A DNA stretch of 64,000 nt, taken from a virus (lineage: Duplodnaviria; Heunggongvirae; Uroviricota; Caudoviricetes). This document shows, piece after piece, positions 1 through 64,000 of this stretch. Made by a program: the position numbers and the translations under genes. Within the stretch, counting starts at the first letter, position 1. Every line of letters begins with the position of its first letter. The notes beneath the pieces are model-generated. The model worked only from the letters and a program-made list of their open reading frames with translations. It did not search any database and was not told where the DNA came from. The DNA lies in the IMG/VR virus record IMGVR_UViG_3300032144_000002, positions 12,575 to 76,574 of that record. One strand, written 5' to 3'.

Positions 1-88
1 TAAAGCGAATGCACCCACTCATACGCGATCTGAAACGTCGTGGCGTGACGCTCATCAACGCTACGCGCTCAACCATGATCCCAGAGAA

Positions 89-865
89 ATGGGTGCCAAG
101 AGTCACCGTGGAGAATATCGCATGGTAGGGTTCCAGAGAGGGCAGGCTGCGCGTGCTGTCAGCACGATTATACGCAACAGACTTCGCGCTGATCGCGAGT
201 CGATGAAAATGAAGGCTTTCGAGAAGTATCGCCCAGACTGGGACTGGAAAGGAATGGCCGGTAGCGCAGCGTGCATCAAGTGGTGCTTCAGGGATTTGGA
301 AAACCTTGATGCGGCGCTGCAATTGTTCAGTGGTCGTAACGTAGCTGTGCAAGCTGGCGGTAACATCGGGATCTTTGCCAAGCGCCTAGCTGAGGAATTC
401 GAGGCTGTCCACACCTTTGAGCCTGATGATCTGCTATTTGAGCAGATGCGACTCAACGTACCTGAGAAGAATGTCGCGATGTATAAAGCTGCGCTTGGCG
501 ATCGTAGGGACGGTGTTCAGATGCGCTGCACGCGCCGTGATAATTCCGGGCGCGCGGTGCATGAGGGTCTGACACATGTCGCTGGCCCCGGCAATACGCC
601 GCAGATGTTGATTGATGATCTCGGTCTTAGGGCGTGCAATCTGATATATCTGGATATCGAAGGTTACGAGCTTCGTGCCCTGCACGGCGCTGCCGAAACT
701 ATCGCCGCGTATCGGCCGGTGATCGCAGTAGAGATCAATGGCGCCAGCGCGCACTATGGTTCCAGTAGGGATCAGATACGAGACTTCTTCGCGCGCCATA
801 ACTACGTGATGCGACTGGCACAGCATAGCGACGAGGTGTACGTTCCATGGGGGCTCGGAAAATGA
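89..865 (+). CDS. FkbM-family SAM-dependent methyltransferase; reading frame is open to window start so it may be 5'-partial
   Basis: Motif VAVQAGGNIGIFAKRLAEEF resembles the glycine-rich SAM loop of FkbM/Methyltransf_21 proteins; 258 aa from first ATG; no stop codon upstream in frame. Confidence 0.55.
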   Translation: MGAKSHRGEYRMVGFQRGQAARAVSTIIRNRLRADRESMKMKAFEKYRPDWDWKGMAGSAACIKWCFRDLENLDAALQLFSGRNVAVQAGGNIGIFAKRLAEEFEAVHTFEPDDLLFEQMRLNVPEKNVAMYKAALGDRRDGVQMRCTRRDNSGRAVHEGLTHVAGPGNTPQMLIDDLGLRACNLIYLDIEGYELRALHGAAETIAAYRPVIAVEINGASAHYGSSRDQIRDFFARHNYVMRLAQHSDEVYVPWGLGK

Positions 866-1617
866 CCAGAGACCTCTACACTGAAGCACGCTATCGCGAA
901 CTGTTTGATTTCGCGCGCATGTTTGAGTATCCGGTTGTGGACGAGATAGAGCGACGCATCGGCTATTCTGTGAGCCGTGAGTGGCTGGACGAGGCAGCGC
1001 GCGTACTGAACTGTCCGGTTAAGGTCAACCCGCCTAACTGGCAGCATGGGCGTGTGATCTACGCCTACTTGCGCATGGTACTAGCCAATCGTGCGCCAGA
1101 TGACGGCGCTAACCCGGAAGTATTCTTGGACATCGGCACCGCAAAAGGATTTTCCGCGTGCGTGATGGCAAAGGCCATCGCTGACAGTGGCTCGGAGTGG
1201 GCTGATGTACCAGTGCACACAGTTGACGTGATCGACCCGAACGCAAGAGTTCGCCGTAATACCGTGGTCGAACTGTCAGGGTTGAAAACGCTGTATGAGA
1301 CAATGGAATCTTTCATGCCAGAAGGCATCAAGATCATCGCATCCGGTGCTGGGTCTGCGGAACTTCTTACCGGCCTGCGCAACATGCGCGTCCAAATTCC
1401 GTTTGCGTTTGTGGACGGTAAGCATGCGCGCGCAGTCGTGAAGATGGAAGGCGAGGCTATCTACGACATGCAGCGTCCGGGTGACGTAGTTCTTTTCGAC
1501 GACTGCCAGATAAGCGAAGTCATGGCTGGTGTTCGTGATCTGCAGAGGCGACACTACGAGGTAGAGTTCATCGATATCGGGCCGCGCACTTACGGCCTCG
1601 GCACGAGACTATCATGA
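847..1617 (+). CDS. Class I SAM-dependent O-methyltransferase (TylF/MycF/CmcI-like sugar O-methyltransferase family)
   Basis: FLDIGTAKGFSACVMAKAI SAM-binding segment and FAFVDGKHARAVV metal/substrate motif typical of macrocin-O-methyltransferase-like enzymes; overlaps the upstream gene by 19 nt. Confidence 0.55.
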   Translation: MGARKMTRDLYTEARYRELFDFARMFEYPVVDEIERRIGYSVSREWLDEAARVLNCPVKVNPPNWQHGRVIYAYLRMVLANRAPDDGANPEVFLDIGTAKGFSACVMAKAIADSGSEWADVPVHTVDVIDPNARVRRNTVVELSGLKTLYETMESFMPEGIKIIASGAGSAELLTGLRNMRVQIPFAFVDGKHARAVVKMEGEAIYDMQRPGDVVLFDDCQISEVMAGVRDLQRRHYEVEFIDIGPRTYGLGTRLS

Positions 1618-2279
1618 AACCTATTGTGTCATGCGTGCTGGTAAGAGGTAATGTGCCCTACTCGCCGCTCTACGTCCACAGATTGCGTTCGATGGCGGCG
1701 CGGCACATTGCCGGCGACTTCGATTTCCTGTGCCTAACCGACCAGCCGGAAGCATTCGACAACCTGAATATTCTGACGCATAGAATACCGACGCCGCTGC
1801 CGAGCGTGTTTGGCTGGTGGTCAAAGCTGTACCTGTTCTCGCCGGAGGTTCAGCAGCTGCAGATGAAGCGTCGCTGCTTGTATCTCGATCTCGACGTGAT
1901 AGTGATGCGCTCACTGATGCCAATCATTGACAGTACGGACAAGTTCTTGCTGGCGCCAGACGACGCGCCGAACTTTCTTGGTAAGGGCAAGCGCGTTACG
2001 GTCAAGCGATACAACTCATCCGTGATGGCGTGGAACGGCGGCGAGCAGAATGACTTGTTCACAGAGTTCAGATTCGCAGTTACGCATCGTCTGTGGGGAG
2101 ACCAAGACTGGATCGGGGAGCGGCGCACGGATGCAACGGTCATGCCGAAGGCGTGGTTTCCACGCTTGTCACAGTGCGGTAACGAACGACCAAACGAAGC
2201 GGTCGTGCTGCTGTGCAAGAAGCCAAAGCCGCACCTTGCAGTATCGGTGTATCCGTGGGTCAGGGAGGCATGGGTCTGA
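1614..2279 (+). CDS. DXD-motif glycosyltransferase-like protein (GT-A, OCH1/GT32-like), paralog A
   Basis: WWSKLYLFS...CLYLDLDVIVMRSLMPII; clear paralog of ORF 3031-3783 (shared FxCLTDxP, LDLDxV, YPWV motifs); ATGA overlap with upstream gene. Confidence 0.4.
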   Translation: MKPIVSCVLVRGNVPYSPLYVHRLRSMAARHIAGDFDFLCLTDQPEAFDNLNILTHRIPTPLPSVFGWWSKLYLFSPEVQQLQMKRRCLYLDLDVIVMRSLMPIIDSTDKFLLAPDDAPNFLGKGKRVTVKRYNSSVMAWNGGEQNDLFTEFRFAVTHRLWGDQDWIGERRTDATVMPKAWFPRLSQCGNERPNEAVVLLCKKPKPHLAVSVYPWVREAWV

Positions 2280-3034
2280 TGGGCGCTCCAGGTTTCGATG
2301 ACGCACCGATGTTTGAGAGCAGCGAAGCGTGTCTGCCCAGACCCATGACTCTCATTTATCCGTATTACGAGAACCCGAAGTTCCTTCGGCGTCAGATTGA
2401 CGGCTGGTCTTCGCTACCGTCCTACTGCCAGAAGTTGATCAGGGTGATCGTTGTTGATGATGGCTCACCGAAGAATCCAGCGTTGTCGGTTCTTGCTGAG
2501 CTGTCTGGGCTGGAGTTCAACCTGTCGCTGTACCGTATAGAGGTGGACGTGCGTTGGAACTGGCTGGCCGCGCGAAACATCGGAGCGCATCACGCGCCTA
2601 GTGGCTGGTGCGTGTTCACTGACATGGACCATGTTCTGCCAGAACGAACCATCGACGTGCTCGCAAACCGAGTCTACGACCCGAACGCCATCTATAGGTT
2701 CAGCAGAGAAGAGCATACTGGCGCGGTCATTCATCCGCACCCGAATTCCATGTTCATGACCAAGGACATGTTCTGGAAAGTTGGCGGGTACGATGAGGCG
2801 TTGTCTGGGCACTATGGCACCGACGGTGACTGGCGTCGACGCTGCGCCGCTACCGCCAAAGTCTTTACGCTGCGCCAGCCGCTAATCCGTCATGAGTATC
2901 AAGGCGATAGCTCGACCGTCGACTATCTTCGCAAGCAGCCGCAAGATGCCGCCAAGAAGGCAATCATCAAGACTCGTAAGCCCGGCTGGCGTCCGAAGAC
3001 GCTCAGCTTCCCATATCATCAGGTGGCGCTATGA
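2213..3034 (+). CDS. Family 2 glycosyltransferase (GT-A); true start probably internal (ATG near 2306 or 2342)
   Basis: IRVIVVDDGSPKNP ... NIGAHHA ... FTDMDH (DXD) is the classic GT2 signature. Confidence 0.7.
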   Translation: MQEAKAAPCSIGVSVGQGGMGLMGAPGFDDAPMFESSEACLPRPMTLIYPYYENPKFLRRQIDGWSSLPSYCQKLIRVIVVDDGSPKNPALSVLAELSGLEFNLSLYRIEVDVRWNWLAARNIGAHHAPSGWCVFTDMDHVLPERTIDVLANRVYDPNAIYRFSREEHTGAVIHPHPNSMFMTKDMFWKVGGYDEALSGHYGTDGDWRRRCAATAKVFTLRQPLIRHEYQGDSSTVDYLRKQPQDAAKKAIIKTRKPGWRPKTLSFPYHQVAL

Positions 3035-3783
3035 GTGAAGTGATAGACATCCTGTGGTGGAAGTGGAACAAGCCGGGGTATCGCTCGTCTTACGACGGTA
3101 ATACGGTCAACACCGCTATGAACATGATAGATCGGCACCTGTCGCTGCCGCATCGCTTCACATGCGTGACAGATGACCCGAGCGGCATCAGTGAGCGCGT
3201 GCGTGTCGTTGATATTCGGTCTCTGCCGTCGTACGCATGGATGAACGTGCCGAACCCGAGCAACGCTCGAAACCCGAGCTGTTACGTGCGTCTGTTCTTG
3301 TTCAGCGCTGCCGCGAAAGAGCTCTTTGGAGACCGCGTACTAAGCGTTGATCTTGATCTCGTCGTTACTGGTGACATGTCGCCGATAGTGTCGCGGGCCG
3401 AGGACTTCGTTATGTGGGGCGGTCAGGCGCTTGGTCCGGGGAAACTCGGCGCGTACAATTGGGTCAACGGTAGCGTGCAGCTTCTAAGAACTGGGACTCG
3501 CCAGAAAGTGTTCGACACGTTCAACCCGAGAGTATCGCCGCTAAAGGCGCACATGTCCGGCTGTCGCGGATCGGATCAGGGATGGATTGCGCATTGTCTG
3601 GGTAAGGAAGCGATCACCACGTTCGGCATGGAAGAAGGGATCCACTCGTTCAGAAATCATATCGTGCCTAACAAGGGACGGTTGTTTGAGAACACGAAGA
3701 TCGTGGCGTTCCATGGCAAGCATGACCCTTGGCACAGAGAAGTGCAGGTCGCTTATCCTTGGGTCAAGGAGCACTACCGATGA
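3031..3783 (+). CDS. DXD-motif glycosyltransferase-like protein, paralog B
   Basis: FTCVTDDP...VRLFLFS...VLSVDLDLVVTGDMSPIV aligns along the full length with ORF 1614-2279. Confidence 0.4.
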   Translation: MSEVIDILWWKWNKPGYRSSYDGNTVNTAMNMIDRHLSLPHRFTCVTDDPSGISERVRVVDIRSLPSYAWMNVPNPSNARNPSCYVRLFLFSAAAKELFGDRVLSVDLDLVVTGDMSPIVSRAEDFVMWGGQALGPGKLGAYNWVNGSVQLLRTGTRQKVFDTFNPRVSPLKAHMSGCRGSDQGWIAHCLGKEAITTFGMEEGIHSFRNHIVPNKGRLFENTKIVAFHGKHDPWHREVQVAYPWVKEHYR

Positions 3784-3805
3784 GCAAACCAAAGCCGTCA
3801 AAGCC

Positions 3806-4249
3806 ATGCGCTCTGTGCAAGAAAGCAAGGGCTATGTTCAACAGGATGATGCGCCCACGCAAGGAGAAGAAGTCGTGACTCAGGCTGGTGAGTTTCGCGA
3901 GGTCATCGACATCCAACTGCCTGTCGAAACACAGGACACCGCTGGACAGATGGATACTGCCTATGAGAATCTCTACACTGGCGTTCGCGCTGGCATAGTG
4001 GCGCTCAGTGGCAGAGAGTATCAAGCCGCGATGCAGATCAATGCGGAAATCACCACGCGAATAAAGATTCGCTACCGCCGAGGGATCGTCTCCAACTGTC
4101 GGATTCTCCACACGATTGAAGATGACTCACCGCCGACTATCGAAGTGTACGACGTGCTGGCGGTGCTTCCTGATCCAGTCAGTGGGCGTCGGTACTTGAA
4201 CCTGATGTGCGCGCGCAGATTTTCAGATGGGTGGCGACATGGCGAATGA
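3806..4249 (+). CDS. Phage head-tail adaptor / head closure protein; start chosen at internal ATG because the listed ORF 3587-4249 runs spuriously upstream through the preceding gene
   Basis: QDTAGQMDTAYENLYTGVRAGIVALSGREYQAAMQINAEITTRIKIRYRRGI...YDVLAV matches the HK97/SPP1-type head-tail joining family; about 147 aa. Confidence 0.65.
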   Translation: MRSVQESKGYVQQDDAPTQGEEVVTQAGEFREVIDIQLPVETQDTAGQMDTAYENLYTGVRAGIVALSGREYQAAMQINAEITTRIKIRYRRGIVSNCRILHTIEDDSPPTIEVYDVLAVLPDPVSGRRYLNLMCARRFSDGWRHGE

Positions 4250-4721
4250 GCACGTTGAAGGCGCAGAAGTCCTTAAACAGGCGCTAAAAGAACTCGGTGA
4301 TATGAAGTCCTCGGACTGGAAAAGCACGCTGCGTGCTGCGGTCCGAGTGCCAATGATGCGCGTGCGAAAGCAAGCGATAGCCAATCTTTCTGCCATTTCT
4401 CCCGGCAAGACTCCGATCCATAGAACGTACCTCGGCCGCGAGGTGACTGCCGGGTTTGCGGTGCGTAGCGTTGCGTTGGTGGTAAAGCTGTTTCCTGCAA
4501 AGGGAGTTGTTAGCGCGATTCTAGGCGTCAAGAAAGAAGCGTTCTACGCGCTGTCTTTCTTCGAGCTTGGTACGTCAACTATTCCGCGACATCCGTGGCT
4601 GGCGCCGGCGCTCGAAGCTAGCACTGACAGTTCTATCAAAGAAGTTGGCGAAGCGATGCGTCGAAGGATTAACCAGATCGCCAAGAAACGTAATGCGCAG
4701 ACAAAGGGAGCCAAGCGATGA
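4239..4721 (+). CDS. HK97 gp10-family phage protein (head-tail connector component)
   Basis: FYALSFFELGTSTIPRHPWL is the hallmark of HK97 gp10 family; ATG 4239 has GGTGG Shine-Dalgarno and overlaps adaptor stop (the listed ATG at 4227 is an alternative). Confidence 0.65.
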   Translation: MANEHVEGAEVLKQALKELGDMKSSDWKSTLRAAVRVPMMRVRKQAIANLSAISPGKTPIHRTYLGREVTAGFAVRSVALVVKLFPAKGVVSAILGVKKEAFYALSFFELGTSTIPRHPWLAPALEASTDSSIKEVGEAMRRRINQIAKKRNAQTKGAKR

Positions 4722-5125
4722 TCGAAGCGGCGCTTGCCAGTTTCTTGCGTGAGGATGCCGCTGTGGCAGCGTTGCTGACAGTTGGCGAACACTCGCGAAT
4801 CTTTCCGCTCGTCATACCACAGAAGATCGCCGGTCGTCCGCAGGTCCCGTGTCTTGTGTACGCTGTCACCGGGGAGAACAGGAATAAGACGTTCTGTGGA
4901 ACGATTGGGCTGTCTGAGATTATCGTTGCCTTAGATAGCTATGCCAGCACTGTACTGGCCGCGCGCAATCTTAGCAACGTCGTGCGCGCTGCGTTGCTGG
5001 ATTATCGCGGCGCGATGGGATCGTTCAATGTCAAGGATGTGTCTTTGATCAGTAGCATAGTGTTGCCGGACATGGACCCCGGCTTGTTCAGAGTTTCGGA
5101 TACCGTTTCAATCTGGTGCGAATAG
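4718..5125 (+). CDS. Tail completion / tail terminator protein (DUF3168-like)
   Basis: Size (135 aa), position between gp10-like and major tail protein, ATGA overlap; sequence resembles DUF3168 tail component. Confidence 0.5.
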   Translation: MIEAALASFLREDAAVAALLTVGEHSRIFPLVIPQKIAGRPQVPCLVYAVTGENRNKTFCGTIGLSEIIVALDSYASTVLAARNLSNVVRAALLDYRGAMGSFNVKDVSLISSIVLPDMDPGLFRVSDTVSIWCE

Positions 5126-5135
5126 GAGTAAAGCG

Positions 5136-5588
5136 ATGAATACGTTGATTGGTAATGACTGGAAGGTTCAGATCGGAAACGAGGATTCCCCGCCAGTGTT
5201 CTCGGACCTGTGCGCGGCGTTCGACTTCGGCTCGATCGGTGAAGAGAAGCCGCTCGTAGACGTCACCACTTACTGTGATGATGCTCGCTCCTACCGCAAT
5301 GGTCTGGCGGATGGCGTCGAGATTCCTCTGCAGCTCAACTATGTGGAAGGCGACGTACTGGCCAAGCAGCTCTACGACGCGTACTCCAACGACGAGCTGG
5401 TGCTCATCAGAATTCTGAAGAAGGCTGGCGCAGATGATTCGCCGGAAGAAGAGCCAGTGTACTTCGAGTTCGCTGCTACCGTGCGCGCGTGGAACGTTAC
5501 CGGTCCGATCGGCGAGAAGAGCGTGCTCACCTTCACGCTGAAGGTATCTGGTCGCGTCAATTGGGTCACGGCAACCGAGGAAGAGTGA
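5136..5588 (+). CDS. Major tail (tube) protein
   Basis: 150-aa acidic protein immediately upstream of chaperone G/T and tape measure; canonical position in HK97/GTA-type modules. Confidence 0.55.
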   Translation: MNTLIGNDWKVQIGNEDSPPVFSDLCAAFDFGSIGEEKPLVDVTTYCDDARSYRNGLADGVEIPLQLNYVEGDVLAKQLYDAYSNDELVLIRILKKAGADDSPEEEPVYFEFAATVRAWNVTGPIGEKSVLTFTLKVSGRVNWVTATEEE

Positions 5589-5589
5589 G

Positions 5590-5913
5590 ATGATCGACAA
5601 GAGCAAACTTCTGGCTGACGCTGCAGCACTCCGCACCGATACGGTCGTCATCGAGGGACAGACGTTGACCGTGCGCGAGTTCGCTGCGGATGCGTTCGCG
5701 GAGTATGGCGCGGCTGCCGATGCTGGCAAGAAAGCGCAGTTCGCTATCGCCATCAAGGCGTGCGTGATCGATGAGGAAGGGAACGAAGTGTTTACCGCAG
5801 AAGAGGCTGCGGTCATGGCGCGCACTACGCGTACTTCCATGAAGATCATCAACAAGGTCATGGAACTCAGCGGCTTCAAGGAGGATACCGAAAAACATTC
5901 TGACGCCGGCTGA
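5590..5913 (+). CDS. Tail assembly chaperone (gpG-like)
   Basis: 107-aa acidic protein between major tail protein and tape measure; followed by overlapping T-frame ORF. Confidence 0.6.
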   Translation: MIDKSKLLADAAALRTDTVVIEGQTLTVREFAADAFAEYGAAADAGKKAQFAIAIKACVIDEEGNEVFTAEEAAVMARTTRTSMKIINKVMELSGFKEDTEKHSDAG

Positions 5914-6286
5914 GCTCTTCGACCTTCGGCTGGCGTCTTTACATGGGTATCTGGACATCGACGTTATGAAGGCGTCGATGTCTCAGAGAATGTATGTTCT
6001 GTGGCAGCGGTACTACGAGCAGGAGCCTTGGGGGCCATGGAGAGACAACGTGCACACGGCGTTGATTGCAGCGGAAGTGCGTCGAGTCTGGCAGCGACCG
6101 CGCTCGCATCCGAAGCTGTCGGATTTTATGGTGCGAAGTCCGCTAGAGCGCACTGCCGACGTTGAGAAAGCTCTGTTCACAGTTCTTCGTAACATGGCTA
6201 CTACTGTCTCGCCGAAAGAGTCGCAGCGGTTGTTGAGCGCGCACATGAAGAAGCGGCGCATGCGTAAGAGGAGAAATGGAAAGTGA
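5894..6286 (+). CDS. T-extension of tail assembly chaperone, +1 (or -2) frame relative to G; expected to be expressed only as G-T fusion by programmed frameshift near GAAAAAC (about 5890-5896)
   Basis: +1 frame is open from about 5882 through 6286 (MKASMSQRMYVLW... track ORF 5966-6286) and ends in ATGA overlap with tape measure start; A-rich slippery run 18 nt before G stop. Confidence 0.4.
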   Translation, partial: NILTPAELFDLRLASLHGYLDIDVMKASMSQRMYVLWQRYYEQEPWGPWRDNVHTALIAAEVRRVWQRPRSHPKLSDFMVRSPLERTADVEKALFTVLRNMATTVSPKESQRLLSAHMKKRRMRKRRNGK

Positions 6287-8307
6287 CAGATCTTGCAAAG
6301 CTGGTCGTAAGACTAGAAGCTCAGACTGCACAGTACATGCAGCAGCTCGATGCCGCGACTAAGAAGCTGGACAAGTTTACCAAGCAGACCAATGTGTCAG
6401 CGAAGAATATCGCGGCTGGGGTGGCTGCGGCAGCAGTGGGGGCTGCTACCGCATTCGCAGCGATGGGTAAAGCTGCGATTGACAATGCTGACAAGCTCTA
6501 TAAGATGTCGCAGTCTACTGGCGTCAGTGTTGAGGCACTGTCTCAGCTAGAGTATGTTGCTGATCTGTCTGGGTCGTCAGCTGACGACTTGAGTAAGTCA
6601 CTTGCCAAACTGTCACGTAACGCAGTTGAAGCTGCGAAGGGGGCTGCCGCTCCCGCTGAGGCATTCGATCAGTTGGGTATCGCGGTTGAAGGCGCTGATG
6701 GCAAGATCCGGAACACGGAAGATCTGCTGCTTGATGTAGCGGACAAGTTCTCAAAGATGGAAGATGGGGCTGCCAAGTCTGCGCTGGCGATGGAGATATT
6801 CGGTAAGTCTGGCGTGCAGTTGATCCCATTTCTTAATCAGGGAAGAGCCGGTATCGAAGCACTCAAGAAAGAGGCAGACGCGTTCGGGCTTACGATCGGT
6901 ACTGATGCGGCGCAAGCTGCCGAAGTATTCAACGATAATCTTTCCCGTGTACAAGCGGCCGGCAAGGGTCTGGCTAACCAGTTCATCCAAGAGAATATCC
7001 CGATGTTGACGTCGCTGTCACAGCGACTCGTAGAATCTGCCAAGTCTGGCGGAGCGCTGCATGCGTCGGTGATGTTGCTGAGCGGCGTCTTTAAGACACT
7101 GGTATCTGCTGGTGCCATCGTCGGGGCTGTGTTTCAGAACCTCGGCCGTGTGATTTACGGCGTAGGCGCGGCCATCGTGCGCGTTGCCCAAGGCGAGTTC
7201 AAGCTGGCGATGGGCGAGCTCAAAGACGCTTTTGGTGACGTAGGAAACAACGTTGAGGAGACTGCATCATTCATAGCCGATGTGTGGGCTGAGAATGTGC
7301 AGACAGTGTCTACTGCCGCCAAGGCTGTTGACCAGGATTTGAAGGAGACCATTTTCTTCAACGACAAGAAAGCGGAAGATGCCGCCAAGAAAGCTGCTGA
7401 GGCAGCGTCGCGATCACTGACCGATATGATTGCTGACCTGACGCAGCAGATCGAAACATTTGGTATGGCTGAGGGCGCAATTATTCGCTATCGGTTAGCG
7501 CACGGCGACCTTGCAGAAGCAGTACGTCTTTCCGGCGAGGCTGGCGCGTACTACGCTCAGAATATTATCGCGCTGACAGATGCCACGGTCAGACAGACTG
7601 AAGCTGAAGAGGCTAACAAGAAGGCTCAGGAAGACATCAATGCGCTGATGTCAGAAGGCGCTTCTTTGACTGAGTCTCTGCGAACGCCGACTGAAGAATA
7701 CGCTGACACCATACAGAGGTTGAACGAGTTGCTCGATGCGGGCGCGATTAGTGCCGATACCTACTACAGGGCGCAAGGCGAGGCAAAGGAAGCTTTTGAC
7801 GATGCCTCTAAGGTACATAACAAGTTCCTTGAAGAGGCTAACAAGAATGCTGTATCAATACTCGGCGATGGTCTGTACACTGCCGTCAATGATGGGATGA
7901 AGCGCGGGGTCAAAGGAGCTGCGCAAGCATTCGCAGACATGCTCACCAGACTGGCCGCTGAAGCTGCCGCCGCTAGCTTGATGAAGAAGCTCTTCGGTAG
8001 TGAAGGTATCGGTAGTGGCGGTGGTCTGCTCGGCGCCGGCATTGATTTCGTCGGCGGCTTGTTCAGAGACACCGGCGGGCGCGGACAAAAGGGTCGCCCA
8101 TACATGATTGGAACTGGTGCTCAGCCAGAAATGTTTGTACCAGATACCGCTGGCGAGTTTTATCCGGCCGACCAGTGGATGGGTATGGGCGGCCGCGCGC
8201 TGACCCAGAATATCTACGTACCGGAGCGTCTCTCCAGCAGAAGCGCGCGGCAGCTAGCGCTGGATTCTTCACGCGGCCAGCGTATCGCCGCCAGACTTGG
8301 AGGCTAG
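6283..8307 (+). CDS. Tail tape measure protein (674 aa)
   Basis: Ala/Gly/Gln-rich alpha-helical protein with N-terminal coiled coil, TM-like central segment, directly downstream of G/T chaperone. Confidence 0.85.
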   Translation: MTDLAKLVVRLEAQTAQYMQQLDAATKKLDKFTKQTNVSAKNIAAGVAAAAVGAATAFAAMGKAAIDNADKLYKMSQSTGVSVEALSQLEYVADLSGSSADDLSKSLAKLSRNAVEAAKGAAAPAEAFDQLGIAVEGADGKIRNTEDLLLDVADKFSKMEDGAAKSALAMEIFGKSGVQLIPFLNQGRAGIEALKKEADAFGLTIGTDAAQAAEVFNDNLSRVQAAGKGLANQFIQENIPMLTSLSQRLVESAKSGGALHASVMLLSGVFKTLVSAGAIVGAVFQNLGRVIYGVGAAIVRVAQGEFKLAMGELKDAFGDVGNNVEETASFIADVWAENVQTVSTAAKAVDQDLKETIFFNDKKAEDAAKKAAEAASRSLTDMIADLTQQIETFGMAEGAIIRYRLAHGDLAEAVRLSGEAGAYYAQNIIALTDATVRQTEAEEANKKAQEDINALMSEGASLTESLRTPTEEYADTIQRLNELLDAGAISADTYYRAQGEAKEAFDDASKVHNKFLEEANKNAVSILGDGLYTAVNDGMKRGVKGAAQAFADMLTRLAAEAAAASLMKKLFGSEGIGSGGGLLGAGIDFVGGLFRDTGGRGQKGRPYMIGTGAQPEMFVPDTAGEFYPADQWMGMGGRALTQNIYVPERLSSRSARQLALDSSRGQRIAARLGG

Positions 8308-8309
8308 CC

Positions 8310-8912
8310 ATGAGCTTCTTGAACGCGCGTCTTCTTGAGTGCGTTACTTTCGGTACAAGCGGTGGACCAACATGGTTCACTAGGAAGGTATCGCTTCGGT
8401 CAGGGGTCACGCGCCGCAACGCCAATCGTGCGATGCCGTTGTATAGATATTCTGTCCTGTACAGGAACCTTCTTCCGGAATTCCATCAGGCTGTAATAGA
8501 CGCGTATAATGCTTGCCTCGGCGGTGTGCATTCTTTCAGATTCAAGGACTGGGCTGATTTCGAAGCCGATGAAGAAGTGCTACCAGACATCGGAACTGGC
8601 AGCGCGCAGGAAGTTCAGCTCTACAAAGCCTACACTTTTGGTGGCGAAACTTTGTATCGTAGAATACGGAAGCCGGTGCCCGGTACGGTCACGATGTATG
8701 CCGACGGAGTTGAAATACCGGCGACGGTGGATTACGATACTGGCGTCGTTACGCTCACAGCGACTATCGGCGACGTTCTGTCGTGGAGCGGTGAGTTCGA
8801 TGTTCCAGTCATGTTTGAGGACGACGAGCTGCAGTTCTCTGGCGATGACAAGGGAGTTGGCGGCCTGTTCCTGACAAGCAACGTTGCGCTTTGCGAGGAT
8901 ATCGCAGTATGA
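8310..8912 (+). CDS. Distal tail protein, DUF2460 (GTA ORFg12-like)
   Basis: MSFLNARLLECVTFGTSGGPTWFTRKV matches the conserved N-terminus of TIGR02217/DUF2460 phage proteins; start ATG 8310 two nt after tape measure stop (track ORF 8175 starts spuriously upstream). Confidence 0.7.
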   Translation: MSFLNARLLECVTFGTSGGPTWFTRKVSLRSGVTRRNANRAMPLYRYSVLYRNLLPEFHQAVIDAYNACLGGVHSFRFKDWADFEADEEVLPDIGTGSAQEVQLYKAYTFGGETLYRRIRKPVPGTVTMYADGVEIPATVDYDTGVVTLTATIGDVLSWSGEFDVPVMFEDDELQFSGDDKGVGGLFLTSNVALCEDIAV

Positions 8913-9808
8913 GCCGTTCAGTATCTAGCGAGCTGCAAGCGCATCTTGACAGCGGTATGACGACAACCTGCAGACTGCTGAAGGTTAAATCTGGTGGCGA
9001 TACGCCGGTAATCTTCGGGCTGACCTCACTCGATATCGATGTCGCCTATGACGACGGATCTGGCGACGGCGAGGTCGTGTACTCTGCAACTCGAGGATTC
9101 GATCCCACCGCCATGCGCTCTACTGTTGGGTACGGTATCGACAATGCCGAAGCTAAAGCTCTGTTGTCCGCGGATGTTGAAGGCGTCACCGCCGCTATGG
9201 TAGATGCGGGTGTCTTCGATGACGGCACATGGGTCTGCTATATGGTCAACTACAAAGACTTGACAATGGGGCACATTGAGCTTGGCGGCGGCGATATCGG
9301 TGACATACATACGCGCTACGGTATGGTTTGGATTCCCGAGTTACTAGACACGATGGTTCGATTGAAGCAGCCTGTCGGTGTAGTCACTTCTCGTAAATGT
9401 CGCGCGATCTTCGGTAATCCGGCTACCCAAGAATACCGACAGACTGGCTGCGGCGTCGACGTGTCGGCGATGTGGACCGCCGGAGTAGTTCAGTCCGTGG
9501 ATGGCGCTGAGTCGAACAGAATATTCACTGGCGACGCTCTGGCGACTCCTCATTCGTACCCGGGCCGAGTTCGGTTTACTACCGGTGACAACGTTGGGCG
9601 CGTCTTCGCTGTCGAGGTAGTCACGGGGTTTGAGATAGAGCTCGTTGAGACTACGCCGTATCCAATCCAGGCTGGCGATGAGTATGAGATAAGACCAGAC
9701 TGCGGTAAGCGTTATGAAGAGGACTGCATCGAAGTGTGGAATAATGGCCCGAACTTCAAGGGAGAGCCGTTGATGCCTGACGGAAGCGAAGTGGCGGCAC
9801 CACAATGA
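8891..9808 (+). CDS. DUF2163 / BR0599-family phage tail protein (GTA ORFg13-like); true start may be ATG 8909
   Basis: LQAHLDSGMTTTCRLLKVKSGGDTPVIFGLTSLDIDV resembles TIGR02218 conserved N-terminus; conserved gene order. Confidence 0.7.
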   Translation: MRGYRSMSRSVSSELQAHLDSGMTTTCRLLKVKSGGDTPVIFGLTSLDIDVAYDDGSGDGEVVYSATRGFDPTAMRSTVGYGIDNAEAKALLSADVEGVTAAMVDAGVFDDGTWVCYMVNYKDLTMGHIELGGGDIGDIHTRYGMVWIPELLDTMVRLKQPVGVVTSRKCRAIFGNPATQEYRQTGCGVDVSAMWTAGVVQSVDGAESNRIFTGDALATPHSYPGRVRFTTGDNVGRVFAVEVVTGFEIELVETTPYPIQAGDEYEIRPDCGKRYEEDCIEVWNNGPNFKGEPLMPDGSEVAAPQ

Positions 9809-10227
9809 TCGCAGAAGACTTCGCAATGGCGGCCAAGACTTTTGTTGGCGCAAGATGGCGACACCGTGGACGTCAGCCCGGCGCAATGGATTGTCTCGGG
9901 CTGCTGTATCTGTCATCGGTCGCCGCTGGTGCGCCGTTTGAAGATGTGCGTGGCTACGGCCGGGAACCTTGGGACAATCAATTAACCACGGAGCTTGAAC
10001 GGCGATTTGGACTGCCGCTGTCTCTCAAGGACGTCAGAGTCGGGGATATCGCTCTGATCCGATGGGGGCTTGCTGAGCCGTCACATGTCGGCATTGTCAG
10101 TCGCCATCCAGACGGCGGTCTCACGTTGGTTCATGTACACACACTACTCGGATGCGTAGAGCAATCTTTAGTCGAGCCGATCTCAAGAGCGGTAGTCGCG
10201 GTGTACCGCCCGTGGGGTGACGAATGA
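9805..10227 (+). CDS. NlpC/P60-family cell-wall peptidase (GTA ORFg14-like tail-associated lysin)
   Basis: Catalytic Cys in GAMDCLGLLY and downstream His (SHVGIV, HVHT); ATGA overlap; canonical position. Confidence 0.7.
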   Translation: MIAEDFAMAAKTFVGARWRHRGRQPGAMDCLGLLYLSSVAAGAPFEDVRGYGREPWDNQLTTELERRFGLPLSLKDVRVGDIALIRWGLAEPSHVGIVSRHPDGGLTLVHVHTLLGCVEQSLVEPISRAVVAVYRPWGDE

Positions 10228-12461
10228 GCACCAGAGTCGTAATAGGTGGTCTTGGCGCTGCCGTAGGATTTGTCGTAGGCGGTGGTCCACAAGGAGCCAT
10301 GTGGGGATGGCAGATTGGTTCGATGATCGGCAATGTCGTGGATCCACAGATTATCAAAGGACCTTCTGTCGGCGACGTCAGCCAGCAGACTAGCCAGGAA
10401 GGAATCCCGATTCCCATCACATACGGTCTGTCGCCGCCAATCGCAGGGAACATTTCCGCGGCCGCGCCGCCAAATATCGTGCGCTCGCGTGAGAGCGGTA
10501 AGGGCGGGCCGAAGTACGAAACCGAAACTATTTACCGGACCTACGCCATCAATTTCTGTGAAGGACCAATCGGTGGGTTCAGACGAGTCTGGCGAAACAA
10601 TGTCAAGGTATACGACATTGATGACCCTGTTTTCAACTTGGGTATAGACTTTTCTGACGTCATTGATGGCGCGGTCATTGAATCTAGAAATACGAAGTTT
10701 CTGCAGAAGGCGCGCTTCTTCCTCGGCACGTATTCTCAAGCTGCGTCAACTGATCTTGAGGCAGTGTTCGGGGTCGGGGCTACGCCGGCGCATCGCGGCA
10801 TCGCTTACATGGTCATCGTCGACGAGGATACGACGGCTGAGGGCGGGATCATCCCGTACTGGCAGGCGCAGGTAGACGCCACGGCGCCAGCAGTGCTTAC
10901 GAATCCAACGCCGCTCGGTGTGCAAGATGACATCACGCCGGTAGAAATCGGCGCGGTGACTTCGCAGGTATCTGGAACTTTCTACGTTGTTGTTGGTCTT
11001 GGCTCTGATCTCGTTGGAGTCACAGCCGCGCAGATCAAAGCTGGACAGAAAGCTAATGGCGCGGCAGCCATCGCCGCCGAAGATTCTTCGGTGGGCGACA
11101 GCACGCCGAGCGTTTCAATCTCTGGATTGTCAGCCGGGCTGTTGTACAAGTTCGCTGCCGTGCAGGAGAACGCCAACGGGTTCAGCAATCTTGTATACGG
11201 CAATTTCAAGGAATTGAACCTGCCGACATTGACATCTCCAGTGCCGTCTGGGGAACTTGAAGACATGACCGAGGCTACGGTCGGTGCTACTACCGATCAG
11301 GTTGCTGGTGGTATCTATATTGTCTTAGGAACCGGCTCGACGCTTACGGGGATCACTGCCGCGCAGATCCTTGACGGGCGACAGGCAAACGGAGCGCCAG
11401 CGCAGCATGCGGCAAACGATTTCGTAAGTAGCTCGACGCCAACTATCCATTTCGAGGGGTTGAACGTTGGTACGCTGTATCATTACGCGATAGTTCAGCA
11501 GACTACTGTAGGACTTAGTAACGTGGTGACCGGTGAATTTACGACGTGGGACGGTCTCGCGCCTCCTGGTGAGGTTGAATATACGGAGGACGGTACGTGG
11601 AATAAACCAGCGAACCTCGACTACATCATCGTTACGTTGATCGGTGCTGGTGGCGGCGGTGGCTCCGGCAACGTTACTAACAATATCAGTAACGGTAGTA
11701 TGACGCCGCGTAATGGCGGTGGAAGCGGCGCGTACAGAAGAGTCCAGATTTACGAAGCTTACCTGCCTTCCTCTATGCCGGTAATCGTCGGTGTTGGTGG
11801 TGCTGGAGCATCGGCCAATACTGCGTCCCCACCCGGCGGAGGTACACCGACCGTCGCTGGCTCGGATGGAACGAGAGGAACAGCGTCCATTTTTGGTGAC
11901 GTCGCCAGTGGCGCGGCTAACAAGTATTTTGCGGCGGGTGGGTATGACCCTAGCATCGGCATCAATACGCAAGGCGGCGCAGCGACGTCGTGGACGTTTG
12001 GGCAGTACGTAAACTTAGAGGTATATCAGGGCTCTCCGTCGTCAGGCAACCCCGGTCTCAAGGCGGCAGGTGGCGGGGGCGGGGGTGGCAACGTTTCCGT
12101 TAGCAGCGGTACGCCGATCCCTGTTGCGGGTGGAACTGGGGTTAACTGCGACAACCATGCTGTCAATGGTGGAACTGGAGGAACTGGAGGAACGTGGATG
12201 GGCGGTGACGGGTCAGTAGGCGGGTCGTCGTCTGACCCCGTAGCCGGTGGCGGCGGTGGCGGCGGTGGTGGCGCTGGCATCGTAGGATCAGGATCGGTCG
12301 CAGGCAACGGTGCCGACGGCGGAACTCCTGGTGGCGGCGGCGGTACAGGAGGCAATTGCCTGCTTAGTTCTAGCGGCGTCGGTAGTGGGTCAGGAACTGG
12401 CGGCGCCGGCGGTCGCGGTGGCGATGGTCGCGTTATCATCGAGCATTTTTACCTACCCTAG
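10224..12461 (+). CDS. Tail/baseplate hub-like protein: GTA-type N-terminal domain, two tandem ~100-aa FN3-like repeats, long C-terminal glycine-rich domain
   Basis: N-terminus IPIPITYG...IYRTYAINFCEGPI like GTA g15/lambda J N-region; repeats TPVEIGAVTSQVSGTFYVVVGLGS...LLYKFAAVQ and TEATVGATTDQVAGGIYIVLGTGS...LYHYAIVQ; residues about 470-740 are >40% Gly. Confidence 0.6.
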   Translation: MSTRVVIGGLGAAVGFVVGGGPQGAMWGWQIGSMIGNVVDPQIIKGPSVGDVSQQTSQEGIPIPITYGLSPPIAGNISAAAPPNIVRSRESGKGGPKYETETIYRTYAINFCEGPIGGFRRVWRNNVKVYDIDDPVFNLGIDFSDVIDGAVIESRNTKFLQKARFFLGTYSQAASTDLEAVFGVGATPAHRGIAYMVIVDEDTTAEGGIIPYWQAQVDATAPAVLTNPTPLGVQDDITPVEIGAVTSQVSGTFYVVVGLGSDLVGVTAAQIKAGQKANGAAAIAAEDSSVGDSTPSVSISGLSAGLLYKFAAVQENANGFSNLVYGNFKELNLPTLTSPVPSGELEDMTEATVGATTDQVAGGIYIVLGTGSTLTGITAAQILDGRQANGAPAQHAANDFVSSSTPTIHFEGLNVGTLYHYAIVQQTTVGLSNVVTGEFTTWDGLAPPGEVEYTEDGTWNKPANLDYIIVTLIGAGGGGGSGNVTNNISNGSMTPRNGGGSGAYRRVQIYEAYLPSSMPVIVGVGGAGASANTASPPGGGTPTVAGSDGTRGTASIFGDVASGAANKYFAAGGYDPSIGINTQGGAATSWTFGQYVNLEVYQGSPSSGNPGLKAAGGGGGGGNVSVSSGTPIPVAGGTGVNCDNHAVNGGTGGTGGTWMGGDGSVGGSSSDPVAGGGGGGGGGAGIVGSGSVAGNGADGGTPGGGGGTGGNCLLSSSGVGSGSGTGGAGGRGGDGRVIIEHFYLP

Positions 12462-12472
12462 GACACGGACAC

Positions 12473-14098
12473 ATGCCGACACTTCAGGAAATCTGCAGCG
12501 ATATCTGTACCCGCGCTGGTGTCACTTCAGATCTGGTCGACGTTACTGGCTTGCCGGATGTAGACGTAGACGGATTCGTAATGACCAATCAGTATCCGGC
12601 GTCACAGGCGTTGCAGGCGCTCGGGCAGATTTTTCTATTTGACGTCGCTAAGTACGACGGCAAGATTCGTTTCATACCACGCGGTGGTAACTCAGTCGCT
12701 ACTATCGCAGAATCGCAGCTCGTTGAAGATGAAGCGGAGATAGAAAGCCAGAAGCGCGGCGACTCTGTAGCCGTGCCGCGCACACTGCACTTGGCATACT
12801 ACGATACAGATAGTGACGCTCTGTCACCGCATAAACAAAGTAGCGATTTGACAGAGCACCGCAGATCTGTTGGTGAGATGGTCATCGACTCTGCTGTGGT
12901 GATGGACAAGGATCGCGCCGCTCGTACCGTGGTCATTGCGCACAAAGTAGCGCTAGAGGATAGAAAAGGGGAACTGAATTTTAGTCTGCCGGACAATTAC
13001 ATCTGGCTGACGCCTGCTGATATCGTTATCCTGCAGCACGATGGTAAGAGTGAGCGGATTCGGTTGCAGCAGGAAGATGTCATGGATGGATACCAGCAGT
13101 ACATAGCGCTACGCGACAGACAGAGCGCGGTGACTTCTGTTGTCGAAGGTATTCCGCCACCGATCATCGCACCGCCCCCATCCGAAGTCGTTGGTCCTAC
13201 ACTGGTACTGCCGATTGATATTCCGCTGCTTTCGGATACTGATGACGTGACTGGCTTGATGACCTACGCTGGCGTCACTGGGTTCACGGATGACTGGGCC
13301 GGAGCACTGGTTGAAATGTCACGTGACGGTGGATCGAATTACACTGAAAGCCGAAATGCGCCAGTAGCGGCTACTATCGGTGAGCTGACTAGCGTGCTGC
13401 CGAATCATCCTGCTGAGTATCCGGATGATACGCATGAATTCAGTGTCGAGCTCTACATGCCCGACGCAGAGCTGATTGAATCAACGTTCGAAGGGATGCT
13501 GAACGGTGAGAATCTCATAGCGATTGGCTCGCCGACGCTGGGCTGGGAACTATTGAACTTCTCTTCGGCCCAACAGAATGATACCAGCCCGCAGGTGTGG
13601 AACATATCCGGGCTATTGCGCGGGCGTAAGCATAGCGGTACTAGAGAGCACGCGGTTGGCGAATACTTTGTTGTTCTTGATCGTTCTAAGCTAGGTATCG
13701 TTCCGCTCGGTGTCGCGGATATCAGACGAGACCTGATGTTCAGAGCGACCAGCGCTGGCGAGGCGCTACCGACGTCGCCGGTGTCGATGGAATTCGTTGG
13801 TAAGACCCAAACCGAATATCCGGTAGGCTACCTGACTGCTGAGCGTGATGGGGCTGACATTCTTGTAGATTGGCAGGGAGCGCCGCGTCTCGGTTCTTGG
13901 ATGTCGGTGGCCAACGGAGTTAGCTTTGTAGGGTACAGAGTCACGGCTACGGACGGCGTCGATACGGTCACAGTTGATACACTGACGCCAGGAGCCACAG
14001 TCGATGCGTCTGGTCTCAGCGGCGAGGTTACGATTTCAGTTTCTGCGCGTAACAGTTTGACCGGGCTTGGCCCGGCTTCGGAGGTGATTGTTCCATGA
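12473..14098 (+). CDS. Host specificity / central tail fiber protein (Phage-tail_3, lambda J-like middle region)
   Basis: 541 aa directly after hub-like protein; conserved segments DVTGLPDVDVDGFVMTNQ, YIWLTPADIVILQHDG typical of GTA g15/J-like proteins. Confidence 0.55.
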   Translation: MPTLQEICSDICTRAGVTSDLVDVTGLPDVDVDGFVMTNQYPASQALQALGQIFLFDVAKYDGKIRFIPRGGNSVATIAESQLVEDEAEIESQKRGDSVAVPRTLHLAYYDTDSDALSPHKQSSDLTEHRRSVGEMVIDSAVVMDKDRAARTVVIAHKVALEDRKGELNFSLPDNYIWLTPADIVILQHDGKSERIRLQQEDVMDGYQQYIALRDRQSAVTSVVEGIPPPIIAPPPSEVVGPTLVLPIDIPLLSDTDDVTGLMTYAGVTGFTDDWAGALVEMSRDGGSNYTESRNAPVAATIGELTSVLPNHPAEYPDDTHEFSVELYMPDAELIESTFEGMLNGENLIAIGSPTLGWELLNFSSAQQNDTSPQVWNISGLLRGRKHSGTREHAVGEYFVVLDRSKLGIVPLGVADIRRDLMFRATSAGEALPTSPVSMEFVGKTQTEYPVGYLTAERDGADILVDWQGAPRLGSWMSVANGVSFVGYRVTATDGVDTVTVDTLTPGATVDASGLSGEVTISVSARNSLTGLGPASEVIVP

Positions 14099-14448
14099 GC
14101 ACGTACACAGAAATTCCATACATACCGGAGAACACGGATGATCCGGTCGCGGCGCTTAATCTAGCGCTTCGTGTAATCCGAGCGCTCACGCAAACATGCG
14201 TCATAAGCATGGCGTTGACTGCACCTCCTGGTAGCGTTAACGACGGCGACAAGTACATTGTGGGTAGCGGAGCTACCGGGGACTGGGCAGGCATGGACGG
14301 CTATCTCGCGGAATACGTCGCACTGAGCGATACGTGGGATTTCTTCGCGCCCGGTACGCTCGCTAATTTCGTCGTCAATCTTGCGGATGGTAAGGCGTAT
14401 TACCATGATGCTGATGGCTCGCCTTCGGAGTGGATAGAACTGACTTGA
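14095..14448 (+). CDS. Small conserved tail-associated protein (unknown function)
   Basis: 117 aa, ATGA overlap with host specificity gene; YIVGSGATGDWAGMDGY motif. Confidence 0.35.
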   Translation: MSTYTEIPYIPENTDDPVAALNLALRVIRALTQTCVISMALTAPPGSVNDGDKYIVGSGATGDWAGMDGYLAEYVALSDTWDFFAPGTLANFVVNLADGKAYYHDADGSPSEWIELT

Positions 14449-14463
14449 TTTGCGGAGAAGTCC

Positions 14464-14889
14464 ATGCCTGATAAGCTCGGTCTCTTGTCTGAAGGGTTTA
14501 AACTCAACACAGAGGAGCGCGGATTGATTATCCGCGTACTATGGGTGGTCATTGTGACTGTCAACATTTTCTGGTTCCATGGATGGCTGGCTTTCGCGGG
14601 GCTGGCGTCGCCATTCGCGACGGCCACTGACGTGAAGAAGGTCGAGGAAGCTGTAGTCGCCAGCACACAGCCGCTAGCTGCGGGATTCAAGGCGAACATA
14701 GAAGCCGCGATCATCGCTCTCGAAGAAGACATTGATGTCATGAGCGCACGGCAAGCAGCCGCGCCTTCTCAATGGACTGAACTCGACCAGCGAATACTCA
14801 GCAGAAAGAGACAGCAGTTGGCGAGCCAGAGAAGCGCGCTCGCTGCGATCGTAGAGTCTCAGGTAGAGTCGAAGAAGACTGCAAGATGA
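14464..14889 (+). CDS. Membrane protein (one or two N-terminal TM helices plus coiled-coil tail)
   Basis: IIRVLWVVIVTVNIFWFHGWLAFAGLAS hydrophobic segment; RBS GGAGAAG upstream. Confidence 0.35.
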   Translation: MPDKLGLLSEGFKLNTEERGLIIRVLWVVIVTVNIFWFHGWLAFAGLASPFATATDVKKVEEAVVASTQPLAAGFKANIEAAIIALEEDIDVMSARQAAAPSQWTELDQRILSRKRQQLASQRSALAAIVESQVESKKTAR

Positions 14890-15488
14890 CCGTCAAGTGC
14901 TTCTTGGTTAAGCCGGTAGGTCGCGTGCGTCTTTACGCGCGGCGCTACCGGCTCTCGTCAAAAGACGCGTGTCCCGGCAAGATGTCCTACCACGACGAAA
15001 GGGTCCTCATAGACACGGTGCCTGCATCCGTTGTCGACGGTGTACTGAAGTACGATGAGCCAGTACTCGCCGAGGATGATCAACGTTGGCCAGCCGCTTG
15101 CAACTGTGGCCGCGCGTTTACCGCCGATGACGAGCGCCAGATCTTTGCCGAAGAAATCTACGCCGACGAGAAGGGACGCGAGTACGTCCTGTCTGACAAC
15201 ATTCCAGGCATGATGTACGACGCTACGTGGATGCACGACCACAAAGCGTTCTGTGGACCGGATGGCAGATCTATCCATGTCGTTTGTCCAGATGGCCACG
15301 CATGGTGCATTGATTCGCGGTGTCGCAATTGTACGCTGCCGAATGACAACGAGCACAAGTGCTGGGTTCGGCACGGAGAGCCGCCGGTGATTACAGTCAA
15401 CAAGAAGGGCAAGACCTGTTCTGCTGGCGGCGGATCGATTGACACAGGAACCTACCACGGGTTTCTACAGGATGGAAAGTTCACATGA
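14886..15488 (+). CDS. Cysteine-rich hypothetical protein (putative metal-binding)
   Basis: About 14 Cys and several His in 200 aa (CNCGRAF, CGPDGRSIHVVCPDGHAWCIDSRCRNC); overlaps neighbours by 4 nt. Confidence 0.35.
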   Translation: MTVKCFLVKPVGRVRLYARRYRLSSKDACPGKMSYHDERVLIDTVPASVVDGVLKYDEPVLAEDDQRWPAACNCGRAFTADDERQIFAEEIYADEKGREYVLSDNIPGMMYDATWMHDHKAFCGPDGRSIHVVCPDGHAWCIDSRCRNCTLPNDNEHKCWVRHGEPPVITVNKKGKTCSAGGGSIDTGTYHGFLQDGKFT

Positions 15489-16093
15489 GTAAGGCGATGG
15501 TCGGACCGGTTCGCGGGTTTGAGTGGGAGCTATGGAAGCGGTGGCTTAAACCCGGCGCCTCAATTCTTGAGCTCGGCAACAAAAAGAACTCGGTAGGAGT
15601 CTACAAGCCGTTCCTAGAATCGCTAGGATATCGACATGTCAGCGTCGATATCAATGGGCTCGATGGCGCAATCCCACTTGATCTACGCGAGCCGGTCCGG
15701 CCAGAGCTTGCAGCGCTCGGGCTGCCAATTGAATACGATGTCTTGACGAACAGCGGCGTCATCGAACACGTCATCCCAAATCAAGCGGCAGCGTGGCGCA
15801 ACGCTTTCGAGCTTGTCAAAGTCGGCGGAGTACAGATCCACGTTACGCCGGCGGCTGGGCACTGGATCGCGCATGGTCTGTATCATCCCACCGAAGAATT
15901 CTTCAGGCAGATGGTCGCTCTCAACGGAATGAGCCTACTCTTCATGGATGAGTATCGCTGGACAAAGGGTAAGGTTCTCACTCGTGCCGTGCTTAGGAAG
16001 GAGCATGACAGCGCGTTCAATTACCCGGGTGACGAGCATCTTTTCAAGACGCCCGACTGCATAGAATTAGAAAGCAGAGGAGAAGGACAGTGA
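15485..16093 (+). CDS. Class I SAM-dependent methyltransferase
   Basis: ILELGNKKN glycine-rich SAM loop, VLTNSGVIEHV motif II-like segment, 202 aa. Confidence 0.5.
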   Translation: MSKAMVGPVRGFEWELWKRWLKPGASILELGNKKNSVGVYKPFLESLGYRHVSVDINGLDGAIPLDLREPVRPELAALGLPIEYDVLTNSGVIEHVIPNQAAAWRNAFELVKVGGVQIHVTPAAGHWIAHGLYHPTEEFFRQMVALNGMSLLFMDEYRWTKGKVLTRAVLRKEHDSAFNYPGDEHLFKTPDCIELESRGEGQ

Positions 16094-16674
16094 AGGGATT
16101 GACTTCTGATGACTTCAAGATCGCGGCCGGTATCCTAGGCACTAATGTCTACGCCGTCATGGCGGTGGCAGAAGTGGAGGCTGCTGGTAGCGGGTTCTTT
16201 CCGAACGGCCAGCCGAAGATTCTGTTTGAAGCGCATATTTTCAGTCGCCTCACGAATCACCGGTATGACCTCACTCATCCGAATATCTCGTCACCGAAGT
16301 GGAGCAAGGTGCTGTACCTCGGTGGTGCCCAAGAACACACGCGTCTGCAGGCAGCGGTAACGCTCGACCGCGACGCTGCTCTACAGTCTGCGTCGTGGGG
16401 GATGTTCCAGATCATGGGGTTCAATTACACACGATGTGGTATGCCTGATCTTCAGACATTCATCAACCGGATGTACGAATCCGAAGGGCAGCAGCTTCGG
16501 TTATTCTGTAATTTCGTCGTGTCGATGGGACTGGCTGACGAGCTTCAGCGGAATGACTGGGCTGGCTTCGCGCGCGTGTACAACGGGCCGAGCTACGCAG
16601 AGAACCAGTATGACACCAAACTGTCGCGCGCGTATACGCGGCTTACGAATGCTGAGACTGCGGTAGCCAGATGA
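16090..16674 (+). CDS. Endolysin, N-acetylmuramidase of the DUF3380 family
   Basis: SWGMFQIMGFNY and YNGPSYAENQYDTKL are signature segments of DUF3380 muramidases; followed by holin and spanins. Confidence 0.7.
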   Translation: MKGLTSDDFKIAAGILGTNVYAVMAVAEVEAAGSGFFPNGQPKILFEAHIFSRLTNHRYDLTHPNISSPKWSKVLYLGGAQEHTRLQAAVTLDRDAALQSASWGMFQIMGFNYTRCGMPDLQTFINRMYESEGQQLRLFCNFVVSMGLADELQRNDWAGFARVYNGPSYAENQYDTKLSRAYTRLTNAETAVAR

Positions 16675-16913
16675 TGAACAGCAACAGACTTGTAGCGGCA
16701 GCGCAGATCGCGCTGTCAATTGTCTACACGTGGGGATACTTTGATGTTCTGAAGATATTCCTCGAAGGGCGCGTGAAGACCCCGAGTGAATGGAAAGATG
16801 TTGTGACTGCGTTGATAACGCTGCTGACTGCCGGAGTCTTGATGATTCTGCAGTTCTGGTTCCTTCGCAGTCGCCAGCAGGAGGCGCCGCCGGCGCCGAA
16901 AGAATTGGGTTGA
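16671..16913 (+). CDS. Holin (class II, two TM helices)
   Basis: 80 aa with two hydrophobic helices and charged C-terminus; ATGA-coupled to endolysin. Confidence 0.55.
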   Translation: MMNSNRLVAAAQIALSIVYTWGYFDVLKIFLEGRVKTPSEWKDVVTALITLLTAGVLMILQFWFLRSRQQEAPPAPKELG

Positions 16914-16945
16914 GTAGTAAAGTGTGGAAGTAAAGGAGAGATGAC

Positions 16946-17782
16946 ATGTGGCTCATTTGGATGTTGATTGGTGCTGCTCTCGGTTTCGTGGGAGCGTTGG
17001 TCTGGGAACGTATCGCGCCGAACAAGGTCGACAAGTTCGTCGCGAAGCACGAGGCTGAGATCAAGGAATCACTGGTGAAGAAGGGAGTGCTGAAGGCTGT
17101 GGCCGTGTTCGGTGTCGCGTGCATGCTGGCCAGTCTGGCGGCGCAAGCTACCAATACGCCTCCGCCAGCGGAGAAGCCGGTGGCCAACGCGAATGCGAAC
17201 GCATACGCTGGCGCAAAGTCCCACGCCGACGCGGATGCAACCGCTACGCAGAGCCAGACTGTTACTGTCACGCCTACTGCGAATGGCGGTGCCGGTGGCG
17301 CTGGCGGTGCTGCGGACGCCAATGCATCGCAGGAGCAGAGCGCTTACTCCGGTGACGTCAGCAACGATATCTCGTACAGCAGTTCGTACACGGAGCGACG
17401 GCAGGCCCCGTCAATCAGTGCGCCGACTGTTTACGCGAGCGGCAGTTGCTCTTACGGATGGTCGGTCGGTCTGAGCCTTCCGGGCGGGGGTGCTTCTGGC
17501 GGCAAGTCGACGCCGGACAAGGACTGCAACCGCCGCGAGCTCGCACGCATGGTGGCGCCATTGAACCCGTGGCTAGCATTGAAGGTGCTGTGCGAGGACC
17601 CGATTATCGTAGAGATGCGTCTGCGCAATCTGTCGTCGGAGCTGGACTGCGAGTACGTTCCACCAAAGCCGACAGTAGCAGCGGCGACGCCCGTCGAACC
17701 ACCGAAGGCCGAGCGTGAGTACAAGGACTACGTGACGCGGCCTGAGATGGAAGAGGTCATAAGGCGGTCTCTGTCCAAGTGA
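16946..17782 (+). CDS. Membrane protein in lysis cassette (two N-terminal TM helices, low-complexity Ala/Asn/Gly-rich and Cys-containing C-terminal region); function unknown
   Basis: Strong RBS AAAGGAGAG; TM helices LIWMLIGAALGFVGALVW and VLKAVAVFGVACMLASLAAQA. Confidence 0.35.
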   Translation: MWLIWMLIGAALGFVGALVWERIAPNKVDKFVAKHEAEIKESLVKKGVLKAVAVFGVACMLASLAAQATNTPPPAEKPVANANANAYAGAKSHADADATATQSQTVTVTPTANGGAGGAGGAADANASQEQSAYSGDVSNDISYSSSYTERRQAPSISAPTVYASGSCSYGWSVGLSLPGGGASGGKSTPDKDCNRRELARMVAPLNPWLALKVLCEDPIIVEMRLRNLSSELDCEYVPPKPTVAAATPVEPPKAEREYKDYVTRPEMEEVIRRSLSK

Positions 17783-18258
17783 ACAGAGTCGCGCTGATCG
17801 TCGCTGCTGTCATCATTGCCGGACTGGCTATCGCGTGGCGCACTGATCGTGCCAAGTACGGAAGTCAACGGTTCGATGACGGCAAGGCGGAAGTTCAAGC
17901 GCAATGGGATGCGTCGGTGGTCAAGGCTACTGCCGATGCTCTCGTTGAAGAGGAACGAAGGAGACTATACAATGCGAGTGTTCTCGAGGAGCGCGATGCG
18001 AGGCTTGCTGCCGCTGCTGGTCGCGCCGATGATCTTGAGCGTCGGTTGCGGCGGGCACTTGCCCGCTCGTGTAGCAGCGGTGTGCCCCAAGCTGGAAGTC
18101 AGCCCGGAGCTTCTGTCGGAGTCGTCGATTCAGGAAGCGACGAGAGCGAGGGAGGAGCTTCTGAAATCGTTGCCCGAATGAAGCGGTATGACGCGGCGTG
18201 CTTGACGCTGATCGAGGATCACAGCGCCTTGATCAAGGAAGTCAAACCGCAAATGTGA
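17779..18258 (+). CDS. i-spanin (Rz-like), GTG start overlapping upstream stop
   Basis: N-terminal TM helix then highly charged coiled coil (EERRRLYNASVLEERDARLAAAAGRADDLERRLRR); contains embedded lipoprotein ORF in +1 frame. Confidence 0.6.
   Translation: MNRVALIVAAVIIAGLAIAWRTDRAKYGSQRFDDGKAEVQAQWDASVVKATADALVEEERRRLYNASVLEERDARLAAAAGRADDLERRLRRALARSCSSGVPQAGSQPGASVGVVDSGSDESEGGASEIVARMKRYDAACLTLIEDHSALIKEVKPQM
17972..18181 (+). CDS. o-spanin (Rz1-like outer-membrane lipoprotein) embedded in i-spanin gene
   Basis: MRVFSRSAMRGLLPLLVAPMILSVGCGG signal peptide with lipobox-like SVGC; GGAG RBS about 10 nt upstream of ATG 17972; entirely within 17779-18258 in another frame. Confidence 0.5.
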   Translation: MRVFSRSAMRGLLPLLVAPMILSVGCGGHLPARVAAVCPKLEVSPELLSESSIQEATRAREELLKSLPE

Positions 18259-18273
18259 GCGGGCAAAATCAAA

Positions 18274-18300
18274 GGCCCTCAGCCATGCGGGCTGAGGGCC
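18274..18300. terminator. Bidirectional intrinsic terminator between convergent arms
   Basis: Perfect 11-bp GC stem GGCCCTCAGCC-atgcg-GGCTGAGGGCC; on the minus strand it is followed by TTTGATTTTGCC (U-run), on the plus strand by TTGAT. Confidence 0.6.
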
Positions 18301-18640
18301 TTGATACGCAACAATAAGCATTGCAACGGTAACGCCCGCGCCTAGCATGCTGGCGGCCAGCATTGCAAGGGTTTATTTAACAATAATGGGCCGCGCCAGC
18401 CGGCCTAGGGGCCTCTAATGGCCGGAATGGGCGGCCCCGCCATACCGCTACGGCAGCCAGCCTAGGCAGCCTGCTAGGCCGGTGCCCGGGGCTGCTTAGG
18501 CGGGGCCTGTGCCCTACTGGCGGCCCGGTGCGGCCCCGCCAGCCGGTGCCTGCCCCGGTGCCCCGCCCCCGGGGGCGGCCCCTGTAGGTGCTAATAGGCC
18601 GGCTGGCGCGGCCCGGTTAAGGGCGCGGCAAACCGCCTGA
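18300..18640. repeat. GC-rich repeat island R1 (shares motifs with islands at about 48960-49280, 54780-55200, 63400-63550)
   Basis: Direct repeat AGCATTGCAA x2 flanking palindrome AGCATGCT; multiple CCTAGG sites; GGCCGGCTGGCGCGGCC element also present in island R2. Confidence 0.45.
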
Positions 18641-19260
18641 GCCATCTCAGCGTCGTCAGCGCGGCACACCCATGCGTTGAGCTTGTGGTCGCGCACTGAC
18701 AGGCCATCGGCTCCGATCAGGTAGCGGTCAATCGGCTCGACCGGAGGTTCGGCAGGATGCAGGTTCGAACCTTCATCGCGATGCGCGTCCCAGGTGTGTT
18801 CAAGCATCCGCCGGTTTAGCTCCGCTGCCTCGGCTTCGGGCATGACTTTGATGTCTTGCAGCCGGGTGGCGTCGATGTACCGGTCGATGACAAAGCTGGC
18901 TTCTTGCAGCTCTGCCTGATTGCCGGTGGCCTGCCACTTGAGAAGGAACCCAACGACCGTGCCTTGGTAGTAGTCGAGATCGAATAGCGCGATGATCTCG
19001 TCCAACGTGTACGCGCCATCCGGTGGCGCGTTGACGATGACAATGCGTGGGTCGCTGCAGAGCTCTACGTACTTGGCGAGGTAATGCTTGGACTTCTCCA
19101 AGTCTTGCAGACCGTTCTTGTCACGCCACCTGAACAGGTACTTGGTGATGTTGCCGACGTAGTAGCCCCATCCGTTCTTGGCCACCAGATCCCAGTGCTG
19201 CACGCTACCGCGCTTGCTGTAATGATTGCCGCCGATTTGAACCTTGTTTGCTTCGCTCAT
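18514..19260 (-). CDS. DUF3310-family phage protein (nucleotide-metabolism associated); start at internal ATG 19260 with GGAG RBS; C-terminal Gly/Ala/Pro tail runs into GC island and may be over-extended
   Basis: KVQIGGNHYSK (GGxHY-type motif) and conserved YLAKY region; track ORF extends to 19335. Confidence 0.45.
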   Translation of the reverse strand: MSEANKVQIGGNHYSKRGSVQHWDLVAKNGWGYYVGNITKYLFRWRDKNGLQDLEKSKHYLAKYVELCSDPRIVIVNAPPDGAYTLDEIIALFDLDYYQGTVVGFLLKWQATGNQAELQEASFVIDRYIDATRLQDIKVMPEAEAAELNRRMLEHTWDAHRDEGSNLHPAEPPVEPIDRYLIGADGLSVRDHKLNAWVCRADDAEMAQAVCRALNRAAPAGLLAPTGAAPGGGAPGQAPAGGAAPGRQ

Positions 19261-19574
19261 GCCAATCTCCAAACGAGCACCGCCACCAGCGCCCCTACTA
19301 TAAGACCCGCACTGACCTTCCCGATGAAGGCCCACGCACTCTCCGTCATCAGACCGACAACAGACTGTTGAACATCGGTCTCAGGTACTGAAGGCGCTGC
19401 GACTGCAGTGCCAATCTGAGCACCGCAGTCGCTGCAGCGATACATCACGCCGCCCGACAGTGTACTGATGTCAATCCACTTGCCACCGCACTTCGGTGTC
19501 TTGTGCATGTGCGCCAGATCGTCGCTGCTGAACCCGAGACGATCAAGGTCCATAGAGCGTACCATCGCGAACAC
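19257..19574 (-). CDS. Zinc-ribbon protein with C-terminal TM anchor
   Basis: CGGKW...CSDCG cysteine pairs; C-terminal AGLIVGALVAVLVW. Confidence 0.3.
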   Translation of the reverse strand: MFAMVRSMDLDRLGFSSDDLAHMHKTPKCGGKWIDISTLSGGVMYRCSDCGAQIGTAVAAPSVPETDVQQSVVGLMTESAWAFIGKVSAGLIVGALVAVLVWRLA

Positions 19575-20091
19575 GCTTGTACCGAGTAATGACCAGTTCG
19601 GTCAGCGACTGGATATTGTCCGTCAGCGGCGTCGGCTTGTCGAACTTCCATATACCGTATCGATGATCGAACATCGGATCAAGCGTGCTCAGCACGCGAT
19701 CCACCATCAACCGAGCCTGCTGATTGCCGCGTGCCCAGTCCTCAAGACAGAACATCGCCAGCTCAAGCCTGTCAGCCAGCTTGAGCAGCCACGCTTCGTC
19801 ATCCGGCAGCTTGACAGCCAAGTCGTACGTCTTGTTGACCTCTTCCTCAGCCGCCTTGTACGCTGTCCTGAACGCCGGCATGCGGTGCAGTATCGGCGAC
19901 GGTGTGTCCCCGACAATGGCCTCGGCCACGTCGTGAAAGAGCGCAGCCTGCAGCAACCGCGATGACACCTGCCCGTCGGTGAGTTCCACCAGAAGCATGC
20001 ACACCCCGAAGGTGTGCGCGCCCACGTTCTGCTGTTCGACCACCGGCATCGTGTGATATCGGATGATGCGCTGCGCGTCACGCCCGAGCAT
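19543..20091 (-). CDS. HD-domain phosphohydrolase (YfbR-like 5'-deoxynucleotidase/dNTPase family)
   Basis: RYHTMPV...NVGAHTFGV...LFHDVAEAIVGDTP: His...HD...D metal ligands of HD superfamily; start at internal ATG (track ORF start 20253 lies inside the upstream gene). Confidence 0.7.
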   Translation of the reverse strand: MLGRDAQRIIRYHTMPVVEQQNVGAHTFGVCMLLVELTDGQVSSRLLQAALFHDVAEAIVGDTPSPILHRMPAFRTAYKAAEEEVNKTYDLAVKLPDDEAWLLKLADRLELAMFCLEDWARGNQQARLMVDRVLSTLDPMFDHRYGIWKFDKPTPLTDNIQSLTELVITRYKRVRDGTLYGP

Positions 20092-20105
20092 CAGTCTCTG
20101 GCGGT

Positions 20106-21194
20106 TCACTCGACACCTCCACCACGGCGCGTCATCCACTGGATGCCAGCGAACTGCCAGTCGCAGTCTGGCATGGCGTTCTCCATGATTGCGATAGCGT
20201 TCATGGCGCGCCGGTGCTTCTCGGGCACCGAATCGTTCTTGTACACACGCCACGCCAGCCGCATCGGTTCGGCCACCTCTTTGAAGAAGCGGAAGCTGGT
20301 GCCGCGTCCTTCACAGAAGCTGACGCACTCCGCCAGCCACTTCTGCCAGTCGGCAGGCTGCAGCCCGGTGAACAGCGGGAACGTGCCGGTGCCGATATCC
20401 TGGTACGGATCGATCCGGTAGTCCGGGTTCTCGCACACATTCTTCCACGCTGGCTGATCCGTGTACACGTGGAAGCTGTCGCTCACCTGTCGGTAGATTC
20501 CGACCGGCACGCCGACGGCGCTGGCGATGAACTCCTGCAGCGTGCTGAACTGTACGATATTGGCACCATACGCGCCCCATATGATGTCGTTGCTGCGGCA
20601 GGCCACGGTCATGTCGAGCGCGCCGTCCCTGATCTTGAACATCAGCAGGTCATTGCACGGCATGTCCTTGGTCTTCCTGCCAAGATCAAGGTACGGGTTC
20701 CAGATCGACAACACCACCTGCCGCGTGCTGTGGTCCTTGCTCAGCAGGTCGATGGCCACGGCGATCTGGTCAAGCGTACCGGATTCGCTCATCGGGCCGA
20801 TGCCGGTGTCGTACTCGATGTCCGGTACATCCCAGTTCCGCAGCCGGTAGCCGTAAGGCGCATGGAACTCTTCGCCGTTGTCGCTGTACGCGGCGATGTT
20901 GGTGTTGAACTCCTTCAGGAAGGCCACGTCTTTGCGACCTGCCAGAATCCACAGACTCTCCATCAGATGGAAGAACGGGTTGGCGTCACGGTGTGGAGAC
21001 CAGAGGACACGTTCCACTGGCTCCTGGTATTCGGTGATGACAGGCCCTCGGTATTCGAGGGTCTGAAGTCCACGTGGTGAGATGTCGCGCCAGTAGTAGT
21101 CGCGGCGCGGGTCACGAAGCATCGAGCGTACCCTCGACAGGGCTTGGTTGACATTGCGAACGCGGATGATGGTCGCCTCATTCAAAGTGCTCAT
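20106..21194 (-). CDS. Thymidylate synthase (ThyA)-family pyrimidine C5 one-carbon transferase with about 90-aa N-terminal extension; substrate (dUMP/dCMP; methyl vs hydroxymethyl) not determinable by eye
   Basis: FHLMESLWILAG (folate-binding helix), VVLSIWNP, MPCNDLLMF (catalytic Cys in PCH-like motif), ACRSNDIIWG (RSCD-like) align to ThyA core. Confidence 0.8.
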   Translation of the reverse strand: MSTLNEATIIRVRNVNQALSRVRSMLRDPRRDYYWRDISPRGLQTLEYRGPVITEYQEPVERVLWSPHRDANPFFHLMESLWILAGRKDVAFLKEFNTNIAAYSDNGEEFHAPYGYRLRNWDVPDIEYDTGIGPMSESGTLDQIAVAIDLLSKDHSTRQVVLSIWNPYLDLGRKTKDMPCNDLLMFKIRDGALDMTVACRSNDIIWGAYGANIVQFSTLQEFIASAVGVPVGIYRQVSDSFHVYTDQPAWKNVCENPDYRIDPYQDIGTGTFPLFTGLQPADWQKWLAECVSFCEGRGTSFRFFKEVAEPMRLAWRVYKNDSVPEKHRRAMNAIAIMENAMPDCDWQFAGIQWMTRRGGGVE

Positions 21195-21946
21195 TAACGA
21201 ATCTCCAGCTTGGTCGGCGGTTCAATGAAAGTAACAGTCTTATCTTCCGCAATGGCCTGCGGTGTGCCCCATTCATGGAGCTGATTACGGTCGATCATGC
21301 TGGCAAGCTTCGGTCCTTCGATATACTTGAACAGCCCGGAAAGGTATGGCTCGTCATCCGGCTTTGAGTCACGACGCCACTCGGCCCACGCATCAAGAAG
21401 AATGCGTGCTGACCGAAAGAAGAATGCCCCGGCCAGCGCGTACCGAGATATCGGCTTCTTCTCAATGCCGAAGTTGAAGTCTGGGTACGCGTCGATGTAC
21501 CCGAAGCGATACTCATTGGCGTCAAACACGACAGCGCCGGCGCTGGCCTTTGAGTTCGCGTACCAGTTGTGAGCGAACGTAGTTAGCCGGTGCTCCTTGA
21601 CAGCGAATGCGTTGTCCGAGTTCACCACGAGTAGCTGGTCATAGGCGCCAATGTGCGGTGCGCATGCCAGTCGTGCGACTGTGTCAGCCTGTCCCATGCT
21701 TGCACCGACCGGAATCACAACGTAGTCGGCCGGCAGCGCCGCAGCGAACGCTTCCCAGTCCTGCGGTCTGCATCCGATCAGTGGTGCCAGTGAATCCGAC
21801 ACAGATTCAACGACGTGTTCGATCATAGTGCGCCGTTTACCACGCCAGCCCATTTTCAACAGGCCCTTCGGCTTTTGGTATCCAGCCTCGGCAAACCTCC
21901 GGCTCTCGCCGGCAGCAGGTATCAACAGTTGCAGCATATTGTCCAC
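21194..21946 (-). CDS. Sugar-1-phosphate nucleotidyltransferase (NTP_transferase family; MurU/RmlA/LicC-like)
   Basis: N-terminal LIPAAGESRRF signature (G-x-G-x-R NTP-binding loop); ATGA overlap with ThyA-like gene. Confidence 0.75.
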   Translation of the reverse strand: MDNMLQLLIPAAGESRRFAEAGYQKPKGLLKMGWRGKRRTMIEHVVESVSDSLAPLIGCRPQDWEAFAAALPADYVVIPVGASMGQADTVARLACAPHIGAYDQLLVVNSDNAFAVKEHRLTTFAHNWYANSKASAGAVVFDANEYRFGYIDAYPDFNFGIEKKPISRYALAGAFFFRSARILLDAWAEWRRDSKPDDEPYLSGLFKYIEGPKLASMIDRNQLHEWGTPQAIAEDKTVTFIEPPTKLEIR

Positions 21947-22398
21947 CCCGTAGCAGCGCGCAGATACTTCGATGATTCAACGTTGTCTTCGAACATGATG
22001 CCGGCAGTATCGTACTGATTGAGAAAGGAAGCCTTGTCCTTCACGCCACACCCGGCCAGTATGGTGCCAACCTGAAGGCGAAACTTCTCGGCCAGAAGAT
22101 AAACGGATTCATACGATGCGCCGGTCAGAATGATCGGCTGCCTGTCCGTGGCAGCAAGGTGCCTGTACAACGACAGCAACGGCAGTGCCGTGACCATGCC
22201 CTCATAGATCCTTGTCCTGTACGCGGCGGCCTTGGCCTTCCGCAACGCCTTGGCCTCTTCTTCGGTTCCCTTGAACCACTCAACGAATGGCTTGCCGAAG
22301 AAATCCAGTGGCGGTGAGACGCCAGCGTCCACATACGCTTGCCTGACAGCATCCTTGGTGTCAAGAAGAGTGCCGTCTAGGTCGAAAGCGTATCGCAC
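21922..22398 (-). CDS. HAD-superfamily phosphatase; start assigned to GTG 22398 (AGGAGG RBS), alternative in-frame ATG at 22545 lies inside upstream gene
   Basis: YAFDLDGTLLDT is HAD motif I (DxDGT); small cap-less HAD like sugar-phosphate phosphatases. Confidence 0.55.
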   Translation of the reverse strand: MRYAFDLDGTLLDTKDAVRQAYVDAGVSPPLDFFGKPFVEWFKGTEEEAKALRKAKAAAYRTRIYEGMVTALPLLSLYRHLAATDRQPIILTGASYESVYLLAEKFRLQVGTILAGCGVKDKASFLNQYDTAGIMFEDNVESSKYLRAATGWTICCNC

Positions 22399-23177
22399 AT
22401 CGCCTCCTTTGACTTGTACCTGCCATTGATGAGGACGTCGTAGATCATCGCCGCATTGCGACGGCCCCACGTATAAGCCTGTACGTCGCCGGCCTTCGTG
22501 GCGTATGGCATCAACCGCAGGCAATGCACCATGCACCAGAACCACGCACGCTCATGGTGCTCTTCAGGCAGCCGTTCGAGGATGATCGCCACGGCCGGAC
22601 GCATGTTGTACTGCCAGCCTAGACGCAGAGTTTCCCAGCCGATCGCCGACTGCAGCATCTTACCGAGATCGACCGTGGTGTCGTTTGTCACGCGGCACGA
22701 CCATATCGGATCGATGATGGCCATGCTGCCGTCTTCTCGGAACATCATGTTCGACAACGTCGGGTCGCCATGCACCATGCACCAGCTATCGAGATCGACG
22801 TGCAACCGGTTCACCAGCTGAATCGACTGGTCAAACGATTTCGGTGAGCGATCGTGCAGTTCAGCGATCAGATGCACCACGGCATCGTCCCAATCCACCG
22901 CCGGCACAGCCTTACGCCGCCACACGTTGAGATGCAGAATGTCGACGGCCAATGCGAGCATATCGCCGACGTTCTGGTCGTTCATTCGCCGGCCGAAGTG
23001 TTCGGTCGGCTCGATCAGCTTCTCCATCATGTAGCCGGTTCGCGATGCCGCTATCACACGAGGCGTAACGGGGTACATGATGCAGCAGAGCGCTGCTTGA
23101 GCACCGAGGTTGTCGCCTTCTTTCAACACGCTGCTTGCCAACGCCGTCACGTTGGCCCCACTAAAACCTTTCTTCAT
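22377..23177 (-). CDS. APH/choline-kinase-fold kinase, candidate anomeric sugar kinase (AmgK/NahK/LicA-like)
   Basis: Brenner motif HGDPTLSNMMF and IIDP (D of DFG-equivalent) typical of aminoglycoside phosphotransferase-like small-molecule kinases; start at internal ATG MKKGF (track ORF starts at 23273 inside upstream gene). Confidence 0.6.
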   Translation of the reverse strand: MKKGFSGANVTALASSVLKEGDNLGAQAALCCIMYPVTPRVIAASRTGYMMEKLIEPTEHFGRRMNDQNVGDMLALAVDILHLNVWRRKAVPAVDWDDAVVHLIAELHDRSPKSFDQSIQLVNRLHVDLDSWCMVHGDPTLSNMMFREDGSMAIIDPIWSCRVTNDTTVDLGKMLQSAIGWETLRLGWQYNMRPAVAIILERLPEEHHERAWFWCMVHCLRLMPYATKAGDVQAYTWGRRNAAMIYDVLINGRYKSKEAMCDTLST

Positions 23178-23842
23178 CGGTATGCCCACTCCGGAGGACT
23201 GTAGTCGTAACGCTTGGCCATCTTGGCGATCTTGCTGCACATGCCTGGGTCCATGTCGTACAGGTCGTTCCATGTAACCCGCTTGGCCTTGAAGATTCCG
23301 CGCGACGCGTTCTTGGCGGTCTTCGGCACCTTCGGAATACTGAATGGCGGAAGACCCAGATCATCCAGCATGTTCTCCCACACATGCTGATCTTTCATGT
23401 CTTCGAGACGATACCGATTCTTCGTCAAACGCTCGCATCGCTTGTTCACCTCGTACCACGCATGCATGGCCTTGCGCAGTTTCGGTTTGAGGTCTTTTGG
23501 AATGACGCCATGCTTCTCAAGCCACTTCTGATGCTCGGTGCCCATCGTCTTCCAGATGGAACCAATGGTCTTCAACGGATCACGCACAAGATGCAGCACA
23601 TGCTTGAATTCGTAATCGCGCATACGCTGCCCGACATGGGCTATCAGCCCCTTCGGTGGCGTCGATGGCGACAACGGGTACTTCGGCGTGTCCATGAAGA
23701 AGTAGCATGATACGGTGCCGTCTTCGAGGACGTACTCGTGACCTACCCGCAGACCGACCTCCTTCAACATCCGGCACACGTAGGTAGTGCCGCTGCGACT
23801 GTTGCCGACAATCAACACGCGCCTTTTACTTGGAGCTTTCAT
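23174..23842 (-). CDS. Sulfotransferase-family P-loop protein (Sulfotransfer_3-like); alternative: P-loop kinase
   Basis: VLIVGNSRSGTTYV (5'-PSB-like P-loop) and HLVRDPLKTIGS (RDP-x-D/x-x-S 3'-PB-like motif). Confidence 0.5.
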   Translation of the reverse strand: MKAPSKRRVLIVGNSRSGTTYVCRMLKEVGLRVGHEYVLEDGTVSCYFFMDTPKYPLSPSTPPKGLIAHVGQRMRDYEFKHVLHLVRDPLKTIGSIWKTMGTEHQKWLEKHGVIPKDLKPKLRKAMHAWYEVNKRCERLTKNRYRLEDMKDQHVWENMLDDLGLPPFSIPKVPKTAKNASRGIFKAKRVTWNDLYDMDPGMCSKIAKMAKRYDYSPPEWAYR

Positions 23843-24668
23843 ACGCTTTCTTCCACTGCACCACCACCTCTTTTCTCGGAACGGACTTCAAGTAGGCACG
23901 ATCAACGACCTTGACAAAGCCCTTGTGCAGCTTGGCCAACTTCTCGGCGTCGGCGTTGGATGCTTCCATGCTGCGTTCTTCGCTGGCACCGCCGCGCGAG
24001 TTGTAGACTTGGTCTACCGTGAGCTCAGCCAGCACGCGATTCTCCCACCCCTTGCGCAGCAGTTGCAGGCAGTAGTCCATGTCTTCACGATGCTCGATAC
24101 GCCCGAGCTTGCACTCTGCTTCCACGATAGCGCAGTCGTAGCCGAGTGCGTAGACCATGCGGTAGTTGCGCAGCCATCGCAACCTTCTGATGGTTTCGTC
24201 GACTTCAAGATCGCCGAACTTCTTACTCAGGTTACGACGCTGCAGCGCTTCAACGCGGTTATTACCTTGGCGAGTACTGATGCCGACATGGGCGTACTCT
24301 GTGAGAGCCTTACCTACTCGCCGAAGACCACGTCCCACGTCCTCAACCGTAGGCTTGACCAGCTTGGTCGGGGCTTGCGTATAGTCACGCACGCTAAACC
24401 GCAGATCATCGTCGAGCATGAGGATATAGCTGTCACGCTCGCGTGCCCACCGATCAATGATCCACGCCCGCTTGCTGGCGATGGTCGTGATCTTCTTCGG
24501 CACCACTACCATGTCGCACCCGGACTGCTTGGGTAGCCCAAGCCTTTCGAACTCGCGCGCGTCGCTGCTGTCGCAGACCAGCGTCGTCTTCTTGCGCCAC
24601 TCAGGAGGCAGCTCACGCAGCGTAATCTGTCTGGTAACGCGCCGGTATGTCGGTATGACGATTCTCAT
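23826..24668 (-). CDS. GT-A fold glycosyltransferase (DXD motif)
   Basis: SYILMLDDDLRF DXD motif preceded by hydrophobic beta-strand; N-terminal MRIVIPTYRR Rossmann start. Confidence 0.5.
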   Translation of the reverse strand: MRIVIPTYRRVTRQITLRELPPEWRKKTTLVCDSSDAREFERLGLPKQSGCDMVVVPKKITTIASKRAWIIDRWARERDSYILMLDDDLRFSVRDYTQAPTKLVKPTVEDVGRGLRRVGKALTEYAHVGISTRQGNNRVEALQRRNLSKKFGDLEVDETIRRLRWLRNYRMVYALGYDCAIVEAECKLGRIEHREDMDYCLQLLRKGWENRVLAELTVDQVYNSRGGASEERSMEASNADAEKLAKLHKGFVKVVDRAYLKSVPRKEVVVQWKKAYESSK

Positions 24669-25672
24669 TTCAATTTCCCCAATACCTTGGATATCACACT
24701 CGGGTGGTGATTGTCAAGCGTCTTCTCAACGGCACGTCGCATGTCGCGGTAGTCTGGCCAGCCGATGTTCTCCACCAGATTGACAAGCTCTTGCGCGTCG
24801 GTTACCACGTAGCAGTTCTTGTCGATCTCCATGTCGCCCTTCTCTTTGGCCCAGCGCTTGTGCAGGATGTTGATGCATCCGGCATCCATGGCCTCGAGGA
24901 ATGAGTACTGCGTACCACCACCATCGCCCGAGTAGACAGAAAGATCCACGTTGATGCGGAAGTCTTTGGCCAGTGCTACCGCCTGCGCAGATCCCACGAA
25001 ACCGATGCCCGGCTTGTAGTGCCTGTATCGGTCCATCAAGTTCATGCGCAAGAAGTGTGTAGTCTCCTTGCCAAGGAACACGATACGCTTGTCAGCCTTG
25101 AGAGCTTGATTCGCATCGCACAGCATGTACGGGTGCTTGTTCGTAGCGATCATCGCGATAGAGCATGCAGCCTTTCGACGTACCCACTGCTCCTGTGCCG
25201 CAGTGCCGAACCTGCTGCGCACATACGGATGCGGCACGTACTTCGAGCGCTTGAAGTAACCCTGCAATCGCTCGCGGATGACGAGCACGCGCTCACCAGC
25301 CTCGCGCAACTTCAGTTCTTCAAGATGCGGGAACTGCTTGAACTCCTGCGTCGACTGTACGAAGATGTAGGCGCCGGCACGGAACAGCTTCTTGACCGTG
25401 TCCTCGTCTGCGAGATCGTCCGGGCGTGCAACCGCCGTGATGAGCGTGAGATCCTTCTTTGCAGCGCGCACAGCCTGCGCCACCGTGACGTTCTGGTACA
25501 CGGTGCCGTGGTGCTTCATGGTGCGAGCGTGTCCTTCCTCGCGATCTTTGTTGCACCTCAGTACGTTCACGTCCCAGCCTTCGGCCTTCAAGCCGTGGTA
25601 CATGTGAGCAGTGAACGTGGCAAAGCCGCCAACGTTCCACGGGCTCAGGTAAATCAAATTGATCTTTGGCAT
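24665..25672 (-). CDS. GT-B fold glycosyltransferase (GT4/GT1-like)
   Basis: C-terminal FLEAMDAGCINILHK resembles the E-x7-E / EAMAAG donor-binding motif of GT4 enzymes; start at ATG MPKINLIY (track ORF starts further upstream at 25807). Confidence 0.6.
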   Translation of the reverse strand: MPKINLIYLSPWNVGGFATFTAHMYHGLKAEGWDVNVLRCNKDREEGHARTMKHHGTVYQNVTVAQAVRAAKKDLTLITAVARPDDLADEDTVKKLFRAGAYIFVQSTQEFKQFPHLEELKLREAGERVLVIRERLQGYFKRSKYVPHPYVRSRFGTAAQEQWVRRKAACSIAMIATNKHPYMLCDANQALKADKRIVFLGKETTHFLRMNLMDRYRHYKPGIGFVGSAQAVALAKDFRINVDLSVYSGDGGGTQYSFLEAMDAGCINILHKRWAKEKGDMEIDKNCYVVTDAQELVNLVENIGWPDYRDMRRAVEKTLDNHHPSVISKVLGKLK

Positions 25673-25674
25673 GG

Positions 25675-25965
25675 CTACCCTTTGTTCTTTCGATACTTCC
25701 ACATCAGGAAGAGCCAGACTGCGTTGACCGTAGTCATGGACACGCCGCCGGCAAACGACGCCCACTGGCCAAGCGACGGATAGTAGTAAAGATTCCACAC
25801 GCCCCACGCTACAAAGAACGTGGTGGCCACCTTGGAAACTCCATGAGACTTCTTGTCGATCAGCATGCGTCGAACGTTCAGCAGTGCGAACATGCTGGCC
25901 AACAGTTCGAAGCTGGCATTGATGAGGTCATTAACTTGCACGGTGCTGCACCTTCTTGAGAACAC
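25675..25965 (-). CDS. Small polytopic membrane protein (3 predicted TM helices)
   Basis: 96 aa, three hydrophobic helices, basic C-terminus; adjacent to glycosyltransferases. Confidence 0.4.
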   Translation of the reverse strand: MFSRRCSTVQVNDLINASFELLASMFALLNVRRMLIDKKSHGVSKVATTFFVAWGVWNLYYYPSLGQWASFAGGVSMTTVNAVWLFLMWKYRKNKG

Positions 25966-26236
25966 GCTTCAGCAGTCGCTTGAGCGACTCCGACTCGCCG
26001 GGCTCGAATGAACTGCCGTCATCAATCGGTTTCAACAGATGACGCGCCACTAGTAGCGTCACGCCGTCAGCGTCCGCGCGCACCGAATACATGTCCCACC
26101 TATATTTGTAGTCGCCGATTTTGCCGGGGCCGTGAAACGTGACGACTGTGCCGGTGTCACCGACGTACTTACGGCAGTCAGGATCTATATTCAAGCCGCC
26201 GATGATTCGAACACGCTGCATGGGCTTCAGCTGCAT
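25931..26236 (-). CDS. Hypothetical protein (KOW/SH3-like small beta domain?)
   Basis: Start at internal ATG MQLKPMQRVRIIGG just after upstream stop. Confidence 0.3.
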   Translation of the reverse strand: MQLKPMQRVRIIGGLNIDPDCRKYVGDTGTVVTFHGPGKIGDYKYRWDMYSVRADADGVTLLVARHLLKPIDDGSSFEPGESESLKRLLKRVLKKVQHRAS

Positions 26237-26238
26237 GA

Positions 26239-27330
26239 CTACTCCTCGTCGTCGTACACGACGCGCGGTTCGCGTGGCGGATGGTAACGGCTGCGCGGCC
26301 TGCCCTCGTCCATCTTGACCCGCATGTACTTGTCGAACTCGCATAGCGAATGCTCGATTTCACGCAGCTCAAGCGGGCAATCGACACCAGTGCGCAGGTG
26401 CTTGCGCAAATCCTCCGGCATCGCCGCTAATAGCATGCGCATCGCTTCGATGTAGTCGATGCCTCCTACCTTCGTATGCTTACCATACATCAGGCGACGG
26501 ATGCCGCGCATGGCACCGGGTCCCGGGTTGGCCCACGAAAGTACGTCCTTCGCGCGGTGCAGCACCTTGGTGAACCGCAGGTCGCAGGCCAGCTCGTAAC
26601 CGATGAATCCGCCGATGGTAGGTACACTCATCAGCACTTCAACGGCGTACTGCATTGAAGGTCCTTCGTATTGATTGGTGCCCGGTATCTTGCGGCCGCG
26701 CCGTATCTTGTTGGCCAGCTTGATCTTGCGCTTCCACACATAGTCGACTGCGTCGCAGATGACTTCGATCTTCGGGTCGTCGCGCCCGCCGTTCGGAATG
26801 ATGTACGCGCCGGTGAAGATCTGCTCGTGGTCTTCGTCCTTGCGCTTGGTGAGGATGCGTATCGCGTCCTTCTTGTCCCACTTCTTCATGCCGAAGTACA
26901 GCGCATCGTAGGTCTCTGGCAGATTGAACAGCCGGAACATCACGTTGTGAAAAAGGATGTCGCTGGCCAGAACCTTCTTGGTGCCATTAGCCGAATTGAT
27001 CAGGTTGATATAGCGGTCTTGCCAAGCTAGACTGACGCGGTCGAGCTGGCGGTACACGTTGGTGAACTTGAACTCGTTTAGGATTCGATCCTGCGTCCAT
27101 GGGTACGGCGCTTTGTCCTTGAAGCGCTTCAGGTAGATGGCGTGGCGCTCGCTCATCCAATACCAGAACAGCTTCAGCTGCGCTGCCAGAAACTTGATCT
27201 TGGGTTTCTTCTTCGGCTTCTCCACCGACTTCGGCGAGTGCTTGCTGGCTATGCCGACGCGCGTAGCCTTCAGTCTGATTACACCGCGCACCAGCTTAGC
27301 TTTCTTCTTTCGCTTCACTTGTGACCTCAC
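26239..27330 (-). CDS. Conserved hypothetical protein with Lys-rich N-terminal tail (possible nucleic-acid binding) located at the head of the modification cluster
   Basis: 363 aa; N-terminal KRKKKAKL...KPKKKPKIK; conserved-looking core WYWMSERHAIY...NVYRQLDRVS; no family recognised by eye. Confidence 0.4.
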   Translation of the reverse strand: MRSQVKRKKKAKLVRGVIRLKATRVGIASKHSPKSVEKPKKKPKIKFLAAQLKLFWYWMSERHAIYLKRFKDKAPYPWTQDRILNEFKFTNVYRQLDRVSLAWQDRYINLINSANGTKKVLASDILFHNVMFRLFNLPETYDALYFGMKKWDKKDAIRILTKRKDEDHEQIFTGAYIIPNGGRDDPKIEVICDAVDYVWKRKIKLANKIRRGRKIPGTNQYEGPSMQYAVEVLMSVPTIGGFIGYELACDLRFTKVLHRAKDVLSWANPGPGAMRGIRRLMYGKHTKVGGIDYIEAMRMLLAAMPEDLRKHLRTGVDCPLELREIEHSLCEFDKYMRVKMDEGRPRSRYHPPREPRVVYDDEE

Positions 27331-27541
27331 TTCGGAACACAGAAGGCTTTGACTCGCGTGCCGAACGGATTGTTCGCTTCGGCTGCGCGTGCGGCTACCT
27401 CGCAGGTAGTCTTGGTGGTGAACTCGGCGGTAGTAACAGCGCCGCCGCCCTCGGTCTTGATAGCGGCCAGCATGATAATCAGAACGTACATAGGTACTCC
27501 AGAAAATGGAGGGCGCCGTTGCCAGCGCCCTCCGCTGCCGA

Positions 27542-28939
27542 TTACTCGGCGACGATGAAGCCCTTCTTGATGAAGCGTGGAACCCACGTCTTCACCTTGG
27601 CCGGCGCGATGCCTTCTTCCTTGGCAGCCGCCAGCAGCTTCTTGAACGTGATGCCCGACTTGGGGATCAGTTCGTTGGCCAGCTTGGACTTCGGCCCACC
27701 GCCGGGGCGCTTCTTGCCGCGCTTCAGCTTGGTGGAATCCTCCAGCTTGAACTTGGCCGGCTTCTCAGCCTTCTCGGCCTTCGCCTTCTTGGCCGGTTTC
27801 TCGGCCTTCGCCTTCTTGCCCTTCTTCGCTCTCACTTCCTTCTCCTCGTCGTCTTCGTCGTCCTCGTCGTCCTCGCCGTCTTCCGAGTCATCGTCCTCGT
27901 CGTCGGCGTCCTTGGCCTTCTTGCCCTTGGCTTTCTTGCCCTTGGCGAAGCCCTTGGCCTTGGGCTTCTTCTTGCCCTTCTTGGGCTCTTCGTCATCCTC
28001 GTCTTCCGAGTCCTCGTCTTCCGAGTCCTCGTCTTCCGAGTCTTCGTCTTCGTCGTCCGACTCATCGTCCTCGTCGTCCGACTCGTCATCCTTGGCCTTC
28101 TTGCCACCCTTCGCCTTCTTGCCCTTCTTGCCCTTGGGCTTCTCGTCTTCGTCCTCGTCTTCCGACTCGTCGCCACCTTCGACGGTTTCTTCGTCCTCGT
28201 CTTCGTCGTCGGCCGCCTCGGCCTCCATCGCCTTCATGGATGCCTTGCGCAACTCTTCATCACTCATCTTGTCCTCCTTCGAGGGACGTTTCTTGGATTC
28301 GACGGGCCACTCATCAAGCACAGTGCGGTCCGTCAGCCGCAGCGTGCCTTTCTTCTCCACGACCTTGAATGCTTGCAGCATCAAGTGTCTGGCGAAATTG
28401 AATGCTTCAGACCATGTCTTCGTGTTCAGACCAATGGGCGCTTCATCAGCGGTCAGCGCCGTGCGTATCAGAATCGAGAGTTCGGTCCACGACAGCGCGC
28501 TCAATATCGAGATAATCTCGTACATGAACTCGCCGTCGGCCTTCTTCTCTTCCAGATACTCGCGGTACTTCGGGGGCTTGCGCTCCTTCCGCTTGCACGC
28601 ATCAATGAACTCATCAAACAAGTTGCTGGTGTAGACCGGGATCTTTTCCTCGTTGATCAACGCCAGCCGTAGGTCCTCGCCACGCAGACTGGTGCCGTGT
28701 CGCTTCTTGCTCTTGCGTCCCTGCTTGGCTTCGGCGCTGGCTTCTTGTCGGCGCTTTCCGGCTTTGCTGTACTGCTTGAGCTCTTCGCGCGTACTCGGCA
28801 CAAAGCCTTTGGTCACGGTAGAGCGCTGTTCCACTTCCAAGGTCATGCGCTCTTTGCCCTTGCGGCGTTTCTTCTTGCGAGGGCGCTCTTCTTGATCTTC
28901 TGCTTCGTCGTCCTCGTTACGCTGCTTCCCGAAACCCAT
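27542..28939 (-). CDS. Polyampholyte protein 1: folded N-terminal domain followed by about 200 aa of poly-Asp/Glu tracts alternating with Lys-rich KKGKKAK blocks
   Basis: Runs of (E/D)10-30 separated by KGKKAKGGKKAK; consistent minus-strand codon usage; mirror-strand ORFs are Ser-rich artefacts. Confidence 0.55.
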   Translation of the reverse strand: MGFGKQRNEDDEAEDQEERPRKKKRRKGKERMTLEVEQRSTVTKGFVPSTREELKQYSKAGKRRQEASAEAKQGRKSKKRHGTSLRGEDLRLALINEEKIPVYTSNLFDEFIDACKRKERKPPKYREYLEEKKADGEFMYEIISILSALSWTELSILIRTALTADEAPIGLNTKTWSEAFNFARHLMLQAFKVVEKKGTLRLTDRTVLDEWPVESKKRPSKEDKMSDEELRKASMKAMEAEAADDEDEDEETVEGGDESEDEDEDEKPKGKKGKKAKGGKKAKDDESDDEDDESDDEDEDSEDEDSEDEDSEDEDDEEPKKGKKKPKAKGFAKGKKAKGKKAKDADDEDDDSEDGEDDEDDEDDEEKEVRAKKGKKAKAEKPAKKAKAEKAEKPAKFKLEDSTKLKRGKKRPGGGPKSKLANELIPKSGITFKKLLAAAKEEGIAPAKVKTWVPRFIKKGFIVAE

Positions 28940-30401
28940 ACGTTTTCTCCATTGCTTTCAGAATGCTTCGCTGCGTCTTGTCCTTCATCTTGATGGACAA
29001 CCGCATAACTTCATCAACCGTGTTGCGTGCCAGAATCCTGTACAACAGCACGCGCCGTCGCTGGCCTTGCCGCCACACTCGCTGGTAGAACTGTTCGTAG
29101 TTCTCCAAGTTCCATGTCATGGCGTAATAGACAACTATACCACCCTTACCTTGAAGGTTCAAACCGTGCGCTATCGACTCTGGGTTGCCGAACACTACCG
29201 GGTGCTCGCCTTCTTCCCACTCGTCGATGATACGGTTGACTACCTCGTCCTTCGTACCGCCGTCTATCAGCGGCGCGTTCCAGAACTCTTTCGGCGCACC
29301 TTCCTTTTTGAAGTGCGATTGAATACGTTGATAGTCGTGCTTGAACTCGACCGCTACCAGCGCTGGCTCGCCGCTCAGCTCTTCGAGCAGGTCAAGAAGA
29401 TTTGCCTCCTTCTCATCATGTACCGTCAAGAACTTTCGCTTCTTGAGCTTGCGGTCTTTCTCCCAGTCGCCATCCATGTACCGACCGCGCTGGTCCACGA
29501 AGATACCACCGTTGGCGATCTGACGTAGCTTGCCGCTAGCGACCGCAGCATTGGCCGCCACGATCTCCCTGCTTTGCCACTGCACCACGAACTCTTCTTC
29601 AAGCTCATCGTACATCTTGCGCGCTTTGGGCGGTAGCTCAACCCATCGGTTGATCACCTTGAGTGGTGGCAGGTCAAGCTGGTCATGCCCGTAGCGAATG
29701 ACCATCGGCTTGATGCGCTTGAAGATGCGCTTCTCGCCACCGTCCTGTATCACCCACTCGCGGCCCATGTACCCAGACGGCATGAAGTAGTTGTTTCGGT
29801 ACTCCGTGATCCACTTGCCAAGCGCCGCGCCCATGTCGAGAATGAACACCTGACTGAACAGGTTCATCAGACCACGCGGAGCTGGCGAGCCGGTGCCTAT
29901 GTACCGTCTGACGAATATCGGCAGTATCTTCTTCAGCGCTCTGAATCGCTGCGTGTTGTGATTGCGCAGCCTCGATGACTCGTCTATGTGCAGCATCACC
30001 TTGCCCTTCGACTTGAGCAAGCGCTTCTGCTTCTTCAGCCACGGCAGTCCTTCGAAGTTCATCAGGTAGATGTCGGCCGGGGCCTGCAGCGCCTCCTTGC
30101 GCTTGCCATGTACGATGCTGACCTTGATGTTCTCAAGGCCCTTCCACTTCTTCACCTCACGTGGCCACACGTTCTGGATGATCTTCTTCTTTGAGATGAC
30201 GAAGAGCCGGTCAACCAGCCCTAGGTCGCGCAGTATCTTGAAGATGAACAGGATGATCGCAGTCTTGCCCAAGCCCGGCGCGAGAAAGAACCCGGCTGCC
30301 GGTCGGCTAATGCCGAACTTGATTGACTCCTTTTGGAAAGGTTTTGGTACGAAGGATTTTCTTGCAGATACTGAGCGCTTCTTTTGCCGTGTAGACCACA
30401 T
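28917..30401 (-). CDS. SNF2-family (SF2) DNA-dependent ATPase/helicase
   Basis: Walker A APGLGKT, DExH-like HIDESSRLRN, motif III GTGSPAP, C-terminal helicase domain. Confidence 0.8.
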   Translation of the reverse strand: MWSTRQKKRSVSARKSFVPKPFQKESIKFGISRPAAGFFLAPGLGKTAIILFIFKILRDLGLVDRLFVISKKKIIQNVWPREVKKWKGLENIKVSIVHGKRKEALQAPADIYLMNFEGLPWLKKQKRLLKSKGKVMLHIDESSRLRNHNTQRFRALKKILPIFVRRYIGTGSPAPRGLMNLFSQVFILDMGAALGKWITEYRNNYFMPSGYMGREWVIQDGGEKRIFKRIKPMVIRYGHDQLDLPPLKVINRWVELPPKARKMYDELEEEFVVQWQSREIVAANAAVASGKLRQIANGGIFVDQRGRYMDGDWEKDRKLKKRKFLTVHDEKEANLLDLLEELSGEPALVAVEFKHDYQRIQSHFKKEGAPKEFWNAPLIDGGTKDEVVNRIIDEWEEGEHPVVFGNPESIAHGLNLQGKGGIVVYYAMTWNLENYEQFYQRVWRQGQRRRVLLYRILARNTVDEVMRLSIKMKDKTQRSILKAMEKTYGFREAA

Positions 30402-30651
30402 ACGTCGGAATCCCCATACTCTTGAATCGTCGCCGGTAGTATTCTTGTATCTTGGTCGGCTGCTTGCCGTCCTGCTTGAACTCGAACGCTACCGGAATGG
30501 CGAAGGGCTTGCACGGCAGAAGCACCAGCTTGTCACTGCGCCCTACTCTGCCGTACCTACCTACCATCATCAGCTTGATGACTTCGGCGTCCCATCGCTC
30601 TTCTACCTTCTTCTTGAACTTGCGCTCTTCGACTGCTTCGCGCTTGCTCAT
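30307..30651 (-). CDS. VRR-NUC domain nuclease
   Basis: PVAFEFKQDGKQPTKIQEYY...GIPTYVV fits VRR-NUC (PD-(D/E)xK variant: E-x-K...Q) and is typically paired with SNF2 helicases; overlaps SNF2 ORF in another frame. Confidence 0.55.
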   Translation of the reverse strand: MSKREAVEERKFKKKVEERWDAEVIKLMMVGRYGRVGRSDKLVLLPCKPFAIPVAFEFKQDGKQPTKIQEYYRRRFKSMGIPTYVVYTAKEALSICKKILRTKTFPKGVNQVRH

Positions 30652-30893
30652 CGCCGCTTGCCACGGTCACGATAGTCAACGTATCTGCTGACGCCGCTGG
30701 CCGGAGCTATGGCTGTCAGCATCTTGCCTTTGGCCGGTATGTCGTACCTGATCGGGCAGTACGGCCCGGTCTTGACGTAGCGGCCATCTTCGATAATACC
30801 GTTCAGCACGACGTTGCGCATTGGCCAATCGCGGACACGCGTGGTCTCAACGACGCGCGTGTTGCTCTTGTGGAGCACACTAGTATAGATCAT
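30648..30893 (-). CDS. Hypothetical protein
   Basis: 81 aa ORF, ATGA overlap with neighbours. Confidence 0.3.
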   Translation of the reverse strand: MIYTSVLHKSNTRVVETTRVRDWPMRNVVLNGIIEDGRYVKTGPYCPIRYDIPAKGKMLTAIAPASGVSRYVDYRDRGKRR

Positions 30894-31141
30894 TCGATGA
30901 CGTCACCGCACATCGGCAGCCCGTCCTTCCCCAAACGTGGCGTCAGGCCAGAGATACCACCGCCCTTCACGTACTGACAGCCGGTCTCGGCGTCTACCAT
31001 GAAGTAAAGCTTCTGTTCACTTGGGGCCGCTACTTTCAACGCGGTGTCGGGCCGCTCTTTGCACCCGATCAGCACGACGCCCACCAGCACCGCGATACAC
31101 AGCCCACCAGCGAAACTATTCACGTCTCTACGTTCGCTCAT
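30890..31141 (-). CDS. Small putative lipoprotein
   Basis: Signal peptide with lipobox-like LIGC. Confidence 0.35.
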   Translation of the reverse strand: MSERRDVNSFAGGLCIAVLVGVVLIGCKERPDTALKVAAPSEQKLYFMVDAETGCQYVKGGGISGLTPRLGKDGLPMCGDVIE

Positions 31142-31413
31142 CAGTTACCTCGGCTAAGTCTGTCGATTATCTTCGGCCAGTACCACTCGAAGAAGCTGAG
31201 GTTCATCGGTGCGTCCAGCAACTCTGGCACTACCATGCGCGCCTCACGCTTCGCCCTCACAATGCGCCGTACCATTGATTCGCGGGCATGGTACTCAGCC
31301 ATGAACCGCGAATCAGGGAATGCTAGCTCGATCACGCTGCGAGCATCCACCTCGCCGTCACCGGTGACTTCCATGTCCTGCTCAAGCAGGGTTATCAACT
31401 CGCTGCGTTTCAT
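31141..31413 (-). CDS. Hypothetical protein
   Basis: 90 aa ORF in co-directional tightly packed operon. Confidence 0.3.
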   Translation of the reverse strand: MKRSELITLLEQDMEVTGDGEVDARSVIELAFPDSRFMAEYHARESMVRRIVRAKREARMVVPELLDAPMNLSFFEWYWPKIIDRLSRGN

Positions 31414-31415
31414 TG

Positions 31416-32168
31416 CTAGCTTCCCCTATGGTAGTTCTGACATGGACCGCCCTTGTCTGCGCGCAAGAAGCACCACTTGCAGTTGCCTTCCGATGGCGAG
31501 GCTGGCCACGTCTTGCGCTTCGAGAGCAGCTCCTTGCCTCGTTCTTCCCACTTGCGCATCGCCGCCTTCAGGTGGCTGCGATCGAACTCATGGTGGATGA
31601 TGTAGCCTTGATCGGCATACCAGAATTCCGCCTCAACGCCGTCCGCTTTCGGAAACAGCGACAGCCCGATGCAGCCGTACACTTCGCCTTGTTCAATGTG
31701 CGTCTTGTACTCGCGGCCGGTCTTCAGGTCGTATATGAACAAGCGATTGTCAGTTATGCGGCTAGGCGCCACCGCACCGTCCATCTTCATCACAAGCCAC
31801 GATCCGTAGCTCGTAGGTTCCCACCGCTGGTTCACTCCCCAGAACTGCTCAACGATCGGCGACGCTGCCTTGAGTCCGCGGTACTCCGACTTGAAAGAGT
31901 CCAGCGGCTTCGGCAGACCCTGCACGTTGCCCTTCAGGTACTGCTCGGCTACCTTGTGCAAAGCATTGCCGCGCTCAAGGAACTGATTGGTGCCTTCCGA
32001 GAACCCAAGGATCTTGCAGCAGTAGTACATGAACATGCACTTGTTGAACAAGCCCCACGCCGAGTAGGACCATCCAGTAGGCCAGCGCTCTTCACGACCT
32101 TTTAGCGGGTCGCTTTCTCTTTTTGGTTTCGACTTTACTTTCAGCTTGAACTTCTTCGACGACTTCAT
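31416..32168 (-). CDS. PD-(D/E)xK exonuclease, Cas4/RecB-like with C-terminal Fe-S cysteine cluster
   Basis: IYDLKTG (D-x-K catalytic motif), C-terminal CKWCFLRADKGGPC plus N-terminal Cys residues. Confidence 0.7.
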   Translation of the reverse strand: MKSSKKFKLKVKSKPKRESDPLKGREERWPTGWSYSAWGLFNKCMFMYYCCKILGFSEGTNQFLERGNALHKVAEQYLKGNVQGLPKPLDSFKSEYRGLKAASPIVEQFWGVNQRWEPTSYGSWLVMKMDGAVAPSRITDNRLFIYDLKTGREYKTHIEQGEVYGCIGLSLFPKADGVEAEFWYADQGYIIHHEFDRSHLKAAMRKWEERGKELLSKRKTWPASPSEGNCKWCFLRADKGGPCQNYHRGS

Positions 32169-32370
32169 CAGTGGGCGCCTCCACGATTACCAGACCATCA
32201 ACTTCGAGCGACTCTTTGTAGAGTTCCATGAACCGATCAAACGTCACCTCGTGTGAACCCTCTATCAGGGATCTTAGCGACGCTTGGTCTCCATCGCGAA
32301 GAAGCTTCGGGCGGTACTCTTGCACATACCCATCCTTGCCCTCAGCACGAACAATCAACTGTATCTTCAT
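32092..32370 (-). CDS. Hypothetical acidic protein
   Basis: 92 aa. Confidence 0.3.
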   Translation of the reverse strand: MKIQLIVRAEGKDGYVQEYRPKLLRDGDQASLRSLIEGSHEVTFDRFMELYKESLEVDGLVIVEAPTDEVVEEVQAESKVETKKRKRPAKRS

Positions 32371-32732
32371 CCGATCTGTCTGAGCCTCATTTCGATTTCA
32401 AGTGATGGGCGGCCGTACACACTGCGATAGTGCATGTCGTCGTATCGTGCGACAGACACTTCGCTCATGTGCATAGAGTGCATCAGTTCGACGACTGCGT
32501 AAGTGCCGGCCACGCTGCCGTCATCGTTCAGCAGAGTGAGGCTGGCATTGCAATCGCGAAGATCGCTCAAGTACATCACCGCGCCATGACGTTGCGGTGT
32601 CAGCAGCTTGAGCGTCTCGCCTGTCTTCGGTGGCTCAGGTGCCGGCAGCGCCAACTGCGCCGCCAGCTCCTTTGAGATCGCCACGCCAGCCGGCGCGAAT
32701 GCGGCGCCGATCAGAAAGCCTCGGCGGTTCAT
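32367..32732 (-). CDS. Putative secreted protein with twin-arginine (Tat)-like signal
   Basis: MNRRGFLIGAAFAPAGVA resembles S/T-RR-x-FLK Tat motif plus hydrophobic h-region. Confidence 0.35.
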   Translation of the reverse strand: MNRRGFLIGAAFAPAGVAISKELAAQLALPAPEPPKTGETLKLLTPQRHGAVMYLSDLRDCNASLTLLNDDGSVAGTYAVVELMHSMHMSEVSVARYDDMHYRSVYGRPSLEIEMRLRQIG

Positions 32733-33055
32733 TTCTTGAATGCCTCTTTGACTAATCCGGTCCAGTACCCGAGCTTGCTCTTGCCCCGGCCGCGCGGTGG
32801 CAGACGCTCAGTAGGAGGTTCTGGCGGTGCAGGCCGAGAGGCCGGTGCCGAAGCACCGACCTCCACGGACACGGTCCGCGTATCAACCACGCTGCTGCCG
32901 CTGACGTTGCCGCAGTACGGACAGACGCCACCAGAATCAAAGCGTTCGCGGTGATTGATCACGTGATCGCACCGCCGGCAAAGAACCCTCGCCTCGAAGC
33001 GTTTGGGCGCGTGGGTGTTGTTGGCCATGTCGATGAACCTACTTGGTTGGAACAT
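32729..33055 (-). CDS. Zinc-ribbon protein
   Basis: CRRC...CPYC. Confidence 0.3.
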   Translation of the reverse strand: MFQPSRFIDMANNTHAPKRFEARVLCRRCDHVINHRERFDSGGVCPYCGNVSGSSVVDTRTVSVEVGASAPASRPAPPEPPTERLPPRGRGKSKLGYWTGLVKEAFKK

Positions 33056-33917
33056 TCACGAACGGCACAGCGCCACCACCGAACATGTACGTCGGCAGCA
33101 CGCCGTTCCATTTCTGGACCGCTTCCCATTCCACGAGCTTGGCGTTCTGTTCGAGCGCTCTTGCACGGATGGAAATGGATTCAGCCTCGGCCTTCGCGTT
33201 CAGGATGGTGGCTTCGGCGTTGCCTCGCGCGGTTTCGATCTGCTGCGTTGCCTGCTCCTTGATCTGAACAGTTCGGTTCTGTTCTTCGATGGCCTTCTGC
33301 TCGGCGACTACCTTCGCCTCAACCGCGTTCTCGAACGCCGAAGTGTAGACGATGTCGGTCAGCTGAAAGCCGGCAACGATCACACGCCGCTTGGCCAGCG
33401 AAGCTGTGATGTTGGTCTCCATCAGACGTGTCGCAGCGTTGCGATTCTCGATCAGTGGCACCGCGTTGTGCTGCCCGACCTCACGCTTGATCTCCTCGAC
33501 CACGACCTGCCCGACCAGCTTGGCGGCCCAGTCCTCGCCGACTTCACGGTACACGAGGTGCGCGTCGGATGGCGACAGCGAGTACGTGAGCGTGAAGTTG
33601 ATGTTGGCCTGCTGCACGTCCTTGGTGTACGAGGACGTCTTGCCCTCCCACTTGAACTGGCGGATATCCATTTTCACCATGCGCTGCGTGAAGGGCATCA
33701 GGAAGTACAGGCCCTCGGGCAGCGACTGGTCACCGGGCTTGCCGAGCGTGACCTTCACGCCGCGATGGCCGGCTTCGACTGTGGTCATCGAGCATGACGC
33801 CATGATAAAGAAGAACAGAAGGCCGAGACCCAAGGCAACCCATTGCATCACGCGCCGCACGGTCTGCACCGTCTTGGCCCGCTCGATTGCCTGCATCTCT
33901 TCGTAACTGCGACTCAT
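33039..33917 (-). CDS. SPFH/band-7 (prohibitin/HflC-like) membrane protein
   Basis: N-terminal TM then HRGVKVTLGKPGDQSLPEGLYFLMPFTQRMVKMDIRQ... and C-terminal coiled coil, typical of the stomatin/prohibitin fold. Confidence 0.7.
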   Translation of the reverse strand: MSRSYEEMQAIERAKTVQTVRRVMQWVALGLGLLFFFIMASCSMTTVEAGHRGVKVTLGKPGDQSLPEGLYFLMPFTQRMVKMDIRQFKWEGKTSSYTKDVQQANINFTLTYSLSPSDAHLVYREVGEDWAAKLVGQVVVEEIKREVGQHNAVPLIENRNAATRLMETNITASLAKRRVIVAGFQLTDIVYTSAFENAVEAKVVAEQKAIEEQNRTVQIKEQATQQIETARGNAEATILNAKAEAESISIRARALEQNAKLVEWEAVQKWNGVLPTYMFGGGAVPFVNVPTK

Positions 33918-34105
33918 TTAGACTCTCCATAGTTGAACAACACACGACGACCGCTGGCGGTAAGGATTGCCAGCGGCCAGATCACGGCGAGCAGAAGCCG
34001 GCGCACGAAGATGCGCCAGCCGCTGCCGCCGAATACGAGATCAGACAGCGACCACATGATGAACATGAAAGTCACGCCGATCAAAAGGAGTATCGGGTAC
34101 CTCAC
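33914..34105 (-). CDS. Small two-TM membrane protein (possible SPFH partner)
   Basis: 63 aa, two hydrophobic helices; ATGA overlap with SPFH gene. Confidence 0.35.
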   Translation of the reverse strand: MRYPILLLIGVTFMFIMWSLSDLVFGGSGWRIFVRRLLLAVIWPLAILTASGRRVLFNYGESK

Positions 34106-34428
34106 GCCGGCGCCGCCTCTTGCACGGAAGCAACGGCGGCCTTGGCCCGCAATGCGGCGAGCTCATTGTTGAGATCGTGCATCTTCTTGTTCAGGTCGGC
34201 GATCGTGCCGTCGCGCTTGGCAATGGTGGCCTGTTGCTCGCCCATCGTCTTGTTGTTGAGAGCCAGCTTTGCCTGCAGCTGACCGATCTGGTTCTTGAGC
34301 GTCTGAATCGTTCCCATGTTTGCCTCAGCGGTTGTAGATGTGATTGAGAATGGCGCTGGCGTGGCGTCCCTGATGTGCGGCATCGGCGACAGCGTTGTGC
34401 TTCTCGCCCTTGAAGTCGCCGGCTTCAA
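34102..34428 (-). CDS. Coiled-coil hypothetical protein
   Basis: Heptad-like LKNQIGQLQAKLALNNK...LNNELAALRAK. Confidence 0.3.
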   Translation of the reverse strand: MKPATSRARSTTLSPMPHIRDATPAPFSITSTTAEANMGTIQTLKNQIGQLQAKLALNNKTMGEQQATIAKRDGTIADLNKKMHDLNNELAALRAKAAVASVQEAAPA

Positions 34429-34975
34429 TACCGCGGAAAAGGTTCTTCAGCGTTCGGTAGCAGCGCACGTTGTACCACTTCCACGGCGCGGGTATCTGCT
34501 GCCGACGGTAAGCGTTGCCCAAGATGACCGGGTCGAAGTCTGCGCCGTTGCCCCACACCCACAGTTCGACTGTCTTGAAGCTCTTCTCGTAATGCGCTAC
34601 CTCGGCACTGCACCATGCCGCGAATGATTCGAGCACGTTGTCGAGTGTCAAGCCACGAGTATTAGTGAGCGCAGCTTTGGCGGCTTCCGTTTGATCGGCC
34701 CACCACTTCTTGGTGGCTTCTTCGGTGACCGAGCCCGGCTGGTCAGACCCATCACATGTGGCATAGAACCGATTGCCAACTTCTCGCTCGTCGAAGAACA
34801 CCGCGCCGACGGAACGAATGTAGGCATTGTTATCGAGGGCGAATGTTTCCAGGTCCAGCATGCAGTGCACCACCTTGCGCGTCGGCTTATACTTACTGGC
34901 CGTATGAGACGAGATCACGAACGCGATGATCACAGCAATCACCGCCACGAACCCAACTACTGCAATGAAATTCAT
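34325..34975 (-). CDS. DnaQ-like DEDD 3'-5' exonuclease with predicted N-terminal TM anchor (or soluble form from internal ATG near 34861 with AAGGTGGTG RBS)
   Basis: Exo I MLDLETFAL, Exo II WVWGNGADFD, Exo III HNAVADAAH; N-terminal IAVVGFVAVIAVIIAFVI; ATGA coupling to upstream gene supports the long form. Confidence 0.6.
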   Translation of the reverse strand: MNFIAVVGFVAVIAVIIAFVISSHTASKYKPTRKVVHCMLDLETFALDNNAYIRSVGAVFFDEREVGNRFYATCDGSDQPGSVTEEATKKWWADQTEAAKAALTNTRGLTLDNVLESFAAWCSAEVAHYEKSFKTVELWVWGNGADFDPVILGNAYRRQQIPAPWKWYNVRCYRTLKNLFRGIEAGDFKGEKHNAVADAAHQGRHASAILNHIYNR

Positions 34976-35235
34976 TTCTTCTTCCTGTAACGTTTGATCA
35001 GTATACGTACGATCTCTCGGCTGTCGACTTCTTTGGCGCCGTACTTGACCGCGAGCTTTCGCTTGCTACGGCATATGTCATAGTGCGGCATGTCTAGCCG
35101 TTTTAGCTGGAACCACTCGCGCTTCACGCCGATCTTGTCGGCCATAGCGTGCAGTTCTTCCAGCGTGTCGGCAATCATGTGGCACATGATCATGTAGCCG
35201 TAGCGATGCGTGGCGTTGTCTACGTAGACCGCCAT
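34972..35235 (-). CDS. DUF4031-like phage protein
   Basis: MAVYVDNATHRYGYMIMCHMIAD N-terminus typical of DUF4031. Confidence 0.4.
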   Translation of the reverse strand: MAVYVDNATHRYGYMIMCHMIADTLEELHAMADKIGVKREWFQLKRLDMPHYDICRSKRKLAVKYGAKEVDSREIVRILIKRYRKKK

Positions 35236-35280
35236 TGGCCCTCCTTGCTATGGAGCCTCTACTACCTCCGGCTCTGTCTG

Positions 35281-35496
35281 CTATGGACCGGCCGGCGCGT
35301 CGATGTAACCGAAGTCTCCGAACCTGCAACGCACTCGTGTGATCTGCTGATCGAGGTTCGTGCCATTGACCGGCGCACCGCCGCGAGCGACGCACTCATC
35401 AGCTAGCTGCTTCCACTGTTCGACAGTGAGTACGTCATTGCCGCCCTTCACGCAGGACGTCGCGGCCAGTGCCGCCAGTAAGAATGCGCGCCTCAC
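35281..35496 (-). CDS. Small putative lipoprotein
   Basis: LAALAATSC lipobox. Confidence 0.35.
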   Translation of the reverse strand: MRRAFLLAALAATSCVKGGNDVLTVEQWKQLADECVARGGAPVNGTNLDQQITRVRCRFGDFGYIDAPAGP

Positions 35497-36032
35497 GGCC
35501 GGATTGCCGAGCCGTCGTCGATGGACGACTCGAACTTCTGCAGCTCGGCGCGCGACTCGCGGTCATACTTGAGAACGGTGGCGATGTCGGGTGGCGTGTA
35601 GTTTGGTCCCTTCATCACCTTGCCGTCTTCGCGGTAGATCGGCTTGCCGTCGGCACCGAGCTTGCTCATGTTGGCGCGCTGGATTTCGTTGATGACCTTC
35701 TCGGCCGGAAAGCCGTGGATCAGGTTGGCGCCCTGCACCACGTAGTCGAGGTCACCGAGGGCGTCGGCGGCTTCGACGAGATCAACACGGTCGTCGTCCA
35801 CCACCGGCTGCACCACTACCGATGCATCATCGGACGTACCGTGAACCGTCGGGTCGTAGTGTACGTCGAGCCGGACGCCCAACGCTGCGGCGTACTCCAC
35901 GAGTTCTTCAGCGATGAGCTGAACGCGCAGCTTGCGCAGCGCCTTGGTCGCTGGCGTGTGCTCATCGGCGATCGGGTGGCCGAACGCTTCATGGAACTTG
36001 CGGACCAAGTTGATCGAATGCGGTTGATTCAT
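35493..36032 (-). CDS. MazG-family nucleoside triphosphate pyrophosphohydrolase
   Basis: VRKFHEAFG...LIAEELVEYAAAL and downstream acidic EAADALGDLDYVV, all-alpha NTP-PPase pattern. Confidence 0.6.
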   Translation of the reverse strand: MNQPHSINLVRKFHEAFGHPIADEHTPATKALRKLRVQLIAEELVEYAAALGVRLDVHYDPTVHGTSDDASVVVQPVVDDDRVDLVEAADALGDLDYVVQGANLIHGFPAEKVINEIQRANMSKLGADGKPIYREDGKVMKGPNYTPPDIATVLKYDRESRAELQKFESSIDDGSAIRP

Positions 36033-36063
36033 TATCTCGAGCTCCTGTTGGTGTTAATCATCT

Positions 36064-36285
36064 TCATGACATCGTTTCCGAATCCATGGCCCACAGATCC
36101 TGCTGGCGCTTTGGGTAGCCAGCGTCGCGCTCCTTCAGCCACTTGCATACACTCTGAGCGGCATCGGCAAAGCGGTAGACCATTGATACCCGTTTCATTG
36201 CGTTACTGCCTTTGGTCAGGCGCTTGAACACGGCAAAGCCGCCAGTCGGAACCGGCTGTACGCCGATCTGCTGATTGTAGTTCAT
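36064..36285 (-). CDS. Hypothetical protein
   Basis: 73 aa. Confidence 0.3.
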   Translation of the reverse strand: MNYNQQIGVQPVPTGGFAVFKRLTKGSNAMKRVSMVYRFADAAQSVCKWLKERDAGYPKRQQDLWAMDSETMS

Positions 36286-36288
36286 TTG

Positions 36289-36483
36289 TCACCCGGTGCA
36301 AAGATCGGTCTTTACGACGACGTACGAGTCTTTGTCAGTGGCTATTCGCTGTACGCTTTCGGCGTCTTCGACTGCTGCTTCTGACGAGTACAGGCCGGTC
36401 ACCACTACGCGGTCATCCCCACCATGAAGGCGTTCTATCTCTTGCAGTCGTCTGATGAAGTCTCTGAGATTCAGTGTCATCAT
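36289..36483 (-). CDS. Small hypothetical protein (MMTLNLRDFIRRLQEIERLHGG...), ATGA-coupled to polymerase stop
   Basis: Track ORF 36289-36798 extends spuriously upstream over polymerase 3' end. Confidence 0.3.
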   Translation of the reverse strand: MMTLNLRDFIRRLQEIERLHGGDDRVVVTGLYSSEAAVEDAESVQRIATDKDSYVVVKTDLCTG

Positions 36484-38444
36484 GCGGCCCTCGCCCAGGA
36501 TGTCCTGGAAGTTTTGGCGGTTGCAGTCATCGGCACGTTGAACTTCATGTCGCACATGGCCCGAGCAATACGCTTGCCGTACTTCTCGTGCGGTGCCATT
36601 GCCACGAGCTCGTCGTGCACCTGCACAGCGATGCGGGCTTCCGGTACTTGCTCTTTCACGTTGATCATACCCTGCTTGGTCACGTCGGCCGCGCTTGGCT
36701 GAATCTTGTAGTTGAGCATCTTGTACTCGAAGGTCATCCACCGTTTGAACTTCTCGCTGTACTTCGGCTCTTCGCAGTAGTACTCGCGGCCGCCCCATGT
36801 GCGCAGTGGCTTGTCGTGGTTGGCCAGACGCTTGAGGTCCTTCATGAGCCGGCGGATTCCGGGCACCGCGTCGAGGATGCCATCACGCACCAGCTTGGCA
36901 GTCTTCCTGTCGCTGTCCATGCCGATGGCCAGCTTGTCGACACCCATGCCGTAGATCAGACCGAACACCACGGTCTTGATCGCCTTGCGTGGAAAGTCGA
37001 GGCCCGTCAGATCCTTCACCAGCCCACGGCAGAACTCGTGCACGTCGAGGCTCGGGTTCTCAAGGTACGCGCGCATGAGCACGCCTTCCTCGAAGTGGGC
37101 AAGGATGCGCAGCTCTTGCTGGTCATAGTCGACGCAGATCATCACCGTGTTTTCATCCGGTATGATGAAGTCGCGTAGCCCGATGAACTGGTAGTCGTAC
37201 TCTTCCTTGAGGAAGGCTTGCATCTTCAGCAGCACTTCCTTGTTCTTCGACTCGTCGACGTTAGCGCTGATGTTCTGCAGGTTCGGGTCGCTGCTACTGT
37301 ATCGGCCCGACCGAGCACCACCGCCGCCCTCATCGTAGCCACGCACCTGATTGAACTTGGGCAGTAGCCGGTCGCCGGTGATCTCGCACTGCTCAAGCCA
37401 CGGGTGCATGAATGAGTTCAGATTCTTGTTCGCGACTGAACGCATCGCCAGCAGGTCGAGCAGCAGCGGGTCGTTGCATCCGTCGCGCAGGTTGGCGATC
37501 TTGGTGCTGACCTTGCCGGTAGGCGTGCGTGCTATGCGATCCAGCTTGCCAGCACGCATCATAGCGTCGGCCAGTTGTGCGCCGCTGTTGAGATTGAAGC
37601 CCTTCGGGTTGGCGTCGCTCTTCATGGCCTTCGGGTCGAGCCGCAGCTTCTTGGCTATGCGCCGAAGGATATCGCGGTCGAGTTCCTCGAAGACGCTGGT
37701 GGCCTTCTTCAGACGCTTGACGTCTATGCGGACACCGCTACGCTCCATCTCCAGCGTGATGGGCACGCACTTGAGCTCGCGCTCGTAGGCCTCGGTCATC
37801 CCGCGACGTTCGACCTCGGGCCGCATCTTCTTGTCCAGACGATAGGTCCGGTCCACGTCACCGAGCGCGTAAGGTTTAACGATATGCGCCGGCGCTTTGT
37901 CGATGTGCTCGCCCCATTTCGTGGGTTTCGCGCCCTTGACATTCTCAAGTATCCAGTCACGCAGGTTGTCCTGTTCTTCTGGTGGCAGGTCTAGTTCTTT
38001 CGCAGCCAAGCCTTTCAAGTCGAGTTCTGGTGCATGCGGGTCCAGAAGGAACGCTTGAAAGAGCGTGTCATCGTACCGCTTCGGCGGCTTCAGGCCGAGG
38101 TGGCACTCGGCAACGTCCATGTCGAATGCGCCGTGATGAAAGAGCACGCGATCCGCTTGGTAGGCATCCTTGATCTTTGAGCGTGCCGTTGCGATGTCAC
38201 AGTTGTTGCCTTCAGGGTGGCCCCACGCAAGGAACTCTTTCTCACCTGAAGGCCACCTAATCGCGGCGCTTACCGGCTTCGGCGGATACTGCGGACGGTT
38301 GTCGATCCTGCCCGTTTCAAAGTCGATAGTCGATGTTTCCATTTGGTCTCCGAGTACGAGCATGATCGCGAAGGTTGTGAGTGAACTTTCTTGTGCGCGG
38401 GTTGTATAGACAATCCGTCCATCCGATTCCAATAGCCCCGTCAA
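36480..38444 (-). CDS. Family A (PolA-type) DNA polymerase with N-terminal 3'-5' exonuclease domain; true start probably internal ATG near 38342 (METSTIDFETG)
   Basis: Motif A DYDQQELRILAHF, motif B RKAIKTVVFGLIYGMG, motif C VQVHDELV; exo I DFETG. Confidence 0.8.
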   Translation of the reverse strand: MTGLLESDGRIVYTTRAQESSLTTFAIMLVLGDQMETSTIDFETGRIDNRPQYPPKPVSAAIRWPSGEKEFLAWGHPEGNNCDIATARSKIKDAYQADRVLFHHGAFDMDVAECHLGLKPPKRYDDTLFQAFLLDPHAPELDLKGLAAKELDLPPEEQDNLRDWILENVKGAKPTKWGEHIDKAPAHIVKPYALGDVDRTYRLDKKMRPEVERRGMTEAYERELKCVPITLEMERSGVRIDVKRLKKATSVFEELDRDILRRIAKKLRLDPKAMKSDANPKGFNLNSGAQLADAMMRAGKLDRIARTPTGKVSTKIANLRDGCNDPLLLDLLAMRSVANKNLNSFMHPWLEQCEITGDRLLPKFNQVRGYDEGGGGARSGRYSSSDPNLQNISANVDESKNKEVLLKMQAFLKEEYDYQFIGLRDFIIPDENTVMICVDYDQQELRILAHFEEGVLMRAYLENPSLDVHEFCRGLVKDLTGLDFPRKAIKTVVFGLIYGMGVDKLAIGMDSDRKTAKLVRDGILDAVPGIRRLMKDLKRLANHDKPLRTWGGREYYCEEPKYSEKFKRWMTFEYKMLNYKIQPSAADVTKQGMINVKEQVPEARIAVQVHDELVAMAPHEKYGKRIARAMCDMKFNVPMTATAKTSRTSWARAA

Positions 38445-38661
38445 CGTCCCGTATCTCGTAGGTGCGCGACTGGAGTTCTACCAGTGGTATGTACCTGAAG
38501 TGACCGTAATGTATACCGTCAGTCCCGCGCGTACTCTGGTAGGCCCACATGCGATCTTTCGGCTGAAGCCAGTATCTCACCTGCTTGTCGATGCATCGTT
38601 CAAGCCACGCCTTGTCGCTTCCTTTGTATCTGCTGTGCAGCACTGACGGTATGTCTTCCAT
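38317..38661 (-). CDS. Hypothetical protein
   Basis: 114 aa, ATGA overlap with upstream NAMPT-like gene stop. Confidence 0.3.
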   Translation of the reverse strand: MEDIPSVLHSRYKGSDKAWLERCIDKQVRYWLQPKDRMWAYQSTRGTDGIHYGHFRYIPLVELQSRTYEIRDVDGAIGIGWTDCLYNPRTRKFTHNLRDHARTRRPNGNIDYRL

Positions 38662-40136
38662 CAGCGCGCCAGATCGGCCTCGGCCCTAGCCCTGATGTCC
38701 GCCAGCGTCTGGCACTTGGCAATGAAGTGACCATCAGCCCAGACCGGCGTCAGAAGTGACGGCTCGCTCATCACATTGCCTCTGCTGTTGATGCCGTCGA
38801 TCAGAGTGAGCTCGCCGGTATCCTTGCGGCGCACAACATGCAACCGCCCGATCGCCGACTTCTTGCCGGAGCCGGTGACAGGATCCTTCTGCATCATGTA
38901 GCCGCAGCCATCACGCATCGTCCATGTCGCCTTGATGGCGAATGAATGTACGTCACGCGTCGTGTACTGGTAGGTGTAGGAGCCGATACCGAACACCACG
39001 TTCGTGGAAGCGAAGCCCATGTACTCCAGCCGTTCACAGATGTCCTGCGCTCTGGCCTCGGTGATCGAGTCGCCATAGATGGCGCCGATGTGCGGATCGA
39101 GCACTTTGTAACCCTGCTCGTTTGTCGTACCACCGAACAGATCCCACAACGTCTGAATGACGCCGTAGTAGGCCGGCGATCCAGCTTCAGCTGTCGGGTC
39201 ACCGCAAAGGATGTCTGCAGGGTCACCGCTGTCTGGTCGGATCACCACCTTGCCATTGCGGGCCATGATCTTGTCCTTGAGCGTCGGCAGGATGTTCGTG
39301 AGAACATGCCAGAGATCCCAGGTATCCGACACGATCGACACGATGCCGACCGGGTACAGATCGATGATGCGCCGGTAGGTTTCGAGCTCATCGTCCTGTC
39401 CGCCGGCGCACATGACCGAGTGCTCCGTTGCAGGCACGCTGCCGCCGATCAAGCCGGTGGCGTCGTAGCTGGCCCGCAGCAGATCGATTGCCGGCAGACA
39501 GTCGGTGCCGGTGAAGAACAGGAGGTGGGCCATGCCTGACAATCCAGCGGCGTGGGCTCCTGGCATCCCGCGGAAGCTGAAGTCATGGCCTTGCCATTGA
39601 ACGCCGGCGTTGCTGCCGGTCGTCTTGATCGCCCACTTGTCGAGGATCTTGCGGTAGCGCGCGGCAGTAGTTGCCGACGTGCATGGCATCCACAGCTCCG
39701 ACGAGATCAGCGTCTCGAAGTAGTTGGTCAGCCAGAAGAACTCCGGCAGCGTGTTCTCGATTGTGAACATGGGCACGCCGAGCGGAACAGCGGTGCCTTC
39801 CGGCAGAGCACATATGCGCAGCGGCAGGTAGCCGAGGTCATGTAGCGCGCCGATGTGGGCCACACCAATGTCGTTCGGACCGAAGTATCCGTCCAGCAAT
39901 TCCTGGTATCGCTGCAGCACGACCATCTTCGGCTTCAGGAAGAACTCCTGTCGCGCCTTCTCCATGAAGTACTCCTGCAGGAAGTGCTGCAGGCCGAAGA
40001 AGGTGACGTGCGTCTGGCCGTTGATGCGCGAGCTGCGCGCGGTGTAGTTCGAGTACACGAACTGCGTGCCGGCCGGGTATTGGCGCCGATGGTCGAGCTT
40101 GTAACCATCGGTCAGGTGAATGAACTCAGGGGACAT
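38661..40136 (-). CDS. Nicotinamide phosphoribosyltransferase-family protein (NadV/NAMPT-like; may be NARP1 'Namat' nicotinamide ADP-ribose transferase)
   Basis: N-terminus MSPEFIHLTDGYKLDHRRQYPAGT and overall 491-aa length match NAMPT family. Confidence 0.8.
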   Translation of the reverse strand: MSPEFIHLTDGYKLDHRRQYPAGTQFVYSNYTARSSRINGQTHVTFFGLQHFLQEYFMEKARQEFFLKPKMVVLQRYQELLDGYFGPNDIGVAHIGALHDLGYLPLRICALPEGTAVPLGVPMFTIENTLPEFFWLTNYFETLISSELWMPCTSATTAARYRKILDKWAIKTTGSNAGVQWQGHDFSFRGMPGAHAAGLSGMAHLLFFTGTDCLPAIDLLRASYDATGLIGGSVPATEHSVMCAGGQDDELETYRRIIDLYPVGIVSIVSDTWDLWHVLTNILPTLKDKIMARNGKVVIRPDSGDPADILCGDPTAEAGSPAYYGVIQTLWDLFGGTTNEQGYKVLDPHIGAIYGDSITEARAQDICERLEYMGFASTNVVFGIGSYTYQYTTRDVHSFAIKATWTMRDGCGYMMQKDPVTGSGKKSAIGRLHVVRRKDTGELTLIDGINSRGNVMSEPSLLTPVWADGHFIAKCQTLADIRARAEADLAR

Positions 40137-40998
40137 TGTGAATCATCTCCAGGATCGGGTTGAGTGAATAGGTCGTGACGTTGTTCTGCTCGACGCTGAC
40201 GACCGGATGGTCGGCCACGGCCGGCATGCGATAGAAGCTGTCGGTCGTGTAGATATGCTTGTAATACTCCAGCAGCGACGACACGCCCTTGCTGAAGATA
40301 CCATGGCTGACGAAGAGCTCCAGCTCGGCGCCATGCTCCGCCACTTCTTCGCAGTGGAAGGCGTAAGCCAGCAGATTGAACGTACCGCCACCGTCGCAGA
40401 TGTCGTCGACGACTAGATACTTACCGACCTTGTTCAGTGTCGGTAGCACGTAGTTCGACAGCTTGCCGTCGCTCGGGTTGCGCTCTTTGGTAGCTTCGAT
40501 CAGCTTGGCGTTTGGGCAGTACGCTTCCATGAAATCGTGCGCCCTTGACAACGCGCCGTGGTCTGGCGCGATGACGAAGTCAACGTCTGGCCGCATCGGT
40601 AGCTTGAGGTCGGCCGGCATCCAGTTTGTGGGCCGCCAGTTGTACCCGTGCAGCGGCGAATGGATGTCGAAGACATGCACGTTGCGGCCCGAGTTGAACA
40701 GCCGTGTCATCATGCCCTTGGTAATCGGCGCGGTGCCGTCACTCTTGTCTTGACGAGCTGCCGGGCTGTACGGCATGAACAGCACTGGCTCGTAGCGCGA
40801 GCCTAGCAGTTCTCGTCTGCGATGCAACGCATCCCACACGCACGCACCAAGCCCAACGTCGTTCCATGTTCGGGCTTTCAGATGCAGAACCACTCGCTCA
40901 TCGAGCGGGATGTCAGGCAGCTTCGCGTGAGGCTCGCCGCCGGGAAAGAACAAGGTCTCCACACCGGAGGCCCCGTAGTCGTCACTGTCAATGATCAT
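40126..40998 (-). CDS. Ribose-phosphate pyrophosphokinase (PRPS)-like protein (may be NARP1 'Adps' ADP-ribose pyrophosphate synthetase)
   Basis: PRTase fold motif YLVVDDICDGGGTF and PRPS-like N-terminal half; overlaps NAMPT-like gene by 11 nt. Confidence 0.7.
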   Translation of the reverse strand: MIIDSDDYGASGVETLFFPGGEPHAKLPDIPLDERVVLHLKARTWNDVGLGACVWDALHRRRELLGSRYEPVLFMPYSPAARQDKSDGTAPITKGMMTRLFNSGRNVHVFDIHSPLHGYNWRPTNWMPADLKLPMRPDVDFVIAPDHGALSRAHDFMEAYCPNAKLIEATKERNPSDGKLSNYVLPTLNKVGKYLVVDDICDGGGTFNLLAYAFHCEEVAEHGAELELFVSHGIFSKGVSSLLEYYKHIYTTDSFYRMPAVADHPVVSVEQNNVTTYSLNPILEMIHNVP

Positions 40999-41437
40999 CC
41001 TTAACTCCGTCGGCTCTTACGCCGGTATTGAACAACACTCTTACAGCTCGATCGTCCCAAAGCTGGTGCATGTACTGGTCTTTGATATTCGTGATGGGTA
41101 GCTCGCGGCCGATGTGCTCTACGCACCACTTGGCAATGGCCGCCCGATTGATCTCCACGTTCATGGATCGGTTCAGCTTGTCAGCATGGCTTGACTTGGC
41201 ATCGAATGCCAGCGCGACGCGAGCCGTGAAGATGCGAACCTCGATGCCAAGTTCTAGCCATCGCTTGACGCGCGCCACCATTAGCGGTATCGGCCTACCG
41301 ATCTGTCCAGCCTTGTAGTCGCCAGACTCGTACTCGGCCAGCGTGCCATCAAGGTCAACGCCGATCCAGTCGCCCGGCTGCATGGTCCGCATCGAATCAA
41401 GTGTTCCGCGCACTGCCTCGTCGACTGATGTGCTCAT
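40988..41437 (-). CDS. HAD-like small phosphatase/nucleotidase (start at internal ATG MSTSVDEA)
   Basis: WIGVDLDGTLAEY resembles HAD motif I; track ORF start 41587 is upstream in GC-rich reading. Confidence 0.4.
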   Translation of the reverse strand: MSTSVDEAVRGTLDSMRTMQPGDWIGVDLDGTLAEYESGDYKAGQIGRPIPLMVARVKRWLELGIEVRIFTARVALAFDAKSSHADKLNRSMNVEINRAAIAKWCVEHIGRELPITNIKDQYMHQLWDDRAVRVLFNTGVRADGVKDDH

Positions 41438-41634
41438 ATGCCCCTGGCCTTCTCTTCTTTTATGACCTTCACAAAGTATTCGGTTGCCGCAGCGATACGG
41501 CGCAGCAGTCCGTTCTGCGCGGCAAGGCGCACGTCCATGGCTTTCAGCAGGCGCAGCGTTTCTGCCCGATGCGTGCAGTGGGGACACGGCCTTACGCCTT
41601 CAGGCTTCACCTGCGCGCACTCGTTGCAAATCAT
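41434..41634 (-). CDS. Small zinc-finger protein
   Basis: CNEC...CPHC. Confidence 0.3.
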   Translation of the reverse strand: MICNECAQVKPEGVRPCPHCTHRAETLRLLKAMDVRLAAQNGLLRRIAAATEYFVKVIKEEKARGI

Positions 41635-41948
41635 TTGGCCTCCTTGAAGCCGGGTATCTTTCGCCAGAATTCTATCGGGTGGTCATCAGAGTAAACCGCC
41701 AGCGCACGATTGTACCCCATGGCCTCACTGTCCCACTCTTGGAACCTGCGTATGTCGATGACGACAGAAGTGTACGGTATCTTTTGCGGCGACTTTTCCA
41801 ATTCAGCGAGCACTTCTTTGAGCGTTGGCAGCGGGCCGTACAGCTTGAGTGGCCATCTACCCGGCCTGACAGCCCAGTCGCTTGGTACTTCAAGAGTGCC
41901 AAGTATCTTCTTCGGCGCGCAGCAACATCTGACGTTGAGCGTAGTCAA
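41631..41948 (-). CDS. Hypothetical protein
   Basis: 105 aa. Confidence 0.3.
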   Translation of the reverse strand: MTTLNVRCCCAPKKILGTLEVPSDWAVRPGRWPLKLYGPLPTLKEVLAELEKSPQKIPYTSVVIDIRRFQEWDSEAMGYNRALAVYSDDHPIEFWRKIPGFKEAK

Positions 41949-42151
41949 CTGAGCACCACTGCGCCGGTCTTCGGCAAACCCTCCGGTCCGTGCCCGCCGT
42001 AGGTTGCCTGTGACTTGATCTCTGCGAAATCAACCGTGATGAAATCCGTGCCGTTTTCTGCGCACTCATTTAGGTAACCGACAGGCATGTCCTGCGGTAG
42101 TGTGCCCAGAAGCGCTATCAGCTCTGCGACGTTCATCGGATTGCCTTCCAC
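41945..42151 (-). CDS. Hypothetical small acidic protein
   Basis: 68 aa. Confidence 0.25.
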   Translation of the reverse strand: MEGNPMNVAELIALLGTLPQDMPVGYLNECAENGTDFITVDFAEIKSQATYGGHGPEGLPKTGAVVLS

Positions 42152-42354
42152 GTTCGCCGATCGGTCGGCAGCTTGGCCACCTCGGCCAGCAGCTCATCGA
42201 AGGTGTCGCCCTCGGCGTAGATCGCGTACCCGACTGGTGCGTCGGTCCACGAGTACAAGATATACTTGCCGCTGTCCTCGCGACTGATCGATGGCCCGCC
42301 GTACGGACCGCCGAGCGCCTTGTTAAGCAGATGTGTTTCGATCATCCCTGCCAT
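42133..42354 (-). CDS. Hypothetical protein
   Basis: 73 aa. Confidence 0.25.
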   Translation of the reverse strand: MAGMIETHLLNKALGGPYGGPSISREDSGKYILYSWTDAPVGYAIYAEGDTFDELLAEVAKLPTDRRTWKAIR

Positions 42355-42733
42355 TGCTGTTCTCCAGAAGCCCGAGCTCGTCTTCGATGCGGCTGTCGAC
42401 CACGGTGTCTTCGACTTTGTATCGCCGCACTACAAAGCCATGCTCACTCAGAGCGCGAACGCATGCTCTTGTGCGTTCGAGAATCGCCGCCAGCTCCGAG
42501 CCGTGAGCGGTGGCGAAGGTGTCATCCTGATGCGGTTGCTCACCGTCAGCCTCGCGTTTCCGCATGATCAGGTTCGCAAGCTTGAACCCGAAAGGCTTGA
42601 CGATCGCCGCTAACTTGTCACGGTCGGCGTCGAACACCGGATCCATCGTGACATGTGATTCGAAGTACAAACGCGCCTGATTCCCAGGTGCGAACCGACG
42701 GGTCTGTACCAGCTCTTGTACTGTCTTCTTCAT
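42323..42733 (-). CDS. Hypothetical protein
   Basis: 136 aa. Confidence 0.3.
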   Translation of the reverse strand: MKKTVQELVQTRRFAPGNQARLYFESHVTMDPVFDADRDKLAAIVKPFGFKLANLIMRKREADGEQPHQDDTFATAHGSELAAILERTRACVRALSEHGFVVRRYKVEDTVVDSRIEDELGLLENSNGRDDRNTSA

Positions 42734-42918
42734 CGCTTACTCCTTGTTGGTCTGCAGCGTCCTGCCAACGGACGCCACTTGCGACCGATGATTCGCATCC
42801 ATGCGTACTCAAGTTCAAGCGTCTGGGTCACGCCGCAGTTCTTGCAGGTTCGTTTCTCAGCCTCGATCAATGCCGAGGCCTTGCCAGAACTACTCGGCGT
42901 TTCCCATTCGTGCTTCAT
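42730..42918 (-). CDS. Small zinc-ribbon protein
   Basis: CKNCG...C. Confidence 0.3.
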   Translation of the reverse strand: MKHEWETPSSSGKASALIEAEKRTCKNCGVTQTLELEYAWMRIIGRKWRPLAGRCRPTRSKR

Positions 42919-43145
42919 GGCATGTACTCTGCCAGCTCACGCTCCGCGCGCAGGCGATTGTACCGGGTGTACAGACGCTTGATGAAGTCGCCGCGTCGTT
43001 CCGGCTTGTGCCTTCCGACTTCCGTTGCGAGCGCTGCCTTGAGCTCTTCCTCGTTCATGTTTGGCAGCGCCTGCAGTAGTTCGCGCCAGTTCGCCAGAAC
43101 CACGAGCGGCGCGTACTGCTCGCGGATCCTCACTTTCTTGGTCAT
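42915..43145 (-). CDS. Hypothetical protein
   Basis: 76 aa. Confidence 0.25.
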   Translation of the reverse strand: MTKKVRIREQYAPLVVLANWRELLQALPNMNEEELKAALATEVGRHKPERRGDFIKRLYTRYNRLRAERELAEYMP

Positions 43146-43191
43146 CTTGTCCTCCAGAGAAAGGCCCGGCTGTTACACCGGGCCGCCTTGC

Positions 43192-43413
43192 CTACTTCCC
43201 GTCTGTTCCGAGAGGCGTCAGCTCAGTGGTGAGCCGCGCCCTCATGAAGCAGTCCTTTGCTTCAAGGAGCTTCTGCATGCCGAGCGCCCTTTGCGGGTTG
43301 TCGGGCAGCAACTTCTCCATCTTGTGTGCCAGTTCGGATATCGGTGCGGTGATGTCCACCATCTTTTCTGGCACATGGTCGTAGCCGATGAAGAGACGTG
43401 TGCGCTCAATCAT
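43192..43413 (-). CDS. Hypothetical protein
   Basis: 73 aa. Confidence 0.25.
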   Translation of the reverse strand: MIERTRLFIGYDHVPEKMVDITAPISELAHKMEKLLPDNPQRALGMQKLLEAKDCFMRARLTTELTPLGTDGK

Positions 43414-43419
43414 AGCGCG

Positions 43420-44724
43420 TCACTTCTTGCTGAAGCGTGAGCCCTTGCGGGACTTCACTTTACCCTTGCGGGCAGACTTGCCTTTCGGCTCTTCGTCTTC
43501 TTCGTCTTCTTCGTCTTCGTCTTCGTCTTCGTCGTCAGACTCGTCATCGTCGCGAGAAGATTCGCCGCGGCGTTTTCCACCATCCTTGCCACCGCCTCGA
43601 CCTGACTTGCGACTCCGCGAGGAAGTTTCTTCGTCATCCTCGTCATCTTCTTCGTCGTCTTCGTCATCATCTTCGTCATCTTCTTCATCGTCCTCATCGT
43701 CTTCTTCGTCTTCTTCGTCACGACGGGACTTGCGCTTTCCTTTGCCGCGCTTGGGCTTTTCGTCTTCGTCTTCGTCTTCATCCTCATCCTCCTCGTCGTC
43801 TTCATCGTCCTCGTCCTCGTCTTCGTCTTCATCCTTGCGCGACTTGGACTTCTTGCCCTTGGCCGGCTTGGCCTTCTTGTCCTTGGACTTCTTGCCCTTG
43901 CGCGGCTTGTCGTCATCGTCCTCGTCCTCGTCTTCTTCCGCCGTGTCATCGAACGGCGTCAGGAGCTCGTCGCGAACTTCTTCGCGCTTCTCCTTGATGG
44001 CGGATACCACTTCCTTGTCGCTGATCTTCTCGTCGATGTCGAACAGGACCACCGGGTAGTCCTCCTCCGAGTCGAACGACAGCTCGACGACCACCGTGTA
44101 ATACGGGCGGTTGAGCTTGTCACTGCACTCCTTCACGAACTTCGACCAGTGCTTGACGCTGGTCGGGGCGAGTTCCAGGAATGCGACGTTGGCGTTCTCG
44201 ATGTCCTCGAGGTCATCCTCATGGATGAGCGCCAGACGCCGGCGCTGCTGGCACGCCTTGGCACGACCACGCCCACTGCCCCACTCGTTCATCGGGCAGC
44301 CGTCGCAGGCATCGGCCTTCGGCGTCTTGACGTTCTCGTGCGGAGCGATCTCGTCTTCCTCGGCGTCGATCGCGAAGCACACCGGGATGTTCGGCTTGTC
44401 CTCGTCGAACTTCTTGCCGTAGTACGTGTTCAGGTACGCGAAGTCGATGATCACGGCCTTGATGGTCTTGCCGAGGTTCTCGCCATCGAACGTGAAGCGG
44501 CGGGCTTTTGTCGAGAGCCGGTTGCCCAGCCCTCCGCCACCGCCGCCCTTCTCGCGAGCGCGCTCATCGCTGGCTTCCTTGGCCAGATCCTTTTCCCAGT
44601 CAAAGCTCTTACCGCCCTTTTCTTTCTTGCCCTTGACCTTCTCTTTCGCCATCTTATCCTCTCTTGCGGATTGACACAGACACCTTCTTGAAAATCTCGA
44701 TACCCGGCACAGCTTCGCCGTCAT
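43420..44724 (-). CDS. Polyampholyte protein 2: Cys-containing N-terminal domain (CDGCPMNEWG...KACQQRRRLAL) then about 170 aa poly-Asp/Glu with Lys/Arg-rich spacers
   Basis: Composition and architecture parallel ORF 27542-28939; antisense ORFs are Ser-rich artefacts. Confidence 0.55.
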   Translation of the reverse strand: MTAKLCRVSRFSRRCLCQSAREDKMAKEKVKGKKEKGGKSFDWEKDLAKEASDERAREKGGGGGGLGNRLSTKARRFTFDGENLGKTIKAVIIDFAYLNTYYGKKFDEDKPNIPVCFAIDAEEDEIAPHENVKTPKADACDGCPMNEWGSGRGRAKACQQRRRLALIHEDDLEDIENANVAFLELAPTSVKHWSKFVKECSDKLNRPYYTVVVELSFDSEEDYPVVLFDIDEKISDKEVVSAIKEKREEVRDELLTPFDDTAEEDEDEDDDDKPRKGKKSKDKKAKPAKGKKSKSRKDEDEDEDEDDEDDEEDEDEDEDEDEKPKRGKGKRKSRRDEEDEEDDEDDEEDDEDDDEDDEEDDEDDEETSSRSRKSGRGGGKDGGKRRGESSRDDDESDDEDEDEDEEDEEDEEPKGKSARKGKVKSRKGSRFSKK

Positions 44725-45055
44725 CGAGCCGAGCCTTCCACGCTTTGGTGGCCACTCTGTTCTGGTACAGATCGAACGCTCCGTGCTTCTTCACGTACTT
44801 CTGGAACGCTCTCTGATCCTTGATTGTCGGGATTTCGCGCTTGCTGATGAAGGCCAGCGCTCTACTGCCGGCGGCCTTCTTCAGCTTACCATCCTGCATC
44901 TGCCCGAGCAGAGTCATCTCCATTGTGAAGCGCTTGCTCTTAAGCTTCTTCAAAGATGCTTCGATGGTTCGGATGTTCTCGTCAAATCTGTGTAACGAGT
45001 CGATCATGTCACCGAGCTTCTTGCTCGGCTTCTCTTCCTTGACCTTCTTTTTCAT
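44654..45055 (-). CDS. Hypothetical basic protein
   Basis: 133 aa. Confidence 0.3.
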   Translation of the reverse strand: MKKKVKEEKPSKKLGDMIDSLHRFDENIRTIEASLKKLKSKRFTMEMTLLGQMQDGKLKKAAGSRALAFISKREIPTIKDQRAFQKYVKKHGAFDLYQNRVATKAWKARLDDGEAVPGIEIFKKVSVSIRKRG

Positions 45056-45056
45056 G

Positions 45057-45275
45057 TCAGCAACACCCCGCGTCTCGCATGATCCACACCTTTGGCTCAG
45101 GCGAGCCTCTTAACATGTAGGACTCTGGTTTCTCGTTGGGCGCAATGGAGCAGTCCTTCACTCCGTTGGCCAATTCTCGCGCAGCCGCTTCATCCTTGGC
45201 CACGACTACCACACCTCCTTCGGAATGGTAATTGTCAGTGGCCCGCTTGATGCGCGGCCAGATGAACACCATCAT
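45057..45275 (-). CDS. Hypothetical protein
   Basis: 72 aa. Confidence 0.25.
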   Translation of the reverse strand: MMVFIWPRIKRATDNYHSEGGVVVVAKDEAAARELANGVKDCSIAPNEKPESYMLRGSPEPKVWIMRDAGCC

Positions 45276-45544
45276 GATCTCTGCTCCAGTATCAGCCCGA
45301 GCAGGAACTGCTTGTTCAATCTCGGCAGCTTCCTTTCCTGCTCGACGATGGTCTGCATGAGCACGTCATTGGTCACGTCCAGCTGCGACCATCGCTCGAC
45401 CACGATGAACTGAACGCCGGCGTAGACAAGCCCACGGATGTGGTCGAAGGTGACGTACCGACTTTCGGCTGTGTCGTACAGCCGACGGTTCGGGTACTTC
45501 TTGATGACGCGTACCGCGCCAGTGCCGCTAGTGGCAGTGTTCAC
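45272..45544 (-). CDS. PhaR/PhaF-like DNA-binding domain protein (PHB_acc_N-like)
   Basis: IKKYPNRRLYDTAESRYVTFDHIRGLV...MQTIVEQE closely follows the conserved N-terminal DNA-binding domain of polyhydroxyalkanoate regulators. Confidence 0.5.
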   Translation of the reverse strand: MNTATSGTGAVRVIKKYPNRRLYDTAESRYVTFDHIRGLVYAGVQFIVVERWSQLDVTNDVLMQTIVEQERKLPRLNKQFLLGLILEQRS

Positions 45545-46118
45545 GGCTCGGCCTCTCTGGCGGATTGCCGCCGTTCATCATCGTCTCGACTTGATCGGAG
45601 ATCACCTTGCGAGCGCTGATCTCAACATTGGCCAGCATCTCAATGACGCTGCACTTGGTACGGCTGCGCTCACGCTTGGCGATGGCCTCAGCCAGTTCGA
45701 TCAGCACGACGTTCAAGACACCGAACAACGCTTCGCCGTTCATTTCGTTTCCCGGCATCTCACCACGCTCGATCATCAGTCCAGCATGGTAGGACGACGT
45801 GACCACTCGGCGTGTCGCGCTCACGTGCAGATCGACAACGTGCGTGAGCAGATTGACCACCGCCGTCATGTCATTCTCATGCGCCGGCACGATCCGATGC
45901 GCCGCGTGGTCGCACGGGTTCGTGTTGAGGTGCTTGAACACTTCATCGACGCAGGTCGGCGCGGTCTTGGCGACGTTCTCGCGGTAGCGAGTGAGCGCAT
46001 CTTGCTGCTGCTTGACACGTGCCCGCATGACGCCGAACCTGCCGGCATCTTCGTTACCCATGTCGAGTTCCGTGAAACCGAGCGCTTCAAGAACGCCCGC
46101 AATACCCTTTCGGCTCAC
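45528..46118 (-). CDS. Hypothetical protein
   Basis: 196 aa. Confidence 0.3.
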   Translation of the reverse strand: MSRKGIAGVLEALGFTELDMGNEDAGRFGVMRARVKQQQDALTRYRENVAKTAPTCVDEVFKHLNTNPCDHAAHRIVPAHENDMTAVVNLLTHVVDLHVSATRRVVTSSYHAGLMIERGEMPGNEMNGEALFGVLNVVLIELAEAIAKRERSRTKCSVIEMLANVEISARKVISDQVETMMNGGNPPERPSREHCH

Positions 46119-47041
46119 TTGAGCTTCTCCTTGTCTTTTCTGATCTTGAGGAATCTTGGGTGGCGCAATGAGCCGCCCTTGGTGACGTATTGAAATTCAA
46201 CTTCAGCAACCATCCTGCCCGACTCGAGCTTCTTGCGCATCTTGAATAACGCGTTACGCTCGTTGTCTGTCATGCCAGACAATCTGACAGGCTTGCCCTT
46301 GCGGTCGACGATGATCGCGCCGAGTGTGCCCTTGTACTTGCCCTTACCCGGTTTCCATCCGATGATGGGCAAGTCCTCGGACTGCACCTGCTTGATCTTG
46401 AGCCAAGCGTTCGTGCGCTTGGCAACCCAGTGAGCTGACATGTCCTTGAGCATGGCGCCTTCGTACCCGAGCTTCAGCAGTCGCTCGTAGATCTTTGGCA
46501 CCTCGCTGTCACCAGCGATTGCGAACTGACGGACGATGCAAACGCGCTTGTCTTTTGGAAAACCGATTTCCCTCAGGCCAAGCGCCATCACCAGTTCTTC
46601 GCGGCGCATGCGCTGTGGCAGATCGTCCTGCCCTTCCTTGAATGGACGAATCGTCATGGCATGAAAGATGTGAAAGACGGCGCTGTCTTCCGTATGATTC
46701 TTACGGTGAATAGCGCCGCCAATCTCGTTGAACGTGCTCCCGCACATTTCACCGTCGAGCATCGCTCCGTGTCTGTACTCTCTGTTAACCAGACACAGAT
46801 TTCTGTAGAGAAACTTCACAGACTTGTTCAGATGCCCGAACATGTCAAGCTGCCGCCCGTTGCGGCTGTAGAAGGTCGGCTCACCGGCCATGTCAACGAT
46901 GCAGATGACGCGCACGCCATCGAGCTTCGGTTCGACGCGCCAGTGTTCCCAGTTCGCGATCTGCGCTTTCTTGGGCTTCTTGCCCGGCTTCGGTTTCTTC
47001 GGCGGCTTGTACACATGCGCAGCCATGACTTCAAATTCCAT
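46115..47041 (-). CDS. ATP-dependent DNA ligase
   Basis: Adenylation motif I EPKLDGVR (KxDG), motif IV-like EGAMLK, motif V WLKIK, OB-fold LRHPRF. Confidence 0.8.
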   Translation of the reverse strand: MEFEVMAAHVYKPPKKPKPGKKPKKAQIANWEHWRVEPKLDGVRVICIVDMAGEPTFYSRNGRQLDMFGHLNKSVKFLYRNLCLVNREYRHGAMLDGEMCGSTFNEIGGAIHRKNHTEDSAVFHIFHAMTIRPFKEGQDDLPQRMRREELVMALGLREIGFPKDKRVCIVRQFAIAGDSEVPKIYERLLKLGYEGAMLKDMSAHWVAKRTNAWLKIKQVQSEDLPIIGWKPGKGKYKGTLGAIIVDRKGKPVRLSGMTDNERNALFKMRKKLESGRMVAEVEFQYVTKGGSLRHPRFLKIRKDKEKLK

Positions 47042-47384
47042 TGGTCTGCTCCTTCATCTTGACCTGATGCGCCACGTCTGCGAACTGCGTCAACAGCTCC
47101 TTGGCCTGCGGATCGGTGCGCGTGTCTGGGTCGACCATCGTCCACAGATTCACAGTGAGGTGGCGGTACTGCCCGTGCTCACCGCAGAAGCCAGCCTGCC
47201 CCATCCATGAGATGTGTGCGCAGTTGATCAGAGCATCCCACCTCTGCGCGCTCGTCACTAGTTCGGCGATGGCTGTATCAATGGTCACGAGATCATCATA
47301 GCTGATGCGCGCCGATCCGTCATTGGCCGCGACCAATCGCTTCCTTGTGATGGTCGCCAGTGCCTGCCGTAGTGTGTCATTCAT
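47031..47384 (-). CDS. Hypothetical protein (start at internal ATG MNDTLRQ)
   Basis: Track ORF 47031-47510. Confidence 0.3.
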   Translation of the reverse strand: MNDTLRQALATITRKRLVAANDGSARISYDDLVTIDTAIAELVTSAQRWDALINCAHISWMGQAGFCGEHGQYRHLTVNLWTMVDPDTRTDPQAKELLTQFADVAHQVKMKEQTNGI

Positions 47385-47754
47385 ACCGGCGCCTCCTCCT
47401 AGTTGGGCTCGCTGGTCTTGCTGCCTTGATGATCGGTCCGTGTCCGACGACAGTGCACGCGCCACTGATCGCCGGCAGTTGCGTATTGTGATGCATCCGC
47501 AGTGCATCACGAACTGCCTTCATTGCGCAGGCTCTCTGGTCAGGCGTCAGATAGCCACTAACGTCGACTTCAGTCTCTGGCGCGATGACTTCCATGTTGT
47601 AGGTCAGCCCGAACTCGTTCATCTGTTCTTCGGTAAAGGCGCGCCTTCTCCGCAAAACCGCCTCACGAAAGACTTCGTCTATGGACGAGTGTACCCTGTA
47701 CTCGTGCCAGCCGTAGTCGAAACGACCTCCGCGCTTACCCACGGATCGCACCAC
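47377..47754 (-). CDS. Hypothetical protein
   Basis: 125 aa. Confidence 0.25.
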   Translation of the reverse strand: MVRSVGKRGGRFDYGWHEYRVHSSIDEVFREAVLRRRRAFTEEQMNEFGLTYNMEVIAPETEVDVSGYLTPDQRACAMKAVRDALRMHHNTQLPAISGACTVVGHGPIIKAARPASPTRRRRRYE

Positions 47755-48292
47755 TCAGGTCGCGCCGTTGAAGCTCGTGGCTCAGCTGCATGTCCTTCCA
47801 CCACTGAGGCGTTCGGGCCGGCATCGTCCACGTTGCCAGATGCGCCTTCTCTTCGAAGTAGTAGCGCCGATGGGCAGCCACCGGATCGGCATTCACGAAT
47901 CGGCCAGCCAACGTGTCTTGCGGAAACTCGGTCAGTTCGCCCATCGGTATCTGCAAAGGCCGGCGCTTCAGCAGATCAACGAGGCACTCGTACAGATGCG
48001 CCTTGTGATTGCGCAAGTTGAACTCGAGGATCAGTTGGGCGAACAACTGCGCCGTCCAGTCGTAATTGGCGCTGGACTTGCGCACCCATCGCACGACCGG
48101 GTGGTTCATGTATCCATGCGCCACCGGAATGATCGTGTTGCCCAGACGGGCGACCGCAGTGGGCCGCCCGTCCGTCATGATGTGCGCCGACTGCAGGATC
48201 TGCGCGGTCTCACGTATCTGGCCAGCAACGTGGCGGTCAACGTGAAACCGAACAGCCCATGCAGGGTCCTTGTCGAGGAAGAAGATGTTCAT
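47735..48292 (-). CDS. Conserved hypothetical protein
   Basis: MNIFFLDKDPAWAVRFHVDRHV N-terminus looks like a conserved phage family; not assignable by eye. Confidence 0.35.
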   Translation of the reverse strand: MNIFFLDKDPAWAVRFHVDRHVAGQIRETAQILQSAHIMTDGRPTAVARLGNTIIPVAHGYMNHPVVRWVRKSSANYDWTAQLFAQLILEFNLRNHKAHLYECLVDLLKRRPLQIPMGELTEFPQDTLAGRFVNADPVAAHRRYYFEEKAHLATWTMPARTPQWWKDMQLSHELQRRDLSGAIRG

Positions 48293-48558
48293 GATTCGCC
48301 CTTCAGCGCCTTGAGCGCGAGCAGTGCGTATGTGTCGGACTTGGTGAACGCCTTCTTGTTGCCCTTGTGAACCTGCTCGATGATTGCTTTCTCGGCATGC
48401 TCCAAGAACACGATGGCATCCATTACTCCCGATGGTGTCTTAGCTTTTGCCTCCTGGCGCAGCTTGATGTTGGCGAGCCTCTTGGCGCGGGCCTCCGGTG
48501 TCCATGCCGGATGGGGCTTCTTGGTCTTCCGCTTGGCGGGTTTTACGGCCGAGCTCAC
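48289..48558 (-). CDS. Hypothetical basic protein (GTG start overlapping upstream stop)
   Basis: VSSAVKPAKRKTKK...; track ORF 48289-48762 extends into neighbour. Confidence 0.3.
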   Translation of the reverse strand: MSSAVKPAKRKTKKPHPAWTPEARAKRLANIKLRQEAKAKTPSGVMDAIVFLEHAEKAIIEQVHKGNKKAFTKSDTYALLALKALKGES

Positions 48559-48791
48559 TTGGCCACCTTCTTGGCGCGGCCGATGGTGCGCTTGGCGATC
48601 TTGCTGGTTTCGAGCACCTCGACCATCCTGCAGTCGTAGCGCTTGAGGTTGGCACGGCGAGTGAGCACGGCCGGAACTCCGCGGCGTCTCCACATGCCCA
48701 TGCTGGCGCGACAGTTGGTGCATGCATCCAACTTTGAGTTGGGTGACAGCGCACGGTCGCACTCGGGGATAACACAGAACTTCGTAGTCAT
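48555..48791 (-). CDS. Zinc-finger protein
   Basis: CVIPECD...CTNC. Confidence 0.35.
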   Translation of the reverse strand: MTTKFCVIPECDRALSPNSKLDACTNCRASMGMWRRRGVPAVLTRRANLKRYDCRMVEVLETSKIAKRTIGRAKKVAK

Positions 48792-48852
48792 GATGATTCC
48801 TTGTCGATGTTTATATGAATGGAGCTATTGCTCGTTGCTCAACTGGCTATCG

Positions 48853-49554
48853 TCAGGCGTCAACTTCCTCCATGTTAGACTGCGTTGAGGTGAACCTTCC
48901 GGTGTGGGTCCCTTCAGCAACTGAGCGGCTGTTCAGTACGCGCATGATCTCCTGATCGAGCGCGGCACCACTGAGCACCGTGACCTGAATGGGCTGTGCC
49001 CTACGCTGCTCGGCCCGGCTGGCGTACTGCCGGCCCGGCTGCTGGCGGGCCACTACTGCCGGCGGGGCAGCGGCAGGCCCCTTATAAGGTGTGCCCCGGC
49101 CTACGCTGGCGGGCTGTGGGCGGCCTTGCGCCCCGGGGCCTGCCTGCCCTAGCGGCCCCGCTTGCCGGCCCGCCGTGGGGCCTTGCTGTGCGCCCCTACG
49201 CTGGCCGCCGGGGCCTGCCTTTGGGGCCGGCTGGCGCGGCGGGGCAAACCCGGGCCGCATGCACTGGCCGCCAGCGTATACAGGCACCGGCTTCAGGCCC
49301 GGCTCCAGCGCATACACGTATGCCCTGACCGGCGCGTTGTCTTCATCGTACTCTTTCTGAAGCCTGTCAGCTTCAATGCAGTGCGCGATCAGATCGCCGT
49401 TGATCGAGTATGAACGCTGAAGCCGTTCAAACAGAATGATGCACCGGCTGCCACGGTACATCTCAACCTCCACGTTCGAGTCATTGACTACCTTGTTCTC
49501 GTCGCTCTTGGTCCTGCAGACGTGTGCCCACACCGAAAAGATCACGTATTTCAT
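48853..49554 (-). CDS. Hypothetical protein; only the N-terminal about 95 aa look protein-like, the remainder is Pro/Gly/Gln-rich read-through of GC island R2 and may be noncoding
   Basis: Central region coincides with GC-rich repeat island containing TATAAGGTGTG motif. Confidence 0.3.
   Translation of the reverse strand: MKYVIFSVWAHVCRTKSDENKVVNDSNVEVEMYRGSRCIILFERLQRSYSINGDLIAHCIEADRLQKEYDEDNAPVRAYVYALEPGLKPVPVYAGGQCMRPGFAPPRQPAPKAGPGGQRRGAQQGPTAGRQAGPLGQAGPGAQGRPQPASVGRGTPYKGPAAAPPAVVARQQPGRQYASRAEQRRAQPIQVTVLSGAALDQEIMRVLNSRSVAEGTHTGRFTSTQSNMEEVDA
48960..49280. repeat. GC-rich repeat island R2
   Basis: GGCCGGCTGGCGCGGC (as in R1), CTTATAAGGTGTGC (as in R3 and reverse in R4). Confidence 0.4.
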
Positions 49555-49766
49555 TATTCTTCGACCCCTAACTTCTTGGCCAATGACAGCAGCGCTGTCC
49601 GGTTCTTCGCGTCAAGGAACCTTCTGATTGATGCCGCAGCATCGGCCCCTTCGCTGACAAGGATACCTTCGATCTCCACCACGCCCATCTCACGCGGTGC
49701 CACCGTGTCCAACGGTGGAGGTTTGGGCGGTCGGGCGTTGTAGTCAACGTAATCTCGGACGCTCAT
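49554..49766 (-). CDS. Hypothetical protein (start MSVRDYVDY)
   Basis: Track ORF 49554-49820. Confidence 0.3.
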   Translation of the reverse strand: MSVRDYVDYNARPPKPPPLDTVAPREMGVVEIEGILVSEGADAAASIRRFLDAKNRTALLSLAKKLGVEE

Positions 49767-50062
49767 GTAAGTGCCTCCTTTGGCAGCTTGAGTTCGCGCG
49801 CGATGCCCGCATGCCAGCACGGAGGCTTGCCCGGATGCTTCGCGTCTTCAAGGTACGGCCCGTCCTTGTGCAGCACCATGCCGAGGACCTTCCGTAGCCA
49901 CATGATCAGGTCACCGCGCGCCCTGAAGGCGTTACCGTCCTGCAGCCACTCTTGATCGTGGCTTCGAACTTCAAGGCAGTGCCATCCCTTGGCGTTGATG
50001 CCCGTACGAAACGATGAGAAAGTGATCTCGCGGGCCTTGACTGGCTTCTTGCTGGTCTTCAT
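49763..50062 (-). CDS. Hypothetical protein (start MKTSKKPVKAR)
   Basis: Track ORF 49763-50137. Confidence 0.3.
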   Translation of the reverse strand: MKTSKKPVKAREITFSSFRTGINAKGWHCLEVRSHDQEWLQDGNAFRARGDLIMWLRKVLGMVLHKDGPYLEDAKHPGKPPCWHAGIARELKLPKEALT

Positions 50063-50352
50063 GCGGCGCTCCTTGCTGGCTTCTTCCGATGCGAAGACTG
50101 GTAGTGGTAGTCGAACCTGTACCATGCATCCATGCACATGGCATAGAGTTCGCCACCAGTCAGGCCGAACCGCGCGCCGACCACCTCGGCTACACGCATG
50201 GCCTCATCTTCAGCGATCCTACCATGCGCGGCGTCAGAGAACTCACCGCCGTCAAAGTGACGATCGCAAGCGTGGGCCTCGCTGAGACCGTCTTGTATCG
50301 GGGTCATCACCCGACTGAAGGCGCGCACTGCTACCATGTTAACGCTTTGCAT
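50059..50352 (-). CDS. Hypothetical protein (start MQSVNMV)
   Basis: Track ORF 50059-50502. Confidence 0.3.
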   Translation of the reverse strand: MQSVNMVAVRAFSRVMTPIQDGLSEAHACDRHFDGGEFSDAAHGRIAEDEAMRVAEVVGARFGLTGGELYAMCMDAWYRFDYHYQSSHRKKPARSAA

Positions 50353-50623
50353 GGCGGGTCTCCTCGGCGCGGATCTGGAAGTTATCGATGATATCCTCGA
50401 TACCATCATCACCCTCGAACTCGCCGGCCTCGAAGTCGATGCCAGCTTCATCAGCCACGAATGAGATGATATCGAGGCAGCACTGTACGAGCGCCTTGGC
50501 ATGGGTCAGCTCATCGTCCGACAGCGGCTGGCTGTTACTAGCCGCCATGTTCTCGAGCTTCTCTTGGCAGAGCCCAAGATCGCGCAGCGTGTTGTAGAAC
50601 AGATTCGAGTTGTCAGTAACCAT
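50339..50623 (-). CDS. Hypothetical acidic protein with conserved 5' leader element
   Basis: Start MVTDNSNLFYN preceded by CCATCAACTGCCAAGGAGCACTCAAT. Confidence 0.35.
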   Translation of the reverse strand: MVTDNSNLFYNTLRDLGLCQEKLENMAASNSQPLSDDELTHAKALVQCCLDIISFVADEAGIDFEAGEFEGDDGIEDIIDNFQIRAEETRHAKR

Positions 50624-50657
50624 ATTGAGTGCTCCTTGGCAGTTGATGGTATTGATG

Positions 50658-50852
50658 TCAGTGTTGCGGTTCAGACAGCTTGATTGCGCGCTCGTACTCC
50701 GCCAGCCATGCCTGCTCATTCGCAAGCAGCTTTTGAAGTTGCCGGATTTGGGATTCCGTGCTGCGCTTTTGATTGAGCAGCGACGAGAGCGAGAAACATC
50801 GTACCAGTGTACGCACCCTTCGATCGGATGCCGTGCCGTTCGTCCTAGACAT
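50658..50852 (-). CDS. Hypothetical small protein (start MSRTNGT, GGAAGGAG RBS)
   Basis: Track ORF 50658-50912. Confidence 0.3.
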   Translation of the reverse strand: MSRTNGTASDRRVRTLVRCFSLSSLLNQKRSTESQIRQLQKLLANEQAWLAEYERAIKLSEPQH

Positions 50853-50886
50853 GATGGTCTCCTTCCTGGAGTTGCGACGTTGATGT

Positions 50887-51213
50887 TCAGTAACAGGACT
50901 CAAGCAAGTCAAACGCGATCAGCTTGTGCTGATCATCGTTGCCAGAGCCGGCAGGCAGATCCTGCATAGTCTGGCCATGGACGGTGTAGCCGCTGTCGGC
51001 TGCACCGCCAAGAAAGTACGCCAAGAGCTCCATACCCTTGCGCTTGCTGGTGTTGTGGAAGTGAGACAGGTACGCTTCGAGTTCCTTCTCGGCGCGCTCC
51101 ATGTCTTGCGGCTTGAAGCCCGCGAAGTCTTCTTCCTTGAACCGTCCGCCGCTGTTGGTGGCGAACGCTCCGTCAAAGAACTTCACGAGCAGTGGGTAGG
51201 TATCTTTCATCAT
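50887..51213 (-). CDS. Hypothetical protein (start MMKDTYPLL)
   Basis: Track ORF 50887-51354. Confidence 0.3.
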   Translation of the reverse strand: MMKDTYPLLVKFFDGAFATNSGGRFKEEDFAGFKPQDMERAEKELEAYLSHFHNTSKRKGMELLAYFLGGAADSGYTVHGQTMQDLPAGSGNDDQHKLIAFDLLESCY

Positions 51214-51223
51214 GGCTGATACC

Positions 51224-51391
51224 TCAGTGCAGACGCGACGACCAGAACGCCGTGTACTTGGCGATATAGTCGTCGAAGAGCGCCTGAATTTCCTTGGCGC
51301 TGGTGGACGAGATGAGCGCTGCCTTGTAGGCATCGTTCGCCTGCTTGACGTCAACCGCTGTGACGCGGTTCGGATCGTTCTCCCTGATCAT
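51224..51391 (-). CDS. Small hypothetical protein (55 aa, MIRENDPNRVTAVDVKQANDAYKAALISS...), below ORF-track length cutoff
   Basis: ATGA overlap with upstream stop; GGAGG RBS. Confidence 0.3.
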   Translation of the reverse strand: MIRENDPNRVTAVDVKQANDAYKAALISSTSAKEIQALFDDYIAKYTAFWSSRLH

Positions 51392-51606
51392 GTGCGCCTC
51401 CTTGAGTCCAGTTCGGCTGTCAGCAGTTGCTTGCTGTTGAAGATTGAATCAGCGGTTTCGCGCCACTGAGTTCGCAGCAGTTTGGTCTCAGCAATGAGTG
51501 ACCACGCCTTGCAGTGCGTGATCAACATTTCACAGTGCGTGATCATCACCCGTAGCGTCTTCACCGTGAGCTTCTTGCGATTGCGCGTTGCGATTTCAAT
51601 GTTCAT
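51388..51606 (-). CDS. Small hypothetical protein (start MNIEIATRNRKK)
   Basis: Contains internal 13-bp direct DNA repeat CAGTGCGTGATCA x2. Confidence 0.3.
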   Translation of the reverse strand: MNIEIATRNRKKLTVKTLRVMITHCEMLITHCKAWSLIAETKLLRTQWRETADSIFNSKQLLTAELDSRRRT

Positions 51607-52523
51607 GCGGCCTCCTTGCTGGCGGCTTCGACTTCTTCCCACGCACTGCGGTACTCATCGATGACCTGCTTGCGGCTGTAGCACTGCCCGATGCGCAGCA
51701 CCACCTCCTTCGCCTTCACACGCTCGCGCAGCGTGTACGGAAGACCCGTACCGAGCGCGCCACCGAAGCCCGAGCTTGCAGTCCACGGACCGCAGCCCAT
51801 CGCAGCGAACCCGGCTGAACGCATGAACCCGACACTGACCATTGCGCACAGCCTGTCAAGCACGACCGGATCATTGGTCTTCTTGACGCACCACGCAGAC
51901 CACAAACGGGGCGGAGCCTTCTGACCCCACTGGAACGGATTGCTCGTGCTGTCGATGACCCAGATTTCCATGATGCGGCCTGCACGAGCCAAGCTGTCAA
52001 CGAGCAGAGTGCAAAGCGCCGCACGCCACATGGCCATGTCATTGGTGACGTTGGCGTTAGCCGTCACGTCGAACGCAAGCGTGATGCGCTTGGTATTCGG
52101 CGCTTGCCGTTCAACGCGCACCGGCCTCGCCCATGCCGTATCAACCTGACCGTTCCAAACGCGGGTCATGTCGATTGAATCGCCGTGGTCATCGTGCCGA
52201 GTCTTGCGCCGGCGCACAGTGGCGTGCGTCGGGAAGATCGGCAGCTCAAGGTCGATACCCTTCAGCATCTTCAGAACCTGCTCACGCAGCTCAGGCCAGC
52301 CGTTCTGAACGCGGCGCTGCACTCCGTGGAAGCCGTCGCTGCATCCCCACCAGCGGTCACCGCTCATGCTGGTGATGCTGTTCATGAAGTGCGGCTTCTT
52401 CTCCTGTATCTGCTTCAGATCAGGCAGGAATTCTTCATACGAATCCCACTCATACGAGACGCCAGCGAGCTCGCCGTTCTTGCCGGTCATCTCAACGATG
52501 CGAACGTTGTCAGTCTTGTTCAT
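51603..52523 (-). CDS. Putative partner of AAA+ ATPase (CobT/VWA-like?)
   Basis: Start MNKTDNVRIVEM overlapping ATPase stop; ITLAFDVTANANV weakly resembles VWA MIDAS region. Confidence 0.3.
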   Translation of the reverse strand: MNKTDNVRIVEMTGKNGELAGVSYEWDSYEEFLPDLKQIQEKKPHFMNSITSMSGDRWWGCSDGFHGVQRRVQNGWPELREQVLKMLKGIDLELPIFPTHATVRRRKTRHDDHGDSIDMTRVWNGQVDTAWARPVRVERQAPNTKRITLAFDVTANANVTNDMAMWRAALCTLLVDSLARAGRIMEIWVIDSTSNPFQWGQKAPPRLWSAWCVKKTNDPVVLDRLCAMVSVGFMRSAGFAAMGCGPWTASSGFGGALGTGLPYTLRERVKAKEVVLRIGQCYSRKQVIDEYRSAWEEVEAASKEAA

Positions 52524-53704
52524 CAGATCGTCACGAGCGTGCGCTCGGCCTCCGTCCAACCGGTGAAGTATGCCTTGGCCCACTGCTCAGGACCCCACTT
52601 GTGCATGGAGGTCATGGTGGCAAGGTGCTCGATTACTCGCGTTGACATGATGCGGCGCAAGGCGTTCTTGCGGATGTTGGCGCGAATCTTCCATGCCCAC
52701 TCGCACAGCTCGGTTGAAGCAATGCTGGCTTCAACGTCGCGGCTGTAGTCCATGGTAATCATGCCAATCTTGAAGCGGTCAAGCGTGGCAGCATCGAGCT
52801 GATTGCGGCCGACATACATTGCGTCGGCGCCGCTGCCGTAGGTATTGGCAGCAGCGGCCAGCACAAAGTTCGGCGACTTCTTCACGACCGGATTCTTGTA
52901 CCGCTGCTCTGCGGTATAGCTCTTGTTCGCGATGGCCTTATTGATGTAGGTGAACAGGTTAGGGTCACCGGCATCAATCTCGTCAAGGAGCATCACGCCG
53001 CCCTTCTCGTAGCGGCGCATGAAAGGCGATTCAACATGCTCGAACGCACCGTTCTTGCCGACGGGCAGAAGCTTGCCGTTGAACACCGATTCGCTCATGC
53101 CCTCGCTGCACGACTGATCGCTGAACTCCATGTTCAGCGCTTCAGCCAGCTTCTCGCACAAGTAGGTCTTGCCGCAACCTGCAGGGCCTACCAGCATGAT
53201 TGGCACGCGCGCCGTGGCCAGTTCAAGCATCATCTTGAACTCGGGCGGCAGCACGCCCTTGACGGTGCGCGTCTTGCCGGCTTCCTTGATGACAAACGGC
53301 GCAACCTTTTCGGCGGCGGTGGCCAGTGCCTTCTTGGCCGCTGCCTCGAAGCCGGCAGTGGCCTGATTGGCCGCTTTGACCACGAACTCTTCGGCCCGTT
53401 TCTCAACATCACCAACCGTGGCCATCGCGACGCTGGTGGTGATTTCAAGGAATCGCTTTTCAGAATCAGTGGTCGGCTTGATGCCACCCGGCTGCTGCAG
53501 CAGCACGATGGCCTCATACGCTGCTTGAGCGCGTTGCGGCTGTGCCTTGATGGCCTCGACCAGTATGGTGTCGGCGTCAGCGCGCTTCTTGGCTGCCTCG
53601 ACGCGGTTGCGAACAGCCAGCCAGTCCGCCATGATGCGGACCTGAGCCATGTGCAAGCGACCGACCGGGCAGGATTCTACGTTGTTAGGAAACTTGAAAG
53701 CCAT
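52523..53704 (-). CDS. AAA+ ATPase, AAA_5 (MoxR/CbbQ/CobS-like) family
   Basis: Walker A IMLVGPAGCGKTYL, Walker B VMLLDEIDAG; N-terminal coiled-coil extension. Confidence 0.7.
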   Translation of the reverse strand: MAFKFPNNVESCPVGRLHMAQVRIMADWLAVRNRVEAAKKRADADTILVEAIKAQPQRAQAAYEAIVLLQQPGGIKPTTDSEKRFLEITTSVAMATVGDVEKRAEEFVVKAANQATAGFEAAAKKALATAAEKVAPFVIKEAGKTRTVKGVLPPEFKMMLELATARVPIMLVGPAGCGKTYLCEKLAEALNMEFSDQSCSEGMSESVFNGKLLPVGKNGAFEHVESPFMRRYEKGGVMLLDEIDAGDPNLFTYINKAIANKSYTAEQRYKNPVVKKSPNFVLAAAANTYGSGADAMYVGRNQLDAATLDRFKIGMITMDYSRDVEASIASTELCEWAWKIRANIRKNALRRIMSTRVIEHLATMTSMHKWGPEQWAKAYFTGWTEAERTLVTI

Positions 53705-53738
53705 GTTAAGTGCTCCTTAGCAGTTGATGGCGTGGATG

Positions 53739-53942
53739 TTACTGTTGATTGTAATCAGGATAAACCCAGCCGCCGACCTCTGGGTCGTAGCGACCACCGC
53801 GCTCCTTGCGGTAGATGTACTCGCCGAGTTCATCGGCTTCAGCGTCGAGCTCAGCTGCCTTCTCGATGTCGCCACGAGCGCGGGCCTCCGCCTCGTCTTC
53901 CTGCAGCTTGATCCAGCGTTGCTTCAGTTCGGCGATTGTCAT
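53739..53942 (-). CDS. Hypothetical small acidic protein
   Basis: 67 aa. Confidence 0.3.
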   Translation of the reverse strand: MTIAELKQRWIKLQEDEAEARARGDIEKAAELDAEADELGEYIYRKERGGRYDPEVGGWVYPDYNQQ

Positions 53943-54193
53943 GCGTTCACCCAGTTGATTACAGCGCCGTATGTTTCGTTGGTGCTGAAGTGCACCTGCG
54001 TCTTGTGCACGCTCTCAGGCACGGCCTGTACGATGAATTCCTTCGCGGCGATCACTTCGCCAAACTGCACGTCGTGTTCTTTGCACGTAGCGGTGAGGAT
54101 GTTACCGACGTATGAAACGCGCCAGCCGATGCCGTCGTACTTCATGCCTTTGAGGTGCTTGCGCAAAAGCTTATTCAGTTCGTTGATTTCCAT
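53939..54193 (-). CDS. Hypothetical protein (start MEINELNK) with conserved 5' leader element
   Basis: Track ORF 53939-54412 starts at an upstream TTG. Confidence 0.35.
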   Translation of the reverse strand: MEINELNKLLRKHLKGMKYDGIGWRVSYVGNILTATCKEHDVQFGEVIAAKEFIVQAVPESVHKTQVHFSTNETYGAVINWVNA

Positions 54194-54227
54194 GTTGAGT
54201 CTCCTTTGAGAGTTGATGGCGTAGATG

Positions 54228-54434
54228 CTACAGGTCACCAAGACCGAGCTTGTCGGCTGCTGCGCACAGCGCGGCATCGACGCCCTCTTCGAGGTTGAAG
54301 CTGTCGAGTTCAACAGCGCCCTCATTAACCAGCTCAATGGCCAGGACGATCTCTTCGTCCGAAACCAGCTCTTGCTCGCCGTCCTTGGCAAACATTGCGC
54401 GCAGAGATTCAAGTACCTGATGCTTAGTTACCAT
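54228..54434 (-). CDS. Hypothetical small acidic protein with conserved 5' leader element
   Basis: 68 aa, pI acidic. Confidence 0.35.
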   Translation of the reverse strand: MVTKHQVLESLRAMFAKDGEQELVSDEEIVLAIELVNEGAVELDSFNLEEGVDAALCAAADKLGLGDL

Positions 54435-54467
54435 GTTGAGTCTCCTTTGAGAGTTGATGGCATTGAT

Positions 54468-54545
54468 TGAGCGTTCCGTTCAACAGGCTGAATTTCAACC
54501 CGCTGAAAGGAACGCTCGGTGCTTTGTTCTTTCACCGAGCGTTAC
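54468..54545 (-). promoter_or_regulatory. Leader RNA element with two mutually exclusive hairpins (terminator/antiterminator-like) upstream of gene 54228-54434
   Basis: On the mRNA: AACGCUCGGUG-loop-CACCGAGCGUU (11-bp stem, then CCUUUC) competes with GAGCGUUCC-31 nt-GGAACGCUC (9-bp stem) through shared GAGCGUU. Confidence 0.4.
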
Positions 54546-54779
54546 CGTTGCTTCCGTACCAAACACAAACTAGTTACCCGTACTGTCCTGCATTGCGCTG
54601 CTGCGATGAGAGGGCCTTGCGACCGGAGCCACGCATAAGCGTGTAGACAACCGGCAAGCGCCACACTGGCAATGCACCGTCGTTGATGCTGAGTAGGCAT
54701 TTGGATTTTCAAAGCGGGCCGCTGTACTTGCGCCGCTGACCAAGATGCTTCATGGGCCTCTTGGTGCCTGACCACTCGC

Positions 54780-55200
54780 TTATACCGCTCGGAGCGGACC
54801 GGCCGGTGCGCCGGAGTACCGTGCTAGGGTTAGGGTTCAGGTGGCTGGCGTTGCCGCTCAACCGTTTCTAGCAACCGGCGCATAACGCCTGACGCTGCCC
54901 CTGTACCGCCCTTCGGCTGGCGCTTGCCCGTTGCGCCGGTACGTTTGGGGCCTAGGCCCCGGGCCACCCGCTAGCTAGGCGGGCACCTTATTATAAGGTG
55001 TGCAACAGGGGTTGTTGCAACGGTACTGGCGCACAAAATGGGCACAACAAAAACCGTTGCAAAACAAGCAGTTGCGGACGCCACTACCGGCTGGGAGCGC
55101 CCCTAGGCGGCCTCCCGGCCCGTTTGGGGCGGTTTTGGGCCTGCCAGCCGGTGCCAGCGCAACCGCCTAGGCACCGGGCCGCCAGCTCATCTCCCAGGTA
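54780..55200. repeat. GC-rich repeat island R3 within a 760-nt noncoding region (54435-55200)
   Basis: CCTTATTATAAGGTGTGC; inverted repeat TTGCAACGGT...ACCGTTGCAA; several CCTAGG; GGCTGGCG elements; possible TTGCAA-N19-TATAAT promoter reading toward lower coordinates. Confidence 0.45.
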
Positions 55201-55617
55201 TCAGCCCTCAGGCTGTACCCTCATACCCTCTTGCGCTGTTTCAGGCGCACCGAGACCCATGCTGACTCCAGCCTGTTGTTTCAGCAGATGCTTGGCTCTG
55301 ATCTGTGACGTCTTGCTCATGCACCGCACCAGCTCATCTCTGGCGAGGTTCTCCATCTTGAGCCCATGCGCTGAACAGAACGCGGCAAGTGTTACCAGCG
55401 TGCCGCCGACTTCTTGCGGCAACTCACCGACCGGTCGGTTGTAGACGTACTCGACAAGCTGCAGCACCCGCTCTTTGGACACGCCAGCCGCCTGCATCAG
55501 TTCGAGCGTTTCTTCGAGCACACGATCTGCGCGCTCTTCCTTGCTCTCCACCACTACCTTGCCAAAGCACAGCAGCGCCCATCCGGTGGCGGTGCGTTGG
55601 AACTCTGCTATTCTCAT
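55201..55617 (-). CDS. Second MazG-like / all-alpha NTP pyrophosphohydrolase-family protein
   Basis: EETLELMQAAGVSKERVLQLVEYV...ELPQEVGG resembles MazG/HisE-fold NTP-PPase motif (EExxE ... metal-binding acidic helix). Confidence 0.4.
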   Translation of the reverse strand: MRIAEFQRTATGWALLCFGKVVVESKEERADRVLEETLELMQAAGVSKERVLQLVEYVYNRPVGELPQEVGGTLVTLAAFCSAHGLKMENLARDELVRCMSKTSQIRAKHLLKQQAGVSMGLGAPETAQEGMRVQPEG

Positions 55618-55955
55618 GCGAACTCCTTCACCATGAGCAGCAAGGCGCAGTACGCTTCGAGCTCGGTCTCACCGCTGGCCCTGTATCTCGTCGGCGTCAC
55701 GTCATCACCGGATGAGTCTTCGGCGCATACTTCGATGAGGTCATTAGTTGCCCAATGCGTCGCATGAACGTTGAACCCCGCTTTCTTGAGCGCGGCTCGA
55801 ACGTGAGAGCACGTCTGCAGCGGCCATGCTTTGACAGCCTGCGCTGAGTAGGTGAAGCCGAGGCGAGCTTGGATGATCTGCGATACTCGTTCATTGTCAA
55901 TGTCGGCCATGTAGTCCTCTGCTGAATACGGTTTCTTGTCAAGTACCTGAAACAC
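55614..55955 (-). CDS. Hypothetical protein
   Basis: 113 aa. Confidence 0.3.
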   Translation of the reverse strand: MFQVLDKKPYSAEDYMADIDNERVSQIIQARLGFTYSAQAVKAWPLQTCSHVRAALKKAGFNVHATHWATNDLIEVCAEDSSGDDVTPTRYRASGETELEAYCALLLMVKEFA

Positions 55956-55965
55956 TGTCGTTACC

Positions 55966-56337
55966 CTAGCGGATGCCGTGCTCTTTCTCCCTCTTTGGCA
56001 CCAACGGCTGGTTGAACACTCGTTCGAGCCATCCGAAGAAACCCGCGAACAGCTTTGGTGAGACGTCGAAGATCGCGGCCAGTAGATTTCCTACGGGCAT
56101 GATAGTGACAATAGCGCGACCGATCAACGAGCCAACTGTATCAGTGGGGTTGTACAAGTTGTTCTCGCCGTTGGCCGCGCGTGCCTCGCCTTCCGCACGC
56201 TTCTTGGTGTCGATCTGGTAGTTCGCATGTGTCCTCATCAGATAGCCGATGGCGCAGGTCACCAGCGGAATCCAGTAGAGCACCAGCGCGATCCACGGCG
56301 TGGTAGCGGCGTTCTTGATCCAGTCAATCATGTTCAA
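55966..56337 (-). CDS. Two-TM membrane protein (possible partner of second SPFH protein)
   Basis: Hydrophobic helices WIALVLYWIPLVTCAIGYLM and GRAIVTIMPVGNLLAAIF. Confidence 0.35.
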   Translation of the reverse strand: MNMIDWIKNAATTPWIALVLYWIPLVTCAIGYLMRTHANYQIDTKKRAEGEARAANGENNLYNPTDTVGSLIGRAIVTIMPVGNLLAAIFDVSPKLFAGFFGWLERVFNQPLVPKREKEHGIR

Positions 56338-56343
56338 TCTCCT

Positions 56344-56922
56344 TTACAGTCTCTTGGTATCACCATCGGCCGAACGAGTGTCCATGCGACTGTTGTAGTC
56401 GCTGTACATCCCCAGTCCGGTGTTCAGAAAGCGGTACGTTCGACAGACAGCAAAGTCTGTCACGTTGAATGAGTAGAGCTGCAGTCCGTAGTTATCCAGC
56501 TCATGCGCCAGACTCTCGGCCACGAACTTTTCGAGCTCAGTTGCCGTGATCTGCGACAGTGATCTTTCACGCATGAACGATGCGATGGCGCCTTGGGCTT
56601 TCTGCGTGATCGTGTCGTGCGCGTTGTGAAGCTTCGTGTAGAGCTTCAGTATGTCGTGCACCTCATACCGCATTGAGCTGGCGATGCTGATTGGCTTGCC
56701 ATCGGCAGTCGTGATGATCTGACCTTCCACAAAGTGAGCCCTCAGTCTGGTTGGCTGCACGAATGTCTGGTGGATCAACGGTATGCGCAAGTGAACACCC
56801 GGTTGCAGAAGCGTGACGTGCTTACCAAGCTTCACACGTAGCCCTTGCTCCCATGGGGATATGGTGATCCACCATTGGAACAGCTCTTTCAAGCCTTCCT
56901 TGATCTGTTGGACGATGTTCAC
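56344..56922 (-). CDS. Second SPFH/band-7-like domain protein
   Basis: WITISPWEQGLRVKLGKHVTLLQPGVHLRIPLIHQTFV...YEVHDILKLY follows the N-terminal beta-rich pattern of SPFH domains. Confidence 0.5.
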   Translation of the reverse strand: MNIVQQIKEGLKELFQWWITISPWEQGLRVKLGKHVTLLQPGVHLRIPLIHQTFVQPTRLRAHFVEGQIITTADGKPISIASSMRYEVHDILKLYTKLHNAHDTITQKAQGAIASFMRERSLSQITATELEKFVAESLAHELDNYGLQLYSFNVTDFAVCRTYRFLNTGLGMYSDYNSRMDTRSADGDTKRL

Positions 56923-57470
56923 TCGGCGCTCCTGTGCTCGGCGGTCGGCAATTCAACAGTCAGGTCGATGCCCATGCTCTGTAGCTGATCATGCAGCGTG
57001 GCCAGCTTCTCTCGCGCCGAGTCACGCGACACACGAGCCTGCGCCAGCTCCACGTCGGAGTGTTCAAGTCTGGTCTGTGTCTGTGACAACCTCTGGTTCA
57101 GCACGGCGATGAACTCGTTGGCCGTGGCCAGCTGATGCTGCAGCTCCTTGGCGTCCTCGCTCATCGTCTCCTTGCGCGCCATGAACCCGAGGTCCACGAA
57201 CACGTCGCCGAACTTGAAGGCCAGCGTATATACAAGCCGGCCATGCGGCTTCATCTCGGTCGGTTCCACGACCTTGATGGCGAACTCCTTCAGCAACTCG
57301 TCGACCACTGTCTGTGGCGCAGCGGCTTCTTCGACCCACGGGATGCAGATGCAATCGAAGTCACGCGCTAGTGATCCATGCACCGTCAGCGCATACCCGT
57401 GCTTTCGAACGATCTCGGCCATGTCGGCGTAGACGCACGCATAGATCGGTGCGTTGTTTGCTGGCTTCAT
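56919..57470 (-). CDS. Minimal nucleotidyltransferase (pol-beta/MNT-like fold) with C-terminal coiled coil
   Basis: HGSLARDFDCICIPW contains GS...D-x-D nucleotidyltransferase signature. Confidence 0.45.
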   Translation of the reverse strand: MKPANNAPIYACVYADMAEIVRKHGYALTVHGSLARDFDCICIPWVEEAAAPQTVVDELLKEFAIKVVEPTEMKPHGRLVYTLAFKFGDVFVDLGFMARKETMSEDAKELQHQLATANEFIAVLNQRLSQTQTRLEHSDVELAQARVSRDSAREKLATLHDQLQSMGIDLTVELPTAEHRSAE

Positions 57471-57643
57471 AGATTCTGGTACTTGCTCGTTGAAATGATG
57501 GCGCGCACTACAGCGCGGATCTTTGGATTGGGAGCTTCGGCATTCAGCTTTGCGAGCTTGCCGACGTCGCTCTGGTATTGCTGATACTCGGCTTCAGCTC
57601 GCTTCAGCTGCTCCGGTGATATCTTGATTATTGGATCTTTCAC
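57467..57643 (-). CDS. Small hypothetical protein (about 58 aa, GTG start, GGGAGA RBS), below ORF-track cutoff
   Basis: VKDPIIKISPEQLKRAEAEYQQYQ...; ATGA overlap with downstream gene start. Confidence 0.25.
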   Translation of the reverse strand: MKDPIIKISPEQLKRAEAEYQQYQSDVGKLAKLNAEAPNPKIRAVVRAIISTSKYQNL

Positions 57644-58242
57644 AGCCCCGGTCTCCCTGTCTTGCAGAGCCAGTGCGTCGGCTCCCTGTTGCCTTCAAGT
57701 TGAATCTGAGTGAACGAGTTCTCGTAATACCACCAGCCGACGTCTGCCGGGTTGCGGTCATCCATCTGCATGGCTTCTTCAAGCGTGCGATACCACGCGC
57801 TCCATGTAACCCACACGGTAGCCATGTTTCTACCGACGATCACCTCATCGCCATCCTTCGGCGCAGTCTCAATCGGCTTCCATCGCATCTCAGGCGTCTG
57901 GTAGAGCCCTTCTGGCTGAAACGAGAATTCCATGATCTCGGCCTGCTTGATCTTGTCACCGTCATAGATCGACGGCATGAAACCAGGATTGCCAAGTATG
58001 GCGCACAGATCATCTCTGCTGACGCCTTCTTGAAAGGTCACCACGATTCTTCCGTTGGCGTTGCTCGTGACGAATCCGAGCGGCGGCTTCGTGTGATCAT
58101 GCTGCATGAGGATTGGCACGTTCGGGTGATCGCCGATTCTACGGAATCCCTGCATCGGCGCCGTCCTTCCACACTCGCCGCAGACAGTGACTTGGATGTT
58201 TCGCCGTCCGCACTTGCAGGTCCAGTTAGAAAGCAGGCTCAT
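57640..58242 (-). CDS. DUF551-domain protein with N-terminal zinc ribbon
   Basis: WTCKCGRRNIQVTVCGECG; WKPIETAPKDGDEVIVGRNMATVWVTWSAWY matches DUF551 tryptophan-rich motif. Confidence 0.45.
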   Translation of the reverse strand: MSLLSNWTCKCGRRNIQVTVCGECGRTAPMQGFRRIGDHPNVPILMQHDHTKPPLGFVTSNANGRIVVTFQEGVSRDDLCAILGNPGFMPSIYDGDKIKQAEIMEFSFQPEGLYQTPEMRWKPIETAPKDGDEVIVGRNMATVWVTWSAWYRTLEEAMQMDDRNPADVGWWYYENSFTQIQLEGNREPTHWLCKTGRPGL

Positions 58243-58862
58243 CGTGACCTCAGCGCGGCGCGCACTTCCATCCACAGACCACCGAGCACGTTCCTTCCGT
58301 TGCGCTTCTCGCCCCAACCCCAGAAGTCGTCACGCCACGAGTTCTCGATCAACACTCGCTCACCGGTCTCCATCAGCTTGCGAGTGACGTACTCATGTTG
58401 ATCGGCCTTGGCCATGATCATCTGCCCCATGATCCCGACCTTCACTCGGTCCCATTCCTTGCGCCGCTGTTCCTTGTAGTGCTGCGCCAGTTGGAACGCG
58501 TCGTGCGCTGAGCGGGCGACAGTGATCAGGTCGCGTATCGTCTGCGACGTCCCTCGGAACTTCTCGGCATGGTAAGCATGCTCGACAGTCGGATAGAGTT
58601 GGCCGTGCCACTCCAATGCGAACGCGCTGAAGTTGGACAGGACATAGAACTCCTGCTCATAGAAGAACACGGCGTTGTCAGTATCGAGTCCGTGGCATTC
58701 AGGGCTCTGTGCCGCCTTGCCGATACCGATGCCGTGCATGTCGAAGATGCCGGTGTCCTTGTCAACGGCATGCTCGTAACCGGCCTCATGCAACTTCGCG
58801 CCGACTTCATAGTAGGCTTGTGGTGACAGTTCCATCACCGCATAGGTATGTGTCGTTCTCAT
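58239..58862 (-). CDS. NADAR (YbiA/DUF1768) domain protein
   Basis: AVFFYEQEFYVLSNFSAFALEWHGQLYPTVEHAYHAEKF...WGWG are the NADAR family signatures. Confidence 0.7.
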   Translation of the reverse strand: MRTTHTYAVMELSPQAYYEVGAKLHEAGYEHAVDKDTGIFDMHGIGIGKAAQSPECHGLDTDNAVFFYEQEFYVLSNFSAFALEWHGQLYPTVEHAYHAEKFRGTSQTIRDLITVARSAHDAFQLAQHYKEQRRKEWDRVKVGIMGQMIMAKADQHEYVTRKLMETGERVLIENSWRDDFWGWGEKRNGRNVLGGLWMEVRAALRSR

Positions 58863-59293
58863 GACTTCGGCGCCTCCTTGAACGTCCGTGCTTCATCGCT
58901 CATGTTGGTTACGTCGATCAATCCCTCGTTAACGTACTGCGGGCTATATGCTGAGTCACACGCGACGCAGCGATACCATCCCGGGAAATCACTTCGGTTC
59001 AGCGGCTTGAACACGTTGGAGTTGCAGCGGCATCTCACCTTTGCAACAGTGACGTCATCCTTGACCACCGGCTTGAAGCCATCGGGCTCAAGGCGAACGT
59101 CCAAGTTCTGCTCACCGACGACTTCAATGTCGACCTCGCAGTGACAGTAGATCTTGGCACGCCATGACCCGCAGACGCTGGCCGTCAGTTCAAGCCCGAA
59201 CACTCCGGGCATTTCGGATCCATCGGGCATGAGGACCTTGGTGCCCTGTGCGGAGCCTTCCGGCCCTGAGATCACTCTGATACGATTGGTCAT
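58859..59293 (-). CDS. Hypothetical Cys-rich protein (start MTNRIRVISG)
   Basis: Track ORF 58859-59344. Confidence 0.3.
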   Translation of the reverse strand: MTNRIRVISGPEGSAQGTKVLMPDGSEMPGVFGLELTASVCGSWRAKIYCHCEVDIEVVGEQNLDVRLEPDGFKPVVKDDVTVAKVRCRCNSNVFKPLNRSDFPGWYRCVACDSAYSPQYVNEGLIDVTNMSDEARTFKEAPKS

Positions 59294-59508
59294 GGGTAGT
59301 TCCTCATCATCTCGTCGATAGCTTCTCTGCTGTTGTAGGCCCAACGTCGTGCCGGGTATTTCATCACGTACTCAAGACGAGCTGTGTCATCACTGACGGC
59401 GTCGATATGATTGATCAGCGGGCGCACCGGGTAGGTGTCACGGTATACGTCACGTATCACTGCCAGCTCGTCAGGAGGCATGGCCTTCGGTGTCTTTTCA
59501 ACAGTCAC
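59290..59508 (-). CDS. Hypothetical protein
   Basis: 72 aa. Confidence 0.3.
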   Translation of the reverse strand: MTVEKTPKAMPPDELAVIRDVYRDTYPVRPLINHIDAVSDDTARLEYVMKYPARRWAYNSREAIDEMMRNYP

Positions 59509-59771
59509 ACGTCACCTCCGTCACCGATCGTTCGGTACGGATACTTCCTGTCAATCAGCAGACGACGAATCTTGATCTGCCAGCCGAACTCATTCTCGTG
59601 AGTATAGCTACCACGCCCTGCGAGCTTGTTCATCCACGACAGGTAGACGCATCTGTCGTAATGACGCTGTATCTTACCGGCCTTGGTCCGCGACTCCCAG
59701 TACTTGCCCCACCCGATCTCAATCAGGTGCAAATCGTCGTTCGGCTGACGCTGAAGGAATATGATTCTCAT
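59505..59771 (-). CDS. Hypothetical protein
   Basis: 88 aa. Confidence 0.3.
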   Translation of the reverse strand: MRIIFLQRQPNDDLHLIEIGWGKYWESRTKAGKIQRHYDRCVYLSWMNKLAGRGSYTHENEFGWQIKIRRLLIDRKYPYRTIGDGGDV

Positions 59772-59783
59772 GTTTATTCCTTG

Positions 59784-60194
59784 TCACTCTTCCTGAAGAT
59801 CGTCAACGCCGGCGCGTCGCAATTCATAGCGCAGCTTGCGGTGGCTGTACTTTAGCAGCCCGGGATTATCCGCCATGAATCGTCTGATGTCCGAAGTGCT
59901 CAACTGCAGGGACGTCTGGAACGCCGCCATGATGTCTGCACGATTGATCGTACCGTGCTCGGTGACATGCTTCATGATGAATTCCTGCCGCTGCTGCATG
60001 GCCCACGTTATCCGACCCTTGCCGCGATCGCGTTTGAACGCCACGACCTTCTCAATGGCCTCAAGTGCCGTCCTTGAGCACTCAGTACAGTCGCTCGGAT
60101 GAAGTGGCACGCCACCGATTGCACCTTCAATGGTGACGCTGCATCCTTTCCGCCATTCAGCAATGATCTCTCTGACTCTCTTTAGCTGCTGCAT
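59784..60194 (-). CDS. Hypothetical protein (possible wHTH regulator)
   Basis: 136 aa; helical C-terminal half. Confidence 0.3.
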   Translation of the reverse strand: MQQLKRVREIIAEWRKGCSVTIEGAIGGVPLHPSDCTECSRTALEAIEKVVAFKRDRGKGRITWAMQQRQEFIMKHVTEHGTINRADIMAAFQTSLQLSTSDIRRFMADNPGLLKYSHRKLRYELRRAGVDDLQEE

Positions 60195-60423
60195 GATTAC
60201 TATCCTTTGAAACGGAGCCTTGATCCGTCTCTACTGTTTTCCGCTATGAGCACACGAACATGGTGCCTAAGACTCCGTAGCGTACCGGCAATCCTAGCCC
60301 TCGATGAATCTGCTGGTATAGACGCAGCGCTTGCTGCCTTGCGTCCATCCGGCGCTCTTGCAGTAACCCTTACCATCAACGTTTCGATGCCGTCATCGTC
60401 GGTCACTACTGTCCTCAAGTGTT

Positions 60424-60651
60424 TCACTTCCCGTGCTCCCTAAGAGTGTAGTCACCGTGATAGCTGGGATATAGGTGAACGTCAGTAGGCGCAGGCCTGA
60501 CACCACGCATGCCTAGTCCGCTCTCGTCGTCTATGACGCAGTTGCGCATATCAACTCCGTATAGACGCGACAACTCTGCAGCACCTATGAAATGACGCTG
60601 CCCGTCATTCTTGCTTTCGACGTATCCAGGATGGAGTATGTAGCGCTTCAT
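60424..60651 (-). CDS. Hypothetical protein
   Basis: 75 aa, ATGA overlap with primase gene stop. Confidence 0.3.
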   Translation of the reverse strand: MKRYILHPGYVESKNDGQRHFIGAAELSRLYGVDMRNCVIDDESGLGMRGVRPAPTDVHLYPSYHGDYTLREHGK

Positions 60652-62825
60652 GCCTTGTTCTCCTTATAGTGACGCGCCCACTCAACCTTCCTGCGATCAG
60701 CCCACTTGTCTGGGTCGATGACAGCGAACAATGAATACTTGGGGCTGCCCGCCTTGATCTGCGCCTTCTTGAATGGGAAGCCGGCCTTCTCCAAGGCATG
60801 GGATATCTTCTTCTCGGTGATGAAGGCCCACCGCCCTTCCGAATGATGATGCAGGAACAGACGGTGGACATCCTCCGCTCGCATCAACTCAAGCGACGTG
60901 CTCACTCCGGACTTGGCGGTCAGCAGGCTCATCGGATCGGACTTGAGGCGATCGATGAACTCCTCGAACTGCGACTTGGCCAGCCCGATCACTTCGGTCT
61001 TGTACACTGTCCAAAGAGCGTCGCCGTTCGGGTCGAAGTCGGAGCAGTCGACGTCGTTCAGCAGATAATGGAGTATCTCGGCTGGCCCATCGCCCTTCTT
61101 TATGTACTCATCGAGCTCTCTGAAGAACTCCATGGGAAGCTTTGATGGAGCTTCAATGACAAAGAACCGACGGTCATTCGGTTCCAATGGCAGCGCATCG
61201 GCGTAGTTGCTGGTCAAGTAGTAGTTGCAGAAGTCGTCGAGCACGATCTCCGATCTAAATTTCCGGTTGACTGTGACTGTATTGCGAGTCACCACGTCTT
61301 TCAACTCACCCATCAGCTCCCTTCTATCCCTGATCGACGACAGATAGACTTCGTCGAACGCCGCGAACTGAGTGTTGCCATCGAATGAGTTGAACTTGCC
61401 GCCAATGTTGCCGGACTTGAACTTCTTGAAGTTCGTGTGCCCGTATATGAACTTGAACAGCGGATCAACTAGAATAGTCTTGCCAGTGCCGTGCATGGCG
61501 CTGTAGATGAAGCATGCCTGCAATAGCTTCGTGCCCGGGTGCTGCAATGGATACGCCAGCCACTGCAGGAACCATTTGACATAGTCCGGATGGCGAATGT
61601 TCCCTTCATCGTCCTTCCCTCCGCCGATCACATGCTCAACGAGCTTCAACCACAGCTTGGGATTTCCCTTCTTTGGTTGAAGCTCGCTCGGCTTCCATGT
61701 ATTCAAGTCACCTTCATCCGTGATCGAGGGTGCTCCCGGCAAGTAGGCCAGTGATCTCACTTGGCGACGGGACGGCCACCTGTACCAGTGCTCCACGGCA
61801 AGGACCGGCTTGCCATCGGAGCCCGTCATCACGCCGGCGGTGGCATAGGCATCCTTCAACTGCCAGAACCCGCTATACTCAGTGTCATGCTCCACTGAAT
61901 AGAATTTCCCGATCTTGTTCACGAAGCAAATCTTCTCGTTCAACTGATGGAGCATGGCTGTTGGACGGAATGACTCCCGATCAAGCTCCTGGAAGGCTCC
62001 CTTCCCATGGGCCAATAGGTAGTCATCGAGCCCAGCCTTGTCGCCGGCGTTCTCACTGGTCAGATGAACGAATGATATTTCAGCCGGAGCGAACTCATGG
62101 GTCAGCACGCTCGCTAACCCATACATGGCATCCCTCACCTCACTCTTCCGAGCGACGTCAGTGTCATAGCAGATTTCTACTTCACGGCCTGCCCACTCAA
62201 TCTGCGTCAGTTCAGGTATGACGTCCCACAGTCGCTTCTTCGCCTTGTATCCGTACACGCCACCGAGGGCTATGCAGTTCAATCCCTTCTTGCAGGCCAG
62301 CGCCGCTTTCTTCTCACCCTCGGTGATCAGGATCTTGGCTGAAGGATCCTTTGCGATCTTCGCCCAGTCCCTGAAGGGTGGCAGATACAGATGGGGTACG
62401 GAGTTTTCCGGTTGAGTGTATTTGTTGCTCGCGCTCTTCTTGTTGAACCCGCCCTTCCGGCTCACCTTTAGTAGACGGACACGGGAGTATTGAATCAGGT
62501 TCCCTTTCAAGTCAAAGTACGGGATCCTGTACCCCGAACGTTGAGTCTTGAACTCCTTGTCCACCTGATCAGGTGTCAAAGGCTCGATCTTCAGGGCCTT
62601 GAAGTCTTTCTTGTCGAGGCCGGATCTTTTCAAATCAGCTAGGGTAACGGAAAGCAGGGAACCGGAGGGTTCCGCTTCCTCATGATCGTGACCGTTGGAT
62701 TTAGAGGTCCTCTCGGTACGGAGCTTCTTGTTCCCCTGTGAACCCCGTGTGGAGGGTTCCGGGTTCCGCTTTGACTTCGAGGACCCGCCGCTACCGTCGC
62801 GGCTGTTGTTCTTTGCGAATGACAT
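60648..62825 (-). CDS. Primase-helicase: N-terminal TOPRIM primase domain fused to SF3/D5-like P-loop helicase
   Basis: TOPRIM ITEGEKKAALACKKGLNCIALGGVYG and ICYDTD; Walker A MHGTGKTIL; ATG at 62825 (track start 62828 is an upstream TTG). Confidence 0.8.
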   Translation of the reverse strand: MSFAKNNSRDGSGGSSKSKRNPEPSTRGSQGNKKLRTERTSKSNGHDHEEAEPSGSLLSVTLADLKRSGLDKKDFKALKIEPLTPDQVDKEFKTQRSGYRIPYFDLKGNLIQYSRVRLLKVSRKGGFNKKSASNKYTQPENSVPHLYLPPFRDWAKIAKDPSAKILITEGEKKAALACKKGLNCIALGGVYGYKAKKRLWDVIPELTQIEWAGREVEICYDTDVARKSEVRDAMYGLASVLTHEFAPAEISFVHLTSENAGDKAGLDDYLLAHGKGAFQELDRESFRPTAMLHQLNEKICFVNKIGKFYSVEHDTEYSGFWQLKDAYATAGVMTGSDGKPVLAVEHWYRWPSRRQVRSLAYLPGAPSITDEGDLNTWKPSELQPKKGNPKLWLKLVEHVIGGGKDDEGNIRHPDYVKWFLQWLAYPLQHPGTKLLQACFIYSAMHGTGKTILVDPLFKFIYGHTNFKKFKSGNIGGKFNSFDGNTQFAAFDEVYLSSIRDRRELMGELKDVVTRNTVTVNRKFRSEIVLDDFCNYYLTSNYADALPLEPNDRRFFVIEAPSKLPMEFFRELDEYIKKGDGPAEILHYLLNDVDCSDFDPNGDALWTVYKTEVIGLAKSQFEEFIDRLKSDPMSLLTAKSGVSTSLELMRAEDVHRLFLHHHSEGRWAFITEKKISHALEKAGFPFKKAQIKAGSPKYSLFAVIDPDKWADRRKVEWARHYKENKA

Positions 62826-62828
62826 CAA

Positions 62829-63552
62829 ACCTCCATCAGGAACACGTCGGGCCAGATGTTGGGTCTGGGCGCGAGCCGAGTAGAACGCAGTAGCGAGGCA
62901 CGGTAGGTGGCCGTGACGCGTGATGCGACTGCCCGACGTGTTCCTGATGGAGGCTATTTCACTGAAGCCTTCACCGAGCCGAGTCCACTGACGTCAATGC
63001 CGCATCGCTGCGGCATCACTGAACCATCACTGAACCATCAACACATCACTGACTCATCGACGCAGACACTGAACACACTAGCCATGCACTGCTGCGACCA
63101 CCACTGGCCGCACCTAACCCAACGGCAAACATTATGCCATCAACGCTTTGACTGTGCAACTCGCGGAATACTGCGGCCCCCTTATCAACCCCTTCCGTAC
63201 TTAGCTATATATAGATTCAACTATTGTACGAGCGCGCCGGTGTGATCGTGGGCGCGTTACGAGCGCTCGCGTTATAAATGTAAAAGTAAGAGGGTATGAG
63301 GGTATGAGGGTATTCACTGATATTTGCCTAGACGTCAAAGAAGCCTCAATCAGCGAAAATACCCTCCATACCCTCAACGGGCCATTGCCGGCCTCGGGTG
63401 GCGGAATTGCTGCCTAGGCCATACAATGCGCGCATCGGGGTATTTGGGGCTGGCAGCGCGTTCGGGGTATTCCTAGGGTATTGCGCTTCACACCTTATAT
63501 ATCCCCGCGCGAGTCAGCTCCATTCAGTGTCATGACGTCAGGACTGAAGTAG
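62829..63552. promoter_or_regulatory. Repeat-rich noncoding region between primase gene and HNH gene: probable packaging (cos/pac) and/or origin/promoter region
   Basis: 23-bp perfect inverted repeat (about 62830-62852 / 62931-62953); CATCACTGAAC x2 direct repeats (about 63020-63050); GAGGGTATGAGGGTATGAGGGTATT vs inverted AATACCCTCCATACCCTC (about 63289-63385); GGGGTATT iterons; GC island R4 with CACACCTTATATAT. Confidence 0.5.
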
Positions 63553-64000
63553 ATGCGAGGCAGAAGGCCAGCACCGACGCTAACATCAAAACGTCTGCCT
63601 CGCTTTGTCCCTCGCGTCACTCAACTGCTCCTGAACAATACTCCACAGCGACGTCTTGCCCCAGACATCGTTGAGCACTCACATTCAGTTCAGCGTCTGC
63701 GTGGACGTCCGCTTCAGGACATGCGCGACCGAGTCATGCGTGAAGCTCCCCTCTGTGTTCATTGTCAGAGGAGTGGAGTGATCCGTCAGTGGGATGAGCT
63801 CGATCATGTGATCCCTCTGCATCAAGGCGGAACGAATGAGCGATCAAACTTCCAAGGACTCTGCTTTGAATGTCATCGGATCAAGAGCGCTGCTGAGCTG
63901 AAAGAGCGTTCCGTTGAAAGAGCTGACCCGGGGGGAGTCAAGAATCCGGGACCGACTCCCTTGGAAAACGCCCCTTTCCGCCCACGGAGGGAAAATTTAA
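63553..64000 (+). CDS. HNH endonuclease (3'-partial, continues past window end); likely the cos-associated HNH that precedes terminase genes
   Basis: CVHCQRSGVIRQWDELDHVIPLHQGGTNERSNFQGLCFECHRIK is a canonical HNH motif; ORF absent from track because no stop in window. Confidence 0.7.
   Translation, partial: MRGRRPAPTLTSKRLPRFVPRVTQLLLNNTPQRRLAPDIVEHSHSVQRLRGRPLQDMRDRVMREAPLCVHCQRSGVIRQWDELDHVIPLHQGGTNERSNFQGLCFECHRIKSAAELKERSVERADPGGVKNPGPTPLENAPFRPRRENL

Follow-up and report, generated by a model that had tools for sequence, protein, structure and literature searches.

The window analyzed here is a stretch of 64,000 nucleotides from an uncultivated siphovirus-like tailed phage. On its minus strand, a conserved non-coding region (54470..55080) containing GTTGCAAC palindromes, a TATAAT box and structured RNA is followed by a series of genes that begin directly behind copies of a short leader, a motif that the non-coding region itself does not include. 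The first of these genes encodes a 68 aa ORFan (54228..54434) with no Pfam match and no homologue among the motif-led genes of related phages. Behind it lie an 84 aa gene (53939..54193), whose orthologues in the related contigs L122, L123 and L126 are likewise motif-led, and a 393 aa gene (52523..53704) that a previous reading made from the sequence only had called an AAA+ ATPase, an assignment that PF07728 and phrog_249 bear out and narrow to a CobS/MoxR-like protein. Further along are a 64 aa gene (50658..50852), a 94 aa gene (50339..50623), and a 78 aa gene with its ATG at 48791. Several of the led genes are early or replication genes, and those other than CobS are mostly small ORFans; in the window and its relatives together, 29 of 35 clusters of motif-led proteins have a single member. 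Separately, we observed within 54470..55080 a strongly covarying structured RNA of about 520 nt, which ends just 5' of the first leader copy and has no Rfam match.

Four leaders lie on the minus strand where the sequence-only reading had placed them, each abutting an ATG (at 54434, 54193, 53704, and 50623). These are copy 1 (54435..54469), copy 2 (54194..54227), copy 3 (53705..53738), and copy 4 (50624..50657), which score 39.6, 39.0, 36.2, and 33.6 bits, respectively, with a covariance model. As had been reported, copies 1 and 2 share the same 31 nt, GCCATCAACTCTCAAAGGAGACTCAACATGG. Copies 2, 3, and 4 occupy the spacers that follow a TAG, a TAA, and a TGA stop codon, respectively, and a diverged fifth copy, ACATCAACGTCGCAACTCCAGGAAGGAGACCATC (50853..50886; minus strand; 11.9 bits), occupies the spacer before the 64 aa gene. 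The gap between stop codon and ATG is exactly 34 nt for the ATGs at 54193, 53704, 50852, and 50623, and the element thus constitutes the entire intercistronic spacer. Copy 1 has no cistron upstream and heads the first gene after the long non-coding region; this copy, and no other, also contains an 11-codon upstream ORF starting from the ATG in CAATGCC, which is probably incidental. A possible sixth copy, CATTCATATAAACATCGACAAGGAATCATC (48792..48830; minus strand), precedes the 78 aa gene, but it is strongly diverged, was recognized by eye only, and was missed by the covariance model. The core of the consensus proposed earlier is retained, while the register of the Shine-Dalgarno (SD) sequence and the spacer variants required a small correction, giving CATCNAYRN-CCATCAACT-(CTCA/GCY)-AAGGAG-(ACTCAAC/CACTYAAY)-ATGG. 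The SD is offset by one base in two copies, whereas CCATCAACT always lies 26 nt from the ATG.

The recurrence of the four leaders is not a product of chance. The window has five exact occurrences of CCATCAACT, of which four are at the leaders, and matches with one mismatch number 22 against 12.8 expected. A position-weight scan yields 29-31 bits at the four leaders and at most 14 elsewhere, and the covariance model, run on both strands with filters off (128 kb searched), assigns them 33.6-39.6 bits, with the next match at 13.4. No occurrence of the motif away from gene starts was found in the 128 kb of window strands or in 300 kb of related loci; the genome-wide scan that had been suggested therefore places the motif exclusively at gene starts within the window. 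All copies are on the minus strand between 48.8 and 54.5 kb, and none occurs in the structural module at 1-18 kb. An exact-pattern scan of IMG/VR with CCATCAACT-N3/4-AAGGAG returned single chance matches only.

Conservation in related phages, on which the sequence-only reading had made its proposal depend, was found in loci retrieved by an alignment-based IMG/VR search. Each of 12 related metagenomic contigs carries its own version of the leader before CobS, and in most of them the leader also precedes one to nine further genes (2-10 copies per genome). A further contig, L121, is the same phage from another sample; it is identical to the window and thus uninformative on micro-variation. Scans for additional close relatives yielded few in metagenomes and none in GTDB, and blastn found none among GenBank phages, where the best tblastn match to CobS is from Acinetobacter phages (46% identity over 64% of the protein). 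The CobS-like ATPase is motif-led in 13 of the 13 genomes examined, while the CobS proteins themselves are only 51-66% identical, so the element must be old. In a more distant clade that carries a phage CsrA (L128, L130, L289, and L291), the cassette has not spread, and the CobS leader retains CCAU/AUGG pairing.

Copies evolve in concert inside each genome, and the sequence differs between related genomes. Additionally, the 94 aa gene with its leader lies on the opposite side of CobS in the window from its orthologues in L122, L123, and L126, which are upstream of CobS, indicating that the gene moved in the window genome. An earlier suggestion of recent leader duplication therefore holds as regards concerted evolution and the relocation of one motif-led gene, but not as regards "recent", given the leader's age at the CobS start. 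These observations also suit an explanation in which the leader, like the PeSL cassettes of T4-type phages, is a passive portable junction, that is, a good ribosome-binding site copied along with small genes and homogenized by recombination or gene conversion, whose pairing has no regulatory role. The adjacency of copies 1 and 2, identical over 31 nt, and the predominance of ORFans among the motif-led genes, one of them relocated, fit this explanation as well. A resemblance to integron attC sites was rejected on inspection, as CATCAAC is unlike RYYYAAC and has no GTTRRRY partner, and no integrase was found in the neighbouring ORFs scanned.

A fold of two nested helices is predicted for most copies. 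In the outer helix, CCAU pairs with AUGG, often extending to coding positions +4 and +5, and in the inner hairpin of 4-5 bp an anti-Shine-Dalgarno stretch (CUCU/UGCU-type) pairs with the SD. For differing copies drawn from six genomes, RNAfold returned this one two-helix fold, mostly with z near -2. In the window, copy 1 is predicted to form a 6-bp outer helix (UGCCAU/AUGGUA) and a UCUC/GAGA hairpin (-7.9 kcal/mol, z = -2.2), and copy 3 a GCCAU/AUGGC outer helix and a UGCU/AGCA hairpin (-9.1 kcal/mol, z = -2.2). Copy 2 has a predicted energy of -5.4 kcal/mol, copy 4 combines an ACCAU/AUGGU outer helix with a 3-bp inner stem (-4.7 kcal/mol, z = -0.2), and the hairpin of copy 5 is CUCC/GGAG. The helices are short (3-6 bp) and the predicted folds only modestly stable; for two of the five copies in the window, shuffled sequence folds at least as well, and the outer helix is absent or weak in L288, L374, and L375. 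Nevertheless, the leaders differ clearly from 128 other start regions of the same loci: the median predicted probability of start-codon pairing is 0.81 in 34 copies against 0.36 in the controls (p = 2.5e-5), and 71% of copies, compared with 16% of controls, have a hairpin of 4 bp or more whose 3' arm contains the SD (p = 1e-7).

The sequences of the stems vary while their complementarity is kept. At least nine stem sequences were found, among them UCUC/GAGA, UGCU/AGCA, ACUC/GAGU, UUCC/GGAA, AGUUC/GAACU, UACUC/GAGUA, and UGUC/GACA. Coding position +4 follows the base 5' of CAU (CCAU/AUGG, UCAU/AUGA, GCAU/AUGC, and ACAU/AUGU), with the qualification that, C being frequent before CAU and G frequent at +4, about two thirds of the pairs extending the outer helix are expected by chance; a copy with a GTG start pairs as GCCAU/GUGGC. 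Compensatory changes thus occur in both helices, within and between genomes and into the second codon, although the independent events are few because copies inside a genome share descent. For alignment we used a covariance model built from a seed alignment, as plain MAFFT on all copies misaligned the boxes. In this alignment, which is fitted to the structure, 79% of cells are paired against 73% in shuffles and covariation is 0.244 against 0.166 (each value reached by 1 of 500 shuffles), and related sequences may surpass shuffles without any structure; controls with slid partners gave 28-52% paired. Within genomes, unpaired columns are no more variable than paired ones (0.17 against 0.23), which argues for sequence-specific reading or homogenization between copies in addition to structure.

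The conservation of unpaired positions at the level of paired ones and the low fold stability again agree with a passive junction. We nevertheless consider that explanation unlikely: the hairpin arms vary between copies yet remain complementary, the 5' strand is adapted to the second codon of each gene, the CobS leader of the distant clade with CsrA, where the cassette has not spread, also holds its CCAU/AUGG pairing, and control start regions do not have the start-codon pairing and SD-hairpin features.

The sequence-only reading had also offered a promoter element, which the data do not favor. A phage-specific promoter or DNA operator, with the box read by a phage-directed polymerase or regulator and one transcript made per gene, would account for a repeated motif of this kind, as repeated 20-35 bp motifs in phage early and middle regions are often promoters, and for its divergence among related phages, which resembles that of the T7, T3, and SP6 promoters. 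The copies also contain two CATCNAY-type direct repeats 10 bp (one helical turn) apart, followed by GGAGA. We would like to note that a resemblance to T7/T3 promoters near GGAGA was discarded on inspection because the registers mismatch. A scan of 49500-56500 detected three sigma-70-like sites, none at a copy, and no sigma-70-like hexamers accompany the leaders; a putative promoter lies upstream of all the copies, at about 54990. The 64-kb window yielded neither a polymerase nor a sigma gene, nor any sigma domain; apart from those of a tail protein and the primase, none of its ORFs exceeds 700 aa, and about 12 kb of the 76.5-kb contig from which the window is taken fall outside the region covered. 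Moreover, a transcript starting past the box would begin at or inside the SD, and neither the strict distance to the ATG nor covariation with coding bases would be expected of a promoter, which we therefore judge very unlikely.

The SD hairpin could also act in other ways at the RNA level, as an endonuclease mark, as end protection, or as a heat-melting RNA thermometer. There are precedents for these functions: ROSE and fourU thermometers mask the SD with stems of 4-5 bp that melt with temperature, and T4 RegB cuts inside GGAG in early mRNAs. We searched 49000-57000 against Rfam and no family, thermometers included, was matched at E <= 1; no nuclease gene was recognized nearby, and the sequence bears no sign specific to cleavage. 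A processing or stability element or a thermometer consequently appears most improbable.

We favor the reading that the element is a clade-specific, reusable translation-initiation cassette acting at the mRNA level, with a predicted fold that masks the SD and the start codon, and we assign this reading a probability of roughly 0.55. A shared translational operator is the best supported of the three readings originally put forward, because the leader lies flush with the ATG, contains the SD, and shows pairing-preserving changes that include +4 and +5; the mechanism is a matter of interpretation. From the existence, position, conservation, predicted fold, and compensatory changes of the leader we infer an effect on translation, a means of opening the structure, and a role in recombination. 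The cassette would supply an SD and start context to genes that are not coupled by overlap with an upstream gene. The CAU of the CCAUCA box would cover the AUG in the outer helix and the anti-SD would cover the SD in the inner hairpin, leaving the ribosome-binding site partly masked by default (-5 to -10 kcal/mol), so that initiation would be damped or conditional. The mask would most likely be controlled in one of two ways, being opened by a ribosome ending the upstream cistron 0-40 nt away or being acted on by a factor that recognizes CAUCAAC and ACUYAAY, the invariant single-stranded segments. In the window copies, 8 nt separate the stop codon from CCAU, which is at the limit of what a terminating ribosome reaches, and coupling cannot be the general opener because no cistron precedes the first copy of each genome. 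The leader would then serve as the shared operator of a small regulon of which the CobS-like ATPase is a constant member, and the presence of the same cassette between many small genes would provide homology for moving or swapping them.

A more specific and rather doubtful version of this proposal is that the leader is the operator of a new clade-specific post-transcriptional regulon, in which a phage or host factor reads CAUCAAC and ACUYAAY and switches CobS together with a changing set of small accessory genes, the cassette being a socket for new ORFans and the approximately 520-nt RNA at the head of the operon possibly taking part. Searches of the window for an RNA-binding protein, CsrA, a sigma factor, or an antisense RNA gave no candidate, and Pfam searches of 30 neighbouring ORFs retrieved no RNA-binding, sigma, or polymerase domain. 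RNAduplex of the leader against the whole window, used for a trans-encoded antisense RNA, recovered only the copies' own opposite strands. No CsrA gene was found in the window by tblastn, and phage CsrA occurs only in the more distant clade; in most copies GGA is partly within a stem, while CsrA/Rsm sites present GGA in a hairpin loop. Extended complementarity to the 16S rRNA 3' end (AAGGAGnnGAUC) fits L123 and L126 on inspection but not the window and was therefore dropped.

Start-associated repeats have been known since 2011, and this clade adds an independent second example. Its comparative signal, in the form of compensatory stems and of base pairs extending into the coding sequence, speaks for pairing in the mRNA and makes the translational hypothesis directly testable. 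The arrangement suggests that small accessory genes may join an existing expression program by bringing along a standard leader. In practical terms the finding is of modest value, as an aid to start-codon annotation and a signature for an uncultivated phage group.

Among known systems, the T4 RegA, gp43, and gp32 operators and those of MS2 and PP7 resemble the leader in that a small RNA element over the SD/AUG controls initiation. RegA is one repressor acting on many early mRNAs at AU-rich, unstructured sites, and the coat-protein hairpin of MS2/PP7 contains the replicase start, the MS2 operator being a single site. No repressor was identified for the leader. ROSE, fourU, and the early-transcript hairpins of T4 e, soc, and 49 share the pairing of a few bases to the SD/AUG. 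In contrast to these, the leader is multi-copy, lies between cistrons, and has neither an Rfam match nor a visible internal late promoter.

The closest analogues of the leader are the PeSL cassettes and the start-associated sequences (SAS). PeSL cassettes of T4-type phages combine a strong sigma-70 early promoter with a terminator stem-loop (Arbiol et al. 2010, PMC2839356). Like the leader, they are repeated small cassettes among non-essential ORFans in a plastic region, and gene-order differences between relatives coincide with them. The leader differs in that its conserved part is the ribosome-binding site itself, no copy has a promoter match, and no terminator-like site was found at any copy, the hairpins being without a U tract. 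The SAS and ESAS of cluster K mycobacteriophages were described by Pope et al. 2011 (PMC3203893); SAS, whose function is unexplained, are suspected to act in translation, with no experimental test reported up to PMC12699233. Both SAS and the leader are short, occur in one orientation before unrelated families of exclusively non-structural genes, include AGGAG close upstream of the start codon (a few bases from what is almost always ATG in SAS), and have outer bases able to pair (GGG...CCC in SAS). Their sequences and hosts are unrelated, and the 13-bp SAS consensus, GGGATAGGAGCCC, has no match in the window with up to two mismatches. The leader is also longer (about 35 nt against 13), flush to the ATG, present in fewer copies (4-10 against 11-19 for SAS), and variable in sequence between related genomes. 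Finally, compensatory changes back RNA pairing in the leader, while Pope et al. found none for ESAS (PMC3203893).

Four minus-strand genes in the window are preceded by near-identical leaders ending at the ATGs at 54434, 54193, 53704 and 50623 (copies 1 to 4; minus strand, 50200-54700 read), as the sequence-only reading had described, and the identity over about 31 nt that it reported for two copies was borne out, with copies 1 and 2 identical over 31 nt. Its single consensus stands except for the register of the Shine-Dalgarno (SD) sequence: copies 1 and 2 read CCATCAACT-CTCA-AAGGAG-ACTCAAC-ATGG and copies 3 and 4 CCATCAACT-GCY-AAGGAG-CACTYAAY-ATGG, the SD lying one base further upstream in the latter pair, so that total leader length is constant. 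A second degenerate box upstream is also conserved, the order being stop codon, CATCNAYR, then CCATCAACT. Genes with start codons at 54193, 53704 and 50623 all have a stop-to-ATG spacer of exactly 34 nt, and so does the gene whose ATG at 50852 follows a diverged copy 5 (ACATCAACGTCGCAACTCCAGGAAGGAGACCATC); the element is thus the entire intercistronic spacer. A very diverged sixth copy is possible before the ATG at 48791. In copy 1 only, an ATG within the box (CAATGCC) opens an 11-codon upstream ORF, MPSTLKGDSTW (54429-54464, minus strand), whose TAA stop overlaps the main ATG (ATGGTAA) and which is probably incidental. The window has five exact matches to CCATCAACT, and the leader copies account for four. 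A weight-matrix scan scored the four copies at 29-31 bits and everything else at 14 or below, and with a covariance model run without filters on both window strands the four reached 33.6-39.6 bits, the next match 13.4 and copy 5 11.9; rather than many matches at non-start positions, these window scans returned nothing similar away from start codons.

The window derives from a siphovirus-like phage, with a tape-measure protein and GTA-like tail proteins encoded on the plus strand (1-18 kb), followed by a long minus-strand early/replication block carrying genes for a DUF3854/DUF5906 primase, NADAR, SPFH, a CobS/MoxR-like AAA+ ATPase (CobS; 52523-53704, led by copy 3), DUF7192, ligase, NAMPT, family A DNA polymerase and SNF2 helicase. 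Deposited phages include no nucleotide-level relative of the window, and the best protein-level match is distant. The CobS protein belongs to a 76.5-kb JGI contig, and another sample yields an identical 8.7-kb contig. Accessory genes are present in addition to the CobS-like/DUF7192 pair, all on the minus strand: a 90-aa protein with a PhaR N-terminal DNA-binding domain (45272-45544), an SPFH/Band 7 protein (56344-56922), a NADAR protein (58239-58862) and a full NAMPT (38661-40136). A poly-Asp/Glu acidic tract, visible as long GAC/GAG/GAA codon runs, is shared by a conserved but functionally unassigned 434-aa protein and its relatives (window ~43680-43920, within gene 43420-44724, and ~27835; L126 13205-13493; L124 16031-16094).

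Twelve syntenic metagenomic contigs were found via CobS homologues (51-66% identity): L122, L123, L124, L126, L129, L208, L286, L288 and L372-L375. The element is conserved in all 12, each with its own version, always flush with the ATG and always before CobS. These versions include CATCACTACTYCAAGGAGTACTAAC-ATG (L122), CCATCAMGTACTCNAAGGAGACNATC-ATGG (L123), CCATCACCTCTCAWAGGAGACGATC-ATGG (L126), TTTCATGACTCAACCCTTAACTGGAGAYYATC-ATG (L124), CATAACACTCNNAGGAGTCTATC-ATG (L286), CAAACTTCCACAAAGGAACTAAC-ATG (L288), CATCAACAGTT..AAGGAACTCTATC-ATG (L208), AAATCTCANNGGAGAATTTT-ATG (L374, at least 10 copies) and AACTCTCATCGGAGACNAYC-ATG (L375). Between genomes the position is kept while the sequence drifts, and within one genome the copies drift jointly. 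CobS is motif-led in 13/13 genomes and an 83-aa gene in four; among the 35 clusters into which the proteins of motif-led genes fall, 29 are singletons. The 94-aa gene led by copy 4 (50339-50623) lies downstream of CobS/DUF7192 in the window, 3 kb from CobS, whereas its counterparts in L126 (5257-5541, also preceded by the leader), L123 (9011-9310) and L122 (7929-8189) lie upstream of CobS, indicating that a motif-led gene was relocated. The recent leader duplication suggested from the sequence alone is partly supported, by this relocation and by the joint drift of copies, but the position before CobS kept in every genome marks the element as old. Two adjacent L288 genes (1884 and 2143) have another leader of ~45 nt, nearly identical between them (CACACCTACTCACTGGCAACTGCTAGATCTRCCAGCYAAGGAGCCAGAKC), which looks like a recent tandem duplication unrelated to the motif.

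RNA secondary structures were predicted with RNAfold for the region -40..+6 of the copies. The predicted fold common to most copies has an outer helix, pairing (G)CCAU of the box with AUGG(C) at the start, and, nested within it, a hairpin of 4-5 bp in which the SD forms the 3' arm. Predicted energies run from -5 to -10 kcal/mol, and most copies have z ~ -2; shuffled sequence folds as well as window copies 4 and 5. The hairpin stems vary yet stay complementary (UCUC/GAGA, UGCU/AGCA, CUCC/GGAG, ACUC/GAGU, UUCC/GGAA, AGUUC/GAACU, UACUC/GAGUA, UGUC/GACA and AUCUC/GAGAU), also within genomes, as in window copies 1/2 versus 3/4 and the L286 CobS copy versus its other three. Coding position +4 is tracked by the base preceding CAU: CCAU/AUGG is the common form, with UCAU/AUGA at L122 10992 and 11798 and L286 5122, GCAU/AUGC at L208 2651, ACAU/AUGU at L208 2842, and GCCAU/GUGGC at L123 CobS, which has a GTG start. 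Pairing at +5 is also frequent, by G-C in each of the four close CobS copies and by A-U in window copy 4. Against a control set of 128 further start regions drawn from these loci, motif copies have a higher median probability of predicted start-codon pairing (0.81 vs 0.36; p = 2.5e-5) and more often an SD hairpin 4 bp or longer (71% vs 16%; p = 1e-7). In a 25-copy model-derived alignment, 79% of cells are paired vs 73% in shuffles (1/500 as high) and 28-52% in slid-partner controls, and covariation is 0.244 vs 0.166 (1/500). All these tests are limited by shared descent among the copies, by an alignment fitted to the structure, and by the high frequency both of C before CAU and of G at +4. In L288, L374 and L375 the outer helix is weak or missing; of the two predicted helices, the inner SD hairpin is found more generally. 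Within genomes, unpaired columns are no more variable than paired ones (0.17 vs 0.23), so structure alone is insufficient to explain the conservation; either the single-stranded CAUCAAC and ACUYAAY segments are read by something, or recombination homogenises the copies.

On the predicted fold and its covariation with coding bases, we favour an mRNA-level translation-initiation cassette. A promoter element, also proposed from the sequence alone, is unlikely: the copies lack sigma-70-like hexamers, no polymerase or sigma gene was seen in the window, and both the fixed ATG distance and the covariation involving coding bases fit a promoter poorly. The cassette would act as a standard ribosome-binding site for independently starting genes, and its own fold would mask that site in part, leaving initiation damped or conditional. 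It may be opened by a ribosome terminating on the upstream cistron, which is plausible where the stop abuts the outer helix (TAA-CCAU, L123 and L126), less convincing in the window, with 8 nt between stop and CCAU, and impossible at each genome's first copy because there is no upstream cistron. Alternatively, a sequence-specific factor would make the element a candidate operator and would account both for unpaired bases that do not vary and for copies that evolve in concert. Of the earlier proposals, a shared translational operator is the best supported, but no candidate reading factor was found: Pfam gave no relevant domain in 30 neighbouring ORFs, and the window encodes neither a CsrA gene nor, elsewhere, a complementary RNA. 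Separately, a more distant clade of these phages encodes a CsrA-family RNA-binding protein beside the ligase gene (L289 11451-11690; L130 ~10748-10972; L128 ~10435-10611; L291 ~8641-8802); there the CobS start forms just one simple hairpin, CCAU-AGGAG..-AUGG, whose loop holds the SD, and genes other than CobS have not acquired the cassette. The favoured initiation cassette may double as a recombination junction, judging by its association with ORFans and by the relocated gene.

Directly upstream of copy 1, a 770-nt "non-coding" stretch (54435-55200) shares ~77% nucleotide identity with L122, L123 and L126, against only 40-65% for neighbouring proteins. Within it, at the head of a structured RNA, GTTGCAAC palindromes (2-3 copies) and a TATAAT box (~54985-55075, minus strand), kept in five genomes, look like the operator and promoter of the leader-carrying operon; this candidate promoter escaped the sigma-70 scan because its spacing is unusual. 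That RNA, a ~520-nt region downstream (54462-54984, minus strand), has a predicted fold with abundant compensatory changes. Its first domain (54808-54984) has 51 pairs, 96% paired (slid-partner controls 25-41%), and in 16 pairs both partners have changed, vs 5.8 in shuffles (0/500 as high); of the 84 pairs predicted in the second part (54462-54775), 37 show compensatory changes. An 11-bp hairpin without a U tract, AACGCTCGGTG..CACCGAGCGTT (54525-54565, minus strand), whose arms covary with L123, L126 and L122 (ATGCCCGATAG..CTGTCGGGTGT), is part of the 3' end of this structured leader. The RNA matches no Rfam family, and a tRNA or tmRNA was ruled out. The model built here found it only in the window, L122, L123 and L126, and one scan of IMG/VR returned nothing beyond the L126 contig itself. 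This structured RNA may be more novel than the leader finding.

Among known systems, no Rfam family matches the leader, and integron attC sites do not fit. The possible recombination-junction role is likened to that of PeSLs, mobile regulatory cassettes of T4-type phages for which it was shown experimentally (PMC2839356), although the promoter and terminator that define PeSLs are lacking here. Closest among described phenomena are the start-associated sequences (SAS) of cluster K mycobacteriophages, 13-bp repeats that contain AGGAG and lie 3-7 bp ahead of the ATG in non-structural genes, of unknown function (PMC3203893) and still untested in 2025 (PMC12699233). The element shares the start-associated behaviour of SAS but not the sequence, and differs in being longer and genome-specific, with comparative evidence pointing to RNA pairing.

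Follow-up and report, generated by a model that had tools for sequence, protein, structure and literature searches.

An intergenic region inside the long leftward gene block of an uncultivated phage is best explained as an internal transcription-control region, consisting of a promoter and a structured non-coding 5' leader of ~550 nt that carries a bistable 3' module. We give this reading a probability of roughly 60%. The region lies at positions 54435-55200 of the 64,000-nt genome segment analyzed here (the window), and its features are listed in Table 1. It is genuinely non-coding, its promoter hexamers are conserved in a relative, and the RNA downstream of the promoter is more conserved than the neighboring genes. 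The hairpin with which the RNA is predicted to begin (P1), an internal helix, and two alternative hairpins in its 3' part (H1 and H2) are all kept by compensatory changes. The overlap between H1 and H2 is also conserved, and the stability of these hairpins is biased toward the sense strand. Among the candidates in the original prediction were a regulated promoter/leader and a small RNA, and it is this reading that agrees with the conservation of the promoter, the leader, and both alternative hairpins. Structured phage leaders and non-coding RNAs with alternative hairpins are known, and the element is a new form of this kind.

Table 1. Features of the control region and landmark genes of the surrounding minus-strand block (window coordinates)
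Feature	Position	Strand	Description
GC-rich spacer	55027-55200	-	3' of the stop codon of the 138-aa gene; direct repeats D4, D9, and D16
Sigma-70-type promoter	54990-55028	-	-35 TTGCAA at 55015-55020, N19, -10 TATAAT at 54990-54995
P1 hairpin	54966-54984	-	At the predicted transcript 5' end; present in the window-only MFE structure
Conserved 5' domain	54782-54988	-	~208 nt, 69% GC; 78% nucleotide identity to the relative (L008)
Variable middle	54561-54781	-	~220 nt, ~50% identity; one invariant 20-nt block
H1	54511-54543	-	11-bp hairpin; arms 54511-54521/54533-54543; -17.6 kcal/mol
H2	54469-54517	-	22-bp hairpin with one 1x1 mismatch; -34.9 kcal/mol
Structured translation initiation region	54429-54462	-	GCCAU/AUGGU and UCUC/GAGA stems; SD AAGGAGA at 54441-54447, ATG at 54432-54434
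AAA_5 ATPase	52523-53704	-	Minus-strand block
PolA	36480-38444	-	Minus-strand block
Primase-helicase	60648-62828	-	Minus-strand block; DUF3854/DUF5906, P4-alpha-like

Genomic context and coding tests

The window, part of a phage genome, has a GC content of ~57%. Plus-strand genes, presumably structural, extend up to position 18258, and a long block of minus-strand genes spans 18514 to ~62828. In addition to the three genes in Table 1, this block encodes a DUF7192 protein, a NADAR protein, and a Band_7 protein. The upstream neighbor of the region is a 138-aa gene with its stop codon at 55201-55203. Downstream of the leader are the 68-aa, 84-aa, and 67-aa genes, the AAA+ ATPase and DUF7192 genes, and then further genes; the 68-aa and 84-aa proteins are ORFans with self matches only. 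The nearest named phages are Stenotrophomonas AXL3, Pseudoxanthomonas PW916, and MW202621, whose PolA and primase share just 30-37% amino acid identity with those of the window. No DNA-level match to the region was found among near and distant GenBank phages or among plasmids. A 790-nt annotation gap in phage MW202621 was considered as an analogue and rejected because the gap is an unannotated gene.

The region had been singled out as the longest gene-free stretch in the window. This held by a narrow margin, with 766 nt against 724 nt for the runner-up, a divergent region at 62829-63552. The motifs that had been listed within it were all present where they had been placed. Codon-usage log-odds, trained on 15 long genes from the window, were below zero in every one of the six frames between ~54440 and 55200. 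Except for the 68-aa gene downstream, no open reading frame led by a Shine-Dalgarno (SD) sequence was detected on either strand within 54435-55200. A second public assembly of the same phage (L002) has an identical sequence, and its independent gene calls leave the gap empty.

Conservation in a genus-level relative

A PolA-anchored scan of IMG/VR identified a genus-level relative, contig IMGVR_UViG_3300037511_000246 (66.5 kb), with 77% amino acid identity in PolA. Its DNA upstream of the PolA locus (L008) contains a homologous non-coding stretch of 744 nt at positions 2257-3000 on the minus strand. This stretch is located between a UDP-glucose-dehydrogenase-like gene, absent from the window, and the ortholog of the 84-aa gene (83 aa, 37% amino acid identity). 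The 68-aa gene is missing from the relative, in which the ribosome-binding region of the leader stands directly 5' of the 83-aa ortholog.

The 744-nt stretch matched window positions 54776-54960 in tblastx in several frames and on both strands, a pattern typical of conservation at the nucleotide level rather than the protein level. The indels between the two phages are 1, 1, 1, 1, 7, 3, 2, 1, 1, 4, 5, 2, and 1 nt long, and multiples of three are not maintained. Furthermore, an invariant 20-mer in the variable middle, CCUCUCAUCGCAGCAGCGCA (54594-54613), falls in different frames of the longest sense open reading frames of the two phages, both of which are without a ribosome-binding site. The indel lengths, the frame disagreement at the 20-mer, and the absence of ribosome-binding sites from these frames exclude coding. 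A leader peptide was likewise not found, as the gap holds no SD-led frame and none is conserved between the window phage and the relative. The original prediction had been set against the case of a conserved protein-coding gene in relatives; the counterpart in the relative is non-coding as well.

At the nucleotide level, the 5' domain (78% identical to the relative) is on a par with PolA, the most conserved gene compared (76%). The values for other genes were 65% (ATPase), 61% (DUF7192), 70% (67-aa), 48% (84-aa), and 53% (138-aa homolog). The 3' part of the leader, comprising H1, H2, and the ribosome-binding region, is 62% identical. Whereas the neighboring proteins in the relative are only 37-65% identical, the region from the promoter to the ATG is retained with invariant blocks of 18-20 nt.

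The comparison is based on two full sequences of the element. A third sequence, of 175 nt, is restricted to the non-conserved upstream part; it comes from a close relative with ~90% identity (L003, SRR14194049), whose contig covers the upstream spacer only. A scan of IMG/VR with a conserved 19-mer recovered only contig IMGVR_UViG_3300037511_000246, and an exact-pattern scan of IMG/VR with the palindrome motif gave no match. The 21-mer scan of JGI metagenomes yielded a single chance match in an unrelated contig (L006), and two exact patterns had no match in representative genomes. Scans of IMG/VR anchored on single proteins (138-aa, ATPase, and primase) returned nothing or one distant locus.

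Promoter and upstream GC-rich spacer

A possible TTGCAA-N19-TATAAT promoter firing into the minus-strand operon had been proposed in the original prediction, and this was supported by the relative, in which both hexamers are kept. The combination is unique in the window, where 0.01 occurrences are expected by chance. The -35 hexamer is embedded in the invariant 15-mer CAGTACCGTTGCAAC (55014-55028), within which lies the palindrome GTTGCAAC, and the -10 hexamer plus the start region, TATAATAAGGTG, is also invariant. The promoter of the relative reads TTGCAA-N18-TATAAT, with identical hexamers and a spacer that differs at about half of its positions. Invariant hexamers combined with a diverged spacer are the signature expected of a working sigma-70-type promoter. 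The N19 spacer is long and hence sub-optimal for sigma-70, and a consensus scanner did not flag the site. Transcription would start at ~54984-54986, 5-7 nt past the -10 hexamer.

The motif CCTTATTATAAGGTGTGC occupies 54986-55003, and the arms of the 10-bp inverted repeat TTGCAACGGT/ACCGTTGCAA lie at 55015-55024/55053-55062. A palindromic operator, CACCTTAT-A-ATAAGGTG in the minus-strand reading, was rejected because the palindrome is not kept in the relative. The exact 11-mer CACACCTTATA was considered as a marker of three promoters; this was weakened by its copy at 49083-49093, which lies within an in-frame insertion of a real open reading frame.

Within the GC-rich spacer upstream of the promoter, TTGCAACGG occurs for the second time at 55054-55062, and the initial ~50 nt of the leader are partly duplicated at 55103-55187. 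The spacer is ~90% identical in L003 and ~45% identical in L008, and its folding z scores of -0.8 to -1.4 were no better than those of shuffles. A GC-rich motif island had been noted here (~55085-55200). The motifs are indeed present, but the island is the least conserved part of the region and is without a structure signal. The eye-catching GC-rich island is the dispensable part, and the plainer sequence past the promoter is the conserved functional element. Another GC island of the window, R2 (48961-49290), is missing from the ortholog in the relative.

Structure and strand of the leader RNA

The invariant blocks of the 5' domain are CCAAACGUACC (54938-54948), GCCGAAGGGCGGUACAGG (54900-54917), GUCAGGCGUUAUGCGCCG (54876-54893), and CUGAACCCUAACCCUAGCA (54822-54840). 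We counted as solid those helices whose prediction used only the window and preceded the comparison with the relative, namely, P1, the internal helix 54894-54898/54871-54875 (91-95/114-118), H1, and H2. No pair of these four helices is broken in the relative, and together they contain 15 two-sided compensatory changes (4, 4, 3, and 4, respectively). Four of the six pairs of P1 are changed on both sides, with pairing kept throughout, and four of the five pairs of the internal helix are compensatory. RNA folding and covariation in relatives had been suggested as a check on the region, and in the one full relative they revealed helices kept with compensatory changes.

RNAalifold analysis of the two sense sequences gave a model of 115 pairs, 25 of them compensatory, and the reverse strand gave 127 pairs, 33 of them compensatory, at similar energy. 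Since the reverse strand gives similar figures, the 115-pair global model is over-fitted, and we discounted its covariation counts. The secondary structure modeled outside the four independently predicted helices is thus provisional. The folding z scores of the whole leader were -3.0 and -3.6 for the two sense RNAs and -2.1 for the antisense RNA. The strand assignment rests mainly on the energies of H1 and H2 and on gene orientation. In the variable middle, a poorly conserved stretch of 220 nt would be unusual should the 5' domain directly control the 3' switch.

Alternative hairpins in front of the ribosome-binding region

Close to the downstream gene, the original prediction had described an 11-bp stem followed by CCUUUC (in the minus-sense RNA) and a competing 9-bp stem. 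The former is present and corresponds to H1. The latter, GAGCGUUCC/GGAACGCUC (54509-54517/54469-54477), is real but merely the outer part of the 22-bp hairpin H2. H1 has an 11-nt loop in the window and 14 bp in the relative, and it is preceded by the invariant AAGCAACGGUAA (54542-54553). All 11 pairs of H1 are kept in L008, with three two-sided and three one-sided (G-U compatible) changes. All 16 tested pairs of H2 are also kept, with four two-sided and three one-sided changes. In both phages, H2 comprises 22 bp and a single 1x1 mismatch, yet most of its sequence and the place of the mismatch differ.

As controls, the partners were moved by 1-3 columns, and pairing in these slid alignments was 27-47% overall and 27-41% for H1. 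The shuffle statistics were 67/500 for H1 and 30/500 for H2, at the low power afforded by two full sequences. The probability that all six changed H1 pairs stayed pairable by chance is ~0.002 (~0.375^3 x 0.33^3), a rough estimate that assumes independence.

The segment 54511-54517 (GAGCGUU) forms both the outer 5' arm of H2 and the 3' arm of H1, and the common part is 7 nt long in the window versus 10 nt in L008. Because they draw on this common segment, H1 and H2 are mutually exclusive. At two alignment columns, 489 and 491, the shared base covaries with its partner in H1 and also with that in H2. At column 489, the A of the window pairs with a U in H1 and a U in H2, and the relative has a G that pairs with a C in each. 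At column 491, the C of the window pairs with a G in each hairpin, and the U of the relative pairs with a G in H1 and an A in H2. Two bases common to the hairpins thus covary with both partners, which indicates that mutual exclusion itself is conserved and under selection.

The energies of the hairpins differ between the strands. H2 was more stable as sense than as antisense RNA in the window (-34.9 versus -22.3 kcal/mol) and in the relative (-37.7 versus -29.1 kcal/mol), so that the sense RNA is favored by 8-13 kcal/mol in both phages. H1 of the relative showed the same bias (-19.6 versus -13.0 kcal/mol), and both hairpins depend on G-U pairs. H2 dominates the equilibrium fold, and the 146-nt 3' segment had a folding z score of -6.1 relative to shuffles.

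The structured translation initiation region begins 7 nt past H2. An exact 31-nt second copy of the ribosome-binding region is located at 54190-54220, and its consensus is also found in the relatives L007, L008, and L013. Antisense control of this repeated region by leader-derived sequence was rejected because the best duplexes form at different positions in the two phages. A role of CCUUUC as an anti-SD sequence was also rejected, as this role is not conserved.

Proposed mechanism

According to the preferred reading, a host sigma-70-type promoter (55020 to 54990) inside the leftward replication/early block would start a transcript at ~54985, and the RNA would probably be a cis-acting leader for the operon that follows. 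Its first ~550 nt would comprise a 5'-terminal hairpin, the ~208-nt GC-rich multi-helix domain, the variable middle, and the 3' module. In this module, H1 and H2 would compete for the same 7-10 nucleotides, and the module would end 7 nt before a hairpin-sequestered ribosome-binding site. The 5' hairpin and the compact GC-rich domain may make the leader stable. During transcription, H1 would form first, and the more stable full-length H2 would later displace it via the common segment. The choice between the two would set whether a two-turn duplex is present next to the ribosome-binding site, and it may be biased by upstream pairing of the H1 5' arm, by a bound factor, or by transcription speed. 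An RNase III-type cut in H2 would free the message from the leader and reshape its 5' end. Alternatively, the H2 duplex may act directly on ribosome access or Rho loading. Control would thus be exerted via processing, message stability, or translation and not by classical intrinsic termination.

A more ambitious proposal, which we regard as possible but tentative, is that the element is the first member of a new ~520-nt class of structured phage RNA in which the 208-nt domain senses a ligand, a protein, or the state of RNA polymerase and is coupled to the H1/H2 gate. If this were true, a phage middle-gene operon would be under the control of a riboswitch-like or RNP-type RNA without a counterpart in Rfam.

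Long structured phage RNAs are rare, and few have a known function. The element described here is a tractable system, with a defined promoter, a conserved core, and a small module with doubly covarying shared nucleotides. With it, one can ask how a lytic phage uses RNA-level control to time or tune an internal block of genes associated with replication.

Known RNA families and likeness to characterized systems

An Rfam search had also been suggested for the region, and it brought up no catalogued family on either homolog. No family of Rfam 15 matched the whole window at gathering thresholds, and searches of window positions 54200-55400 and L008 positions 2200-3100 at E values up to 10 returned only noise (<=17.5 bits versus thresholds of 38-137). 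ARAGORN detected neither tRNA nor tmRNA. A covariance model of the 5' domain (R1) scored 242-245 bits on both members and found no second copy in the window and no member in 17 other loci. For the R1 search, filters were disabled for the two nearest ATPase relatives and left at default for the 17 loci. These loci included MW202621, 11 loci on further contigs that encode ATPase relatives (31-57% identical), and four contigs with 138-aa homologs. A weak R1 match in L012 was rejected because it falls in small coding genes. The RNA is an undescribed family with a narrow known distribution, consisting of two lineages and one partial sequence.

Among characterized systems, attenuators of the trp/pyrBI type and riboswitch platforms resemble the element in having mutually exclusive hairpins in a 5' leader directly before a gene, here with a covarying shared segment. 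Unlike them, the leader has no conserved U-tract or leader peptide and no Rfam aptamer, and at ~550 nt it is far longer. The hairpins cut by RNase III in phage transcripts (the T7 R-sites, the lambda N leader, and sib) share with H2 a duplex of about two turns with a small mismatch, a position between leader and ribosome-binding site, and a long operon. A 22-bp duplex is of the canonical size for an RNase III substrate, and the predicted fold of H2 provides in both phages the ~20 bp of near-continuous double-stranded RNA that characterizes such a site. However, these hairpins have no sequence similarity to the predicted H2 duplex, and no T7 R-site is known to be gated by a competing upstream hairpin.

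HK022 putL/putR and EAR are, like the leader, structured RNAs directly 3' of a promoter that heads a very long phage transcription unit, and conserved stem-loops start at the 5' end in each case. A put RNA measures ~70 nt and has two stems, whereas the conserved domain here spans ~208 nt and is modeled with at least eight helices. EAR is in Rfam, yet did not match here, and terminators to override were not identified. The c4 RNA of P1/P7 and the CI RNA of P4 are likewise non-coding RNAs in the leader of an operon that they may regulate, with repeated target-like ribosome-binding regions downstream. These RNAs are under 100 nt long. In contrast to them, the present leader shows no conserved complementarity to the ribosome-binding region and no Rfam match. 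Finally, RNAs of the GOLLD, ROOL, and HEARO class are also phage-borne, hundreds of nucleotides long, and folded into complex multi-helix structures, and their function is not known. They did not match here even at E values up to 10, and they are usually stand-alone genes near tRNAs in phages of Firmicutes and Actinobacteria, whereas the RNA described here is a promoter-proximal leader fused to a ribosome-binding site.

Alternative explanations

Instead of a cis-acting leader, the region might encode a stand-alone, stable non-coding RNA that acts in trans, is transcribed from its own promoter, and is released by cleavage or 3'-end formation at H1/H2. Such an RNA would work on a target from the host or the phage and might, for instance, serve as protein sponge, RNP scaffold, or anti-defence RNA; downstream expression would be a by-product of read-through. 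The 5' domain is conserved like the polymerase gene and the linker to H1/H2 is not; a 5'-terminal hairpin with a strong 3' hairpin module is typical of stable RNAs; and ~520 nt is far above the size of an ordinary leader. Against this, no terminator separates the RNA from the ribosome-binding site 7 nt past H2, and no pairing with the repeated ribosome-binding region was found to be conserved. No reverse transcriptase, nuclease, or Ro-like partner gene was seen adjoining the RNA, and R1 has no second copy in the window or the 17 loci. Chief among the alternatives, a trans-acting RNA is in our view unlikely.

The original prediction had interpreted the competing hairpins as a terminator/antiterminator arrangement, in which H1 with its CCUUUC tail would terminate transcription before the 68-aa gene and the competitor would act as antiterminator. 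The mutually exclusive pairing is real and conserved, with compensatory changes in both hairpins, and in the window, where H1 can be taken as a GC-rich stem of 9 bp, the sequence after it is UUCCUUUC, with five U in eight nucleotides. The corresponding sequence in the relative is CCGCAUAG, however, and the U-tract is not conserved. Moreover, H2 lies 3' of H1 and would form only past the termination decision. If the roles were swapped, with H1 as antiterminator and H2 as terminator, H2 would be without a U-tract, as it is followed by the A/C-rich AAUCAAUGCC in the window and UCCACAACC in L008. The loop of H1 measures 11 nt, and no leader peptide is conserved. No Rfam aptamer was found, and any sensing device may be a protein site or a site for a novel ligand. 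A terminator scan of 53500-56500 gave 0 hits versus 2.8 expected, and hits across 44001-64000 were at chance level. A classical intrinsic-termination attenuator is thus quite improbable, and this part of the original prediction was not upheld.

Still less probable is an element that works at the DNA level, in which TTGCAACGG repeats, bound by an initiator or regulator of the phage, would designate a replication origin or partner site as P4 ori/crr does, with RNA structure being incidental. Repeat sites in the window are found at 55054-55062, at 55015-55023, as the related GCAACGGTAAC at 54541-54551, and at 18321-18329. The repeated TTGCAACGG sites may nonetheless be bound by a protein, either a regulator or an initiator. 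Sites of the TTGCAACGGTA type are in excess (4 found versus 0.57 expected), the homologous region of the relative has 3-4 copies, and the phage encodes a P4-alpha-like primase-helicase (DUF3854/DUF5906). However, conservation is highest in the GC-rich transcribed domain and not in the repeat cluster, and the TTGCAACGG sites number only 2-4 and are dispersed. The conserved core is 67-69% GC with no AT-rich unwinding element, and cumulative GC skew is monotonic through 54-55 kb. Classical iterons at 62829-63552, next to the primase gene, make that region a better candidate for the origin, which had been another suggestion for the present one. The compensatory changes and the G-U-dependent strand asymmetry point to selection on RNA.

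That the region is non-functional, as the remnant of a decayed gene, the scar of a mobile element, or an expanded GC-rich repeat, is hardly credible: the stretch 55085-55200 and other GC islands do look like lineage-specific expansions, such as the R2 island absent from the relative's ortholog, and the upstream part is ~45% identical without a structure signal, but the sequence from the promoter to the ATG is retained, with its invariant 18-20-nt blocks and compensatory helix changes.

Repeats in the divergent region

The gene-free divergent region that ends before the HNH gene (ATG at about 63553) holds three families of short repeats, whose positions are listed in the table together with those of an exact 11-mer and a ribosome-binding consensus. 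No other stretch of the window is as good a candidate for an origin or an early-control region. Two copies of its tandem unit, GAGGGTATGAGGGTA, were also observed at 55216-55230, within the 3'-terminal part of the 138-aa gene and ~200 nt upstream of the promoter, and this sequence was unchanged in the ~90% identical relative (L003). The unit common to the two places may be a protein-binding site.

The 11-mer, CACACCTTATA, occurs three times (about 0.03 expected), and all three copies are oriented in the same direction as the genes downstream of them.

Positions of repeats and shared motifs (window coordinates unless a locus of a relative is named)
Feature	Position	Strand	Setting
Gene-free divergent region	62829-63552 (724 nt)		primase operon (-) on one side, HNH gene (+) on the other
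CACTGAAC, three copies	63017, 63028, 63067		divergent region
GAGGGTAT, three tandem copies	63290-63313		divergent region
GAGGGTAT, two inverted copies	63359-63375		divergent region
GGGGTATT, two copies	63437, 63464		divergent region
CACACCTTATA	54992-55002	-	overlaps promoter spacer/-10
CACACCTTATA	49083-49093	-	within in-frame GC insertion
CACACCTTATA	63489-63499	+	~50 nt upstream of HNH gene
Ribosome-binding consensus	L007 66-93 and 1810-1837; L008 2256-2281; L013 10562-10588		before different genes

The leader and its ribosome-binding region

Within the leader, the invariant block at 54822-54840, CUGAACCCUAACCCUAGCA, contains two telomere-like CCCUAA units and was predicted to be single-stranded. 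No reverse transcriptase was seen near this block.

The structured ribosome-binding region is a 31-nt exact repeat, with copies at 54190-54220 and 54431-54461 standing before two small, mutually unrelated genes, and short-read assemblies break at this region because of the repeat. Its consensus, ..ATCA(A/C)CTCTCA(A/T)AGGAGAC-N4-5-ATGG, was also found in relatives, including one in which the ATPase is only 51% identical. This motif probably serves the whole group as a module for translation initiation. The 68-aa gene (54228-54434) matched only itself among 5.8 billion proteins and was missing from the relative. The gene plus one copy of the repeat looks like a cassette that entered by recombination between ribosome-binding regions.

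GC-rich islands and palindrome depletion

Further GC-rich islands, reaching up to 77% GC, are located at 48961-49290 and 18259-18700 and have short motifs in common with the 55085-55200 island. The former is a P/G/A/Q/R-rich in-frame insertion within a real protein (ORF 48853-49554) and is absent from the ortholog of the relative (L007 4138-4578), and the latter runs across the convergent gene junction and takes in the C-terminal end of a DUF3310 protein. Both look like lineage-specific GC-rich expansions.

Across the whole window, GGGCCC was not found (zero copies vs about 35 expected), and CTAG was ~3-fold under-represented (74 vs 238). Four non-coding or GC islands contain 17 of the 74 CTAG copies and 7 of the 10 CCTAGG sites. 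The site depletion suggests restriction avoidance directed against an ApaI-type system.

Comparison with other phage loci

The GenBank record of the distant relative MW202621.1 leaves a 790-nt gap in its annotation (27587-28374; L005). This gap was rejected as a non-coding region, as it holds an obvious protein-coding gene left unannotated. In the genus-level relative, the gene at L008 4381-4782 is ~60% identical in amino acids to the plus-strand gene at 15078-15482 of the window. The former adjoins the 138-aa homolog and the latter sits in a plus-strand gene block. This arrangement suggests that a gene was relocated or exchanged from one module to another.
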